DNA from: a candidate division CPR3 bacterium 4484_211 | GTDB taxonomy: Bacteria > Patescibacteriota > 4484-211 | NCBI GenBank assembly: GCA_002084955.1 | Contig: MZGJ01000001.1 | Coordinates: forward strand, 1-49,231 | Direction: 5' to 3' | Length of the DNA stretch: 49,231 nt | Made by a program: the position numbers and the translations under genes | The notes under the pieces: generated by a model | Databases searched by the model: none | Told to the model about the DNA's origin: nothing | Seen by the model: the letters and a program-made list of their open reading frames with translations, nothing else | Part shown: positions 1-49,231 of the stretch, piece by piece | How positions within the stretch are numbered: the stretch's first letter is position 1 | Layout: each line of letters starts with the position of its first letter

Positions 1-130
1 TTTCCAAATTCTAAACACGGGAAAGTTTTGGTCATTTGAGTTTTGGATTTAGAATTTGTTTGTAATTTGTAATTTGGTGCTTGGTCATTGTCATTATGAC
101 TATGACAACTGGGTTGGGCATTTATGACCC
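1..130. repeat. Left copy of a 130-nt inverted repeat (partner 32686..32815). It probably continues beyond the window edge.
   Basis: The reverse complement of 1..130 aligns block by block to 32686..32815 with 3 mismatches (127/130) by manual alignment. Internally it is rich in period-7 mini-repeats (tttgtaa tttgtaa tttggtg). Confidence 0.9.
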
Positions 131-137
131 ATCCCTG

Positions 138-1655
138 CTAGACATTGCGCACCTTCCTTGTTACCCTAAACTCCATATATTTCCCTAACATTAACCGGGT
201 CTGAGATTCAATGGCCGGAATAGTCCCAAAGGTAAGAATAACCACCGGGACAGCAATCCATTGAATATAGCTCAAAAAACGCTTCCAAAGCCCCCACTCA
301 CTCGGCCGCGGAGGAACAATTTTTTCATGAATAAAGACCAGCAAGAAAAGGCCGGCGACAGCCAAGCTAAGAATAAAGCTGGAAAAAAAAGGCATATTAA
401 AAGCCAAAACCGTCGTGGCAAATTTAGGGTTTATAAACTGCAGGATCCAACCTCCAAAACTGATTAAAATCGCCAAAGTAGACCAGGTTAAATAACTCCT
501 GATGATAAAAAGAACCTTATCTGTCTTGTTCCAGAAAGGAATATCCCCCCTTTTAAAATAGCGCTTAACAATCATAGGGATATGCTCCACCCCGTATGCC
601 CAGCGCCTCAACTGCAAATATTGCTCCTTTAAACTCCCCGCCAAAGTCTCCGTCTGCACCGTGTCGGCAAATATAGAGATAAAGTGAGGAACAACCTTGT
701 AATCCCCGGCAAAATGATAATACGCCCGCCAATAGAACTCCCCGTCGTCATTTACCTTGTCCACTACCCAATAATCCATCTCCACAAGGCTTAACAGATT
801 AATGGAATGACTGCTAAAATTAAAGTATTTATTTGACCCGGTCATTTCGGAAAGCTGCCAAAAAGAAACTCCGGAAGCTACCAGTCTATTAAGGAGCGGC
901 GCCTGCCAGAAATTATTGTAATACCAAAATATCCCCGTGAACGTCTTCTTCTCGGGATGTGGAGTGGTCAGGTATTTATAAGTCAGCCCGCTTAAAAATT
1001 TACTATGGGCAACAAAATCCGCATCCAGGGTGGTTAAAATTATCTGCCGCGGATCCAAGCCCATATCCCGCAGTTTGGGCAAAGTCTGTTTCAACGCCCA
1101 GGTGCGATTGGATCCCGGACCCGGATGATGACCAGGGTAGTCTTTAGGATGGATCGTGAAAAAGATTTTCTTAAATTTGCCCTTAAATTTGGCTTTTATT
1201 TCCAATTCCTTAGCCTTTAAAATATCTCTTCCCTCTCTCTCTTCCCAGGCAACCAGAACCATAATCTTCTCGTGCGGAAAAGTCTGACGGGCAATGGCGG
1301 CAATATTCTGGATTAAAATCTCCACCGGCTCTTTATAGGTGGGAATTACCAGGAGGTGATAAATATCCTCCCACCCGCAGTCTCTGCCGTAAGTAGTCAC
1401 CCTGGGAGAATCCTTTTTTAATTCTCCGAGCCAGTCTGTACTCTCCGCCTTCTTCATCTTTTTAAAACCCAAGTAGGAGAATAGCGCAATGCGCAAAGCC
1501 TTATAGCACCAATAAACATCCAAAAATAAAATTACTCCGGCCATAAAAGCCGGAAGTTTTAATGTCAGCCACAAAGGGCTGGTAAGGACAATCCAGGTTA
1601 AAGCCCCGGGGAAAATCTCAAGAAGGCGGGTTGTCAGGCGATGAAAATTAGGCAT
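138..1655 (-). CDS. Membrane glycosyltransferase, family 2 (processive, cellulose/chitin-synthase-like)
   Basis: 505-aa ORF with N- and C-terminal hydrophobic segments. It carries TLDADF (DxD-like) and the QLRRWAYG (QxxRW) motif typical of processive GT2 enzymes. Confidence 0.7.
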   Translation of the reverse strand: MPNFHRLTTRLLEIFPGALTWIVLTSPLWLTLKLPAFMAGVILFLDVYWCYKALRIALFSYLGFKKMKKAESTDWLGELKKDSPRVTTYGRDCGWEDIYHLLVIPTYKEPVEILIQNIAAIARQTFPHEKIMVLVAWEEREGRDILKAKELEIKAKFKGKFKKIFFTIHPKDYPGHHPGPGSNRTWALKQTLPKLRDMGLDPRQIILTTLDADFVAHSKFLSGLTYKYLTTPHPEKKTFTGIFWYYNNFWQAPLLNRLVASGVSFWQLSEMTGSNKYFNFSSHSINLLSLVEMDYWVVDKVNDDGEFYWRAYYHFAGDYKVVPHFISIFADTVQTETLAGSLKEQYLQLRRWAYGVEHIPMIVKRYFKRGDIPFWNKTDKVLFIIRSYLTWSTLAILISFGGWILQFINPKFATTVLAFNMPFFSSFILSLAVAGLFLLVFIHEKIVPPRPSEWGLWKRFLSYIQWIAVPVVILTFGTIPAIESQTRLMLGKYMEFRVTRKVRNV

Positions 1656-1725
1656 GGCAATTTATCGGCCGTAAGTATTAAATTTCTACGCTTCTTGGCA
1701 ATAGAATCTGCTGAGGCAAGCGAAA

Positions 1726-2544
1726 TCAGGCTCTTTGGCATTTAGGACACCAAAATGTCCCTCGTCCGTTAATTTTTTTATATTGTATCTTTGAACCACA
1801 TCTTAAACACCTTTCTCCTTTTTTGCCATAGACCTTAAAATGCTCTTGATAGTGACCCAAACTGCCGTCTGTATGTCGATACCATTGATCTGAAGCCCCT
1901 TCATACCTAAAAGCCTCCTTAAGTACCTGCTCCAAAGCATTAAACAAATTTCTTCCCTCCGCCCGGGAGAGAGAATTGGCTCTCCTCTCTGGATGAATTT
2001 TGGCCATCCAAAGAGAATCATTGGCATAAATATTGCCAATGCCGGCTATAACCGTCTGATCCATTAGCAGCGCCTTAATTTTCTTTCCGGAAGACTGAAG
2101 AATTTGATAAAACGAGCTCAAAGACAAATCCCCCAACGGCTCGGGGCCGTACCTGCCTAAAATCTTTGCCAACTCATCCCTATCATTCAGGTAGTGGAGA
2201 TAACCAAATTTCCGTGAACTGGCAAAGCGAAGCTCAGTTCCGTCTTTAAATAAAAAAACTACCCGAACGTATTTATCTTCAATATCCGGAGACTCTCGAA
2301 ACAACAACCTGCCGGAAAGTTTTAGATGACAGATAAAAAAACCACCGGGGGCCAGCTTAAAAATTATCAGCTTGGCTCTTCTCCCAACCTCCTTAATCCT
2401 CTTTCCCTTGACCCCGTTAATAAAAGAAGGCGGCGAGGGTTTGAGCAACTTAGCCGTATCGTACCTTAAGTCTGCAATTATCTTTCCTTCTACTTTTTTT
2501 CTTAACTCCTCCTTAACTATTTCTACTTCGGGCAACTCAGGCAT
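1726..2544 (-). CDS. mutM: Formamidopyrimidine-DNA glycosylase (Fpg/MutM)
   Basis: It has the canonical N-terminus MPELPEVE, so I place the start at the internal Met (2544), not the track start (2616). The C-terminus has a zinc finger, CLRCGSKI...CPKCQ. Confidence 0.85.
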   Translation of the reverse strand: MPELPEVEIVKEELRKKVEGKIIADLRYDTAKLLKPSPPSFINGVKGKRIKEVGRRAKLIIFKLAPGGFFICHLKLSGRLLFRESPDIEDKYVRVVFLFKDGTELRFASSRKFGYLHYLNDRDELAKILGRYGPEPLGDLSLSSFYQILQSSGKKIKALLMDQTVIAGIGNIYANDSLWMAKIHPERRANSLSRAEGRNLFNALEQVLKEAFRYEGASDQWYRHTDGSLGHYQEHFKVYGKKGERCLRCGSKIQYKKINGRGTFWCPKCQRA

Positions 2545-2675
2545 AGCGAAAATGATTATATCACGCACAACCTTCCCCCCGGCAACTGTTTGACAAAAAA
2601 ACATTGCATGACACACTTATCCCATGAAAAATGTATTTATAAAAAGGCAAGTTAGTCCTCTATCTCAACCTTGAT

Positions 2676-3038
2676 GTGGTCACCAACAAAGAAATCGTCA
2701 GAGACCAGACTCAACTTATCCGCTATCTTGAAAACTTTGTGCTCCTCAACATCGAGCCAAAACTGGATTTAATTGACGAAATCAACCACTGGCGGACAAA
2801 AACTAAAGCCGAAGTTAACTTTATAATCAAGCGAGGATTAGACCTTTACCCAGTTGAAGTTAAGGCTCGACAACTCAACCAGCCTGTATACTCCAAAAGC
2901 CTGCGAAGTTTTCTTTCTACCTACCAGCCCAAAAAAGCTTTTGTTATAAATCTATCTTTGGAACAAGAAGACAAAATTGGTCCCACTGAAGTCACCACTC
3001 TCCCCTTCTATCAAAACCCTTTCTCCCCTACTTTATAA
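2676..3038 (+). pseudogene. C-terminal fragment of a DUF4143-type AAA+ ATPase (remnant)
   Basis: The 120-aa ORF lacks any Walker motifs. HWRTKTKAEVNFIIKRGLDLYPVEVKA parallels the C-terminal FWRTYDQKEIDLIEERGGNLYGFEFKW of the full-length ATPase at 11666..12802. It has a non-ATG start. Confidence 0.5.
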
Positions 3039-4251
3039 GATGAAAGGGGATAATTTCCCCCTCCACAAACTTCTTAAACTCTTTCTGAAATCTCTCTTTA
3101 CTAAACTTTTGGGCTTGCTGGCGGCATGCTTTCGCACATTCCTCAGCCCTAAAATAACCCAACGATTCAAACCGCAAAAGAGCATCCATCAGCGAGTTCA
3201 CTGCCGGCTTGTCGAAAAATATTCCCGTCTTTCCCTCCTCAACTGTCTCTGCCACCCCGCCAGACCGCAAAGCAATCACCGGTCTGCCAAAAGACATCGC
3301 CTCCACAGGAACAATCCCAAAATCTTCCTCTAAACCAGAAAAGATTAACGCCCGGCAGCCAGCGTAAAGCCCGGCCAACTTTTGGTCGGAAACGAACCCC
3401 GTAAACTCCACCGGCGCACCTAATTTTTTGACCAACTTCTTTAATCTCCCCTCCTCCGGCCCGGCACCAACAACCTTCAGCGGACGATTTAACCGTGCAC
3501 AAGCCCGTATGACCAGACCAATATTCTTATAAGCAGATAGCCGAGAAACCACCAAATAGTAATTCGCCGGCAAGGCAGATTCCCCAAAGCCAGACTTTTT
3601 CTCAGAGCCCGGCTCTGAGGGTATTTTAAGAGCCGGGCTCTGATCCCCAAAGGTCTGGCTTTCTGCTTCCTTCTCCCGCCAACCACTTGCCAACTCTACC
3701 GGCGGATAAATCACCTTGGCTTCTCTTCGATACCATTTCTTAATCCTCCCGGCCACATTCTGTGAATTGGCCACAAAAAAATCTACCCTCTGCGCCGCGG
3801 TAAAATCCCATACTCTTAAGTAAAAATCCAACAGGGCCAAGACCGGCCGCCAAAACCAGTGCTGTCGGCGGTTGGTTTCTGTCGGCAGATGGTACAAAAA
3901 ACGCGGAGGCGTGTGACAGTAATTAATATGAACTTGGTTAGATCTGGTAATTATTCCCTTGGCAAAATTAGCCGAAGAAGAGATAACCAAGTCGTACCGA
4001 GACAGATCAAAACTTTCAAAAACCAGAGGAAGGCAAAAACTAAAGTATTTATAAAACGAGCCGATAATTGGCAGGTTCAACCAGCGAGGATAAAAAATTA
4101 ACTCTTTGGGCAAGTTCAACTGTTCGACCACTCGCCAGTCTACCAAGGTGGTGTAAATAGGAGCCTCAGGCCATATCTCATGCATCGCCTGTAAAGTTTT
4201 TTCCGCTCCCCCAAACTGATTAAGATAGTCATGAACAAAGCAAAGGTTCAT
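3028..4251 (-). CDS. Glycosyltransferase, family 4 (GT-B fold)
   Basis: It carries EDFGIVPVEAMSFGRPVIA (the E-x7-E motif region of GT4/GT1 enzymes). Its start overlaps the polA stop by 4 nt, which suggests co-transcription. Confidence 0.8.
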   Translation of the reverse strand: MNLCFVHDYLNQFGGAEKTLQAMHEIWPEAPIYTTLVDWRVVEQLNLPKELIFYPRWLNLPIIGSFYKYFSFCLPLVFESFDLSRYDLVISSSANFAKGIITRSNQVHINYCHTPPRFLYHLPTETNRRQHWFWRPVLALLDFYLRVWDFTAAQRVDFFVANSQNVAGRIKKWYRREAKVIYPPVELASGWREKEAESQTFGDQSPALKIPSEPGSEKKSGFGESALPANYYLVVSRLSAYKNIGLVIRACARLNRPLKVVGAGPEEGRLKKLVKKLGAPVEFTGFVSDQKLAGLYAGCRALIFSGLEEDFGIVPVEAMSFGRPVIALRSGGVAETVEEGKTGIFFDKPAVNSLMDALLRFESLGYFRAEECAKACRQQAQKFSKERFQKEFKKFVEGEIIPFHLIK

Positions 4252-6848
4252 TCTTCCAACAACTTCATCTCTCCCCAGTTATCCCCCACAGTTAAATCCA
4301 CCTTTAGGGGGACTGCCAGATCGGCCACCGATTCCATTACCCCCTTAACCTTTTTGGCTAACTCCCGCACCTGATCTTGAGGAACTTCAAATAAAAGTTC
4401 GTCATGAATCTGCAGGATTAAAGAAGACCGATTCTTAGACCGCGAATTAAATTTCGTTAATAAATCGGCTATTTCCACCATCGCCTTTTTTATTAAATCA
4501 GCCGCCGTCCCCTGCACCGGATGATTAACGGCCATTCGCTCCGCCCCACTACGTATATAGTCCCTTGGTGAATTAATATCTGGAATGTTTCTCTTTCTTC
4601 CCCATAATGTTTTAACAAAACCATATCTTCTGGCTTCCTCTATTTTTTCTTCACCAAATTTTTTTACGCGAGGGTATTGATTAAAATACTGGTCTATAAA
4701 ACGTTTCGCTCGATGTTGATCGATACCCAGCTCTTCACTCAGTCCATAGGCGCTCATTCCATAAATTACACCAAAATTAACCGTCTTTGCCACATGACGC
4801 TGATTGGGGGTAACATCGCCCACAAAACAATTAAAAATGCGCGCCGCAGTTGCCGTATGAATATCCTGGTCTTTTTCAAAGGAAGCCAACAGGCGCTCAT
4901 CTTTAGAAAAATGAGCCACCAATCTCAGTTCTATCTGCGAATAATCGGCACTCAATAGTTTATAGCCTTCTGGAGCAATAAAAGCTTTACGGACATTTTC
5001 CTCCATCCCCAAATATCCCCCCCGGCCTCCTCGAGGAATATTCTGTAAATTAGGATCCTGGCACGACAACCTTCCCGTAGCCGTCCTGGCCTGATTAAAA
5101 GTTGGATGCACCCGGCCATCGGCACCCAGCCGCTCTAAAATTGAATCCACGTAGGTGGATTTAAGCTTAAACAGCCAACGATATTTTAAAATCTTCTCAA
5201 TAACCGGATGGCTCCCCTTTAACTTTTTTAAAACCGACTCATCCGTAGAACGCTGTCGAGTAGGCGTACGTTTAAACGACGAAAGCTTTAATTTATCAAA
5301 TAGAATTTCCTCCAACTGCCGAGGTGAATTTAAATTAATCTCCTCCCCAACCATTTCATAAATCATCTTCTCTGTTTTTGCAATTCGCTCTCCCAATTCC
5401 TTGCCCAACCTAGTTAAAAAGGAACGATCGACTTCTATTCCTCTTTGCTCCATGGCCAACAAAACAAAAACCAAAGGCATCTCCAGAAAATAAAACAGCT
5501 CTTTTTCCTGCCGATTTTCCTCCAAATCAAGTTTAGCCTGCAGTTTTTTCTTTAACTCAAAAACTTTCCGGACGCTCTGAACAGCGGTCTCCTCCTTTCG
5601 GCTTCCCGTCTCCTCCCATTTTTCTCCTCTGCCTAAAAGGCCAACAGCTATCCGGGGATCAAACAACGGAGGCTTAACCAAGACTCCCCTGCCAGACAAC
5701 AACTTAATCTGCTCCTTAGCATCAAGGGCAATTTTCTCCACCTCTTCGTTATTAAAAAGAGCTCTTGCCTCTGCAGGGACATCAGGATAAACCGATACCC
5801 GATAACCATCACACAACGCCAAGCAGAATTCATCCGCTTCCTCTCGCGCCAAAAAGGACACCTCGCGAGACTTAAAAGAAACTGCAGTCGGATAAACAGA
5901 TCCCTCCCGACGACTCGCCGAGGAAACAAAGAGCTCTCCCTGTTTCGCCACAGCTTCCCCAACCCCCAATGACACCCTCTTAAAAAGACTGTGAAACCCA
6001 AGATTCTCAAACAGCTTTTTAATTTTATTCAATCTTATCTGAGGCACCAAACACTGCTTAAGAGAAAAAGGAAAGTCTACATTTCGCCTAATATAGGCCA
6101 ATTCTCTGGACAATAGCGCTTTCTCTCTGCAACTGCTAAGCTTAGCTCTCCACCTGCCGGGTATTTTATCCAAGTGATTATAGATGTCAAAAAGGTCTCT
6201 ATAGAGGGAAAGTAAATGTGAGGCAGTTTTAGATCCCACTCCCTTAACTCCCGGTATATTATCAGAAGTATCCCCCACCAAGGCTTTATAGTCCACCAAT
6301 TTCTCCGGAGGAATTTTATACCGCTCCCTCACCCTTTGGACATCATAGACCACCATATTAGAGAGTCCTTTTCTAGGGGTATAAACCTTCACCCGGTCAC
6401 TTACCAACTGCAGCAGATCTAAATCCCCCGTTAAAATAACCACCTGCGATTTATCTCTTGATTCCTGAGTTTTGAATTCCGACTCCTGAATCCTTTTAAC
6501 TATAGTTCCAATAAGATCGTCTGCTTCATAGCCATCCGCTTCGTATCTCCTAAATCCAAAGGCATCAACAATCTCCTTAACCAGATCAATCTGAGAAATC
6601 AGCTCTTTATCCAATTTCGGGCGCTGTATCTTATAATCGGCAAACTGCCGATGGCGAAATGTCGGCGCCCGGGTATCAAAAGCCACCACCAAATAATCCG
6701 GGCTAAACTTATTCAGAGCCTTCAGAAGCATCGAGGTGAATCCGTATGCCGCCCCGGTGGGACGGCCGTCAGGAGCAGTTAACGGCGGGAGAGCATGGTA
6801 GGCACGGTGCAGGAGAGAATTTCCGTCAACAAGAAGAAAGGTGGACAC
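4248..6848 (-). CDS. polA: DNA polymerase I
   Basis: 866 aa. It has a 5'-3' exonuclease N-terminus (LLVDGNSLLHRAYHA) and polymerase motifs ADYSQIELR, RHVAKTVNFGVIYG and QIHDELLFE. The start codon is GTG. Confidence 0.95.
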   Translation of the reverse strand: MSTFLLVDGNSLLHRAYHALPPLTAPDGRPTGAAYGFTSMLLKALNKFSPDYLVVAFDTRAPTFRHRQFADYKIQRPKLDKELISQIDLVKEIVDAFGFRRYEADGYEADDLIGTIVKRIQESEFKTQESRDKSQVVILTGDLDLLQLVSDRVKVYTPRKGLSNMVVYDVQRVRERYKIPPEKLVDYKALVGDTSDNIPGVKGVGSKTASHLLSLYRDLFDIYNHLDKIPGRWRAKLSSCREKALLSRELAYIRRNVDFPFSLKQCLVPQIRLNKIKKLFENLGFHSLFKRVSLGVGEAVAKQGELFVSSASRREGSVYPTAVSFKSREVSFLAREEADEFCLALCDGYRVSVYPDVPAEARALFNNEEVEKIALDAKEQIKLLSGRGVLVKPPLFDPRIAVGLLGRGEKWEETGSRKEETAVQSVRKVFELKKKLQAKLDLEENRQEKELFYFLEMPLVFVLLAMEQRGIEVDRSFLTRLGKELGERIAKTEKMIYEMVGEEINLNSPRQLEEILFDKLKLSSFKRTPTRQRSTDESVLKKLKGSHPVIEKILKYRWLFKLKSTYVDSILERLGADGRVHPTFNQARTATGRLSCQDPNLQNIPRGGRGGYLGMEENVRKAFIAPEGYKLLSADYSQIELRLVAHFSKDERLLASFEKDQDIHTATAARIFNCFVGDVTPNQRHVAKTVNFGVIYGMSAYGLSEELGIDQHRAKRFIDQYFNQYPRVKKFGEEKIEEARRYGFVKTLWGRKRNIPDINSPRDYIRSGAERMAVNHPVQGTAADLIKKAMVEIADLLTKFNSRSKNRSSLILQIHDELLFEVPQDQVRELAKKVKGVMESVADLAVPLKVDLTVGDNWGEMKLLEE

Positions 6849-6852
6849 GGGA

Positions 6853-6951
6853 AAGTTAAAAGTGAAAAATTAAAAATTACAGCCCCCCTCATAGTTTTCC
6901 AGCCTTTAACTCTTAAGCCTCAATTTTTCACTTTTCATTTTTCATTTTTCA
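6853..6951. repeat. polA-ftsH intergenic spacer with period-7 A/T tracts and an inverted repeat
   Basis: 6853..6880 reads AAAGTTA AAAGTGA AAAATTA AAAATTA, ending 4 nt before the polA GTG on the minus strand. 6924..6951 reads TTTTTCA CTTTTCA TTTTTCA TTTTTCA across the ftsH stop. aagtgaaaaatt and aatttttcactt form a perfect 12-nt inverted pair around a ~45-nt loop. Confidence 0.8.
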
Positions 6952-8789
6952 TTTTTATCTTTTTTAATTAATTTTTTAAATTCTTTCCCATCAATTGTTT
7001 CCTTTTCTATCAGTTTCTGAGCCACTCGGTCCAGAGCCGTCTTTCTTTCGGTAAGAATCTCGCGAGCTTGCCTATAGGCATCATCCAAAATCTTTTTCAC
7101 CTGTTCATCTATTTCGGAAGCGCTTCTGTCCGAAAGCACATGACGCTTGCCCAAAAAGCCGCCATAATCTGCCTGGTCTATTTCACCATAATGCCAGTTT
7201 AAAGGCCCCAGGTCACTCATGCCGTACTGAGTCACCATCTCGTAGGCCAGCTTCGTTGCCTTTTCCAAATCAGAGGAAGCTCCAACCGTCATTTCATGAC
7301 AGGCAATTTGCTCCGCCGCTCTCCCGCCCATAAAAGAAGTAATCATTTCCAAAAGGCGCGTCTTGGTCATATGATATCGATCAATTTTGGGAGGAATCAT
7401 GGTAAAGCCCAGGGCCAAGCCGCGAGCGACAATAGAAACCCGGTGCACCGGATCCATATGAGGCAGGCTTGAGGCAACAATGGCGTGGCCGGCCTCATGA
7501 TATGCGGTTAGTTTTTTATCTTCTTCAGATTGCAGGCGCCTTCTCTCCGGGCCCAACTTCACCTTGGTTGCGGCTTCCTCCAAATCTGCCGAAGAAATCT
7601 CCTTTTTCCCTTGGCGGGCGGCCGCAATAGCCGCCTCATTCAACATATTTTCAATATCCGCCCCCGAAAAACCCACCGTCCTCTGCGCCAGGGAATTGAT
7701 ATCTACATCCTTGGCAAAAGGCTTGCCTTTCATATGGATTGCCAAGATACCCTTCCGTCCCTCAATATCGGGCAGCTGCAGAATAATACGGCGGTCAAAC
7801 CGCCCAGGCCGGGTTAGGGCCGGATCCAAGAGATCCGGCCTATTAGAAGCGCCGACAACCACCACTCTGTCCCGCGGAGTAAATCCATCCATTTCCACCA
7901 ATATTTGATTTAAGGTCTGCTCCTGCTCACCGTGAGAACCGGTAAACCCAAAACCTCGGTGCCGACCGATTGATTCTATTTCGTCAATAAAAATTATTGA
8001 AGGTGCATGACGTTTAGCTGTGGCAAATAGGTCACGAACCCTGGAGGCCCCTACCCCCACCAGCATCTCCATAAACTCCGACCCTGCGATGCTAAAAAAG
8101 GGCACCCCGGCCTCTCCGGCAACGGCTCTCGCCAATAGAGTTTTTCCTGTTCCGGCAGGGCCTAAAAGCAAAACCCCTTTGGGAATGCGGGCTCCCAACT
8201 TGGCATATTTCTGAGGATTCTTAAGAAAGTCAACAATTTCCCAAAGCTCCCTTTTTGCCTCGTCCACCCCGGCGGCGTCTTTAAAACTTATGTGCGGCTG
8301 ATCCCGTGAAAAGAGCTTTGCCGTGGATTTGCCAAAAGAAAAAACCGAACCCGCCGCCCGTCTACCCTCCCGCGAAAGAATCCAAAAAAAGGCAACCATA
8401 ATAATAACGGGCAGAAAGTTAGAAATAATCCCCACCCACACTCCCCAGGGGTCGGGATTCTTTATCTCAATTTTCACCAACTCCTCCGGGGACTCCACCC
8501 CGCTATCTGCCAGAAGGGAAAACAAAGAATCTGTAGCTTCTTTGCGCGACTCCGCCGTGGTTCCATCGCGATAGAAAATTTCCAATTGGTTCCCCTGTAC
8601 GGCAACTTTTTCCACCCTACCCTGCTTAATATCTGCCAAAACTTGGGAAAGTTGGACCTGATTAGCCGATTTGTAGGGAGAGGAAAATTGAAAATACAAA
8701 AAAAGAGCCGCTATTGCCAAGAAAACATAAATTAAAAAGGCCTGCAGCAGCCTGCCCCAGCCAGGCTGATTTTTTTTATTTTTAGGCAT
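6942..8789 (-). CDS. ftsH: ATP-dependent zinc metalloprotease FtsH
   Basis: It has an N-terminal TM pair, Walker A GPAGTGKT, the AAA second region of homology, and the zinc motif HEAGHAI. Confidence 0.95.
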   Translation of the reverse strand: MPKNKKNQPGWGRLLQAFLIYVFLAIAALFLYFQFSSPYKSANQVQLSQVLADIKQGRVEKVAVQGNQLEIFYRDGTTAESRKEATDSLFSLLADSGVESPEELVKIEIKNPDPWGVWVGIISNFLPVIIMVAFFWILSREGRRAAGSVFSFGKSTAKLFSRDQPHISFKDAAGVDEAKRELWEIVDFLKNPQKYAKLGARIPKGVLLLGPAGTGKTLLARAVAGEAGVPFFSIAGSEFMEMLVGVGASRVRDLFATAKRHAPSIIFIDEIESIGRHRGFGFTGSHGEQEQTLNQILVEMDGFTPRDRVVVVGASNRPDLLDPALTRPGRFDRRIILQLPDIEGRKGILAIHMKGKPFAKDVDINSLAQRTVGFSGADIENMLNEAAIAAARQGKKEISSADLEEAATKVKLGPERRRLQSEEDKKLTAYHEAGHAIVASSLPHMDPVHRVSIVARGLALGFTMIPPKIDRYHMTKTRLLEMITSFMGGRAAEQIACHEMTVGASSDLEKATKLAYEMVTQYGMSDLGPLNWHYGEIDQADYGGFLGKRHVLSDRSASEIDEQVKKILDDAYRQAREILTERKTALDRVAQKLIEKETIDGKEFKKLIKKDKNEK

Positions 8790-8832
8790 ACATCTATTTT
8801 AACACGAAGTTCCACCTTTTGTGCCCTGCCAA

Positions 8833-8841
8833 TGTTATAAT
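8833..8841 (+). promoter_or_regulatory. Candidate extended -10 promoter (TGtTATAAT) for the ftsB-like gene
   Basis: tgtTATAAT lies at 8833..8841. It is followed by a perfect 7-bp hairpin, CCAGACT-cagca-AGTCTGG (8862..8880), in the leader. No good -35 is present. Confidence 0.35.
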
Positions 8842-8924
8842 GGAATACGGAATTCGCCCGCCCAGACTCAGCAAGTCTGGTTTGGCACTGCCAGAGGCAT
8901 TAAAGCAGGCTCGTTGTTAAAATT

Positions 8925-9287
8925 ATGTTTCTCAAAAAAAAATTTCTCCCCTTTTTATTTTTGCTAGGAAGCATAGTCACCATCATTAGCCTGAGCAGGT
9001 CGGTTATCAGAACCTACCGAAGAGAGAGTCGTTTATCTAACCTAAGAAAAGAAGTTGCCCTCGCCGAAGAAAAAATTAAGGAATTAAGCCAAAAAGTTCA
9101 AGAACAGGAAAACGACCAATTTGTTGAACAGCAGGCCAGAGATAAACTGAACATGGCCAAACCCGGCGAAAAAATTGTCATCGTCAATAAAGAGCAAACA
9201 AGCCAGGAACAGCAGATATTGGGCCAGGCAACAGAAAATCTAAACACCAATTTGGCCAAGTGGCACTACCTTTTCTTTGGCCATTAA
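8925..9287 (+). CDS. Septum formation initiator-like protein (FtsB/DivIC family)
   Basis: It has a single N-terminal TM segment, a coiled-coil stretch, and ARDKLNMAKPGEKIVIV, which resembles the conserved FtsB/DivIC C-terminal segment. Confidence 0.55.
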   Translation: MFLKKKFLPFLFLLGSIVTIISLSRSVIRTYRRESRLSNLRKEVALAEEKIKELSQKVQEQENDQFVEQQARDKLNMAKPGEKIVIVNKEQTSQEQQILGQATENLNTNLAKWHYLFFGH

Positions 9288-9311
9288 AACCCGCCTCTCT
9301 CCATATACCCG

Positions 9312-9340
9312 TTCCCAATTTTGCCCATTTTTGTTATACT
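9312..9340 (+). promoter_or_regulatory. Candidate sigma70-type promoter for the tRNA (CAU) at 9347
   Basis: TTCCCA-17 nt-TATACT. The -10 ends 6 nt before the mature tRNA 5' end. Confidence 0.4.
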
Positions 9341-9346
9341 GCAAAG

Positions 9347-9422
9347 TGCGGGGAAGTGTAACGGTTTGCACACGAGGCTCATAACCTCGAGGTAGCGGGT
9401 TCAATTCCCGCCCCCGCAACCA
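9347..9422 (+). tRNA. tRNA with anticodon CAU (elongator Met or lysidine-type Ile2), CCA encoded
   Basis: Manual cloverleaf: acceptor TGCGGGG/CCCCGCA, D stem GTGT/GCAC, anticodon arm CGAGG-CTCATAA-CCTCG, T arm GCGGG-TTCAATT-CCCGC, discriminator A, CCA. 76 nt. Confidence 0.85.
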
Positions 9423-9482
9423 CGAACCACGCTGGGTTCATAGCTTTGCCACAAGAAGGCACGAAGCTCTCGTCTGGTTCAT

Positions 9483-9517
9483 GCGGTGAACTCTAGCTCA
9501 CCGCTCATTTAATTTTT
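9483..9517 (+). terminator. Candidate intrinsic terminator after the first CAU tRNA
   Basis: GCGGTGA-actctagc-TCACCGC, followed by the T-rich tcatttaattttt. Confidence 0.4.
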
Positions 9518-9606
9518 AACAAATCTGGATTTAGTCCTGCGCTTGTATGTGGATCTCAAGCAACTAGCAAAGAACTTCACTGCGCTTGTTTTTGATAGTT
9601 TTATAC

Positions 9607-9683
9607 GGCAGGGTAGCTCAGTCGGTTAGAGCAGAGGACTCATAAGCCTCAGGTCGTGGGTTCGATCCCCACCCCTGCTACCA
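9607..9683 (+). tRNA. tRNA with anticodon CAU (second copy; Met or Ile2), CCA encoded
   Basis: Acceptor GGCAGGG/CCCTGCT (G1-U72), D arm GCTC-AGTCGGTTA-GAGC, anticodon arm GAGGA-CTCATAA-GCCTC (31-39 mismatch), T arm GTGGG-TTCGATC-CCCAC, discriminator A, CCA. 77 nt. Confidence 0.85.
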
Positions 9684-9802
9684 CAAACTGCGTCAGGCTC
9701 ACGACTCCGCCACACGGAAACCCGAAGCCCTTGTAAAGCTCGTGCTTCAAACTCCGTGAGGTTCAGATCGCGTCATTCTACAATATCCCATAAATTCAGT
9801 TA

Positions 9803-9831
9803 TTGACATTTTATTCTTCTTATATTAGAAT
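9803..9831 (+). promoter_or_regulatory. Candidate sigma70-type promoter for the recombinase gene
   Basis: TTGACA-17 nt-TAGAAT, 35 nt upstream of the ATG at 9867. Confidence 0.45.
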
Positions 9832-9866
9832 TAAAAATCAGGTCCTGCAAAAGGCCTCAAACAGTC

Positions 9867-10739
9867 ATGATTCCCTTTGAAGAAGCCCACAAGCAATTTA
9901 TTGACCATCTAAAGGAAAAAGACAGCGCTCGCTCAACGGTTTTAGCCTATGGGAAGGACATAGAACAACTGTTAACCTTTGTTCAGAAAGAGCTGCGCAA
10001 AAGCGAAATCCAGAAGATAGAAAAGGCTGACCTTCAGAAATTTCTGAACCATCTGGCGGAGATTGGATTTACCCCCAAAACCATATCCCGTAAAATTAAC
10101 TCTACGAAGACCTTTTTTAGGTTTCTAAAGATTAACGAGTACATCACCGACGATCCCGCAGCACTCATCTCGCATCCAAAATTTGAAACTCCTCCCCCGA
10201 GGATACTCTCGGAAACCGAGTACATGGCCCTAAGGGACGCGGCAAAGAGCGATGCGCGAACCTACGCCATTATTGAGATACTGCTTCAAACCGGAATTAG
10301 GATTGGCGAATTGGCACAGATTAAACTTGACGACATTGAAATTAACGAAGAATTGGAGGCGGGAATGTTGAGGATTCCACCTTCCCGGGTTACTTTGGGA
10401 CGGAATATTCCCCTAAACAGGGCTGCGGTTAAAGCCATACAAAGATATTTAGAAATAAGGCCGGACGTAGAAGATCGGCATCTTCTGGTTACCCGTAACG
10501 GGAAGCCTCTAGCCATCAGAAATATTCGGGCGGCCGTAAACCGCTACTTTAAACAGGCTAAAATTGATAACGCTTCGGTAAACGATCTTCGCCACACCTG
10601 GGTTGCCCAGCACATTAAACGCGGGGCCAGTCTAATTGTTATCTCCAAGCTGGCCGGCCACAAACGAATTGCCACCACCGAGAAGTATCTGAAGTATGTT
10701 GAACCCCGAAAGCAAAAGGCCGAACTGGTTGAGTTATAA
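9867..10739 (+). CDS. Tyrosine site-specific recombinase (XerC/XerD/phage-integrase family)
   Basis: It has an N-terminal SAM-like core-binding region and a C-terminal catalytic region with LRHTWVAQHI (HxxR), GHKRIATTEKYLKY (catalytic Tyr context) and upstream Arg residues. It sits between tRNA genes. Confidence 0.85.
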   Translation: MIPFEEAHKQFIDHLKEKDSARSTVLAYGKDIEQLLTFVQKELRKSEIQKIEKADLQKFLNHLAEIGFTPKTISRKINSTKTFFRFLKINEYITDDPAALISHPKFETPPPRILSETEYMALRDAAKSDARTYAIIEILLQTGIRIGELAQIKLDDIEINEELEAGMLRIPPSRVTLGRNIPLNRAAVKAIQRYLEIRPDVEDRHLLVTRNGKPLAIRNIRAAVNRYFKQAKIDNASVNDLRHTWVAQHIKRGASLIVISKLAGHKRIATTEKYLKYVEPRKQKAELVEL

Positions 10740-10870
10740 AGATTGAAAAATGCAGATTGGTTTAACCCGCCTTAATCCCCTCCCCTTCTCGTTTACCAAT
10801 CTCTCCTATCCCCGCACCAGAAAAAAGAAATCGCCACCGCAAGGCGGCAGAGCCTCATCTTGCGTTTGAA

Positions 10871-10899
10871 TTGCATTTCTTATCCTCTCGGGATAAAAT
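10871..10899 (+). promoter_or_regulatory. Candidate promoter for tRNA-Asn
   Basis: TTGCAT-17 nt-TAAAAT. The -10 ends 8 nt before the tRNA 5' end. Confidence 0.45.
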
Positions 10900-10907
10900 A
10901 CAACTAA

Positions 10908-10982
10908 TCCGCGGTAGCTCAATGGTAGAGCGGCTGCCTGTTAAGCAGTTGGTTGCAGGTTCGAGTCCTGCCCGCGGAGCCA
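10908..10982 (+). tRNA. tRNA-Asn (GUU), CCA encoded
   Basis: Acceptor TCCGCGG/CCGCGGA, anticodon arm GCTGC-CTGTTAA-GCAGT, T arm GCAGG-TTCGAGT-CCTGC, discriminator G, CCA. 75 nt. Confidence 0.9.
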
Positions 10983-11665
10983 GGCTTGACGAGGAGCGTA
11001 TTTTGAGATTACATCAGAGGGTTTTTGCCAGGTATATCGGACCCTTTTGCCTTTCAATTCTAAGTTCTGAAGTGTCAACCTCAAAAGAAGCCTTTTTCCC
11101 TTGCTTTAGAACTTTCAAACACTTCGTTAGTTCTTAAAGCTAGTTTTAAAGTGTATTCTGCGGTCAAGTCAAATAGTAGTCTTCGTCAGCATTCTGCAAC
11201 TTAGAAATTTTAAAGTTAACTTCATTCTGTTTTGCTCTGATTTGCTCTGAACTTTTCCTAATTTCTTCATTCTTGCTCTTTGTAATTCGTCTGCAGTAAC
11301 GTCGGCGGAGTCCAAATTGCCCCCCGCCAGCAGGATCTGGCAAGGGCTGTGCCCTTAGGGCTAGTTCTGGCGACTGGATGGATGATGCGGTGCTCGGGCG
11401 GATTTACGAGATCATTAATGCCGGCTTTGCGGTCGGGATTGATAAATTTCGCCCCCTTGGTAGTAAGCCGCTTATTCTCGGCCAGCGTTTGGCGGAAATT
11501 ATGCAATACATCCGCTGGCGCGGAGGATCAATACATCTTTTGACTTCGGCATACACAACCGAACATATCGATGAGCTACTCGATCTCCTTGTACCGAACG
11601 GGGCGGTTTTCGCTTCACTGGACAGGCCGCGGGAGACGCACAGCCAAGCGATCCAACCCGATATC

Positions 11666-12802
11666 CTACACTCCCAGAAACGTTGAGAAGTTCTTTGTGG
11701 TAATTGTTTGCACTTGAGCCGCAGGATAAGCTTTGGTAAACTCTTCTGCTACTACTCTACGCATTTCTCCCTGCCATTTAAATTCAAAACCATAAAGATT
11801 ACCCCCCCGCTCTTCGATTAAATCAATCTCTTTTTGATCATAGGTACGCCAAAAATAATAATTTGCTCTCCGGCCTAAATTTTCGTTAAACTTCATTCGC
11901 TCTATGTACAAGAAATTTTCCCATAACTGTCCCTTGTCATTTCGAAGATTTAGACCATTAAAATTTTCAATCAGTGCATTTCTTACACCGTTGTCGTAAA
12001 AATAATAGCGGCTTGTCTTAGCAATCTCCTTCCTTAAATTCCGGCTAAACCCGCCAACTCTGTAAATAACAAAAGACTTTTCCAGTAGATCAAGATATTT
12101 ATCCACTGTTGCTCGGTCCATAGAAAGATTACTGGCTAACTCGGAGATGGCCACCTCATTGCCAATCTGGAAGGCCAATAAACGTAGCAAATCAACTACT
12201 TTATCCGCTTTTTTAATTCCGCCAAAATCAAGTATGTCCTTGTACAAATAACTGGAAACTAATTCCGCCAGATAATTTTCTCTTTGTCTCCGACTTTCTA
12301 TAGTTAACGCCTCAGGATAGGATCCAAAAACCAACCAACGCTCCAGTTGTTCACGGGCTTCAAATTTTCCCAACCAATCTGTTAGCTCCTGATAGGATAC
12401 CGGGTAAAGCATAAAAGTTTTCTTCCTACCAGTCAGCGGTTCGCTAATTTTCCCGGCTAAATCAAAAGAGGCTGACCCGGTAACCAAAACTTTAACCCCA
12501 GGGATGTTATCGACCACAATTTTTAAATTCAATCCAATATTGGGAACCCGCTGAGCCTCATCAATGATCAAAATTTTCTTGCTACCAATAAGTTCCTTTA
12601 GTTTTCGTTCATCCTGGCTGGACAGAACCTCGCGATATCTTAGTTGATCACCGCTAATTTGCAGATTGGATTCTTCTAATTCTTCGGCTAATTGAGACAG
12701 CAAGGTTGTCTTACCCACCTGCCGCGGGCCATAAAGAATAGTTACCTTTCCCGGCTGAAGCGCTTCTTTAACTGCCTTGGTAATAATCCTAGGAATTAAC
12801 AT
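11666..12802 (-). CDS. AAA+ ATPase with a DUF4143-type C-terminal domain
   Basis: It has Walker A GPRQVGKTT, Walker B ILIIDEAQ, and a C-terminal FWRTYDQKEIDLIEE...FEFKW segment typical of the AAA_14/DUF4143 family. Confidence 0.8.
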   Translation of the reverse strand: MLIPRIITKAVKEALQPGKVTILYGPRQVGKTTLLSQLAEELEESNLQISGDQLRYREVLSSQDERKLKELIGSKKILIIDEAQRVPNIGLNLKIVVDNIPGVKVLVTGSASFDLAGKISEPLTGRKKTFMLYPVSYQELTDWLGKFEAREQLERWLVFGSYPEALTIESRRQRENYLAELVSSYLYKDILDFGGIKKADKVVDLLRLLAFQIGNEVAISELASNLSMDRATVDKYLDLLEKSFVIYRVGGFSRNLRKEIAKTSRYYFYDNGVRNALIENFNGLNLRNDKGQLWENFLYIERMKFNENLGRRANYYFWRTYDQKEIDLIEERGGNLYGFEFKWQGEMRRVVAEEFTKAYPAAQVQTITTKNFSTFLGV

Positions 12803-13126
12803 AAATTAGTTATATTATAATCCAATTAATTTGTCAAACTATAGGTGAACGGTGGAAGGGCACAAAGCATGCAAAGAAGTTAACCAAGAAATTTTACCGA
12901 GGGCTCTTAAAATTGCTTATTCCTGTAATTCAAGGCTGGGATTACTCAGAATTTTCACTTGCTTCTCTTTTGGAATTTTAGTCTCAAATAGTTTGACTAT
13001 ATTTCCAACAGTAACTTCTTCTTTTTTGTTGCCGTTTTCTGCAAAGCCTCTTTTCAAATCTCAAAACGGCTCCTTAGTTAAGTGCACAAAATGTATTCTA
13101 CTATCTATGTCTGGCTTTAGTAACTG

Positions 13127-13170
13127 TTGACTTAATTCTCGCCTTCACTTATCATTATAATAGATGTGAA
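13127..13170 (+). promoter_or_regulatory. Candidate promoter and operator for the XRE/methyltransferase operon
   Basis: TTGACT-17 nt-TATCAT, immediately followed by TATAAT. A short inverted repeat, TTCAC (13144..13148) / GTGAA (13166..13170), brackets the -10 region. Confidence 0.4.
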
Positions 13171-13206
13171 AGAAAGAAAACAATATATTCTATACATTTT
13201 AATATT

Positions 13207-13434
13207 ATGGGATCTATGTCAAGCACTAATTCTAAATCAAACATCGCTAAGAACATAAGGAGATTAAGACAGGCAAAAAAGCTCTCTCAAGATAGATTAT
13301 CAAAGCTCGCCGATTTGTCGCTAAATTCAATCGTTAATATAGAGTCAGGCAACAACCCCAATCCTACAATTGGAACATTAGAAAAAATAGCCAAGGCGTT
13401 AGGTGTTTCAGTTGAAGAACTATTAAAGAAATAA
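13207..13434 (+). CDS. XRE-family helix-turn-helix regulator (possible R-M controller, C-protein-like)
   Basis: 75 aa. IRRLRQAKKLSQDRLSKLADLSLNSIVNIESG is a classic HTH_3 signature. Its size and position directly upstream of a methyltransferase/specificity operon resemble controller proteins. Confidence 0.8.
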   Translation: MGSMSSTNSKSNIAKNIRRLRQAKKLSQDRLSKLADLSLNSIVNIESGNNPNPTIGTLEKIAKALGVSVEELLKK

Positions 13435-13435
13435 T

Positions 13436-13768
13436 ATGTCTGATAATCTGAAGAAAACAATTAAAGAATTACCAGAAGACGAGCGACCGCGAGAGAAACT
13501 ATTAAAATTTGGCGCAGACAAACTTAGCGATTCAGAGCTTCTTGCAATACTTTTGAGAACTGGCACAAAAGGAAAGTCAGCTATTGAAATGGCGGAAGAA
13601 ATTATCAAAAGCGCTGGAGGAAGTTTTAAGGGATTGGCTGGTAAAGATATAGAAGAACTTACTAAAATCCCTGGTGTTAAAAACGCTAAAGTTATAACAG
13701 TTGCCGCTACCTTGGAAATTGCTCGTCGAATTTCCAAGCAAATATTGAAAGATAGAGGAATTATTTAA
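13436..13768 (+). CDS. RadC-like protein, N-terminal helix-hairpin-helix part only (no JAB/MPN domain)
   Basis: ERPREKLLKFGADKLSDSELLAILLRTGTKGKSAIEMAEEII...LTKIPGVKNAKVITVAATLEIARR matches the RadC/UPF0758 N-terminal region. The ORF stops at 110 aa, before the metalloprotease-like domain would begin. Confidence 0.7.
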   Translation: MSDNLKKTIKELPEDERPREKLLKFGADKLSDSELLAILLRTGTKGKSAIEMAEEIIKSAGGSFKGLAGKDIEELTKIPGVKNAKVITVAATLEIARRISKQILKDRGII

Positions 13769-13769
13769 T

Positions 13770-15779
13770 ATGCCGAAATTACCAGATCCATTTTCCATAA
13801 AACCGACGAAGGAGCAAGTAAAGATAACACGCGAAATCATAGACGCGATTTTTAAGGACCCCCAAGTTAAGTATGGTTTGCGGGAGTTTTCTAAATTAAA
13901 GATTGAAGAAGTTTTACAGGTTTTTGAAAAGGAGAAAGGCAAATTTTATACTCGTTGCTTTAAGCGTGACAAAGATATTTTAGTTTATAACAAAAACAAA
14001 AATACTAGTAAACCGGAAGAGATTATCCGTCAGCTATGGCTTATTCGTTTAATAAAGGATTATCGCTATCCTTTGGAAAGAATAGAACTAGAAAAAGATA
14101 TACGTTTTGGCCGAGAAGTGCACGCAAAAGCGGCTGATATCGTCATTTATCAGAAAGACAAAGTTACTCCTTATATTATTATTGAAGTAAAAAGCCCCAC
14201 TGAGGAGAAAGGAATTGATCAATTAAAAACTTATCTTAATGCCGAAGGCTCACCTATCGGTGTATGGTCAAACGGCAAAGAGCGTGTCATTTTATATCGT
14301 CCCTATCCAAAGCAGTTTGAGGATACACTTACTGAAATTCCAAGAGTAGATCAAACTGTCAATGATGTTTTAGAGGAAAGAAAGACGCTAAAACAACTTA
14401 CTTCTGATTATAACCTAATAGAACGAATTAAAATTTTAGAGGAACTTGTTCTTGCCAATGCTGGGGTTGACGTTTTTCAAGAAATTTTCAAGTTAATTTA
14501 CGCAAAACTTTATGATGAAAAGGAAGCAAAATCTCGGCTGGATCAAGAAGTATATTTCCGAAAATCAAAAGACCCTAAATTTACTTTTGATATTATTAAC
14601 CGTCTTTTCAAAGAATCAGTTGAAGAGTGGCCTGGTATCTTTAATCGCTATGACGAAATTTTGCTTTCCCCCGATCACTTGTCGGTTTGTGTGGGACAAC
14701 TACAAGATATAAAACTTCTTGACTCTAATCTAGAAGTGGTCGATGCCGCTTTTGAATATCTTTTGCCAGAGGTATCAAAAGGCAAAAAAGGTCAGTACTT
14801 CACACCTCGCCATGTGATTGACATGGCAGTAAAAATGTTAAACCCGCGTGATAAAGAATATATTATTGATCCTGCATCTGGTTCCGGCGGCTTTTTGATT
14901 CACGCTATGCAGTGGGTTTGGAGCTATGACTTAAAAGATGCGCTACACGAAAAACAGGTTGAGTACGCTCGCCGTTATCTTTACGGTATTGATTTTGACG
15001 ACAAGCCAGTAAAAATTTCGCGGGCATTAATGCTTATTGCCGGAGACGGCCGTTCGCATATTTTTAAACTCAATTCTCTTAATCCTAAAGAATGGCTGGG
15101 GTCTAATTCAGAAAAAGAAAAGGCTCGTGCCGAGCTACGCGAACGACTTCTTAAAACCGGCGATTATGAAAGAGATAGAGAAAACGAAGAAACCTTCCGC
15201 AACTTTGCTTTTGATGTTTTGTTAACTAATCCACCGTTTGCCGGGAAGATAAAGGAACAATTATTACTCCGAGAATATGAGTTAGTAAAAAATAAAAAAG
15301 GTAAGATTCCCAAGCAAGTTGGACGCGATCTTTTATTTATTGAACGGGCGTTGCAATTTATAAAACCGGGTGGAAGATTAGCAATAGTTCTTCCACAAGG
15401 AAAGTTGAATAATACTAATACAGAACATATTCGCCAATGGCTTTTTGATAAAGCGAGAATTCTGGCAGTGGTTGGGCTTCATGGAAATACATTTAAGCCC
15501 CACACCGGAACAAAAACATCAATTTTGTTCTTACAAAAATGGAATGACAATCCAAAACTTGGTCCATTAAACCCTTATCAAGAAGATTATCCGATTTTTA
15601 TGGCAGTTTCCAAAAAACCGGGCAAGGATAATTCCGGGGAATATGTTTATAAAAAAGACGAGAAAGGAAATTATATTTTGGATGAAAAAGGTCGGCGCAT
15701 TTTAGATCACGACCTCGATGAAATTGCCGAAGCATTTGTAAAATTCGCCAAAGAGCAAAAATTTAATTTTTGGGAATAA
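13770..15779 (+). CDS. N6-adenine DNA methyltransferase (HsdM-like, gamma class) fused to an N-terminal HSDR_N / PD-(D/E)xK-like domain
   Basis: The N-terminus has AADIVIYQKDKVTPYIIIEVKSP (D...E-V-K nuclease-fold motif of the HSDR_N family). AdoMet motif I is FTPRHVIDMAVKMLNP...IIDPASGSGGFL. The catalytic motif IV is LTNPPFAG. Confidence 0.85.
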   Translation: MPKLPDPFSIKPTKEQVKITREIIDAIFKDPQVKYGLREFSKLKIEEVLQVFEKEKGKFYTRCFKRDKDILVYNKNKNTSKPEEIIRQLWLIRLIKDYRYPLERIELEKDIRFGREVHAKAADIVIYQKDKVTPYIIIEVKSPTEEKGIDQLKTYLNAEGSPIGVWSNGKERVILYRPYPKQFEDTLTEIPRVDQTVNDVLEERKTLKQLTSDYNLIERIKILEELVLANAGVDVFQEIFKLIYAKLYDEKEAKSRLDQEVYFRKSKDPKFTFDIINRLFKESVEEWPGIFNRYDEILLSPDHLSVCVGQLQDIKLLDSNLEVVDAAFEYLLPEVSKGKKGQYFTPRHVIDMAVKMLNPRDKEYIIDPASGSGGFLIHAMQWVWSYDLKDALHEKQVEYARRYLYGIDFDDKPVKISRALMLIAGDGRSHIFKLNSLNPKEWLGSNSEKEKARAELRERLLKTGDYERDRENEETFRNFAFDVLLTNPPFAGKIKEQLLLREYELVKNKKGKIPKQVGRDLLFIERALQFIKPGGRLAIVLPQGKLNNTNTEHIRQWLFDKARILAVVGLHGNTFKPHTGTKTSILFLQKWNDNPKLGPLNPYQEDYPIFMAVSKKPGKDNSGEYVYKKDEKGNYILDEKGRRILDHDLDEIAEAFVKFAKEQKFNFWE

Positions 15780-15783
15780 AAAT

Positions 15784-17238
15784 ATGACAGATCAAGAAAT
15801 TCTACAAATATTTTTAGACACCCAGGAATGGCAGAGATTTGAATGTAAAAGAGCTGCCATTCAGCCATCAAAATTATTAGAAACGGTTGTTGCTTTTGCA
15901 AATACTGACGGTGGTTTTATAGTTATAGGATTGGAAGACCCATCTAAAGCGCGAGAAGAAGAGAGATTGATCGGAATTAGTGAAAATCCTAACAATGTTT
16001 CTGAGTTTTTAAAGCTCATTGAGAAAGAAATTGATCCTCCTTTAAAATCCTGGAGTAAATTTGAACTTGATATTTGCAATATTCATAAAGCTAAAGATGT
16101 TTTATTAGTAATTAATATAAGAAAAAGCAATGATGTTCATTCGTTAAAGAAAGGGGACACTTATGTCAGAAAAGGAAATCAAAACGTTAAGATTACTGCA
16201 AATGAGATTATTCGACTAAAATATGAAAAAGGATCTATAAAATTTGAGAGTGAGTTGTCTAAAATACAAACTCTTGATGAGATAGATAGAGATCTTTTTG
16301 GTGCTTACAAAAGCGATACGCAAAGTGAGGGAGAAGATGATTGGCAGTTTCTGAAAGACAACGGGTTAGCTATAAAACAAGACAATATTTTTGTACTTAC
16401 CAAAGCTGGGGTTTTGCTTTTTCATAAAAATCCTTCTGTTGCTCTTGGGAGCAAATGTGGCGTTAAAATATCTCACTATTACGGGACGAAACCTACTTAT
16501 TCCGAGAAACCTAATTTTGTTCGGCGGCCCTTTACCATAGAAGGCCCGCTTTTGCATCAGATAGAAAAGACAATTAAATATTTCCGGGATATTGTAAAAA
16601 ATTCTCCGCCAAAATTAAGCGGAGCTGCCTTTAGTCCTTCTGTACTTATTCCTGAATGGGCCTTCCAGGAGGCTATAACAAATGCTGTTATACATAGAAA
16701 TTATTTTATACAAGATGATATTCAAGTTAGATTTTTTGATGATCGAATAGAAATTGAGAGCCCAGGCACTTATCCTGGTCATATCACCGTTAGTAACATC
16801 CGTTCAGAAAGATTCGCAAGAAATCCTCTCATTTTAAGAACTCTTAATCGTTTTCAAACAGCGCCTAATTTAGACATTGGGGAAGGAGTAGATCGTATGT
16901 TTAAGATTATGAGAGAACGTAATTTGTATGAACCGCTATATTTTCCTCCGTCAATTAGACCCAATTCCGTTCTGCTAATTCTTTTTAATCTCCAAAGGAT
17001 AGAGTATTGGGATACTGTAAGCAAATATTTAGATAAGCATTATCGTATTACTAATAGTGAGGCCCGCAGAATTACAGGTATTAAAGATACTTTAAAAATG
17101 TCCCGTCTTCTAAAATCTTGGGTTGATAAAGGACTATTACAAAAGGTTGGCGAAAAAGCAAAAAAGGTGGTTTATTATATAAAACCAGGACAAGAAATGC
17201 CTAGTCGTTTATTTTCAAAGGGGGTTGAAAATAAATAA
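15784..17238 (+). CDS. AlbA_2 (Schlafen-like divergent AAA) plus HATPase_c_4 domain protein
   Basis: The N-terminus FECKRAA...VVAFANTDGGFIVIG is the AlbA_2 signature. The central EAITNAVIHRNY...RIEIESPG is the HATPase_c_4 signature. The C-terminus is winged-helix-like. The gene is inserted between the methylase and S genes. Confidence 0.7.
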   Translation: MTDQEILQIFLDTQEWQRFECKRAAIQPSKLLETVVAFANTDGGFIVIGLEDPSKAREEERLIGISENPNNVSEFLKLIEKEIDPPLKSWSKFELDICNIHKAKDVLLVINIRKSNDVHSLKKGDTYVRKGNQNVKITANEIIRLKYEKGSIKFESELSKIQTLDEIDRDLFGAYKSDTQSEGEDDWQFLKDNGLAIKQDNIFVLTKAGVLLFHKNPSVALGSKCGVKISHYYGTKPTYSEKPNFVRRPFTIEGPLLHQIEKTIKYFRDIVKNSPPKLSGAAFSPSVLIPEWAFQEAITNAVIHRNYFIQDDIQVRFFDDRIEIESPGTYPGHITVSNIRSERFARNPLILRTLNRFQTAPNLDIGEGVDRMFKIMRERNLYEPLYFPPSIRPNSVLLILFNLQRIEYWDTVSKYLDKHYRITNSEARRITGIKDTLKMSRLLKSWVDKGLLQKVGEKAKKVVYYIKPGQEMPSRLFSKGVENK

Positions 17239-17294
17239 AAAGTTGTCGAATTTACGTTTAAAATCAAGCATTTTTTCAATTTTCATTTTCATCT

Positions 17295-18656
17295 ATGGTT
17301 ACTTACTCCATTATTCAAAAATCACAACTTGAAGGCGGCCTGCGGCTGGATGCGGAATATTATCAGCCGGAGTATTTGAATAATGCAAAAATTATTGCAA
17401 CGTTACCATATGACGTGAAAAAGTTTGCCGACCTCGCTTCTTATATTACCAATGGTCATACGCCGTTGCATGCGGATTTATCTATCGGAGATGTTTATTT
17501 TCTAACCGCTGAAAATGTTTTTGATTTTTTTATAGATTATGGAACGGCAAAAAGAATTACTAAATTGGCGAGTAAAACAGAATTAAAAAGAACGATTTTA
17601 TCAGATAATGATTTATTGATAACAATAAAGGGGCGAGTTGGGAATGCCGCTATCGTTTATAAACTACAACAGGATACAAATATAAATCAGGATGTAGCAA
17701 GAGTTGTAGTAAAAAAGGGAATAAGCCCATTCTATCTATCTGCATTTTTGAATTCTAAATTTGGGAAATTACAAGTAGAAAGAATTGCGACTAATCAAAT
17801 CAATCCTTTCTTGGGTCTCGGTAATCTAAAAGAACTACTTGTTCCTATTATTGAAATAGACAAACAAGAAGAAATTGAGAAATTAATTAAAAAAGGATTG
17901 GATGAATTGGAAAATTCAATCTCTCTCTACTCTCAGGCCGAAAATTTGCTTTTGGAAGAGTTGGGATTAAAAGATTTTCAGGTTGAAGATGACCTATCTT
18001 ATATCGTCAATCTTTCCGAAATAAAATCTGCTCATCGCGCCGACGCCGAATATTTTCAGCCGAAATATGAAAAATTAATTGAAAAAATTAAGAAATACGG
18101 CTCGGTTCCCTTGTTAGATTTGGTCCAAAATGTGCCGGCGAGATTTAATCCGAAATCCCAGCCAACAAAACTTTTTCGATATATAGAACTTTCAAACATT
18201 ACTTCTTCTGTTGGGACAATAGATGGATTTTCAGAAGTATCAGGAGATGAAGCGCCAAGCAGAGCAAAAAGAGTGTTGAAAGCTAACGATGTTATTTTTT
18301 CCAGCGTTGAGGGTTCATTAGGAAAAGTGGCTCTAGCTGGAAAAGAACAGGAAGAATATCTGGCATCAAATGGTTTTTTTCAATTCAGAAGCAAAAACAT
18401 TCTGCCGGAAGTTTTGTTGGTTTTAGCAAAGAGTTTTGTTTTGCAAATGCAGTTTGAAAAAGAAACAACAGGTACTATTCTTACGGCAGTACCAAAAGAA
18501 GCTGTAAAAAATATTATTGTTCCAAAAATAGAGAAAACTATCCAGCAAAAAATCGCCGAATTAGTTCGAAAATCCCACGAAGCCCGCTTAAAAGCAAAAC
18601 AGCTTTTAAAAGAAGCAAAAAATAAGGTCGAAAATTTAATTGAAACAAAGTTATAA
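17295..18656 (+). CDS. hsdS: Restriction-modification specificity subunit (HsdS-type, two target-recognition domains)
   Basis: There is an internal duplication: RLDAEYYQPEY near the N-terminus and HRADAEYFQPKY mid-protein. Two coiled conserved spacers are present (EIEKLIKKGLDELE, IQQKIAELVRKSHEARLKAKQLL). Confidence 0.85.
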   Translation: MVTYSIIQKSQLEGGLRLDAEYYQPEYLNNAKIIATLPYDVKKFADLASYITNGHTPLHADLSIGDVYFLTAENVFDFFIDYGTAKRITKLASKTELKRTILSDNDLLITIKGRVGNAAIVYKLQQDTNINQDVARVVVKKGISPFYLSAFLNSKFGKLQVERIATNQINPFLGLGNLKELLVPIIEIDKQEEIEKLIKKGLDELENSISLYSQAENLLLEELGLKDFQVEDDLSYIVNLSEIKSAHRADAEYFQPKYEKLIEKIKKYGSVPLLDLVQNVPARFNPKSQPTKLFRYIELSNITSSVGTIDGFSEVSGDEAPSRAKRVLKANDVIFSSVEGSLGKVALAGKEQEEYLASNGFFQFRSKNILPEVLLVLAKSFVLQMQFEKETTGTILTAVPKEAVKNIIVPKIEKTIQQKIAELVRKSHEARLKAKQLLKEAKNKVENLIETKL

Positions 18657-18661
18657 ATACT

Positions 18662-18883
18662 ATGGCAAAAGTAGGCAGAAGGCGCAAAAGAAAAACTTCA
18701 ACAAGACAACGTTTTCTAAAAAAGAAAGGGTTAAAAAAGGTACCGAGAGGAAAAGAAATTGATCATAAAGTACCTTTATCCGAAGGAGGAAGCGATAGTT
18801 TGAGAAATTTAAGGTTGATTAAAAAGAAGACGCACAAGCAAAAGACAAAACGAGAAGCTCGCAGGCGCGCTAGAAGAAGATAA
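18662..18883 (+). CDS. Mini HNH endonuclease-like protein with highly basic tails
   Basis: 73 aa. EIDHKVPLSEGGSDSLRNLRLIKKKTHKQK fits the D-H...N...H HNH core. Both termini are Arg/Lys-rich. Confidence 0.65.
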   Translation: MAKVGRRRKRKTSTRQRFLKKKGLKKVPRGKEIDHKVPLSEGGSDSLRNLRLIKKKTHKQKTKREARRRARRR

Positions 18884-19395
18884 TTTTACGAATAAACCAC
18901 TTTCTGAAAAATTTGTAAAAAGAGCAATTATTAAATGGCTTGATAATCATCCGGCAGTCCTTGCTCGCTCGACCGCAGACACACCACTACAGGCCACACC
19001 CGCAAGACATTGAAACTGCAGACTTCCAACACGAAATAGAAACAATACCCCGTCCGCAACCGGACATACTAAAGTACTACAGGAAACTTCTCTCCCCTAC
19101 TCAGCCCTGAGTTTTCCCCCAAAGACCGAACACCTTTATTACTCGTTAGCGAGATGCCCACACTGCCGCGAGGACTGCCAACACGGAGAAAACTGCCGCC
19201 GAACAAAATATTGCTTCTTCATTCGTTTTGGCGAACAAAAATTTAAAATAACGCCACATAACCATACCCTATATTCGCGACAGCTCTCTTTTCACCTTAA
19301 TAGGACACCTCTTCCCAAACTTAAGAAACCTAATCATCAAGCTTCCTTCTACAGGATTAGCTCCCCAAAGTTCTATAACTTATGTCTTAAATTTC

Positions 19396-20709
19396 TCAAG
19401 CGTTCTTTCTTGTTTCTCCAACTCTTTCTATCTGGGCGCCTAAAGACTTCAAATTCTCCAAAAAATTCGGGTGGGCTCGATAGATAGTGTCAATATTTTT
19501 TAACTCCGACTCCCCCTCCGCCATCATGGCCGCCATCATCAAGGCCACTGTTGCCCTAATAATATATGGACATTCCAACTGACCAGCTCTAAGTACTGCC
19601 GGTCCCAAAACAATAATTCGGTGCGGATCACAGATTTCAATTTTAGCTCCCATTTTAACCAGCTCCGAAACCCAAAATAACCCTCCCTCGTAAACCTTAT
19701 TCCAAAATCTCACCGTCCCTCGGGTTTTCAAAGATAAAGCAATCGTTAGAGGCAAAAGGTCAGCCGGGAAATAAGGCCAGGGAGCCGCCTCTATGCGCGG
19801 AATATAGTTGGGAGTAAAAGGCTTTTCCGGCACAAACCTTTGACCTTCTTCCACCACGGCTGTCGTTCCTTTATACTTAATTTCCACACCCAGCTTGGCA
19901 AACTGCTTAGTAATAAGCGGGAAGAATTGGGGAACTGCATCCTTTACCTCTATCCTTCCTCCGGTGGCAGCCCCCAAAGCCAAGTAAGTAGCAATTTCAT
20001 GATGATCAGACGAAACTCTAAACTCAGTGCCATGCAGCCGCCCAACCCCTCTTATCACAAGCCTGCTCGACCCAATACCGCTGATCTGCGCCCCCATGGA
20101 GTTAAGCATAGAACATAAATCTTGAACATGGGGCTCACTGGCCGCATTATTAAGAACCGTCTCGCCCTCGGCCAAAACCGCAGCCATAACAACATTTTCT
20201 GTCGCCGTTACGCTCATGTAGTCTGGCCAGAGCTCAGCACCTTTAAATTTCTTTCTAATCTTTAGCCAGACCCGCGAATCTTTCCTGCCAACTTCCATTC
20301 CCATCTCCCGCAGCATGCCAATATGCGGATCAATCTCTCGGATCCCCAAAGTACACCCTCCAATAGAGGAGCCTATAGTTAACTTCTTAAACCTTTGTAA
20401 AAGCGGAGAAATAAGAAGAAGACTAGCCCTCATCCCCAAAGGCAACCTCCCGTCAAAATTGTCCAAGGAGAGGGAGCTATTTTGGATCGAAATTCTACCA
20501 GCCTGCTTATCCCACTCGGTTTTTGCTCCCAACTCTTCTAAAACTTGCACTATTTTCTGCACATCAGTTAAGTCGGGAACATTGTGAAGAATCACAGGCT
20601 CGTTTGTTAAAAGACTAGCACAAAGAGCGGGCAAAACCGCATTTTTATTGCCCGAAGGGGTAATAATCCCACCCAGCTTTATTCCGCCCTGAATTCTAAT
20701 ATCTGACAT
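19396..20709 (-). CDS. murA: UDP-N-acetylglucosamine 1-carboxyvinyltransferase
   Basis: 437 aa with full-length MurA-like organisation: PSGNKNAVLP near the N-terminus and an active-site loop GGCTLGIREIDPH. Confidence 0.9.
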   Translation of the reverse strand: MSDIRIQGGIKLGGIITPSGNKNAVLPALCASLLTNEPVILHNVPDLTDVQKIVQVLEELGAKTEWDKQAGRISIQNSSLSLDNFDGRLPLGMRASLLLISPLLQRFKKLTIGSSIGGCTLGIREIDPHIGMLREMGMEVGRKDSRVWLKIRKKFKGAELWPDYMSVTATENVVMAAVLAEGETVLNNAASEPHVQDLCSMLNSMGAQISGIGSSRLVIRGVGRLHGTEFRVSSDHHEIATYLALGAATGGRIEVKDAVPQFFPLITKQFAKLGVEIKYKGTTAVVEEGQRFVPEKPFTPNYIPRIEAAPWPYFPADLLPLTIALSLKTRGTVRFWNKVYEGGLFWVSELVKMGAKIEICDPHRIIVLGPAVLRAGQLECPYIIRATVALMMAAMMAEGESELKNIDTIYRAHPNFLENLKSLGAQIERVGETRKNA

Positions 20710-20774
20710 AGAAAAAACCGGCCATTCCTGCCCAACCGGTACTTTTTAAACTGTACTTCCCCGCAAAAAAGCAA

Positions 20775-21263
20775 TCAATTTTCCCGCATCAGCCGCACTC
20801 TATCTCCTATTGAGATGCCCCTTTTTTCAACCTCTCCCGCATTTACCTCCAAAACATAAGCGGCCTCGGCGCCGGGGGCATAACTGGCGCAAGGTTCTAA
20901 TTTGCACGGCGGCAGATCCTCACAAATATCTGCCACCCTCAAATCCTCACCAATCCAAATAATATCTAAAGGAATCAGCGTATTCTTCATCCAAAAACTA
21001 TAGACACCCGGCCTATTAAACACAAAGAGCATCCCCTCGTCCCGGCCTAATTCTTCCCGATACATTAATCCTCTGGAACGCTCCCGCGCCGTTATTGCCA
21101 AGCTCACCCTAAAACAGCCACCTCCAAAACAAACCCGATTAGGCGCCTCTCCCTCTTTATTTAGAATTTTATTAGATAAATTCTGTCGCCAACAGAAGAA
21201 CAAAAAAGCGGCCAGCGCCAATAATAAAGCGAATACCACAAGGACAGTTTTGAGTTTAATCAT
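20775..21263 (-). CDS. DUF192 family protein (secreted or anchored)
   Basis: It has an N-terminal hydrophobic segment. GLMYREELGRDEGMLFVF...FWMKNTLIPLDIIWI matches the DUF192/COG1430 pattern. Confidence 0.65.
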   Translation of the reverse strand: MIKLKTVLVVFALLLALAAFLFFCWRQNLSNKILNKEGEAPNRVCFGGGCFRVSLAITARERSRGLMYREELGRDEGMLFVFNRPGVYSFWMKNTLIPLDIIWIGEDLRVADICEDLPPCKLEPCASYAPGAEAAYVLEVNAGEVEKRGISIGDRVRLMREN

Positions 21264-21371
21264 CCGCCTTCCTTTGCATAACCTCCAATCTCTTGGCAGG
21301 CATGTCCAGGACCGAATCAGGAAAAATCCATCTTATAAACTTATAAAGAAGCAGTCATCAAAAGAATGAAT

Positions 21372-21446
21372 TGGTGGGCCAGGGTGGGGTCGAACCACCT
21401 GCTTTCATCTTATAAGGATGACACTCTACCGTTGAGTTACTGGCCC
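21372..21446 (-). tRNA. tRNA-Ile (UAU), CCA encoded
   Basis: Minus-strand cloverleaf: acceptor GGGCCAG/CTGGCCC, D arm ACTC-AACGGTA-GAGT, anticodon arm TCATC-CTTATAA-GATGA (anticodon TAT), variable AAGCA, T arm GGTGG-TTCGACC-CCACC, discriminator A, CCA. 75 nt. Confidence 0.8.
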
Positions 21447-21578
21447 TCAACAAAGCCTGAACAAGACAAGTTCCATACAGCTTTCCTTGTCGGCCAAATT
21501 GCGCCCTATTCCCCATTTGGCACGAGCCTGCATTTCGCAGGTCATTTTAAAGCCGGCTATTACAAAAACACCAATCAA

Positions 21579-21908
21579 CTACCTCACCTTAGTCCCTGGC
21601 GAAACTTTATCACAAGGCATAACCAGCACCGCCCGCCCATCTACATCCGCCGCCAAGAGCATTCCCTGCGAATCCAGGCCAGCCAGCCTCTTTGGTTGGA
21701 GATTAACAACAACTACTACCTGCAACCCAATAAGAGCCTCCTTTGTATACCACAGCTTAATCCCAGCAATAAGAATACGCTCCCCCAATTCTCCCAAATC
21801 AACCGATATTTTGTACAATTTATCATATCCCTCCACATCCTCTACTTTCTTTATCTCCCCAACCCTTAAATCCAACTTTTGAAAACCTGAAAAAGGAACT
21901 GTAACCAT
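21579..21908 (-). CDS. tRNA-binding domain protein (CsaA/Trbp111-like)
   Basis: LDLRVGEIKKVEDVEG.DKLYKISVDLGE...VVVVVNLQPKRLAGLDSQGMLLAA is the OB-fold tRNA_bind signature. I place the start at the Met of MVTVPF, which is preceded by GAAGGAAA. The track start (21929) abuts tRNA-Cys. Confidence 0.75.
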   Translation of the reverse strand: MVTVPFSGFQKLDLRVGEIKKVEDVEGYDKLYKISVDLGELGERILIAGIKLWYTKEALIGLQVVVVVNLQPKRLAGLDSQGMLLAADVDGRAVLVMPCDKVSPGTKVR

Positions 21909-21931
21909 TTTCCTTCTACATCTACGCAAAA

Positions 21932-22006
21932 TGGAGGCCTGGGAGGGAATCGAACCCTCGCATAGCGGTTTTGCAGACCGCCGCCTTACCGCTTGGCTAC
22001 CAGGCC
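21932..22006 (-). tRNA. tRNA-Cys (GCA), CCA encoded
   Basis: Acceptor GGCCTGG/CCAGGCC, anticodon arm GCGGT-CTGCAAA-ACCGC, T arm GAGGG-TTCGATT-CCCTC, discriminator U (typical for Cys), CCA. 75 nt. Confidence 0.9.
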
Positions 22007-22104
22007 TTTTGCCAGATGATGCCGAGGCAGATTTCTACCAAGATTCTACTCCGATGTGTATCAGGAATCTGGCTGCCGGGCTCTGCCCAAAGTATACCAC
22101 AACT

Positions 22105-22131
22105 AAAAACCCCGCACCTTGGAGTGCGGGG
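22105..22131 (-). terminator. Intrinsic terminator (minus strand)
   Basis: On the minus strand: CCCCGCAC-tccaag-GTGCGGGG, followed by TTTTT. Confidence 0.6.
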
Positions 22132-22299
22132 CTATGCTCGCTCCCAGATCCAAGTGCTCAGTCAAGCTAGAGCTCGATTTAAAAATTAAGCTCTAGTAAC
22201 CAAACACTGGGAACTGGAAGCGAGATTTATTGTTTCTAGTCTTATAGTCTTACTAATTCGCTGTAGACAACTCTGTTGAAATCTCTGTCTTTACTTGAT
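22105..22299 (-). ncRNA. Candidate ~195-nt small RNA of unknown family
   Basis: It is bounded by a perfect consensus promoter (22306..22334) and the terminator at 22105..22131. I found no ATG in the predicted transcript, and the GTG/TTG frames stop within a few codons. It contains an ~86-nt imperfect hairpin (22138..22223). Confidence 0.45.
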
Positions 22300-22305
22300 G
22301 CGGCA

Positions 22306-22334
22306 ATTATAACAAGCCATACCATATCTGTCAA
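22306..22334 (-). promoter_or_regulatory. Perfect consensus sigma70 promoter (TTGACA-17-TATAAT) on the minus strand
   Basis: The minus strand reads gcccacTTGACAgatatggtatggcttgtTATAATtgccg. It lies 158 nt downstream of the lon stop and has no ORF downstream. Confidence 0.6.
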
Positions 22335-22491
22335 GTGGGCGGCGACTATCTAGTTCGGGAACACAACAAATGCAAAAAGCAGAAAGTTTCAATTATTACC
22401 TTTCTCCAAAACACACGAGGAAGCCGCGGGGCGGGATTGCATCAGCAAGAATTTAGCCGGATGAAATATTACCTAATTTATGGAGACATCT

Positions 22492-24909
22492 TTACGGAGA
22501 CACTAAAGCCTCCCGGAGAACTTCATCTACATTCTCAACCAAAATAAAACCCAAATCCTTCCTAATATGCTTTTCGATTTTTTCCAAATCACCCTTATTT
22601 TTTTGGGGCAAAATTACCTTTTTGATTCCCGCCGCTCTGGCCGCCAGAACTTTCTGCTTCACCCCGCCTACAGGGAGCACCAACCCCGAAAGGGTAATTT
22701 CTCCCGTCATGGCCACATCATTTTTAACCTTCCGGCCTGTCATCAATGAAGCCAAAGCACAGACCATAGCTACACCCGCCGAAGGACCGTCCTTAGGTAT
22801 GGCCCCCGCCGGCACATGAAGATGCAGATCATTCTTTTCAAAAAACTTCTTGTCAATTTTTAGCTCCTTGGCCCGAGATCTAATTAACGACAAGGCTGTA
22901 CTGGCCGATTCCTTCATCACATCGCCTAAATTTCCGGTAAGAGTTAATTTTTTCCCTCCGGGCATTTTTCTGGCCTCTATGAATAGAATATCCCCCCCCG
23001 AAGAAGTAACCGCCAACCCGGTCGCCACACCCACAGCAGACAACCGTCTTTTAACTTCCGGAAAGGCTTTCTGCGGACCTAAATACCGCGGTACTTTACC
23101 GGCGGTAATACGCTCCCCTTTTGTTTTTTTCTGCGCCACTTTTTTGGCTACCTTGCGGACAATTTTGGCAATTTCTCTTTCCAAATTACGCACCCCGGCT
23201 TCGCGCGTATACTCCAAGATTATCCTTTCTAAAGCCTTTCTCTCAAAAACAACCTGTTTTTCATTTAATCCATGTTCCTTAATTTGTCGAGGAAGCAGAA
23301 ATTTCTCGGCAATAAATATTTTTTCTTCAGCTGTGTAGCCGGGAATCTCAATTATCTCCATCCGGTCCAGCAGTGCCGGATGCATAGTCTCCAAAACATT
23401 GGCCGTGGCAATAAACATCACCTTAGAAAGATCAAAGGCCAAATCTAGATAGTGATCCCGAAAAGTACTGTTTTGCTCTGGATCTAGAACCTCAAGCAGA
23501 GCCGAAGAGGGATCACCGCGAAAATCCGCCCCCACCTTATCAATTTCATCAAGCATAAAGACGGGATTATTTGTCTCAGCTCGTTTGATACCCTGAATTA
23601 TCCTGCCCGGCAAAGCCCCAACATAAGTCCGGCGATGACCTCTAATTTCTGCCTCGTCGCGAATCCCCCCCAAAGAAATTCTGACAAACTTGCGTCCCAA
23701 AGCACGGGCAATGGATTTCCCCAGCGAGGTCTTCCCTACCCCAGGAGGCCCTACAAAACACAGGATAGGGGATTTCAAATCTTTTCTAAGTTTCCTAACC
23801 GCCAAGTATTCAATTAAACGCTCCTTGATCTCCTTAAGATCGTAATGATCCTCATCAAGCACCTTTTGAGCCCTCCTAAGGCTAAGATTGTCCTTAGTAG
23901 AAACATTCCAAGGGAGATCCAACACCCAGTCCAAATAGGTTCTCACCACCTGATACTCTCCAGACATCGGATGCATAACCTCCAGGCGCTTTATCTGAAT
24001 ATCCACTTCTTTCTTGGCCTCTGGAGGAAGACCCACCTTCTTCAGACGCTTCTTTATCTCCTTAATCTCGGCCGCCAACGGATTTTCTTCCCCTAATTCT
24101 TTCTGAATGGCCTTCAGCCTCTGCCTTAAAAAAACCTCTCTCTGCGTTTTATCAAATTCCTTCCTCACACTAGACTGTATCTTTCCCCCCAGTTTAATAA
24201 ACTCCAACTCGCGAGACAGCAACCGCATGAGTAACTCAAATTTCTCTTTGCCTCCACTAGTTTCCAGAAGCTGCTGCTGCTCAGCCGGCTTGAGCCTAAT
24301 TAAGGTGGCCACCGTATAGAGAAGTTTTAGCGGTCTCTCCTCCAATTGCTCCAACAAAACACCCATCTCTTTGGGCAAAAAAGCGGAGGCGCTAATTACC
24401 TTCTGCGCCGTGTTAATTAAAGACTTACACAAGGTCTCTGTTTTTTGATTAAAGGGAATTTTTTCCTCTTTTAATTCCACACTGGCCACCAGAATATCCC
24501 GATAATACCGCCAGTCCAAAGCACGAATTCTCGATATCCCCTGCAGGGCCACCATCTGCGAAATTTTAGAAATGGGAATAACTTTGTGGATTAAACAGGC
24601 AGTTCCAACTTGAGCTTCGGGCCATGAACCTTCCCTCTGCCCTCCACTCCCCTTGGAGCGGCCGCTCTTTGTCTCCTGCAAAAATGTCCCGATAAAATGG
24701 GAGGTCTCCATAGCTTTCCTTACGGCCAGTTGCGATTTGGCACTTTCAACAATTACCGGGATAACCGTCTGCGGGTAAATAACCGTCCCCTTTAGAGGTA
24801 AAACAATAAGCTCCCTGGGAACATCCTTCCCCTGCACGGTCTCGTTTTCCTCAATAGAGAAAACACCTTCTTCCAATGGTCCTTTTTTTCTACTATCAAA
24901 AAGAGACAT
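22492..24909 (-). CDS. lon: ATP-dependent Lon protease
   Basis: 805 aa. It has a LON N-domain, Walker A GPPGVGKTS, Walker B FMLDEIDK, and a protease domain with PKDGPSAGVAM (catalytic Ser). Confidence 0.95.
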   Translation of the reverse strand: MSLFDSRKKGPLEEGVFSIEENETVQGKDVPRELIVLPLKGTVIYPQTVIPVIVESAKSQLAVRKAMETSHFIGTFLQETKSGRSKGSGGQREGSWPEAQVGTACLIHKVIPISKISQMVALQGISRIRALDWRYYRDILVASVELKEEKIPFNQKTETLCKSLINTAQKVISASAFLPKEMGVLLEQLEERPLKLLYTVATLIRLKPAEQQQLLETSGGKEKFELLMRLLSRELEFIKLGGKIQSSVRKEFDKTQREVFLRQRLKAIQKELGEENPLAAEIKEIKKRLKKVGLPPEAKKEVDIQIKRLEVMHPMSGEYQVVRTYLDWVLDLPWNVSTKDNLSLRRAQKVLDEDHYDLKEIKERLIEYLAVRKLRKDLKSPILCFVGPPGVGKTSLGKSIARALGRKFVRISLGGIRDEAEIRGHRRTYVGALPGRIIQGIKRAETNNPVFMLDEIDKVGADFRGDPSSALLEVLDPEQNSTFRDHYLDLAFDLSKVMFIATANVLETMHPALLDRMEIIEIPGYTAEEKIFIAEKFLLPRQIKEHGLNEKQVVFERKALERIILEYTREAGVRNLEREIAKIVRKVAKKVAQKKTKGERITAGKVPRYLGPQKAFPEVKRRLSAVGVATGLAVTSSGGDILFIEARKMPGGKKLTLTGNLGDVMKESASTALSLIRSRAKELKIDKKFFEKNDLHLHVPAGAIPKDGPSAGVAMVCALASLMTGRKVKNDVAMTGEITLSGLVLPVGGVKQKVLAARAAGIKKVILPQKNKGDLEKIEKHIRKDLGFILVENVDEVLREALVSP

Positions 24910-24919
24910 CGTTAATCAA

Positions 24920-24933
24920 CTGACAGCTGTCAG
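24920..24933. promoter_or_regulatory. Perfect 14-bp palindrome CTGACAGCTGTCAG upstream of lon (possible operator)
   Basis: It ends 10 nt from the lon ATG (24909) on the minus strand. It is perfectly self-complementary. Confidence 0.35.
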
Positions 24934-25128
24934 CCAATAAAATGCTTAACAGTCATTTAGATTTCAAAATTGACTTAATCTTTATAATTCCAAATTTGCC
25001 CCCTTTAGCAAACCCCTGCCTCATTCGCCAAGAGATCGCCAAGACAAAAACATGCCGCAAAATCAACTTGCAAGAGCTTCTTAGTCCACTTACATAATAG
25101 CACGACCGTCAAACAACTCGTTGAACTG

Positions 25129-25701
25129 CTAAAGGCCAAGGTTAAGAATTAAAGCCAATCCAAAAAGGCCGACCCAGACCCTCAAGTCCCAATTATAAAC
25201 CTTCAGTCCATCCATAAAACCAAAAGGCAGCAAATTAAAAAGAGCCAGGCGGGCGTTAATAGCCCCCCCATAAGAAAGAAACAGGCGGGGGCCCCAAAGC
25301 ACGGCGGCCAGGTAGAACAAGAGAGACAAAACTATATTGCTTATCGGCCCGATGGCGGCAATTTTCCCATTTTCTTCATTGGTGGTTATACCCGAAATCA
25401 CCACTGCCCCCGGCAGGGCAAAAATAAATCCCGAGGTCCAGGCGGTGAATATTGTCAGCAGCAAACCCAAATCAAATGAACGGAACTCTGCCCAGCAATT
25501 AAAACGCTGTGCCAAAAACTTATGCGCCAGCTCGTGAACAACAAAAGAAACGCCCACGGTAACCCCAGAAAACAAAAAGGAGGAAAATACCCCCAAGCCC
25601 GGCAGGCTTCTGGTAAAAGCTAACGCAAAGGAAAAAGAAAGCACCGCCCAAGCCTTAATTAGTTGTTGAACCTCTTCTTCAGAAAAATGCATCAATATCA
25701 A
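25129..25701 (-). CDS. Small membrane zinc metalloprotease, M50 (site-2 protease) family
   Basis: It has HELAHKF (HExxH) within a TM segment and FNLLPFGFMDG (NxxPxxxxDG). The protein is polytopic and hydrophobic. Confidence 0.7.
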   Translation of the reverse strand: MILMHFSEEEVQQLIKAWAVLSFSFALAFTRSLPGLGVFSSFLFSGVTVGVSFVVHELAHKFLAQRFNCWAEFRSFDLGLLLTIFTAWTSGFIFALPGAVVISGITTNEENGKIAAIGPISNIVLSLLFYLAAVLWGPRLFLSYGGAINARLALFNLLPFGFMDGLKVYNWDLRVWVGLFGLALILNLGL

Positions 25702-25766
25702 TCTGCAAAAATTAACCTCTTGGAATAGCTTTTGTTAATTATGTTATCTCCCCTGCGCCTAGACTG

Positions 25767-26777
25767 CTACGCAGGAATAAAAGCTAACTTCGCCCCGCAC
25801 TTTGGACATCTTCTCCCTTCCATGTAATTTTTTATTGAATACCCAAGCCGCTCCACCACTTCCTCTCCACACTGCGGACAATAGCTGCTTTCATAATCAC
25901 TATGGGGAACATTGCCCAGATAGACATAGTTTAGACCCAATTTCCTGCCAATTTCGTAAGCCGCCTTTAGAGTTTTAAGCGGCGTTGGATAAGAATCCTC
26001 CATTTTATACTGAGGGTAAAAGCGAGAGATATGCCAGGGCATATCCCGGGAAATACCCGCCAAAAATTTGGCAATTTGACTTAATTCTTTTTCCGAGTCG
26101 TTTTCCCCGGGAACCACCAAAGTCGTCACCTCCACCCAAATGCCTTTTTCGTGCATCAGCTTAATAGAATCCAGTACCGGCTGCAACCGCGCCCCGCAAA
26201 TTTTACGATAGTATTCATCGGCAAAGGCTTTAAGATCAATATTGGCAGCATCAATTACCCCAGCCATTTTTTCAATAGTCTCCGGCGTTTGAAAACCATT
26301 GGTGACAAAAATGTTTTTTAACCCCTGCTTTTGAGCCAATTGGGCTGTATCATAGGCAAACTCAAAAAAAATTGTCGGTTCGGTGTAGGTATAGGCAATA
26401 GATCTACATCCTGCCCGCAAGGCAGATTTAACCACCTGATCAGGAGACATGCTCTCACCAATAATCTGTCCCCTTGGTCCTTTACTTATCTGGGAAATCT
26501 GCCAGTTTTGACAAAAAGCACACCGAAAATTACACCCCGCCGTGGCAATAGAAAAACTTTTTGTCCCAGGCAAAAAATGAAACAAGGGTTTCTTTTCTAT
26601 TGGGTCCACATTAGCAGAGATCACCCTGCCATAAACCAACGAGTAAAGCACCCCATCGCAATTCTCCCTCACCGCACAAACTCCCCTCTTTCCCTTGGCA
26701 ATAGTACAGCGATGCGCACATAAATTGCACCGAACCTCATCATTTTCTAATTTGTCGTAAAGCATCGCCTCGTACAT
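25767..26777 (-). CDS. AmmeMemoRadiSam-system-type radical SAM enzyme
   Basis: It has an N-terminal Cys cluster (CNLCAHRC...GKRGVCAVR), a radical SAM motif (CNFRCAFCQNW) and a C-terminal zinc ribbon (CPQCG...CPKCG). This architecture is typical of that family. Confidence 0.7.
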   Translation of the reverse strand: MYEAMLYDKLENDEVRCNLCAHRCTIAKGKRGVCAVRENCDGVLYSLVYGRVISANVDPIEKKPLFHFLPGTKSFSIATAGCNFRCAFCQNWQISQISKGPRGQIIGESMSPDQVVKSALRAGCRSIAYTYTEPTIFFEFAYDTAQLAQKQGLKNIFVTNGFQTPETIEKMAGVIDAANIDLKAFADEYYRKICGARLQPVLDSIKLMHEKGIWVEVTTLVVPGENDSEKELSQIAKFLAGISRDMPWHISRFYPQYKMEDSYPTPLKTLKAAYEIGRKLGLNYVYLGNVPHSDYESSYCPQCGEEVVERLGYSIKNYMEGRRCPKCGAKLAFIPA

Positions 26778-26814
26778 AAAAAAAACAGCAACCAGAAAAA
26801 AGTACTCCTACCCA

Positions 26815-27483
26815 TCACTCATTACCCGCCGCTCTCGCCACCCTCTGCGCCCGCACAATGTATCTATTCACATCCAATCCCAGCGGCCAGCAGGTCATCA
26901 AGGTTAAAACTTCCTCTTCGGTTGGGGCCAGATACTCCAGGGCCTTTTTAGAAACCACCTTGCCCTCCACAACCTGATAGTGGTAACTCTGCCCCTGATA
27001 CACCACCACAATCCTATCGCCGGTCGTCAATTTGTGCAAATTATTAAATACCCCCTTATATTCGCCGGTGTCACCCCCGGGGATCTGCGAGTGCCCGAAG
27101 AGAAAAATATTCCCCTTCTCTCCAGGAAGAGCCCCGTCCACAATAACATTAGTAAACTCACGGTGTTTAAAATGGGCCACCCCTTGGGTCACCCGCCAGA
27201 GATACTCCCGCGGATTTCCACCATCAACATTGGCGATTACCGGCACATTAACTTTAATCTTAGGTATCACCAGCGAAAAATCTTTAGAAACAGGAATTAT
27301 GTCCGGTTGACTTACCTCTGCTTCCTCTTTTATCCCCAAAATAGATGTTGCCTTCTCATAACTCTCATATACTCTAGAAGGCTGCCTAAGCCAAAAGACA
27401 GCAGAATAAGAAACTAACAGAACGATAAAAATGACCAGACTAATTTTAAGTAATTTCACAGCGGGAAATAAGGCCAGGGGCAA
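26815..27483 (-). CDS. Sortase (transpeptidase)
   Basis: It has an N-terminal TM anchor, a His in IFLFGHS, the catalytic Cys in LTLMTCWP, and a conserved Arg in IVRAQR. Confidence 0.8.
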   Translation of the reverse strand: MPLALFPAVKLLKISLVIFIVLLVSYSAVFWLRQPSRVYESYEKATSILGIKEEAEVSQPDIIPVSKDFSLVIPKIKVNVPVIANVDGGNPREYLWRVTQGVAHFKHREFTNVIVDGALPGEKGNIFLFGHSQIPGGDTGEYKGVFNNLHKLTTGDRIVVVYQGQSYHYQVVEGKVVSKKALEYLAPTEEEVLTLMTCWPLGLDVNRYIVRAQRVARAAGNE

Positions 27484-27575
27484 AACAACTGCCTGCCCCC
27501 GCCCATGTCAGGCGCTTACGACCCATCCTCACCGCCATTATACCAAAGGCATTGGGAGAACTAAACAGATGATAA

Positions 27576-30500
27576 TCAGAAAAATTTACGGCGTAGAGCA
27601 AAAACTGGAGAAATAAAGTAGAGCAGCGCCTGAAAGTAAAAGCCCAGCGCTTCCCTCAGAGAAACTCCGGTAACCGGAAGCTCCGCCTCCGGCGTTGCCG
27701 AAACCTGATTGGCATTAGTTGACTCATTCCCCCGCTCGTCTACTGACCGCAATGTGTAGTAATAGGTGGTCCCGTTTACCAAACCGGTGTCGGTATACGA
27801 AGCAACCGAAGAATCGGCGCTTGATTTCACCAAATCGCCCAAACTCCCTTCCGTGGTACTGCGGTAGATATTAACATGATCAAAATCCGCCTGTGAAGGA
27901 TTGGTCCAACTCAATTCCACCTGGGTGCTTCCAGAAACGGCTGTGATATCCGTCGGCGCATCAGGCGGCGTGGTATCAGCACCGCCGGTGGTCAGAGCAA
28001 ACTGCGTAAAGTGGTTAACCGTAAAGGTAATCTGATTGCTGTCCGTGTCCACGGTGAAACTGGTAATTCCCTGCCAAAGAGAAGAGGTGGTGTCATAGTA
28101 AGAGGCCCCAATCTGATCCTCGGTAATTCCCAATTCATCCAACATTCCCTCAGTGTAAGGAATAGTAATGGTCACATCGGAGTTAAAAGTGGAGTTAACC
28201 GGGGTGCCGTCGGCCAAAGCCCGCAAATCATACCCAAAGGCCAAGGGGCGGGCGTTCTCCTGTTTGGCAAGCTGTTCTGTGGGGGTGGCGACTACGGTAA
28301 CCGTCCCCGACTGAGCAATAGCCCCTGCAGGAATGCTGATTACCGCTCCATTCTCCAAAGTAATCACCGCCGGATTGGTGGCCGAAAAACTACGAGAGGT
28401 CGCCGGAGGAATGGTAAAATCAGTCTCCGCTAGAGCAAGGTCTTGAGTTTGCTGTGCCGAGTCCACCGTCACAATATATTCCGGACTGCGGTAGAACGTG
28501 CCATCTTCCTTTTTGTAATCAGCGCCTACATGCCAGACATCCCCTTTGGTCACATTGAGAGAATAATCTCCTGAGAAACTCATCACTTCGGAATGACCTC
28601 CCTGGTCCGACCAGGCCCAAACAAAAGCCGAACTCTTAGCGCCGTCAATAAAAACCGACCCCTTAATCACCGCATCCGACGCTTTATACCTCAAGGTAAC
28701 CTTTTTGGTTTCTCCCTTGGCTACAGTAACGCGCTGAATATCCGGATTCATGTAGCCGATGCTTGCCGGCGCACCCGATCCCACTCCGTAGGTACCGGCA
28801 GGCACCTGCAGAACAATCTTCCCTCCAGCATCCACAATATCGCCAGTATGAATCCCCTTGCCCATATCTTCACTGCCCTCGCCTTCTTTCCCCGCATGGG
28901 TATCAGCAAAAGCAAAAACTCCATCCAAGGGCTCACCATTGGGATCCAGCACGGTAACCTCTATGGCGGCATCGGCGCTTAATAAAGTAAAGTTTCTTTC
29001 CACCGTTTTACCAGAAGCAACCACCGTCTTGGAATCGTCCGGGGGCCTCATCATATAGCCTGATGAGGGATCAACAAAAACCCCCAGGAACCAGCTGGTA
29101 CCCCCTACCACATCCAAAACATACCTTCCCGTATCCTGATCCACAAAAGTATGCTTCATTCCCCCGGTGGGAGAATGTCCAAAAACTTCCACGTGCACCC
29201 CTTTTACGAGGCGGCCATTCTCATCAACAATTTTTCCTGTAATGCGGGCGTCGTTTGCCTTGACCACAACATCAACACTCTTGGTCTCATTGTCCTTTAC
29301 GACAACCGTTTTCCCGGCCATAGCCGAGTACTGCGAACCCGGCGGCAAGTGAACCATCACTGTCCAGGTCCCCGCCGGCACGGCTAAACTAAAACTTCCG
29401 TTGGAAATCTCAGTTCCCGGACCAGGCATCGGAGGATCTCCTGCTCCTTCCATAGCTTCCGCCCACCCAAAAAGATCGGTCATAACCTGCCCGCTCTCAT
29501 CCTTGACCAAACCGGTTATCACGGCGGTGGCACTGACCAGCTTAAATTCAACACCGCTCACCGTCTGATCCTTAGAAAGCGATACTTCTCTCGGAGGCCC
29601 GCCCATATAGACATACCCCTCCTCCGGCCGCGGCATAATCTCCCATTCCCCCGGCGACACCAACAGGTCAAACTTGCCCCCCGCCTCAGAAGTCGTCTCT
29701 GTCCAGCCGCTTCCCCCTGGACTCCAGGCCTCCACTTTAATGCCCTCAATTCCATTTCCTGCCTTATCAAGCACCCTTCCCAAAACATGCTCATTCTTTT
29801 TAACCAGGGTAATCGTCCCCAGGTCCTTAGTCTCACCCTCACCCACCCTAAAGGGATCCATCTGGGGCACGGCGTATGATTGGTCATCTAAATGCACACC
29901 CAGCTTATACTTTCCGGCCGGAACATTAACCGTAAAAACTCCCTGGTCGTTTAGGCCCCCCCCTGACCCCATGCCGTCCGAACCCCTCACATCTACGCCC
30001 CCGCGGGCGGCCGGCGAGCCATCGGGATAAAGAACCTGACCAATAACCCTGGCAGTAGCCTTAACCACCGTAAAATTAACCTTGGCCGATTCTTCAGTGT
30101 CATCGTCAGCAAAAGAAACAATGCGCGGAGGGTTAGTATAGGCCCAATTCACCGGCAATTGTGTATTTGTATCCTTATCCCAAGGGGCATTAAGCATTAG
30201 CTCCCACTCACCGCCGGTTAAACCCAGCTCATAAGTACCATCAGCCTCCATCACCGTGGATAACCAATTACGCCCGCCCTTTTGATTGGCTCCCACCTCC
30301 ACATTGGTCGGGACAGTTCCGTCGCCAAATTTCACCTTTCCGGTAACCACTTTAGACGGCAACCTCACCGCGATCTCACCCATATCGTACACCCCGCCGC
30401 TATAGCTGATCGCCGGAGTCTCGGCGGGATTTACATAGCCGGAACCCGGAGAAAGCCAGACTTCCAGCAGGTAATCCCCTGCCTCCACACCGACAAAAGA

Positions 30501-31184
30501 AAAAGCTCCATCTTCCCCAGTTCCCCACTGGTAGGACTTAGAGTAATCTTTCGTGTGCAGTTCCAGCCCTACCATAGACAAGCCATTCCCCTTCGGGTCA
30601 ACTACTTTACCCATAACCACATTTCCCAAATAAAATGCCCCTATTTTGCCTCCCTGATCAATACGGTCCATGGGTCCGCCCTCCCCGCCCAAAAGCTCCA
30701 CCGTCCCCACCTCAATCTGCACGTTAAAACTACCCGCCACCTGAGGATTAATCACATTGCCCAAGGTAAAACTAACCTTCTGTCCACCAGATAAAGCATT
30801 GGAAAAAAGCGCTGTGTAAATATTCGTTTCATTCCCTTCGCCGCCACCCGGGACCAGACTTAAATCATCAGAGGCAAAAGTGGCGTTGGAAAAATCCGGA
30901 GATTGAGTCGGATCCGGCTCCCCTCCTCCCTCTCCACGACTCTCATAGTTAACAATGACATTTACAAAACCAGCCGTATTCTCGGCCATGTTCACCGGAA
31001 TATCCGAGGTAGGGGTAAACGAAAACTGATAACTGGTATTCGCCCCCAAAGAAGTGTCCGCCGGCGCAACAGAAATTACAAACTCAGAAGGAACAACACC
31101 AAAAACAGATGGAGCAAGAAGAAGAGAGAGGAAGAAAGAAGCCAGAACGACGTTAAAAAGAATTAACCCTTTTCCTTTTACCAT
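27576..31184 (-). CDS. LPXTG-anchored giant surface protein with CarboxypepD_reg-like beta-sandwich repeats and an FN3 domain
   Basis: It has a signal peptide (MVKGKGLILFNVVLASFFLSLLLAPSVFG). At least 7 repeats of the type GKVVDPKGNGL / GRVLDKAGNGIEGIKVEAW / GKIVDENGRLVKGVHVEVF are present. There is an FN3-like segment (VELSWTNPSQADFDHVNIYRS). The C-terminal sorting signal is LPVTG (27666..27680), a hydrophobic stretch, then RRKFF. Confidence 0.8.
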   Translation of the reverse strand: MVKGKGLILFNVVLASFFLSLLLAPSVFGVVPSEFVISVAPADTSLGANTSYQFSFTPTSDIPVNMAENTAGFVNVIVNYESRGEGGGEPDPTQSPDFSNATFASDDLSLVPGGGEGNETNIYTALFSNALSGGQKVSFTLGNVINPQVAGSFNVQIEVGTVELLGGEGGPMDRIDQGGKIGAFYLGNVVMGKVVDPKGNGLSMVGLELHTKDYSKSYQWGTGEDGAFSFVGVEAGDYLLEVWLSPGSGYVNPAETPAISYSGGVYDMGEIAVRLPSKVVTGKVKFGDGTVPTNVEVGANQKGGRNWLSTVMEADGTYELGLTGGEWELMLNAPWDKDTNTQLPVNWAYTNPPRIVSFADDDTEESAKVNFTVVKATARVIGQVLYPDGSPAARGGVDVRGSDGMGSGGGLNDQGVFTVNVPAGKYKLGVHLDDQSYAVPQMDPFRVGEGETKDLGTITLVKKNEHVLGRVLDKAGNGIEGIKVEAWSPGGSGWTETTSEAGGKFDLLVSPGEWEIMPRPEEGYVYMGGPPREVSLSKDQTVSGVEFKLVSATAVITGLVKDESGQVMTDLFGWAEAMEGAGDPPMPGPGTEISNGSFSLAVPAGTWTVMVHLPPGSQYSAMAGKTVVVKDNETKSVDVVVKANDARITGKIVDENGRLVKGVHVEVFGHSPTGGMKHTFVDQDTGRYVLDVVGGTSWFLGVFVDPSSGYMMRPPDDSKTVVASGKTVERNFTLLSADAAIEVTVLDPNGEPLDGVFAFADTHAGKEGEGSEDMGKGIHTGDIVDAGGKIVLQVPAGTYGVGSGAPASIGYMNPDIQRVTVAKGETKKVTLRYKASDAVIKGSVFIDGAKSSAFVWAWSDQGGHSEVMSFSGDYSLNVTKGDVWHVGADYKKEDGTFYRSPEYIVTVDSAQQTQDLALAETDFTIPPATSRSFSATNPAVITLENGAVISIPAGAIAQSGTVTVVATPTEQLAKQENARPLAFGYDLRALADGTPVNSTFNSDVTITIPYTEGMLDELGITEDQIGASYYDTTSSLWQGITSFTVDTDSNQITFTVNHFTQFALTTGGADTTPPDAPTDITAVSGSTQVELSWTNPSQADFDHVNIYRSTTEGSLGDLVKSSADSSVASYTDTGLVNGTTYYYTLRSVDERGNESTNANQVSATPEAELPVTGVSLREALGFYFQALLYFISPVFALRRKFF

Positions 31185-31511
31185 AGGCAGTATTGCTTAC
31201 AGGGAGAAAGTACCATATTTTGTCAAGCGATGTCAAGGACTATCATCAATATCCTCATAACCGATGGGGATTGTTTCCTGAGGGATAGTATATGACGGGA
31301 GGGTTCGCTCCAGCATTAATTGAAAAGTCAAACGGGTGCACTCATCCTGCCGAGGCAAGTTGGTACCGCTTTCAAAAGGCAATTCTTTGGGTAGGACTAT
31401 TCTTGTAAACTTAAAAGGAATCGTGATGCCTTTTCTCATGATTTATCTGGTTACAACTTAATCTTAACATACCTTTCAAGAGTTTTACCCATGAACTCAA
31501 GAAGGGAAACT

Positions 31512-32057
31512 CTAAAATAAGGCAAAAATAATCAAGGGAACAAGCATTCCCAAAATCAATTGGGGAACCGTATGTCTTTTCTTCTTCCACCTTGACCAGC
31601 AAACCAACAAGACTAATGGAAACAGCCACCACCAGAACCAAGATGCCGTCTGGTTCAATAAAAAGTAAAAAGCCGTATTTATAGCCGCATGAACACTAAT
31701 TTTATAAAACAGAGTAATGAAGAAGATGATTATCAAGAGGACGCAAAAAGGGGTAAAAAGCTCCAAAAAAACACCGCCCAAATAGGCGCGCGCCAAAAGG
31801 TAGAGACCTGCATAACAAAGGGCAGTTAAGCCATAGGCAAGATAACGGTCATGCCGATCCGTGGCGTCCAGATCTTTAATCCAACCCCTTCGCAAACCAT
31901 AGATAAAAAAAACAACCGGAATCACCCAACCTACAAGCAAAAAGACAAACAGCCAACCGCTAATTAGGCATCTTCCCCCCTTGAGGAACAAAAAGATAAG
32001 AATTAAAGGAATCTCCGAGGGAGGTCCGGAAAGACGGGAAATATATTCGGCAAGCAT
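31512..32057 (-). CDS. Polytopic membrane protein (tentatively PAP2-like)
   Basis: 181 aa, with 5-6 hydrophobic segments. KISVHAA and SRWKKKRHTVPQ loosely resemble PAP2 motifs C2/C3. The family assignment is weak. Confidence 0.45.
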   Translation of the reverse strand: MLAEYISRLSGPPSEIPLILIFLFLKGGRCLISGWLFVFLLVGWVIPVVFFIYGLRRGWIKDLDATDRHDRYLAYGLTALCYAGLYLLARAYLGGVFLELFTPFCVLLIIIFFITLFYKISVHAAINTAFYFLLNQTASWFWWWLFPLVLLVCWSRWKKKRHTVPQLILGMLVPLIIFALF

Positions 32058-32117
32058 TGTCTAAATTCTATCCTAAACGTCAATCACCCAACATTCCAGA
32101 AGCAGACCCTAATTAAA

Positions 32118-32669
32118 TTACTCAACCGTCTCCACAACAGTTCCCACCGGCAATAGCTTGTAAAGCTGGGTAATAACCCGGTTGTCATGCCGAATACAGC
32201 CGTGGGACGCCGGCCGGCCGAGGAATTGCGGCTCGTTGGTACCGTGCAGACCAATATCGGTTCTTACATACCCGCCCTCCTGCCACCGAGCCAACCGGAG
32301 GAAATAGGGGCCATATTCACCCGACGAACTCTCTTTAGAAATGATTTTCCACCTTCCCAGAGGAGTATAGTAGGGAATCTTATACCTAGAGGCTGACCCG
32401 GTGGAAACCGGCGACTTCATAATAAGCTGTCCGTTTTTATAAACATATTCCACATTTTCCGAAACATCAACCACCACATAAAACGAAGCGTCTTCCTTAA
32501 CCGGGGCTGCCAAAGGACTATTGATTTGTATCCGTTCCACCAGCCCTTGCGGAGGCAGGGCGCGAAAATTGCCATAGTCAGTTTCCCCCCCGGGTAGTAC
32601 CGGCATACTCGCCCCAACAGCCAAAACGAGGATTATTTCTAACACACCCAAAAGAATTTTCCAATACAT
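32118..32669 (-). CDS. L,D-transpeptidase (YkuD fold)
   Basis: It has the catalytic signature HGTNEPQFLGRPASHGCIRH. I start it at MYWKILLGV (TM anchor). The longer track ORF (to 32735) runs into the 130-nt repeat. Confidence 0.85.
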   Translation of the reverse strand: MYWKILLGVLEIILVLAVGASMPVLPGGETDYGNFRALPPQGLVERIQINSPLAAPVKEDASFYVVVDVSENVEYVYKNGQLIMKSPVSTGSASRYKIPYYTPLGRWKIISKESSSGEYGPYFLRLARWQEGGYVRTDIGLHGTNEPQFLGRPASHGCIRHDNRVITQLYKLLPVGTVVETVE

Positions 32670-32685
32670 AAGGATTACTGAAGGT

Positions 32686-32815
32686 GGGTCATAAATGCCC
32701 AACCCGGTTGTCATAGTCATAATGACAATGACCAAGCACCAAATTACAAATTACAAACAAATTCTAAATCCAAAACTCAAATGACCAAAACTTTCCCATG
32801 TCTAGAATTTGGAAA
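32686..32815. repeat. Right copy of the 130-nt inverted repeat (partner 1..130)
   Basis: See feature 1..130. Identity is 127/130 in inverted orientation. Confidence 0.9.
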
Positions 32816-32904
32816 ATTGTCACTTAGATATTGTTTGAAATCTGCCATTTGGGTTTGGTTTGACATTGGGCATTTTTAATTTGACATTTTACGGATTCAC
32901 CCTT

Positions 32905-32974
32905 TTCGAGGGGCAATCCTTATTTTACTGCTGAACTACAAACTTGGCTTATGCGCGCTTAAGATTGCAGACTA
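32905..32974. repeat. Left arm of a ~70-nt imperfect inverted repeat (partner 34809..34880)
   Basis: ctgaactacaaacttggcttatgcgcgcttaagattgcagacta matches the reverse complement of the 34809.. sequence, ctgaattacaaacttggcctattgcgcgtttaagatcgcagacta. Weaker similarity extends to 32905. Confidence 0.75.
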
Positions 32975-33075
32975 AGTGCAGTACCATTCGGTACACGGCA
33001 AGAGTCTGCTTTTGCGGTTAAATTTTGAAATTATGTCCCGGCTATAAGGATTACTATGACGACTGGGACGTCATG

Positions 33076-33555
33076 CTACGCATACCTATCGGCAACACTG
33101 CTCGCCCCAAATGATTCCGGCTTTGTCCTAACATTAAACCCCATTCCACGAACCATGCCGATGATCTCGGCCAACATATCACGAGTCTCTCCACCGGCTC
33201 CGATATCCACATGGATTTCCAATTCATACCCCAAAATTTCCTCCCCGGGGAAGGCACTTATAAACCGCTGAGCCAAACGCAAAGACCTTAAAGCCTCTTC
33301 ATAAATTCTCTGACGCAAAAAGTACTTTCTCTCTTCAACAGAGCGGCGCCAAAAGTAAATACCCCCCGCCCCAACCCGATGGACGACCACCGCACTTACA
33401 AAATCTACCCTCCTGGAATTCTTAGTCTGCGAATCGGTACCAATAATTATGCGGTAGCGACAAGCAGGCTCTTTACGAAGGTAGGCCAAAATTTTCTCCA
33501 AAACCCCAGTAAAACTCAATTGGCCGTAGGTAGGACTATTAAAGGAAAGCTCCAT
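33076..33555 (-). CDS. DUF458 / YkuK-like (RNase H-fold) protein
   Basis: YRIIIGTDSQ...VDFVSAVVVHRVGAGGIYFWRR resembles the YkuK family core. The call is from memory of the family pattern only. Confidence 0.5.
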   Translation of the reverse strand: MELSFNSPTYGQLSFTGVLEKILAYLRKEPACRYRIIIGTDSQTKNSRRVDFVSAVVVHRVGAGGIYFWRRSVEERKYFLRQRIYEEALRSLRLAQRFISAFPGEEILGYELEIHVDIGAGGETRDMLAEIIGMVRGMGFNVRTKPESFGASSVADRYA

Positions 33556-33561
33556 GGTTCG

Positions 33562-34686
33562 TTATTCTTTTCCCTCCGTTATCAGTCTCTTATAAATCTC
33601 CAAATACTTTTGGCCAACCACGTTCCAGTCGTACTGTTCTACTTCCCTTCTTCCCCAGTCTGACATCCGCCGCCTTAGATCTGAGTCCCGACAAAGCTGG
33701 ATCAAAGCTAACGCCAGCCGGTCAACATCACCACTTTCCACCAAAAAGCGCCTCCCCTCCCCTGTCAAAACATCCCGATATCCCGCATTATCAAAAGCCA
33801 CAATCGGCAAATTGGCCGCCATAGCCTCGACTAAAACTATGCCAAAACACTCACCGTGCACCGCCGGAGAACAAAAAATATCCGAACCGCGGTAGTACGA
33901 AGGCAATTCATCATCGGGGACATAGCCCGTAAAACAGACATCTTCCAAATGGTTCCGTCGGACAAATTCCTCTGCCTCATCCCTAAGAGACCCCTTACCC
34001 ACAACCAGCAGACCCGCCTCATCCACTTCACTTTTTACCTTCAAAAAGGCCCGAAGCAAATGCATTAAACCTTTACGTTTATCCAACCTGCCCACATAAA
34101 CAATCTGCACCCAACTTTTTGGGAAAAAACGTTTTCCTCGCGCCAACCGAAAACGCTCCACATTTATTCCAGGCGGAATAATATGATAATCTCCGGGAGC
34201 AATTCTTTGCATTAGCTCTCTGGCGGCGGTGGAATCGGCTATTTTAATCTTCATTTTCCCCACATAGTGGCCAAAAATGGGAAAACTTAGGCGAAAGACT
34301 TGAGGCAAGCGCTCGGGCTCCCAAAAATTATGAAATGTCCCCACCGAAGGCAGTTGACCGACATCTAAAAAACGAATCCCCAGCAAGCCAAAAACCCCCT
34401 GAATGTGAAGCAGATCCACCCCCCCGTCTTTAAGGAGAAACTTAATATCGGCTTCTTCCACCCAGTCGGCAAACACCGAAATTTCGGCATCATTTCCGGG
34501 GAGATTTTTCACCCGACCCAAGCGGCAGACCTTAAAGCCCAACTGCTCACTTTCCCCTTTAGCACCGCCGGTAAAGATCACCGCGTGATGCCCCTGTTGA
34601 GTAACAAATTTGTACAATCCTTTAACAAATCTTTGGACGCCTCCGGGGTGATCTATATCGCTGTCAAGAACAAAACCGATGGTCAT
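33562..34686 (-). CDS. Glycosyltransferase, family 4
   Basis: It has GECFGIVLVEAMAANLPIVA (E-x7-E region). I place the start at the ATG of MTIGFVLDSD (34686), because the TTG track start (34713) lies inside the predicted promoter. Confidence 0.8.
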   Translation of the reverse strand: MTIGFVLDSDIDHPGGVQRFVKGLYKFVTQQGHHAVIFTGGAKGESEQLGFKVCRLGRVKNLPGNDAEISVFADWVEEADIKFLLKDGGVDLLHIQGVFGLLGIRFLDVGQLPSVGTFHNFWEPERLPQVFRLSFPIFGHYVGKMKIKIADSTAARELMQRIAPGDYHIIPPGINVERFRLARGKRFFPKSWVQIVYVGRLDKRKGLMHLLRAFLKVKSEVDEAGLLVVGKGSLRDEAEEFVRRNHLEDVCFTGYVPDDELPSYYRGSDIFCSPAVHGECFGIVLVEAMAANLPIVAFDNAGYRDVLTGEGRRFLVESGDVDRLALALIQLCRDSDLRRRMSDWGRREVEQYDWNVVGQKYLEIYKRLITEGKE

Positions 34687-34692
34687 AGGAAT

Positions 34693-34720
34693 ATTATAAA
34701 GTGCAAAGCTCAAAACTCAA
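34693..34720 (-). promoter_or_regulatory. Candidate promoter for the GT4 gene (near-leaderless)
   Basis: The minus strand reads TTGAGT-16 nt-TATAAT-attcct-ATG. The -10 ends 6 nt before the ATG. The region consists of phased heptamers (TTGAACT TTGAGTT TTGAGCT TTGCACT). Confidence 0.5.
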
Positions 34721-34808
34721 AGTTCAAAAACTCAGCCTAAACTTAAATCAGCCTTGTTAATCACCAAAACTTCACAATTCCCGATCAAGCATCATTTAAA
34801 TGCGGCTC

Positions 34809-34880
34809 TAGTCTGCGATCTTAAACGCGCAATAGGCCAAGTTTGTAATTCAGTGATTAAAATAGGAGTTACTCCTTGAA
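34809..34880. repeat. Right arm of the ~70-nt imperfect inverted repeat (partner 32905..32974)
   Basis: See 32905..32974. Confidence 0.75.
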
Positions 34881-34895
34881 ATTTCCAAACAAGTA

Positions 34896-34924
34896 TTGAC
34901 CCAACCTACTCCTTTATATATACT
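34896..34924 (+). promoter_or_regulatory. Candidate promoter of the plus-strand secretion-like cluster (near-leaderless)
   Basis: TTGACC-17 nt-TATACT. The -10 ends 10 nt before the ATG at 34935. Confidence 0.55.
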
Positions 34925-34934
34925 TGAGAGCAAG

Positions 34935-37900
34935 ATGAAGAAACTGTCCCGGCCGGCTGCCATCATCGCCTCTCTAACCCTTGTCATCCTCTTCGCCGGT
35001 TCCCTGCCGACCGCCGGCACTTGGGCTTTTCAGTCTCCGCCGCCAAACAGCATGTTCGGCGGTCTGCCGGACTCCGCCCGCGGGTTCTTTGAAGGAGTAG
35101 GTCAGCTTTTTAACCGTTGGTTCTTCGGCGGCCCGGCGCCTCAAGAAGGGGGATCAGAGCCCTACCATCCTCCCGCCCCCACCTCTTCACCTACCCTGCC
35201 CGCAGGAATTACTCCCACCCCCACTCCGGCTTACTCCGGAGAAGGCGATCTCATCAAAATGCAGGCCAAGGTGGTGAACTTCAGCTGTATTGCCGACAAC
35301 CCACCGGATGAACTTTATGATGCCACCTGCGGAGATGAAGTTGATGATTTGCAGCAAGACTGCGGCAATTTCTTTATAAGTGACCAAAACCGGCAGTCTC
35401 CACTAGCCGAGCAAGACCAATCTAACGAACCCGCCGGGCCTATCAGCAGCCTGCTTGGCGTAAGTCAAGTCCGGGCGCAAGCCCAGCCAACTCTCCCCCC
35501 TTTGCCAACAGTACCTGTCCCTCCGCCATTTACCACCAACGCCTGTTTGGCCAACCCCAATGAATTTAATACCGACTATGATCCTCTTACCATTACGGAA
35601 AACGACTGCAGTCCCTACCTGGAACCCGCCCCTCTCGACTACAACCCCTTTGACCGATGGGACGCCTGTTTCGTCGATAATCCAAACCAAATCTGCGCCT
35701 ACAAAGTCCGGTCACAAAACATCGTTGAGCAAGATGACACCTGCAACGAATACACCCCGTCTGAACACGGAGAACGGCTGAACCGCGACGAAGAGCTTAA
35801 TCGCGATTATCCCGCCGGAGCCGTCTGCACCACCAATGATACAGGCGGCCCCTATTATGTCAGAAAATTAAACAGCGGCGAATGCAGTGGGATGTGTTCA
35901 ACATGCGGCGATCAGAAAAGCGACGCCGGCCGGTGTGTAGACGGCACCTTTGATGCCTGCCGCAAGGCCATTGAGGTAGAAACTTACGAGTATCGTTTTC
36001 GCACCTCGGCGCGGCCGGACGGCGCTCCTCAGGCCGGAGAGGCCTGCTCTCCCCAAGACCGGTGTGATCCAACCAACCTTAATTGCTATTTGGGCGACGA
36101 CAATCCAGAACTAGGCTTAGCCTGCGGCGCCGAACCAACACCCTGCCCGCTCACGCCCACTCCCCTGCCTCATGACCCGCCCGAAATAGAATCAGCCGCC
36201 TGTTTGCAGCGAACTTACAGAGGCAAGGAAATCTCCTGCAGCAACGGCTGCAACTGCGGAGGAGAACCCGAACACTGTCCAAAAAAGCCCGCCCAGTGCG
36301 GCGACACGGCAAATTGCTGTGACTGCGACTTAACAGACCCAGACAATCCCATCTGCCACGCAGTATGGACAAACCCGCCAGGTCCTATATGTGGGGGCGG
36401 TCCCTGCTGCAAGATGTGCGTTACTATACCTCCCGACAGTTGTTACGATGTCAGCACCAATCTGGAGCAGTTTTTCTCCGACAACCCCTATACTGGCTGC
36501 AGTAATAATCCCTACTCCAATGTCTGTGGAAGCGACGGCAGCTGCACCGACGGCAACAGCTGCGCCTCGGTAAATGACTGCTGCGGCACGCAGAATCTTT
36601 TGGGTGCAGACACCCGCACCACCGCTTCCGCTGAAGACTGCTCCTATTACGAGTGGACTGTACGGAGAAGCGCCTATAAAGTTATTTATCGCAGCAATCA
36701 AATTAATTTAAAACTCCAAATTAAAAATTTAACCGATCACGATATTCCTCTCAACGATCCCTCCAATAACTACAAGTGTCCCGATGGAGATATCTCATGT
36801 GAAACTGACCCCAATTCACCCGCTTGGTTTACCGCCGCACGGTCAGGTGATGACCACGACTTTTTACTTGAGTTTGAGATACCAGATTTTTTAGACATCT
36901 TGAGTATCTATCCCACTTGGGATAACTGTGAATTTACCTCCATTGACGGGGACGGGAATCCTACCACCCTAGATCCGGAAGACGCCAAGGACAAAAGTTA
37001 CCGCCTGGTTTTTCCTGAAACCATGACCGGGGAAAATTGGCGAGGGCTAATTAATCCCAGCTTTGCATGCACCGGCGGCAAGGGCGGGCTTATCGCTCTG
37101 CAAAAACCAGAGATTGGAGAGTTGGAAGGCATCTGGGGAGGCGGGATTTCTGCAGAGTACGCCGACAACCTTCAAGCCTATTGTTACAATCACTACGGCT
37201 ATCAGGTCCCGGGCGGAGTGCCTCAAAACGGGTCTCCAAACTGCAATGTATACCAAATCTACCAACAGGAAGGTCTAGAATCCGCTACCCCCGCCTACAA
37301 GGGCTGTCAGGCAGAAACCTACCTAGGCGACCCATCCGTGGTTGCTCCAAATGTGCAGTTTTTATCGTACTATGACGAAAATTGCAATTTGGTACCCACC
37401 AATATTATCAAGCCCTACGCCTGTCACGGAGGAAGAGTGCGCTTAGTTATGGACTATATACCAAAAGGCTGTGAATTAACCCTATGGATTTCTTTTGTTC
37501 CATCCGATATTGATCCCACTGGTCGTTCCTGGTACCGCAACCACTACATCCCCAAAGAGTGGCTTGACCACTACATTCACAATTTAATTAGTGACGATCG
37601 GCTGGTAAACCTAGAATATAAAGCCATGTGGCCCGTAGGAGGCGCCCGTGCCTTTTACTGGGACTCCACCGCCGACTTTAGTATAGAGCCGGTTTCTTCG
37701 GTTACCGAATTGCAGGCTTTCTGGATTGGCAAGGGAATCCACGCCACCAATGCCCTAGACCCTCAGCCCGGTTGTGGAAGCAGCTGCTTTGCCGACCCCG
37801 ATGCTATGCCTTTCGGCTGGCCCAGTTTTGGCAGAATTGATCAGGATTGGGGAGGAATGAGTGATGCCAACACCGACCCCACAGATCCCAGAACATTCAC

Positions 37901-38510
37901 CAATCCGTTCGCCGCCATTTTTGGGCCCAATACCCAAGGCGGCGGTGAATATCTTAGCGGCTGCGGAGATCCCGACGGCGAGGGCGGCTGGCGCCATGTA
38001 GGGATTACACTTGTGCCGCGCGAAGGCGAAATCTCCCCTCCCAAAGTTCACGCCACACACGCAGGCTATGTAACCAGGGTTGTAAAAGATCCCAGCCTAG
38101 ACGCACAATATCCAGCCCGCGGAGCCTATGTAGAAATACAGTCTACCGTAGACTACGATTGTGCTTCCAATTTTGTTACCCGCTATTTAGGACTGGACCC
38201 CGACTCTATTCGAGTTGAGGAAGGAGAATATGTCCCCCGCCACAAAATACTAGGCCTCATGGGAGACAGCGGCTACATTCCCACACAGGGATTTGGCGCC
38301 CCCGGTCTCACTCGGCATTATAATTCCGGTTTTCTCCACACCACCTATGTCATCCGCTACAGCGGCGACAATCTTGCCAATCCGGGAACAGACGGCTGTG
38401 ACGGCAATCCCTACATCTCCGAAGAGGGAATGCCTTTCTTCTTCTGTGAAAACCGCCGACGAGGGGATACGGTAGAACGTTGTTATTATGCCAATTATGC
38501 CAATCCGTAA
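34935..38510 (+). CDS. Giant Cys-rich secreted protein with a C-terminal LytM/M23-like domain (metal ligands partly substituted)
   Basis: It has a signal-like N-terminus (MKKLSRPAAIIASLTLVILFAGSLPTAGTWA) and Pro/Thr linkers. Cys clusters are dense (e.g. CSNGCNCGGEPEHCPKKPAQCGDTANCCDCDL...CGGGPCCKMC). The C-terminus WRHVGITL...VHATHAGYVTRV...GAYVEIQS...ILGLMGDSGY...FLHTTY follows M23 motif spacing. Confidence 0.7.
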   Translation: MKKLSRPAAIIASLTLVILFAGSLPTAGTWAFQSPPPNSMFGGLPDSARGFFEGVGQLFNRWFFGGPAPQEGGSEPYHPPAPTSSPTLPAGITPTPTPAYSGEGDLIKMQAKVVNFSCIADNPPDELYDATCGDEVDDLQQDCGNFFISDQNRQSPLAEQDQSNEPAGPISSLLGVSQVRAQAQPTLPPLPTVPVPPPFTTNACLANPNEFNTDYDPLTITENDCSPYLEPAPLDYNPFDRWDACFVDNPNQICAYKVRSQNIVEQDDTCNEYTPSEHGERLNRDEELNRDYPAGAVCTTNDTGGPYYVRKLNSGECSGMCSTCGDQKSDAGRCVDGTFDACRKAIEVETYEYRFRTSARPDGAPQAGEACSPQDRCDPTNLNCYLGDDNPELGLACGAEPTPCPLTPTPLPHDPPEIESAACLQRTYRGKEISCSNGCNCGGEPEHCPKKPAQCGDTANCCDCDLTDPDNPICHAVWTNPPGPICGGGPCCKMCVTIPPDSCYDVSTNLEQFFSDNPYTGCSNNPYSNVCGSDGSCTDGNSCASVNDCCGTQNLLGADTRTTASAEDCSYYEWTVRRSAYKVIYRSNQINLKLQIKNLTDHDIPLNDPSNNYKCPDGDISCETDPNSPAWFTAARSGDDHDFLLEFEIPDFLDILSIYPTWDNCEFTSIDGDGNPTTLDPEDAKDKSYRLVFPETMTGENWRGLINPSFACTGGKGGLIALQKPEIGELEGIWGGGISAEYADNLQAYCYNHYGYQVPGGVPQNGSPNCNVYQIYQQEGLESATPAYKGCQAETYLGDPSVVAPNVQFLSYYDENCNLVPTNIIKPYACHGGRVRLVMDYIPKGCELTLWISFVPSDIDPTGRSWYRNHYIPKEWLDHYIHNLISDDRLVNLEYKAMWPVGGARAFYWDSTADFSIEPVSSVTELQAFWIGKGIHATNALDPQPGCGSSCFADPDAMPFGWPSFGRIDQDWGGMSDANTDPTDPRTFTNPFAAIFGPNTQGGGEYLSGCGDPDGEGGWRHVGITLVPREGEISPPKVHATHAGYVTRVVKDPSLDAQYPARGAYVEIQSTVDYDCASNFVTRYLGLDPDSIRVEEGEYVPRHKILGLMGDSGYIPTQGFGAPGLTRHYNSGFLHTTYVIRYSGDNLANPGTDGCDGNPYISEEGMPFFFCENRRRGDTVERCYYANYANP

Positions 38511-38540
38511 AAGCAGGCATGTCATGTAGTGAGCAGTCAA

Positions 38541-38624
38541 TCTGACTTCCGAATTCTGAATTCTGACTTCTGGATTCTGAATTCTGGATTCTGGATTCTG
38601 AATTCTGGATTCTGAATTCTAATA
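38541..38624. repeat. 12 x 7-nt tandem repeat (TCTGRAT), ending 2 nt before a start codon
   Basis: Units in order: tctgact tccgaat tctgaat tctgact tctggat tctgaat tctggat tctggat tctgaat tctggat tctgaat tctaata, then tc-ATG (38627). Confidence 0.95.
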
Positions 38625-38626
38625 TC

Positions 38627-39607
38627 ATGCCCCATATTCGCCTAAACAGAAAAGCTAAAATCTTTGCAGGACTGGCGGGAATAATTGTGCTTGCCCTCGG
38701 AACTTATCTTTACACCCGTCAGTTCACACCCCCAAAAAAGGAGACTATTGACCCCTTTTCCGACCTTTCTCCTGTACATGTATCCATCCCCCAAGATATT
38801 TGGCGTTTCTCCTTTTCACTTGGAAGACTGCCGTCAAAGCTGAAAATTTATCAAGTGGGATTTCAAAGCCTCCCCTCGCCCGCCTACACCTTTTTGGTTA
38901 ACCTGGCCAAGGACCTTAATTTCCCCAACGAAGTTCAGCCCACCGGCTCGGGCGATATTCTCAAAATTTACTACCAGCAGCGGTCTTTGTCGGTTAACTA
39001 CAAAAACGGCACCGTAAAATATTCATCTCATCCCCAGTCTCAAACAGGACTTCTAGCCCTGCCCGCAAGCGGCGCCACATCAGCAGAAAACGCCTACACC
39101 TTTTTAAAAAATCAACATCTCATCGGCAACTCATTTTCTTACCAGAACAGCTTTATTGAAGAGATAAATCTGAACGCAAGCATTGGAATAACCAGTACGC
39201 AGAAAAGCCTTGCCGGCAGAACGATTACTTTTTTTGCCAAACTGGACGGTATCCCCGTTTACGGCAATTACCTCAACCCCTATGTCATGCTGAATGCGGA
39301 AAACAAAATCTTTGCCTTTTCCTCCTCGCTTGCCGAATTTTCTCCGTCTCCCGATTACGCGGCTGTTACCATAAAAAGCCAAAAGGAAGTACAGAAGGAT
39401 CTGCAAAACGGCGAAGGCAAAACTTTTGTCTCCTGCCCCCAACTGCCGCAGGCTGAAAGTGTTACCGTAACCAAAGGCGAATTAATTTATTATCAAAATC
39501 CTAAGGCCAATATTATCTCCCCTATCTTTAAACTCACGGTTAGAGCTAAAAAAGGAGATCAGGAATGCAATGCTATAATTTACCTAGATGCGGGGAGAAA
39601 AAGATAG
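38627..39607 (+). CDS. N-terminally anchored extracytoplasmic protein, partner A (paralog of 41635..42885)
   Basis: It has a TM segment (IFAGLAGIIVLALGTYLY). Blocks shared with the 416-aa protein are LAKDLNFP/LQKLNLPS, RSLSVNYKNGTVKY/RSLKVDQNYQTLEY, AYTFLKNQHL/AWNFLADNNF, KSQKEVQKDLQNGEG/LKKEKAVQEELLDQKG and KGELIYY/EGSIAYF. Confidence 0.6.
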   Translation: MPHIRLNRKAKIFAGLAGIIVLALGTYLYTRQFTPPKKETIDPFSDLSPVHVSIPQDIWRFSFSLGRLPSKLKIYQVGFQSLPSPAYTFLVNLAKDLNFPNEVQPTGSGDILKIYYQQRSLSVNYKNGTVKYSSHPQSQTGLLALPASGATSAENAYTFLKNQHLIGNSFSYQNSFIEEINLNASIGITSTQKSLAGRTITFFAKLDGIPVYGNYLNPYVMLNAENKIFAFSSSLAEFSPSPDYAAVTIKSQKEVQKDLQNGEGKTFVSCPQLPQAESVTVTKGELIYYQNPKANIISPIFKLTVRAKKGDQECNAIIYLDAGRKR

Positions 39608-39734
39608 CAGGAGCCAGGAACTAGGAATTTTGGGGTTTAAGCACCAAGCCGCCAGAGGCGGATTAGAATGCGAAACAGGAACCCCCCGTCCAAGGGACCA
39701 GAAGGCAGAAATCAGTATCCAGGAGAATAAAGAG

Positions 39735-41609
39735 ATGAAAGCAAGACTTATCTTGAGAATACTTTTAATCTTAATATTAGCCATCTCTGTGACAACCTCT
39801 TCAGTTGCCACTCTTACCAACAAGCCGGTGGGGGCACAGGAAGTGGACTGCATCGCCACACACCTTGCCAAGTATACCGCCGCGATTCTAAGCGGACTAG
39901 ACATCAATGACAACACAACCCCCTGCTCCGGCAATGTCTGCTTCCTAACCCCGGCTTTTAACATGAGCCGCCCCGAATTTGAAAATTTTGCCGATCTTTA
40001 CTTTGAAGCCCTTAACAGCGAAGGATACGGGATAGGCAACTTCCACGCCGTCGCCGGCGACGCCTACAACACTTCGTGGGGTACAATCAGCTACTTCGTA
40101 AGTATTGCCCGCGGAACTTCAATTGGGAACAAAGATATGATCCTAACGGAAATCGGCTGGTATCCCCACAACATTGACGAAAGTGAGCGCCCATTCGCCG
40201 TCAATAGCCTAGCCGAGGAAATCCGAAGATTTCCTGATCTCGGAGTCATCGGCGGACTTATCTTTGACCAGTATGGTTACAACCGCGACTATCGCGCGCA
40301 ATCACTGTCAGAAGAAGAGCTGATTGAGGTAAGAAGGATCGCCGGAGATTCTCCCTCCGCCTCCCTTCGCGACCTAAATGTCGGCGCTAACTCCGCGGTA
40401 ACCTATTTCCGCTATCCCGACTTTTATACCTATGCCGCAGGAGATGTAATGAAATACACCCTGGAGGTGGCCCACACGGGGGATGTAGCAACATCCGTTC
40501 TGAGCGGCATCCAGGCCGCCCATGGGGCTGAAATTACCCCAATAGTCCGCTTTGGCGTTGGCATGAACAGCACCGGCGCCTACCCGCCCGAAAATGTTGT
40601 TGAGTTCATTGAAAAGCTGAATGGCGCAGGAATAAATCGATTAGTTTTGGTTATGCTTGGGCCAAACGAGCCCCTCGGAGAATGCTGGGCCACCACCCCA
40701 ATGTGCCGATGCGATACCTACGCCACAGGCCACCAGGGCGGCTCTCTCTGCAAAGCCCATTCCTCCCCTTCGCAGGGGGGATTTCCCCCAGATACAGTCT
40801 TTAATGTTACCGACCCTGACTGCCCCGGACAAACAGCAATGATACGCCTCCCCTTTGAGGTTGTCCCCCCCGCCGGAACCAATCCGCCCGAGGGCTGCTC
40901 GGATTTTGATGGATACCCCAGCCTAGAAGGGCTTGCCAGCGGCGTCAACCGTTGGATAGCAGCTTACCGCGCTGCCGCAGATGAAGCGGCGGAACAAACA
41001 GGCGAATTTCCCTGGCAGGTCCTTGCCGCAATTCACTATATGGAAAGCGGTTTCAGAGGCATGGAAGAAACCGACTACAATCCCTTTCAGATTGCCATTT
41101 CCTGCGCTACTCCAGACGCCTGCACCCCCGAGCTGTGCAGTCCAGCGGGAGTCCCCTATCGCCCCTGCCCCGATAGCAACCCAACGATGTTCGAGGCGGC
41201 ATTGGGCGCGGCGCACTTTCTTATTTACCAAAAGAGATACGGCGGGTCGCGCGCCCCAACTGCTGTCCAGAACGCCTTTTTCGCATACAACGGCGCCTAC
41301 CCTCGGTGCAATTCTAGAGAATACGGCGAATGTGGATATAACTACATTTACGGTGAAGCCAGCCGTTCACCTTATGTCATGAACTATTACAATCATTGTT
41401 TCTGCGATATGCCAATTAACTGGTCACCAACCCACCACAACCAGACCGAGTGCAACGGACTTGGCTTGGGTTCTTTAAGCGTGTGGCCAGACGAACCCTA
41501 TGACCCCAGTGCGGGATGGGTAGAAATTTTTCAGAACAAAGGAGCCTACACCATTTATGCTTATTTAATCGCTGGCTCTATCGGATTGGACGGATCGTGG
41601 CATCTATAG
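39735..41609 (+). CDS. Cys-containing secreted protein with a C-terminal SLT-like (lytic transglycosylase, VirB1-like) region
   Basis: The start follows AGGAGA (39721..39726). It has a signal-like MKARLILRILLILILAISV. The N-terminal half has a glycoside-hydrolase-like MILTEIGWYPHN. The C-terminal WQVLAAIHYMESGF...FFAYNGAY (41007..41300) resembles the SLT catalytic E-S and AYNxG motifs. Confidence 0.65.
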   Translation: MKARLILRILLILILAISVTTSSVATLTNKPVGAQEVDCIATHLAKYTAAILSGLDINDNTTPCSGNVCFLTPAFNMSRPEFENFADLYFEALNSEGYGIGNFHAVAGDAYNTSWGTISYFVSIARGTSIGNKDMILTEIGWYPHNIDESERPFAVNSLAEEIRRFPDLGVIGGLIFDQYGYNRDYRAQSLSEEELIEVRRIAGDSPSASLRDLNVGANSAVTYFRYPDFYTYAAGDVMKYTLEVAHTGDVATSVLSGIQAAHGAEITPIVRFGVGMNSTGAYPPENVVEFIEKLNGAGINRLVLVMLGPNEPLGECWATTPMCRCDTYATGHQGGSLCKAHSSPSQGGFPPDTVFNVTDPDCPGQTAMIRLPFEVVPPAGTNPPEGCSDFDGYPSLEGLASGVNRWIAAYRAAADEAAEQTGEFPWQVLAAIHYMESGFRGMEETDYNPFQIAISCATPDACTPELCSPAGVPYRPCPDSNPTMFEAALGAAHFLIYQKRYGGSRAPTAVQNAFFAYNGAYPRCNSREYGECGYNYIYGEASRSPYVMNYYNHCFCDMPINWSPTHHNQTECNGLGLGSLSVWPDEPYDPSAGWVEIFQNKGAYTIYAYLIAGSIGLDGSWHL

Positions 41610-41634
41610 ATCCGGCCTAAAAGAACAAAAGAAA

Positions 41635-42885
41635 ATGCCCAAAAAATTGTTCGCCTTACTCAAGAAAAAAACTCTCCGGTCCTTAAGACTTCGGAGAAAA
41701 ACAACCTTCCTCGTTCTCCTTCTCCTCGCTATAACCGCCATAATAGTGGTTCTCTTAAAAAATCGCCCCACCGTAGAAGTTGAACTTCCCCTTTCTGTTC
41801 CCGCCACCACCTGCACCCCCAAAGACGCCCCGACGCCGCAGAATATACCCGAAATTAAAATACCTAACCGGCTAAGTTTCTACACGGCCAGCCCCAGTAT
41901 TTCCTCTATCAAGGACCTAAACCCTATTTTACAAAAACTAAATCTGCCGTCTTCGCCTTTGCGCACACCTCAAGGCGAATACCATTGGTATCTCTGGAAA
42001 AACAAAACTCGGTCACTCAAAGTGGACCAAAATTATCAGACACTAGAGTATTTTCCTCTTGAGACACAAGATTCGGATCAGGAAAATGCCGCCTCGTTCT
42101 CTAAAGAAACCGAGGTTTTAACCTACGCCTGGAATTTCCTAGCGGATAACAACTTTTTAAAATTTTCACCAATCGAAGAAACAACCGGGAAAATTCTGCT
42201 ACTCCAAAAGGAAGACGTGCATTACAGTCATACTAACAGCTTCACAAAAGCTAATACATTTTTAGTCAGCTTCTCGGTAAATCTAAATGGGCACCCAATC
42301 CTCTCTAATTTTACCCAACAAGGAATTACTTCTGTCCTCATTGACAAAACAGGCAAAGTTCTAAATGCCAAGGCCCTGCTTATCAAACTGACAAAAAACA
42401 GCACGGTAAAACTAAAAAAAGAAAAAGCCGTGCAGGAAGAACTACTTGACCAAAAGGGTCTTATATTAACCAATTATCTAATAAACCGCAGCCGAGATTG
42501 CCCCACCAAAGTTATCCTTAACGAAGGAAGCATCGCCTACTTTATAAACCACAAAGTATCCAACCAGGCAGTCCCTGTGGCAATTTTCTCAGGAAGTGCC
42601 GTTGTCAGGAACCAGCCGATCCCGGCTAAAATTCTGCTTGACCTTCAAGACAGAACTGTCCCCGTAGAAGAGGAACAAAAACGATACCTTCGTTCTTTTC
42701 TGCTTAGCTACCCCTCCCTGGGTTCCTTCGCCATTAACTACAACGAAGAAAGTAAAACCTTCGTTGTCCTCCCAATAAATTGGAGAAAGGACCTTGAAGA
42801 GATAAGGATTGAAGCCATGCAATGGTTTAAGGACAATGATCTTGATCCCTTTCTTCTGGGCATCTCCTGGCAACACTTCCCCTAG
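41635..42885 (+). CDS. N-terminally anchored extracytoplasmic protein, partner B (paralog of 38627..39607)
   Basis: It has a TM segment (TFLVLLLLAITAIIVVLL). The shared blocks are listed under 38627..39607. Confidence 0.6.
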   Translation: MPKKLFALLKKKTLRSLRLRRKTTFLVLLLLAITAIIVVLLKNRPTVEVELPLSVPATTCTPKDAPTPQNIPEIKIPNRLSFYTASPSISSIKDLNPILQKLNLPSSPLRTPQGEYHWYLWKNKTRSLKVDQNYQTLEYFPLETQDSDQENAASFSKETEVLTYAWNFLADNNFLKFSPIEETTGKILLLQKEDVHYSHTNSFTKANTFLVSFSVNLNGHPILSNFTQQGITSVLIDKTGKVLNAKALLIKLTKNSTVKLKKEKAVQEELLDQKGLILTNYLINRSRDCPTKVILNEGSIAYFINHKVSNQAVPVAIFSGSAVVRNQPIPAKILLDLQDRTVPVEEEQKRYLRSFLLSYPSLGSFAINYNEESKTFVVLPINWRKDLEEIRIEAMQWFKDNDLDPFLLGISWQHFP

Positions 42886-42908
42886 CAACTCCTCTACCTT
42901 TCTTCTCT

Positions 42909-42936
42909 TTGACTCCCCTCTTGAGATTGCTATAAT
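42909..42936 (+). promoter_or_regulatory. Candidate internal promoter (near-leaderless) for the PrgI-like to VirB4 genes
   Basis: TTGACT-16 nt-TATAAT-gaatac-ATG (42943). Confidence 0.5.
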
Positions 42937-42942
42937 GAATAC

Positions 42943-43491
42943 ATGAAAACACACCGCATTCCCAGACATGTCACCGGATATCAAGGAAGAATTATCGGCC
43001 GGCTTAGCCCCAAGCAGTTCATCTACCTAGCCATCGGTGGAATTAGCATCTTTTTCGTCTTCACCGTCGTTCCCCTTTCCTTTGCCACCATCATCATCGT
43101 CAGTCTCATTGGCCTTTTTACCTTCACCTTTGCCCTAGCCTCTATTGAGGAACGCTCCCTAGATGAATGGGCTCTTAATTTCCTGCTCGCCCTGCAATCA
43201 ACCCCGCAATACATCTGGCGGAAAGAGGAAAAAATCCCCGAAATACTAGACCCAACCTACCAGCCGCACATTCCCCATCCCGGCAAGGAAAAGCTTCCCG
43301 CCTCGCAACAGAAGCTCAACAATTTCCTGGAATTTTGGCGCTCCGGAAAAGGAAATGGCTTTACCAGACGGGAAGAAGAATTCCTACAGAACTTAAAAAA
43401 TATCCAAGCTGGGGAATCGGCGGCTTCCTCACCAACCAAACTTAGTAGACCGGTAGTAGAAGCGCACACCGAACCCTTAGATACAAGATGA
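42943..43491 (+). CDS. PrgI-family / VirB3-like small membrane protein
   Basis: IPRHVTGYQGRIIGRLSPKQFIYLAIGGISIFFVF is followed by a second TM segment and ERSLDEWALNFL. This matches the PrgI pattern of Gram-positive T4SS loci, and the position upstream of VirB4 is typical. Confidence 0.6.
   Translation: MKTHRIPRHVTGYQGRIIGRLSPKQFIYLAIGGISIFFVFTVVPLSFATIIIVSLIGLFTFTFALASIEERSLDEWALNFLLALQSTPQYIWRKEEKIPEILDPTYQPHIPHPGKEKLPASQQKLNNFLEFWRSGKGNGFTRREEEFLQNLKNIQAGESAASSPTKLSRPVVEAHTEPLDTR

Positions 43492-49231: not shown

What the first reader, a model, noticed from the sequence alone, without database searches (positions are those of the whole stretch)
22105..22334. Orphan perfect consensus promoter and intrinsic terminator bracket a ~195-nt ORF-free transcript
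On the minus strand, TTGACA-17-TATAAT (22334..22306) is the best promoter match I found in the window, yet it precedes no ORF. About 195 nt downstream is a strong terminator (8-bp GC stem plus TTTTT, 22131..22105). The predicted RNA has no ATG and contains an ~86-nt imperfect hairpin. In that hairpin, tcgctcccagatccaagtg (22138..22156) pairs with cactgggaactggaagcga (22205..22223), and an inner ctagagct/agctctag helix has an A/U-rich apex. It lies between lon and a tRNA-Cys / tRNA-binding-protein / tRNA-Ile block. It does not look like SRP, RNase P or tmRNA. A 6S-like RNA or a novel regulatory RNA is possible.
Basis: partly seen in the sequence, partly recalled or inferred. Interest (0 to 1): 0.6.

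Follow-up and report, generated by a model that had tools for sequence, protein, structure and literature searches.

The report
New hairpin RNA family in CPR bacteria
The flagged stretch is a real gene for a small hairpin-shaped RNA that belongs to a previously uncatalogued RNA family of ultra-small (CPR) bacteria, a family that in most other lineages sits directly in front of the transcription-termination gene rho.

Summary
It is the window's only perfect TTGACA-17-TATAAT promoter (1 match, 0.01 expected; 7 in the 826-kb genome). It is followed by an ATG-free ~195-nt unit with an 88-nt hairpin (z = -6.5) and a strong terminator.

It matches no Rfam 15 family. It is not SRP, 6S, 5S, Y, RNase P or tmRNA.

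The hairpin is conserved as a single copy in 11 of 13 genomes of the window's class (two records titled 'candidate division WWE3'). It is also found in 3 of 3 genomes of a second small class and 77 of 151 sampled genomes of a large third class.

Across 34 sequences, 95% of cells pair and 17 of 25 pairs show compensatory changes. An unpaired C and a tandem U.G/G.U step are invariant.

In the large class the RNA lies just upstream of rho on the same strand in 69 of 77 genomes. In WWE3 it has moved behind lon, ends at a terminator, and usually has a DnaA box by its promoter.

Best reading: a stand-alone member of a new protein-binding RNA family tied to Rho. The gene and family are well supported. 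The mechanism is inferred, and I found no expression data.

The parts
22329..22334 (-). -35 hexamer TTGACA of promoter P1
   Evidence: An exact TTGACA is also the -35 of the best promoter upstream of the hairpin in 15 of 15 loci of classes 1 and 2 plus G123.
22306..22314 (-). Extended -10 (TGT TATAAT) of promoter P1. The predicted transcription start is near 22299.
   Evidence: The start site is inferred from spacing only.
22262..22270 (-). Degenerate DnaA-box-like TTGTCTACA (2 mismatches to TTATCCACA, 1 to the TTGTCCACA used beside dnaA)
   Evidence: A box with at most 1 mismatch sits in this orientation within 100 nt upstream of the hairpin in 8 of the other 10 WWE3 genomes.
22241..22246 (-). 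TATAAG box, 24 nt after the start of the DnaA-like box. Its position matches the -10 of the short-leader relatives, so it may be a weak second promoter or a protein site.
   Evidence: Related TATAGG boxes flank the -35 and -10 in the rho-linked subfamily. Its function was not tested.
22137..22224 (-). The conserved hairpin (family motif 1). The basal stem is 22224..22214 with 22147..22137, and the apex is variable.
   Evidence: fold. CM hit at 84.5 bits, E = 5e-21. Covariation.
22200..22211 (-). 5' core CCCAGUGUUUGG. C22209 is the invariant unpaired C, opposite U22152.
   Evidence: Invariant columns in A1, A3 and A4.
22150..22161 (-). 3' core CUGAGCACUUGG, which pairs with the 5' core and includes the tandem U.G/G.U step
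   Evidence: U.G in 34 of 34 sequences and G.U in 32 of 34.
22105..22133 (-). Separate intrinsic terminator (stem CCCCGCAC/GUGCGGGG, extended to 11 pairs, then a U-run)
22105..22299 (-). Predicted primary transcript (~195 nt). A shorter ~130-nt form is possible if the TATAAG box acts as a promoter or the leader is processed.
   Evidence: Inference from the promoter and terminator positions. There are no expression data.

Best explanation
What it is (well supported): a separately transcribed gene for a small structured RNA. Its functional part is the 88-nt hairpin 22224..22137.

It is the WWE3-class representative of an uncatalogued RNA family of CPR/Patescibacteria. The family signature is:
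- a covarying basal stem;
- then (U/C)CC, a single always-unpaired C, and a 10-bp helix holding an invariant tandem U.G/G.U step;
- then a variable apex.

In the largest class that carries it, the motif lies directly upstream of rho on the same strand. There it mostly lacks a terminator of its own. In some lineages a second conserved hairpin ('motif 2') follows it.

In WWE3, motif 1 has moved to the 3' side of lon. It has a consensus promoter and a terminator of its own. Motif 2 stayed in front of rho.

How it most likely works (inferred): the invariant, mostly double-stranded core is a recognition site for a protein. By the family's near-obligate linkage to rho, that protein is most likely Rho itself or another part of the termination machinery. 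In the rho-linked lineages the site would act in cis on the transcript entering rho, as a feedback on rho expression. In WWE3 the abundant stand-alone RNA would act in trans, binding or titrating the same factor.

In WWE3 the DnaA box beside the promoter would couple its synthesis to DnaA and replication status.

My odds: a real RNA gene and new family, about 0.9. A functional rather than merely syntenic link of the family to rho, about 0.55. This copy acting in trans on the termination machinery, about 0.3.
For: Gene signals: the window's only perfect promoter, a strong terminator and a fold z of -6.5.

Single copy per genome: 11 of 13 genomes of the class, 3 of 3 of a second class and 77 of 151 of a third.

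Structure:
- 13 sequences: 96% of cells paired and 13 of 25 pairs compensatory.
- 34 sequences: 95.4% paired and 17 of 25 compensatory; 0 of 500 shuffles reach the covariation score, and slid controls give 32-50% paired.

Strand: conserved G.U pairs, and CM scores of 75-100 bits on the sense strand against 25-44 on the antisense.

The core is invariant while the apex runs from 22 to over 100 nt. That argues for protein recognition of the core.

rho linkage:
- 10 of 10 downstream ORFs tested are Rho.
- 12 of 12 best class loci have rho downstream.
- 69 of 77 RNA-positive genomes have the motif 296-1401 nt (median 448) upstream of Rho's RNA-binding domain, on the same contig and strand.

Motif 2 lies between motif 1 and rho in 11 distinct loci. 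It also lies upstream of rho in the window's own genome, with two compensatory stem changes.

Terminators: a T-run at the hairpin base or a separate terminator is seen in the WWE3 and class-2 loci, read by eye. Only 5 of 27 rho-linked loci had a terminator-like tail by my rough rule.

DnaA box: a box with at most 1 mismatch in the same orientation within 100 nt is found in 9 of 15 loci. About 0.02 per locus is expected from the genome-wide density of 303 sites in 826 kb on both strands. The genome has dnaA with flanking clusters of the same boxes.
Against: No transcript has been seen. The three RNA runs I laid covered only the tRNA-Cys gene.

No binding partner was tested.

Rho's known primary site binds single-stranded pyrimidine-rich RNA (established knowledge), not a helix.

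Synteny with rho can persist without any function. Most rho-linked loci also seem to have a second promoter between the motif and rho (read by eye). That weakens a simple leader model.

In WWE3 the constant neighbour is lon (4 of 4 relatives tested plus the window). In the second small class it is a Fur-family gene (3 of 3). So the rho link does not hold for this locus itself.

Rho is present in 143 of 151 genomes of the large class whether or not the RNA is there, so there is no presence/absence correlation.

The window's own DnaA-like box is degenerate (2 mismatches), and the rho-linked subfamily has none (0 of 17).

Kin are not independent, so the counts overstate the support.
Confidence: 0.4

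Rival explanations
1. It is a trans-acting base-pairing small RNA. The single-stranded 5' leader or the apical loop pairs with target mRNAs, and the hairpin serves mainly as a stabilising or terminator module.
For: It has the classic sRNA anatomy of own promoter, hairpin and U-tail. The rho-linked subfamily has a conserved short 5' single-stranded stretch before the stem (read by eye). There is a precedent, recalled and not looked up here, of an sRNA (SraL) pairing with the rho leader in Salmonella.
Against: In the window's class the single-stranded parts (leader and apex) are the least conserved, while the paired core is invariant.

The core strands have no conserved complementary site elsewhere in the genome. 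The only other exact 12-mer lies inside an ORF.

In a crude duplex scan of the 76-nt leader against 587 5' regions, rho ranked 32nd.
Confidence: 0.2
2. It is a structural transcript-end or processing element. A long helix would act as the terminator or insulator of lon (or of the unit upstream of rho), or as an RNase III-type processing or stability site. It would have no dedicated partner.
For: It always follows a long co-oriented gene: lon in WWE3, and RadA-like or Clp ATPase genes in the rho-linked class. In short-leader relatives the hairpin base runs straight into a U-tract, so it can terminate. Helices of 25 bp or more are RNase III substrates (established knowledge).
Against: A terminator does not need a consensus promoter of its own. 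Such a promoter is conserved in 15 of 15 loci of classes 1 and 2 plus G123, and in 14 of 17 rho-linked loci.

A terminator also does not need an invariant 12+12-nt core with a fixed unpaired C across three classes.

Some genomes carry two tandem copies.
Confidence: 0.15
3. It is a 6S-like RNA that binds RNA polymerase holoenzyme by mimicking an open promoter.
For: No RF00013 match exists anywhere in the genome, so the 6S 'slot' is empty. The RNA has a strong promoter and is mostly double-stranded.
Against: There is no central bubble, only a 1x1 loop. The conserved unit is about 90-100 nt against 150-200 nt for known 6S RNAs (recalled). In this class the 5' and 3' ends of the transcript do not pair. 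There is no RF00013 signal at E <= 10 over the locus.
Confidence: 0.04
4. It is a divergent SRP (4.5S) RNA or a relic of one.
For: It is a single long hairpin of 4.5S-like size. No Rfam SRP RNA was found in the genome or in 31 relatives.
Against: The genome has no Ffh M domain and no SRP54-type GTPase, so there is no protein for it to serve. SecY is found by the same tool.

The conserved part is mid-stem and the apex is variable, with no GNRA loop. That is the reverse of SRP RNA.
Confidence: 0.02
5. It is a DNA-level element. An imperfect palindrome next to a DnaA box would act in replication or as a protein-binding cruciform, and not as RNA.
For: A DnaA box is adjacent in most WWE3 loci. The sequence is an inverted repeat.
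Against: dnaA and the clusters of DnaA boxes lie on another contig.

The two arms differ consistently in the way G.U pairs require, on one strand only.

The promoter and terminator have the matching orientation. The rho-linked subfamily has no DnaA box.
Confidence: 0.03

Closest known systems
Orphan structured bacterial RNAs with their own terminator found by comparative genomics (e.g. the drum, skipping-rope and DUF3800-I motifs of Weinberg et al. 2017, PMC5737381; passages read)
   Same: Strongly conserved sequence with covariation. It is not in a 5' UTR in this genome, it is followed by an intrinsic terminator, and its function is unknown.
   Different: A different sequence and fold, with no Rfam hit. 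It is restricted to CPR classes. It has a near-obligate gene partner (rho) in most carriers.
rho leader regulation and RNAs acting on Rho (rho autoregulation by attenuation in its leader; SraL sRNA; Rho-antagonising RNA elements). All are recalled from knowledge, none read here.
   Same: An RNA element placed right in front of rho, as in 69 of 77 carriers of the large class. That position suggests feedback on the termination factor.
   Different: There is no sequence or structural likeness to those elements. In the window's class the element is not at rho at all. Nothing here shows Rho binding.
4.5S (small SRP) RNA, Rfam RF00169
   Same: A single ~100-nt hairpin with internal loops, one copy per genome, and a strong promoter.
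   Different: The conserved part is mid-stem and not apical, and there is no GNRA loop. There is no match to RF00169 or RF01854. No Ffh or FtsY was found in the genome.
6S RNA, Rfam RF00013
   Same: A largely double-stranded small RNA that is probably abundant.
   Different: It has no central bubble and is about half the size. It has no match.
   Same: The same gene neighbourhood (radA - RNA - rho) that I found independently for the rho-linked subfamily. It also has its own promoter, tandem hairpins and no catalogued family.
   Different: Look-ups by sequence found no look-alike, so homology with this family is not established. That note reports copies in phages, whereas my pattern scan of viral contigs found none.

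Membership tests
6S RNA (RF00013) | Match to the covariance model | tested here: not met
   No match at E <= 10 over 21900..22600 or in the whole genome. The control rang in 7 of 14 reference genomes.
6S RNA (RF00013) | A long helix interrupted by a large central bubble that mimics an open promoter, with the 5' and 3' ends paired | tested here: not met
   The only interruptions are a 1x1 C.U loop and a 2-nt bulge. The first 75 nt are unpaired with the 3' end.
Bacterial SRP RNA (RF00169 / RF01854) | Match to the model; a conserved apical domain IV with a GNRA-type loop | tested here: not met
   No match. The apex varies in length and sequence.
Bacterial SRP RNA (RF00169 / RF01854) | The partner protein Ffh is present | tested here: not met
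   PF02978 gave no hit. PF00448 scored 15 bits at best. No DTAGR-type motif lies in an open frame. tblastn with an SRP54-type fragment gave only P-loop fragments.
5S rRNA (RF00001) | It would be the only 5S-like gene of the genome | tested here: not met
   G000 has no RF00001 match, but its rRNA operon is largely unassembled. All 5 of 5 relatives that carry the hairpin have a normal 5S gene elsewhere.
Y RNA / Rsr (Ro) system | A Ro/TROVE protein is encoded; match to Y RNA models | tested here: not met
   No PF05731 in the genome. No Y-RNA family hit at E <= 10.
Plain intrinsic terminator | A hairpin plus U-tract at a gene end, with no promoter of its own and no sequence constraint beyond pairing | tested here: not met
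   It has its own consensus promoter in 15 of 15 loci. The core is invariant across three classes. In the window a separate terminator follows the hairpin.
New family defined here (models R1-R3) | Basal stem, then CC, an unpaired C, and a 10-bp helix with tandem U.G/G.U, then a variable apex; scored by the covariance model | tested here: met
   The window hit scores 84.5 bits (R1), 79.8 bits (R2) and 72.6 bits (R3). The window sequence was in all three seed alignments, so this match is by construction. The independent support is the hits in genomes outside the seeds.
New family defined here (models R1-R3) | Position directly upstream of rho | tested here: not met
   In G000, rho is on contig C38, while the RNA is on C19 behind lon. 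This feature holds for 69 of 77 carriers in the large class but not for WWE3 or the second small class.
Expressed small RNA | A discrete transcript with defined ends | not testable with these tools
   No RNA run holds this organism. The RNA runs I laid covered only tRNA-Cys.

The most novel reading that the evidence does not exclude
The family is a dedicated Rho-recognition RNA. In most carriers it sits in the transcript that enters rho and lets Rho sense and limit its own synthesis. In WWE3 the same module has been cut loose, given one of the genome's 7 perfect promoters and a DnaA box, and made into a trans-acting decoy. That decoy would titrate Rho according to replication status. It would be a '6S-RNA-like' sequestering logic applied to the termination factor instead of RNA polymerase, in bacteria for which I found no small RNA described in the papers searched.
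Probability: 0.15. Interest if true: 0.85.

Novelty: new variant of a known kind. Interest (0 to 1): 0.66.

Why it matters
CPR/Patescibacteria make up a large share of bacterial diversity. I found almost no regulatory RNAs described for them. A TM7x transcriptome preprint states that TM7x has 'no currently validated small RNAs' (passage read).

Here is an RNA family with:
- strong covariation;
- an invariant core;
- a consensus promoter;
- presence in three classes, including about half of one large class;
- an almost fixed position in front of rho.

That makes a concrete question testable in the few cultivable members: how do bacteria with tiny genomes and few regulators control transcription termination?

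The WWE3 copy also offers a natural comparison. The same module is used as a free-standing RNA with a DnaA box, instead of as a rho-linked element.

Tried and rejected
Expression. The one run search listed 22 rows holding the stretch or part of it. The two rows on record as RNA, plus one guessed to be RNA, each held only 0.04 of the words. Laying those three runs and one DNA run gave cover only over tRNA-Cys in the RNA runs. The DNA run's contig covers 22142..22339. So nothing can be said about transcription.

Known families were all rejected:
- Rfam at gathering and at E-value thresholds.
- SRP.
- 6S.
- TROVE/Y RNA.
- 5S.

The conserved block 'ATAGTGTGCGGGAAT' upstream in family f3 first looked like another RNA. 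It lies at or near the 3' end of the upstream ORF, which carries Lon domains.

Targets. A search for sites complementary to the two core strands found only the locus itself and one site inside an ORF. The duplex scan of the leader against 587 5' regions ranked rho 32nd, so it gave no signal.

Presence/absence. Rho is in 143 of 151 genomes of the large class, so it cannot be correlated with the RNA.

Phages. The pattern scan of viral contigs gave 0 hits.

Earlier notes of this scan, looked up by sequence, gave nothing.

(class) repeated (order), because the class holds the same 13 genomes.

My terminator-tail rule undercounts. Part of the U-run is drawn into the fold, so for WWE3 I rely on reading the sequences.

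The 'rc-loop site' lines are only the motif's own opposite strand and mean nothing.

Weak model hits were not counted as members: G077, G148 and G152, the second G088 hit, and G105. The G088 and G105 hits score about equally on both strands.

One search failed on a badly formed search term and was not repeated.

Full report
**1. The observation**

On the minus strand, TTGACA (22334..22329), a 17-nt spacer and TATAAT (22311..22306, preceded by TG) form a 12-of-12 promoter.
- It is the only TTGACA-N16-18-TATAAT in the window: 1 match against 0.01 expected.
- It is one of 7 in the whole 826,021-base, 39-contig assembly.

The terminator at 22133..22105 is the best terminator-like site in 15-30 kb.

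The 195-nt RNA 22299..22105 folds at -76.2 kcal/mol, with z = -6.51 and 0 of 200 shuffles as good. It has a long hairpin at 22224..22137, a separate terminator hairpin and a largely open 75-nt 5' part.

It has no ATG. Two TTG ORFs of 30 and 33 aa overlap its start, but that part is not conserved.

Its neighbours are lon, tRNA-Cys, a tRNA_bind-domain protein and tRNA-Ile(UAU). All parts of the observation stand.

**2. Not a known RNA**

Rfam 15 at gathering scores finds only five tRNAs in the window. A permissive scan of 21900..22600 gives nothing real: the best non-tRNA hit is a plant microRNA model at 30 bits against a 101.7-bit threshold.

In the whole genome (99.85% complete by the tool's estimate):
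- RNase P RNA is on contig C1 (96.4 bits).
- tmRNA is found by ARAGORN.
- No small or large SRP RNA is found, and no 6S.
- There is no Ro/TROVE protein.

There is also no Ffh M domain and no SRP54-type GTPase (best 15 bits). No open-frame DTAGR-type motif is present. tblastn with an SRP54-type fragment from a relative gives no hit beyond P-loop fragments. SecY is found by the same tool. So an SRP role has no protein partner here.

5S rRNA is not found in G000, but its rRNA operon is mostly unassembled. Five of five relatives that carry the hairpin have an ordinary 5S gene elsewhere.

**3. The hairpin is conserved and covaries**

BLAST against 60 relatives hit only the hairpin part, query 127-203, in genomes of the same family and order.

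Nine sequences aligned (A1). They gave 33 consensus pairs, 17 with compensatory changes.

Model R1 found one locus per genome in 11 of the 13 genomes of the order, which is also the whole class. The misses are G005 (95% complete) and G008 (76%). Antisense scores were 25-44 bits against 75-100 bits on the sense strand.

Two of these genomes' records are titled 'candidate division WWE3'. Other records of the same group carry an automatic 'Candidatus Saccharibacteria' label, which I do not trust.

A phylum sample of 151 genomes added a family f30, 3 of 3. Its class holds just these 3 genomes.

On 13 sequences, 96% of cells pair and 13 of 25 pairs have changes on both sides. None of 500 shuffles reaches the covariation score, and slid controls pair at 32-50%.

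The invariant features are:
- CC, then an unpaired C. It lies opposite U, A or C, never G, in the sequences I read.
- The helix AGUG/CACU.
- U.G, U-A, U.G, G.U and G-C.

The apex varies from 22 nt to over 100 nt.

**4. A much larger family, tied to rho**

Model R2 found a divergent member in G123, another family of the phylum. Its core is AGAGUCUGG / CUGGACUCU, a compensatory variant, and the unpaired C and the U.G/G.U step are kept.

A pattern scan of metagenome contigs returned 37 loci, 32 of them distinct. Of these, 24 fold with the full basal stem and 8 do not, and I dropped those 8.

Most belong to this second subfamily 'B'. It has an extra conserved internal loop (GGUUCGCGUAC ... ACUUACUGG). 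Ten such loci have no Rfam match at E <= 0.1.

On 34 sequences of both subfamilies (A4):
- 95.4% of cells pair.
- 17 of 25 pairs are compensatory.
- 0 of 500 shuffles reach the covariation score.
- C-G, G-C, U.G and G-C are invariant.

Model R3 found the motif in 11 of 151 genomes of the phylum sample. One of these, G105, is a both-strand palindrome that I do not count. In G123's class it found the motif in 77 of 151 sampled genomes, with hits in 17 of 21 families.

The downstream gene is Rho:
- 10 of 10 downstream ORFs tested.
- tblastn finds rho downstream in 16 loci.
- 12 of 12 of the best class loci.

I compared the coordinates. In 69 of 77 RNA-positive genomes the motif is on the same contig and strand, 296-1401 nt (median 448) upstream of Rho's RNA-binding domain. 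Of the rest, 5 have the two on different contigs, 1 has them 7 kb apart on opposite strands, and 2 have no Rho hit.

The upstream genes are:
- RadA-like in 7 of 10. This is my reading of a KaiC-type ATPase plus zinc ribbon plus Lon-like end.
- Clp ATPases in 2 of 10.
- Lon in 1 of 10, in a subfamily-A contig.

An earlier unchecked note of this scan (e1-4809260) describes an RNA gene between radA and rho in a Dojkabacteria genome. The neighbourhood agrees, but I could not compare sequences.

**5. How the window's copy differs**

In WWE3 the upstream gene is lon, in 4 of 4 relatives tested plus the window. The other six have long co-oriented ORFs that I did not test. In f30 the upstream gene is a Fur-family gene, 3 of 3.

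rho of G000 is on contig C38.

The WWE3 and f30 copies end in a T-run at the hairpin base or at a separate terminator, read. Only 5 of 27 subfamily-B loci had a terminator-like tail by my rough rule.

In 11 distinct B loci a second conserved hairpin follows motif 1 before rho. This 'motif 2' is GGGRUCGGU-loop UGGGGCAGU-GCCGAUCCC plus a U-run. G000 has the same motif upstream of its rho, with two compensatory stem changes and its own TTGACA-17-TATAAA promoter.

The simplest history is that an RNA unit upstream of rho was split in WWE3. Motif 1 moved behind lon, and motif 2 stayed.

**6. Promoter region**

Every one of the 15 loci of WWE3, f30 and G123 has an exact TTGACA and a total score of 10-12 of 12. 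So do 14 of 17 B loci at 10 or more.

There are two layouts. The leader is about 20 nt in f3 and subfamily B, and about 65-90 nt in f1 (including the window), f2 and f30.

A DnaA box (TTATCCACA, at most 1 mismatch, same orientation, within 100 nt) is present in 9 of the 15 loci, 8 of them WWE3. About 0.02 is expected per locus from 303 such sites in the genome.
- In f3 the box starts 14-15 nt before the -35.
- In f1 and f2 it lies in the transcribed leader, 23-24 nt before a TATAAG or TATAGG box.

The window has the degenerate TTGTCTACA at 22270..22262, followed by TATAAG at 22246..22241. dnaA and its box clusters are on contig C30, so this is not the origin of replication. Subfamily B has no DnaA box (0 of 17) but has TATAGG boxes just before both the -35 and the -10 (by eye).

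**7. Mechanism**

Shown: a conserved, strand-specific, covarying hairpin with its own promoter, and family-wide linkage to rho.

Inferred: the invariant, mostly paired core with a fixed unpaired C is a protein-recognition site. The partner is Rho or a termination cofactor. The site acts in cis where the motif precedes rho and in trans in WWE3. DnaA modulates the WWE3 promoter.

Against this:
- Rho is known to prefer single-stranded C-rich RNA.
- Second promoters seem to lie between the motif and rho.
- This locus is not itself at rho.
- No expression or binding data exist.

The rivals are a base-pairing sRNA, a terminator or processing element, 6S-like RNA, an SRP relic and a DNA element. Each is weighed in its own section.

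**8. Literature**

Searches were. Passages were read in PMC5737381, PMC8040213, PMC9297842, PMC10768705, PMC8321541 and bioRxiv 10.1101/2022.03.25.485537. None showed a description of this RNA.

The TM7x preprint says TM7x has no validated small RNAs. Supplements were closed, so an unnamed candidate motif in a supplementary list cannot be excluded.

**Verdict**

This is a real and new RNA family. The window holds its relocated, free-standing WWE3 form. Its function is unknown but plausibly linked to Rho.

Noticed in passing
whole genome G000; phylum samples: No SRP system was detected. G000 has no Ffh M domain, no SRP54-type GTPase (Ffh or FtsY) and no SRP RNA, although SecY is present.

PF00448 was found in only 1 of 46 relatives and 1 of 401 sampled genomes of the phylum. 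The single hit is on a 2.7-kb contig of G010. RF00169 was found in 0 of 31 genomes.

One paper lists Ffh-like proteins from two Patescibacteria (PMC8321541; passage read). So this needs an independent check before it is believed phylum-wide. For G000 itself, three independent methods agree.
   Followed up: partly
G000 contig C38, locus L124:291-337 (-), upstream of rho; also L074, L076, L080, L081, L087, L089, L092, L095, L097, L117, L120: A second conserved hairpin ('motif 2') with an almost invariant 9-nt loop UGGGGCAGU, a covarying 9-bp stem and usually a U-run. It lies between motif 1 and rho in 11 distinct loci. In the window's genome it lies directly upstream of rho behind its own TTGACA-17-TATAAA promoter. 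No Rfam match was found in the two such loci that I scanned (L087 and L089).
   Followed up: partly
window 21372..21446 (-): tRNA-Ile with anticodon UAU, an uncommon way for bacteria to read AUA. The same tRNA lies downstream of the hairpin in 6 of 9 relatives' loci. I did not check whether TilS is absent.
   Followed up: no
L072:1298-1479 (-), L091:3419-3597 (-); G165, G195, G219, G232, G235, G238, G241, G270, G274, G280: Two tandem copies of the hairpin motif, head to tail, with compensatory differences between the copies. This is seen in some genomes of the large class.
   Followed up: partly
loci L102, L112-L122, L070-L100 (subfamily B); f30 loci L044-L046: The RNA's promoter carries TATAGG boxes immediately before the -35 and before the -10 (ACTATAGGnTTGACA ... 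TTATAGGGTATAAT), about 23-24 bp apart. The putative rho promoters downstream lack them (read by eye). They may be a regulator's sites.
   Followed up: no
window 22091..22099 (-): TGGTATACT, an extended -10-like element, lies just after the RNA's terminator and about 85 nt before tRNA-Cys. So tRNA-Cys probably has its own promoter.
   Followed up: no
window 9347..9419 (+): Rfam calls a tRNA here (62.2 bits) that ARAGORN does not list.
   Followed up: no
G000 contigs C7, C26 (two), C28, C32, C34: These are the other six perfect TTGACA-N16-18-TATAAT promoters of the genome. The one at C7:113 is followed by two DnaA-box-like words. I did not look at what they drive.
   Followed up: no
L060:1501-1588 (G088:C23): A near-perfect palindromic hairpin with an internal repeat AGCGUCCAG. 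It scores on both strands with model R2 (41.9 and 32.6 bits). It is probably a different element.
   Followed up: no

Follow-up and report, generated by a model that had tools for sequence, protein, structure and literature searches.

Described counterparts of the locus analyzed here include PrgK and PrgL of pCF10 and TraG and TraM/TraH of pIP501, with which related loci share the order PrgI, VirB4, multidomain hydrolase and bitopic partner. The M23/LytM domain of PrgK is degenerate, as is one of the domains described below, and PrgK is self-regulated. In polymorphic toxin cassettes (CdiA-CT/CdiI, Rhs, LXG, T6SS Tae/Tai and Xanthomonas X-Tfe/X-Tfi), a variable C-terminal enzymatic domain is swapped together with the adjacent downstream gene, a feature that is also shared. 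YycH and YycI (WalH/WalI) of the WalRK system of Bacillota possess a short cytoplasmic N-terminus, one transmembrane (TM) helix and a multi-domain extracytoplasmic body (PMC7355866), and resemble in this respect the partner proteins studied here. YycH/YycI are tied to the control of peptidoglycan hydrolases, and the same tie is inferred for the partners. No link of YycH/YycI to T4SS was found in the literature searched.

The window, a stretch of 49,231 nucleotides from the candidate division CPR3 bacterium 4484_211, contains two large proteins (H1 and H2), each followed by a membrane-anchored partner (P1 and P2), and downstream of them a set of T4SS genes. Unless indicated otherwise, all features are located on the plus strand. 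A promoter-like site (TTGACT-16-TATAAT, 11/12, with TG; 42909..42936), identified by consensus scan only and the top scorer of the region, lies 5' of the gene for a PrgI/VirB3-like protein (42943..43491; PF12666, E 2.5e-6, 28.4 bits, cut-off 27). It is followed by a coiled-coil protein whose C-terminal CarboxypepD_reg domain was detected by domain search (43488..44774) and which forms a single protein with PrgI in the majority of related loci, by a TrsD/TraC-like protein (44851..45543; NCBIfam TrsD, E 1.4e-9, under the cut-off) resembling the N-terminal domain of VirB4, and by a VirB4-type ATPase (45601..47718; P-loop_TraG, E 3.6e-26, AAA_10, CagE_TrbE_VirB). Orthologs of the TrsD-like gene matched PF26593 (TraC-like), the matches being marked as weak in L082-84 and bearing no such mark in L086 and L093. 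The VirB4 protein has 254 relatives in GTDB genomes; those named among the 80 matches listed belong mostly to Patescibacteria/Microgenomates lineages. The PrgI/VirB3-like, TrsD-like and VirB4 genes are clustered and have the chromosomal housekeeping genes of PolA, FtsH and Lon as neighbors, while neither a relaxase nor a T4CP was found from H1 to VirB4 or in ten other large ORFs of the window that were scanned. The locus is a chromosomal monoderm-type (MPF-FATA-like; PrgI, TrsD-like, VirB4) T4SS of an ultra-small bacterium of the Patescibacteria, and a clustered, chromosomal, relaxase-less system of this kind matches the description given for Patescibacteria (PMC12102498). The antibacterial T4SS/T6SS setting that had been envisaged in the original prediction was not borne out, as the system is neither a T6SS nor of the Xanthomonas type (PMC12102498).

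P1 (38627..39607, 326 amino acids) and P2 (41635..42885, 416 amino acids) both have a basic N-terminus and a single TM helix, predicted from the sequence at residues 12-30 and 23-41, respectively, with the N-terminus inside. A direct BLASTP comparison of the two proteins gave a borderline result (24.6 bits, E 0.004, 21% identity). A profile HMM of 345 positions, made from 19 homologs of other genomes and containing no window sequence, matched P2 with 113 bits (E 1.9e-33, HMM positions 10-339) and P1 with 57 bits (E 2.3e-16, HMM positions 9-340), and hhalign of the P1 against the P2 orthogroup yielded a probability of 96.5% (E 7.5e-10, 240 columns). P1 and P2 are true paralogs, anciently diverged, of one Patescibacteria protein family, with P1 being the more divergent copy. 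Orthologs of P1 exist in L002 (2657-3670, E 3e-11) and L082 (3482-4522, E 1e-11) and in P0016 (E 7e-21), those of P2 are P0008 (E 8e-46) and P0038. The coordinates, lengths and single TM anchor assigned to the partners in the original prediction were correct, the five collinear blocks by which it had related them all fell into matching columns of a 22-member family alignment, and the supposed similarity proved to be significant in both the profile HMM and the hhalign comparison. The gap between H1 and P1 is occupied by a 7-nt tandem repeat (TCTGAAT/TCTGGAT, 11.4 copies, 38541..38620, no strand assigned), which stops 6 nt 5' of the ATG of P1.

A search of 1.84 billion representatives assigned 67 clusters at 50% identity to the partner family, nearly all members being 300-350 amino acids long and matching over their full length. 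The family is unannotated and Patescibacteria-specific. Its members are only 17-20% identical family-wide, indicating fast evolution, and are predicted to expose some 260-300 extracytoplasmic residues after a short basic cytoplasmic N-terminus and one TM helix. That the partners belong to no known sequence family, as had been supposed, was confirmed by searches with P1, P2 and the family, none of which gave a match in Pfam, NCBIfam or the PDB sequences. None of 66 family members matched Pfam YycH (PF07435) or YycI (PF09648) at E <= 0.01, and only one of these 66 gave a weaker match, to YycI (E 0.032). For P2, an AF2 model was obtained (pLDDT 85, pTM 0.77), in which three domains at approximately residues 75-340 are followed by a C-terminal extension. 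The best ten Foldseek matches of this model in the PDB were all YycI (2o3o) or YycH (9a5d, chain B), with a probability of 1.00 and E-values of 5e-7 to 1e-5; these were the only significant ones, since the next match had a probability of 0.08 and all later listed matches did not exceed 0.38. The TM-score to YycI was modest (~0.5, normalised to YycI; rmsd ~7 A). According to the model, the body of P2 (41857..42654) is composed of three small alpha/beta domains, and its only structural relatives are YycI and YycH of B. subtilis. An extracytoplasmic body of the YycH/YycI type is predicted for P1 as well. The C-terminal extension, a 'tail' domain (42664..42882), is modeled as alpha-beta-beta-alpha and was recognized by an HMM of short tail proteins at residues 364-413 (E 2.5e-4), as was P0008 at residues 349-404 (E 5e-9). 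In L070, L071, L077, L078, L087 and L097, the tail is a separate small TM-anchored gene 3' of the partner.

H1 (34935..38510) is large and rich in Cys and carries a single TM/signal anchor at its N-terminus; the remainder of the protein is predicted to be extracytoplasmic. Its ORF comprises 1204 amino acids if counted from TTG 34896. Because a promoter-like site (TTGACC-17-TATACT, 10/12, consensus scan only) covers positions 34896..34924 just 5' of ATG 34935, the latter is suggested as the start codon. Orthologs of H1 were found in L002 (2-2641, E 9.7e-65), L082 (bigA, E 3e-64) and L094 (upstream gene, E 1e-64). Residues 1034-1127 (37995..38276) form a degenerate M23/LytM-like domain, which remained below the gathering score of PF01551 (16.7-19.7 bits, cut-off 28.7; E 0.0084 with the whole protein and 0.00097 with the C-terminal piece). 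The homology to M23 is supported by the H1 orthologs, which match a local M23 HMM (E 7e-11 and 2e-13). In the alignment, the HxxxD motif of H1 reads H...T, the middle His is replaced by Gly and HxH reads HxT. Hence, three conserved zinc/catalytic residues that are mostly retained by the M23 domains of other loci are missing in H1, which additionally carries a 15-residue insertion, and the domain is therefore probably only a binding module.

H2 (39735..41609) is an N-terminally anchored protein of 624 amino acids, in which an M23 domain is absent. While the longest ORF begins at 39588, the most likely start judging from a GGAG site in front of it is ATG 39735. Pfam, NCBIfam, PHROGs and PDB contained no family match for H2. 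Its N-terminal domain (39840..40787, approximately residues 85-400 in a 673-aa numbering) is kept in the H2 ortholog of L002 (E 2e-68) and at the N-terminus of an L046 protein (E 3e-15), which comprises 2008 amino acids and also bears GH28. The motifs 'LTEIGW' and 'GPNEP' were picked out by eye in this domain. Homologs of the C-terminal domain (40893..41582, residues 436-665) are encoded by the upstream gene of L086 (E 8e-28) and by bigB of L082 (residues 793-1062, E 2e-18); in the relatives of H2, the equivalent domain is placed C-terminal to an M23 domain. Short ES, FQI and YNG motifs in it resemble those of family-1 lytic transglycosylases and are conserved in the L086 homolog. An hhalign comparison with five SLT domains aligned 17 columns around ES only (P 0.044), and no SLT profile match was obtained from Pfam, PHROGs or PDB. 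Between H1 and H2, no relationship was detectable. Thus, of the tandem duplication of a two-gene module that had been proposed, it is the gene for the partner and the order of the genes that are duplicated beyond doubt, and the tandem arrangement recurs in the orthologous loci L082-84 and L094, whereas a common origin of the large proteins could not be upheld. Likewise, both partners are indeed preceded, on the same strand, by a large anchored protein, but the muralytic C-terminus ascribed to both of them is reduced to a sub-threshold M23 domain in H1 and to SLT-like short motifs in H2. As the M23 domain is degenerate in the former and absent from the latter, either protein is at most a putative hydrolase.

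The neighborhood of the partner was surveyed in 80 GTDB loci reached through VirB4, a set restricted to T4SS loci. A full-length partner was located directly 3' of an M23-bearing ORF on the same strand in 20/20 loci, with gaps of -55 to +25 nt, and of the 21 M23-type large proteins in the VirB4-anchored set, 20 had the partner next to them. The same order was met in all nine evaluable cases that were reached independently via the partner itself (L082 twice, L086, L087, L093, L094 twice, L095 and L098), so that outside the window a large M23 protein precedes the partner in 29 of 29 evaluable loci. The partner was absent from all 11 CHAP/C39-like loci within 10 kb on either side of VirB4; their large proteins (eight of CHAP type, three of C39 type) are followed by small tail-domain proteins only. 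Both types interleave on a VirB4 tree (crude neighbor-joining, no support values). The VirB4 proteins of L071 and L060 are 86% identical and their large proteins 41% (residues 1-933 and 1-920); what distinguishes the two loci is solely the C-terminal domain (M23 versus C39) and the partner gene, which is present in the former and absent from the latter. Judged by these sequences, the pair represents a clean cassette swap. In L002, the H2 protein is of the M23-less type and a P2 ortholog is absent, while in L082 and L086 the second large protein contains M23 and P2 is retained. The window is the exception, since P2 is located behind an M23-less protein there and P1 behind a degenerate M23 domain. 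The expectation that partner and enzyme belong together is strongly supported by the co-variation with M23 and by the order found elsewhere, but not by P2 beside the M23-less H2. Overall, the effector-immunity or hydrolase-regulator interpretation is partly supported.

Because outside the window the family was found only where the neighboring enzyme bears M23, it may be a dedicated partner of the M23 (LytM) domain of T4SS loci, acting as an extracytoplasmic regulator or inhibitor; we give this assumption, the favored one, about an even chance. The swap of M23 together with the downstream gene is equally expected of an effector-immunity cassette, in which the partner would be a membrane-anchored immunity protein shielding the wall of the producer from the M23 warhead of polymorphic peptidoglycan hydrolase effectors, delivered by the T4SS or exposed on the surface and aimed at hosts or competitors. 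Such a role would agree with the enzyme-partner gene order and its tight or overlapping junctions, with a joint exchange that is a hallmark of polymorphic toxin cassettes, with the fast evolution of the partner and its predicted position on the same side as the wall. Moreover, H1 and H2, having an N-terminal anchor only, could be released, and Saccharibacteria are stated to require the T4SS for epibiotic growth (PMC12102498). However, the large M23 proteins of most loci lack a signal peptide and consist of a hydrophilic N-terminal region of ~420-1040 amino acids, two to five internal TM segments and the C-terminal hydrolase domain. They look like integral membrane proteins, which weakens the assumption of an exported toxin, and an in-cis action of the partner on resident large proteins is proposed from this topology. 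The partner itself is large (300-350 amino acids, three domains), occurs as a single copy per module at a fixed position in the T4SS operon, and arrays of orphan immunity genes did not turn up. P1 has also persisted beside an M23 domain with a degenerate catalytic site and P2 beside an M23-less protein. In view of these findings, an immunity function appears unlikely.

It is still less probable that the partner replaces VirB8 (PrgL/TraM/TcpC) as a bitopic channel subunit of a Microgenomatia-type T4SS and that its link to the hydrolase is merely positional. Most loci have the order PrgI, TrsD, VirB4, hydrolase and partner, mirroring prgI, prgJ, prgK and prgL of pCF10, and the partner shares the bitopic N-in topology of VirB8 proteins as well as the T4SS operon location. 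In addition, VirB8 homologues are reported to be almost undetectable in Patescibacteria, where 'a completely different protein' has been considered as a possible performer of their task (PMC12102498). On the other hand, a universal subunit should survive a swap of the hydrolase domain, yet the family is missing in all CHAP/C39 loci. Neither VirB8-family nor other NTF2 structures were among the 50 Foldseek PDB matches listed for the P2 model, and hhalign of the family (A1) against PrgL of pCF10 revealed no profile similarity (probability 0.7%). The non-NTF2 model and the lack of any Pfam, NCBIfam or PrgL profile match speak against a VirB8-family protein by sequence or fold, so that the original prediction is not refuted by a VirB8-like nature of the partners. 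A signaling accessory that tunes a sensor kinase or another signaling protein via its TM helix and reports the wall status for T4SS expression would suit the YycI/YycH fold match and the identical topology, but is very improbable, as neither a histidine kinase nor a response regulator was encountered from H1 to VirB4, in ten further large ORFs of the window that were scanned, or in the gene calls for L082-L084, L086 and L093, and the strict linkage is to M23 rather than to any signaling gene.

If the partner is indeed dedicated to the M23 domain, it could dock to the large protein, perhaps via its TM helix (as YycH/YycI to WalK), and with its ectodomain on M23. There it would hold, position or inhibit this domain on the outside of the membrane, and the wall would be cut only where or when the T4SS is assembled or the host is contacted. 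In the clade of the window, the module is present twice, as M23 protein A with a P1-type partner and M23 protein B with a P2-type partner. In the window, the second enzyme gene (H2) has lost M23 with P2 being kept, and the small 'tail' protein has been absorbed into P2 as its C-terminal domain. A doubtful extension is that the large T4SS-locus proteins of Microgenomatia-type Patescibacteria carry swappable peptidoglycan-cleaving M23, CHAP or C39-like 'warheads', each traded jointly with an anchored keeper of its own, and that the YycH/YycI-fold family is the keeper of M23, a direct inhibitor or gate which guards the wall of the epibiont and frees the enzyme only at the site of host contact. 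Should this be true, the binding of wall hydrolases would emerge as the biochemical function, long unknown, of the YycH/YycI ectodomain fold.

Compared to polymorphic toxin cassettes, the carriers studied here look like resident polytopic membrane proteins, and the partner is a large multi-domain protein with one copy per module. PrgL is NTF2-like while the modeled P2 resembles YycH/YycI, and the partner tracks the M23 domain and not the T4SS as a whole. The H1-P1 pair, a degenerate M23 domain with an anchored partner, is paralleled by the sporulation 'feeding tube', a secretion-like apparatus that connects two cells, where SpoIIQ, a degenerate M23/LytM domain devoid of catalysis, docks its membrane-anchored extracytoplasmic partner SpoIIIAH. 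The fold of SpoIIIAH is of the ring-building (EscJ-like) and not of the YycH/YycI kind, and SpoIIQ and SpoIIIAH are each produced by a different cell. YycH and YycI differ from the partner family in their sequences, to which the family does not belong, and in their gene context, since the partner genes lie in a T4SS operon directly after the M23 gene with no WalK-like kinase nearby. YycH/YycI act on gene expression via a kinase, whereas the partner would pair directly, at the protein level, with the enzyme domain.

The two modules belong to a cluster of eight co-directional genes at 34.9-47.7 kb on the + strand of the window. The gene of the large, N-terminally anchored protein H1 (34935-38510) is followed by that of its 326-aa membrane-anchored partner P1 (38627-39607), and the second large protein, H2 (probable start 39735, end 41609), by the 416-aa partner P2 (41635-42885). 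Downstream of P2, PrgI/VirB3-like, coiled-coil/CarboxypepD_reg, TrsD-like and VirB4 ATPase genes are located on the same strand. The setting of this T4SS locus is chromosomal, with PolA, FtsH and Lon encoded nearby. Patescibacteria T4SS are widespread and chromosomal, and in Saccharibacteria the system is essential for the epibiotic lifestyle (PMC12102498). The T4SS of the window is of the monoderm-like type described for this phylum, and the analogy to T6SS and antibacterial T4SS drawn in the original prediction does not hold as stated. A 2025 survey reported that VirB8 is nearly undetectable in Patescibacteria T4SS, that VirB6 is scarce in Microgenomatia and that VirB1 is seldom linked to VirB4 (PMC12102498). 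Few envelope-spanning components of these systems have been identified.

The gap between H1 and P1 is occupied by a heptanucleotide tandem repeat (TCTGAAT/TCTGGAT, 11.4 copies, 84% matches, 38541-38620) which stops 6 nt 5' of the P1 start codon and could be a slipped-strand (phase-variable) element acting on P1 expression. At its beginning (45601-45780) the VirB4 ORF has a poly-Q run (CAA six times, 45637-45654), and its N-terminus comprises a Pro/Ala-rich low-complexity region of about 110 residues. This N-terminus is unmatched in the 80 listed VirB4 relatives since their tblastn matches begin at query residues 56-137. Directly 3' of VirB4, a gene for a 355-aa protein is kept in the closest relatives of the window (window 47760-48827; comparison loci L001, 2323-3387, and L082, 14379-15479). 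By eye, this protein is GalT/HIT-like with an HxHxQ-type motif; a Pfam match was not obtained. A 23S_rRNA_IVP-family gene lies within or beside the T4SS locus in L082-L084 (2962-3327), where it separates the H1 ortholog from the P1 ortholog, and in L093 (2550-2951). Farther upstream in the window lies a low-GC island (~12000-18700), with a GC of 0.34-0.37 versus ~0.46 elsewhere. Its genes specify a restriction-modification enzyme of the N6_Mtase+HSDR_N type (13770-15779), a Schlafen protein with AlbA_2/HATPase_c_4 (15784-17238) and a 453-aa protein of no assigned function, and it probably represents a defence island gained by acquisition.

P1 and P2 each possess an N-terminal basic stretch followed by one hydrophobic helix. 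As direct BLASTP of the two proteins gave only a borderline result (24.6 bits, E 0.004), their relationship was tested independently of the window. For this, 80 loci were taken from around VirB4 relatives in GTDB genomes, which contain 254 such relatives; the named records belong mostly to Patescibacteria/Microgenomates lineages, e.g. Curtissbacteria, Shapirobacteria and WWE3. Iterative searching of these loci yielded approximately 20 full-length homologs of 300-365 aa. An HMM of 19 homologs, with the window sequences excluded, matched both P2 (113 bits, E 1.9e-33) and P1 (57 bits, E 2.3e-16) from end to end, and hhalign aligned the two orthogroups over 240 columns (probability 96.5%, E 7.5e-10). 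Judged by these profile comparisons, P1 and P2 are paralogous, as had been predicted, and all five collinear blocks on which that prediction was based fall aligned in the family alignment. Word-indexed searches with P1, P2 and a 22-member alignment returned essentially the queries themselves. When 1.84 billion representatives were searched exhaustively with HMMER, 67 clusters emerged at E <= 1e-3, almost all of them 300-350 aa long and matched over their full length; a metagenome scan with the P2 orthogroup recovered only the L083 contig. In public records the proteins are named 'hypothetical protein [Patescibacteria group bacterium]'. Neither P1 nor P2 has a family in Pfam, NCBIfam or PHROGs, no member attains any Pfam family, and PDB sequence searches with P1, P2 and the family profiles A1 and A3 gave nothing meaningful. 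The sub-threshold assignment of P1 to DUF4330, like those of a few members to DUF4901, FTP and YycI, was not reproducible across the family.

In all 20 GTDB loci containing a full-length partner, a set chosen via VirB4, the partner gene comes immediately after an ORF encoding an M23 domain at the C-terminus, on the same strand and at a distance of -55 to +25 nt. The domain was confirmed by Pfam in all eight upstream proteins checked. The same order was found in loci reached via the partner, namely L082 and L094 (two modules each), L086, L087, L093, L095 and L098; the truncated L099 terminates with a YkuD domain, like the M23 protein of L010. Outside the window, the partner adjoins an M23 protein in every evaluable locus; H2 of the window lacks M23. 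By contrast, the partner gene never lies next downstream of large proteins with a C-terminal CHAP (8 loci) or C39-like domain (3 loci); there, only small TM proteins with a 'tail' domain of about 70 aa come next. In a VirB4 neighbour-joining tree, calculated without support values, the M23+partner and the CHAP/C39 types interleave several times. The VirB4 proteins of L071 and L060 are 86% identical, and their large proteins still share 41% identity across residues 1-933 and 1-920, but L071 has a C-terminal M23 domain and a partner gene, whereas L060 has C39 and no partner. These repeated co-swaps of domain and gene show a functional coupling between enzyme and partner, and the joint exchange is the main argument for a partner that would work specifically with the M23 domain. 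We give roughly an even chance to the view that it is a cognate M23 partner, i.e. a regulator, keeper or docking factor, which would bind the M23 domain or the large protein directly and would control or position wall cleavage. In general terms, the predicted pairing of an enzyme with an extracytoplasmic partner of no known family has stood.

The cassette behaviour would also fit an immunity protein directed against an exported effector, just as it fits regulation in cis. However, most loci encode large proteins that lack a signal peptide and consist of a hydrophilic N-terminal region of ~420-1040 residues, internal TM segments and the hydrolase domain. They look like resident membrane proteins with the enzyme domain facing outward, and therefore regulation in cis is favoured over an exported toxin with its immunity protein, which we regard as unlikely. 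In their middle part the large proteins carry a group of TM helices, occasionally with Gly-zipper matches, and at the C-terminus an exchangeable M23, CHAP or C39 domain, to which YkuD is added in some. Large genes adjoin VirB4 in L010, L019, L025, L029, L040, L061, L071 and others. These proteins may supply the VirB6- or VirB1-like component that is 'missing' from the Microgenomatia T4SS, a gap noted in PMC12102498.

In the clade of the window (with L002, L082-84, L086 and L094), the module is present twice, upstream of PrgI. Orthologs of H1 are the first large protein of L082 (bigA) and the product of the upstream gene of L094 (E ~1e-64). In the M23 alignment of H1, the Asp of HxxxD is replaced by Thr, the middle His by Gly and the second His of HxH by Thr, the Pfam score is below threshold, and the domain is probably non-catalytic. 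H2 is of mosaic build. At its C-terminus, residues 436-665 form a domain with homology to the post-M23 domain of L086 (E 8e-28) and of the second large protein of L082, bigB (E 2e-18), and M23 is replaced by an unrelated N-terminal domain (39840-40787). A muralytic C-terminus of H1 and H2, as originally proposed, could not be upheld as stated. The N-terminal domain of H2, for which no family match was found, recurs in L002 and at the start of a giant protein of L046 that contains GH28 (10024-16047, 2008 aa). Its 'LTEIGW' and 'GPNEP' motifs are reminiscent of clan GH-A glycosidases, with the order reversed, and the ES/FQI/YNG motifs of H2 hint at a lytic transglycosylase, without a significant match in profile and PDB searches. 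Neither an SLT nor a glycoside hydrolase identity was confirmed by Pfam, PHROGs, PDB and hhalign comparisons. In L002, H2 is likewise of the M23-less type and a P2 ortholog is absent, with a 367-aa TM protein of another kind taking that place, which is consistent with P2 becoming dispensable after loss of M23.

The C-terminal extension of P2 (42664-42882) matches the tail domain (E 2.5e-4; P2 ortholog P0008, E 5e-9). As this domain is elsewhere encoded separately, P2 and its orthologs are partner-tail fusions. The tail domain (consensus about LPY..F.I.Y....W....G.DP....I.W) matches no known family and defines small TM-anchored proteins as a family of their own. It is encoded by its own gene after the partner in L070 (6831-7202), L071 (16400-16771), L077 (16495-16857), L078 (16879-17226), L087 (4931-5272) and L097 (1002-1358), and directly after CHAP/C39-type large proteins, with two copies in C39 loci. 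Proteins of 129-145 aa weakly matching the partner family resemble it in no more than the TM and linker region and were assigned to the tail-domain family.

AlphaFold (AF2) modelling gave a pLDDT of 38.7 with a 3-sequence alignment and, with 66 sequences, a confident model of P2 (pLDDT 85, pTM 0.77). In this model, the TM helix is accompanied by three small alpha/beta domains (~residues 75-340), and an alpha-beta-beta-alpha extension makes up the C-terminus. Foldseek against the PDB returned exclusively B. subtilis YycI (2o3o) or YycH (9a5d chain B) as the ten best matches (probability 1.00, E 5e-7 to 1e-5), the first match after this group having a probability of 0.08; a viral structure library gave nothing. 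The TM-score normalised to YycI was about 0.5, a moderate value due to multi-domain flexibility. The predicted fold of the partner family is hence YycH/YycI-like. The module lies either before PrgI or after VirB4, and the latter position gives the order PrgI - TrsD - VirB4 - M23 protein - partner, resembling prgI-J-K-L of pCF10. Due to this suggestive synteny with prgK-prgL, a VirB8 identity was the first expectation. It was rejected, since no VirB8/NTF2 structure is among the 50 listed matches of the P2 model and the partner is absent from CHAP/C39 loci; the VirB8-like T4SS component that could have undone the original prediction was thus not encountered. A generic VirB8-like scaffold or substitute is quite unlikely despite the synteny, because domain and partner gene were repeatedly exchanged together. 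That the partner is a kinase accessory is very improbable.

A cognate M23 partner remains our preferred reading. The analysis thereby defines a family, conserved but unannotated, whose members go with the large M23 proteins of these loci, and gives it a confident predicted fold. These proteins are candidates for how ultra-small bacteria may open a wall, their own or that of the host, without self-lysis. YycH and YycI, whose fold the predicted structure of P2 matches, belong to WalRK, the system controlling autolysins, as extracytoplasmic accessory proteins with an N-terminal anchor (PMC7355866). A literature search found no paper tying them to T4SS. [quoted passage not shown] The coupling of partner and M23 domain provides a testable hypothesis on the role of the YycH/YycI ectodomain fold.
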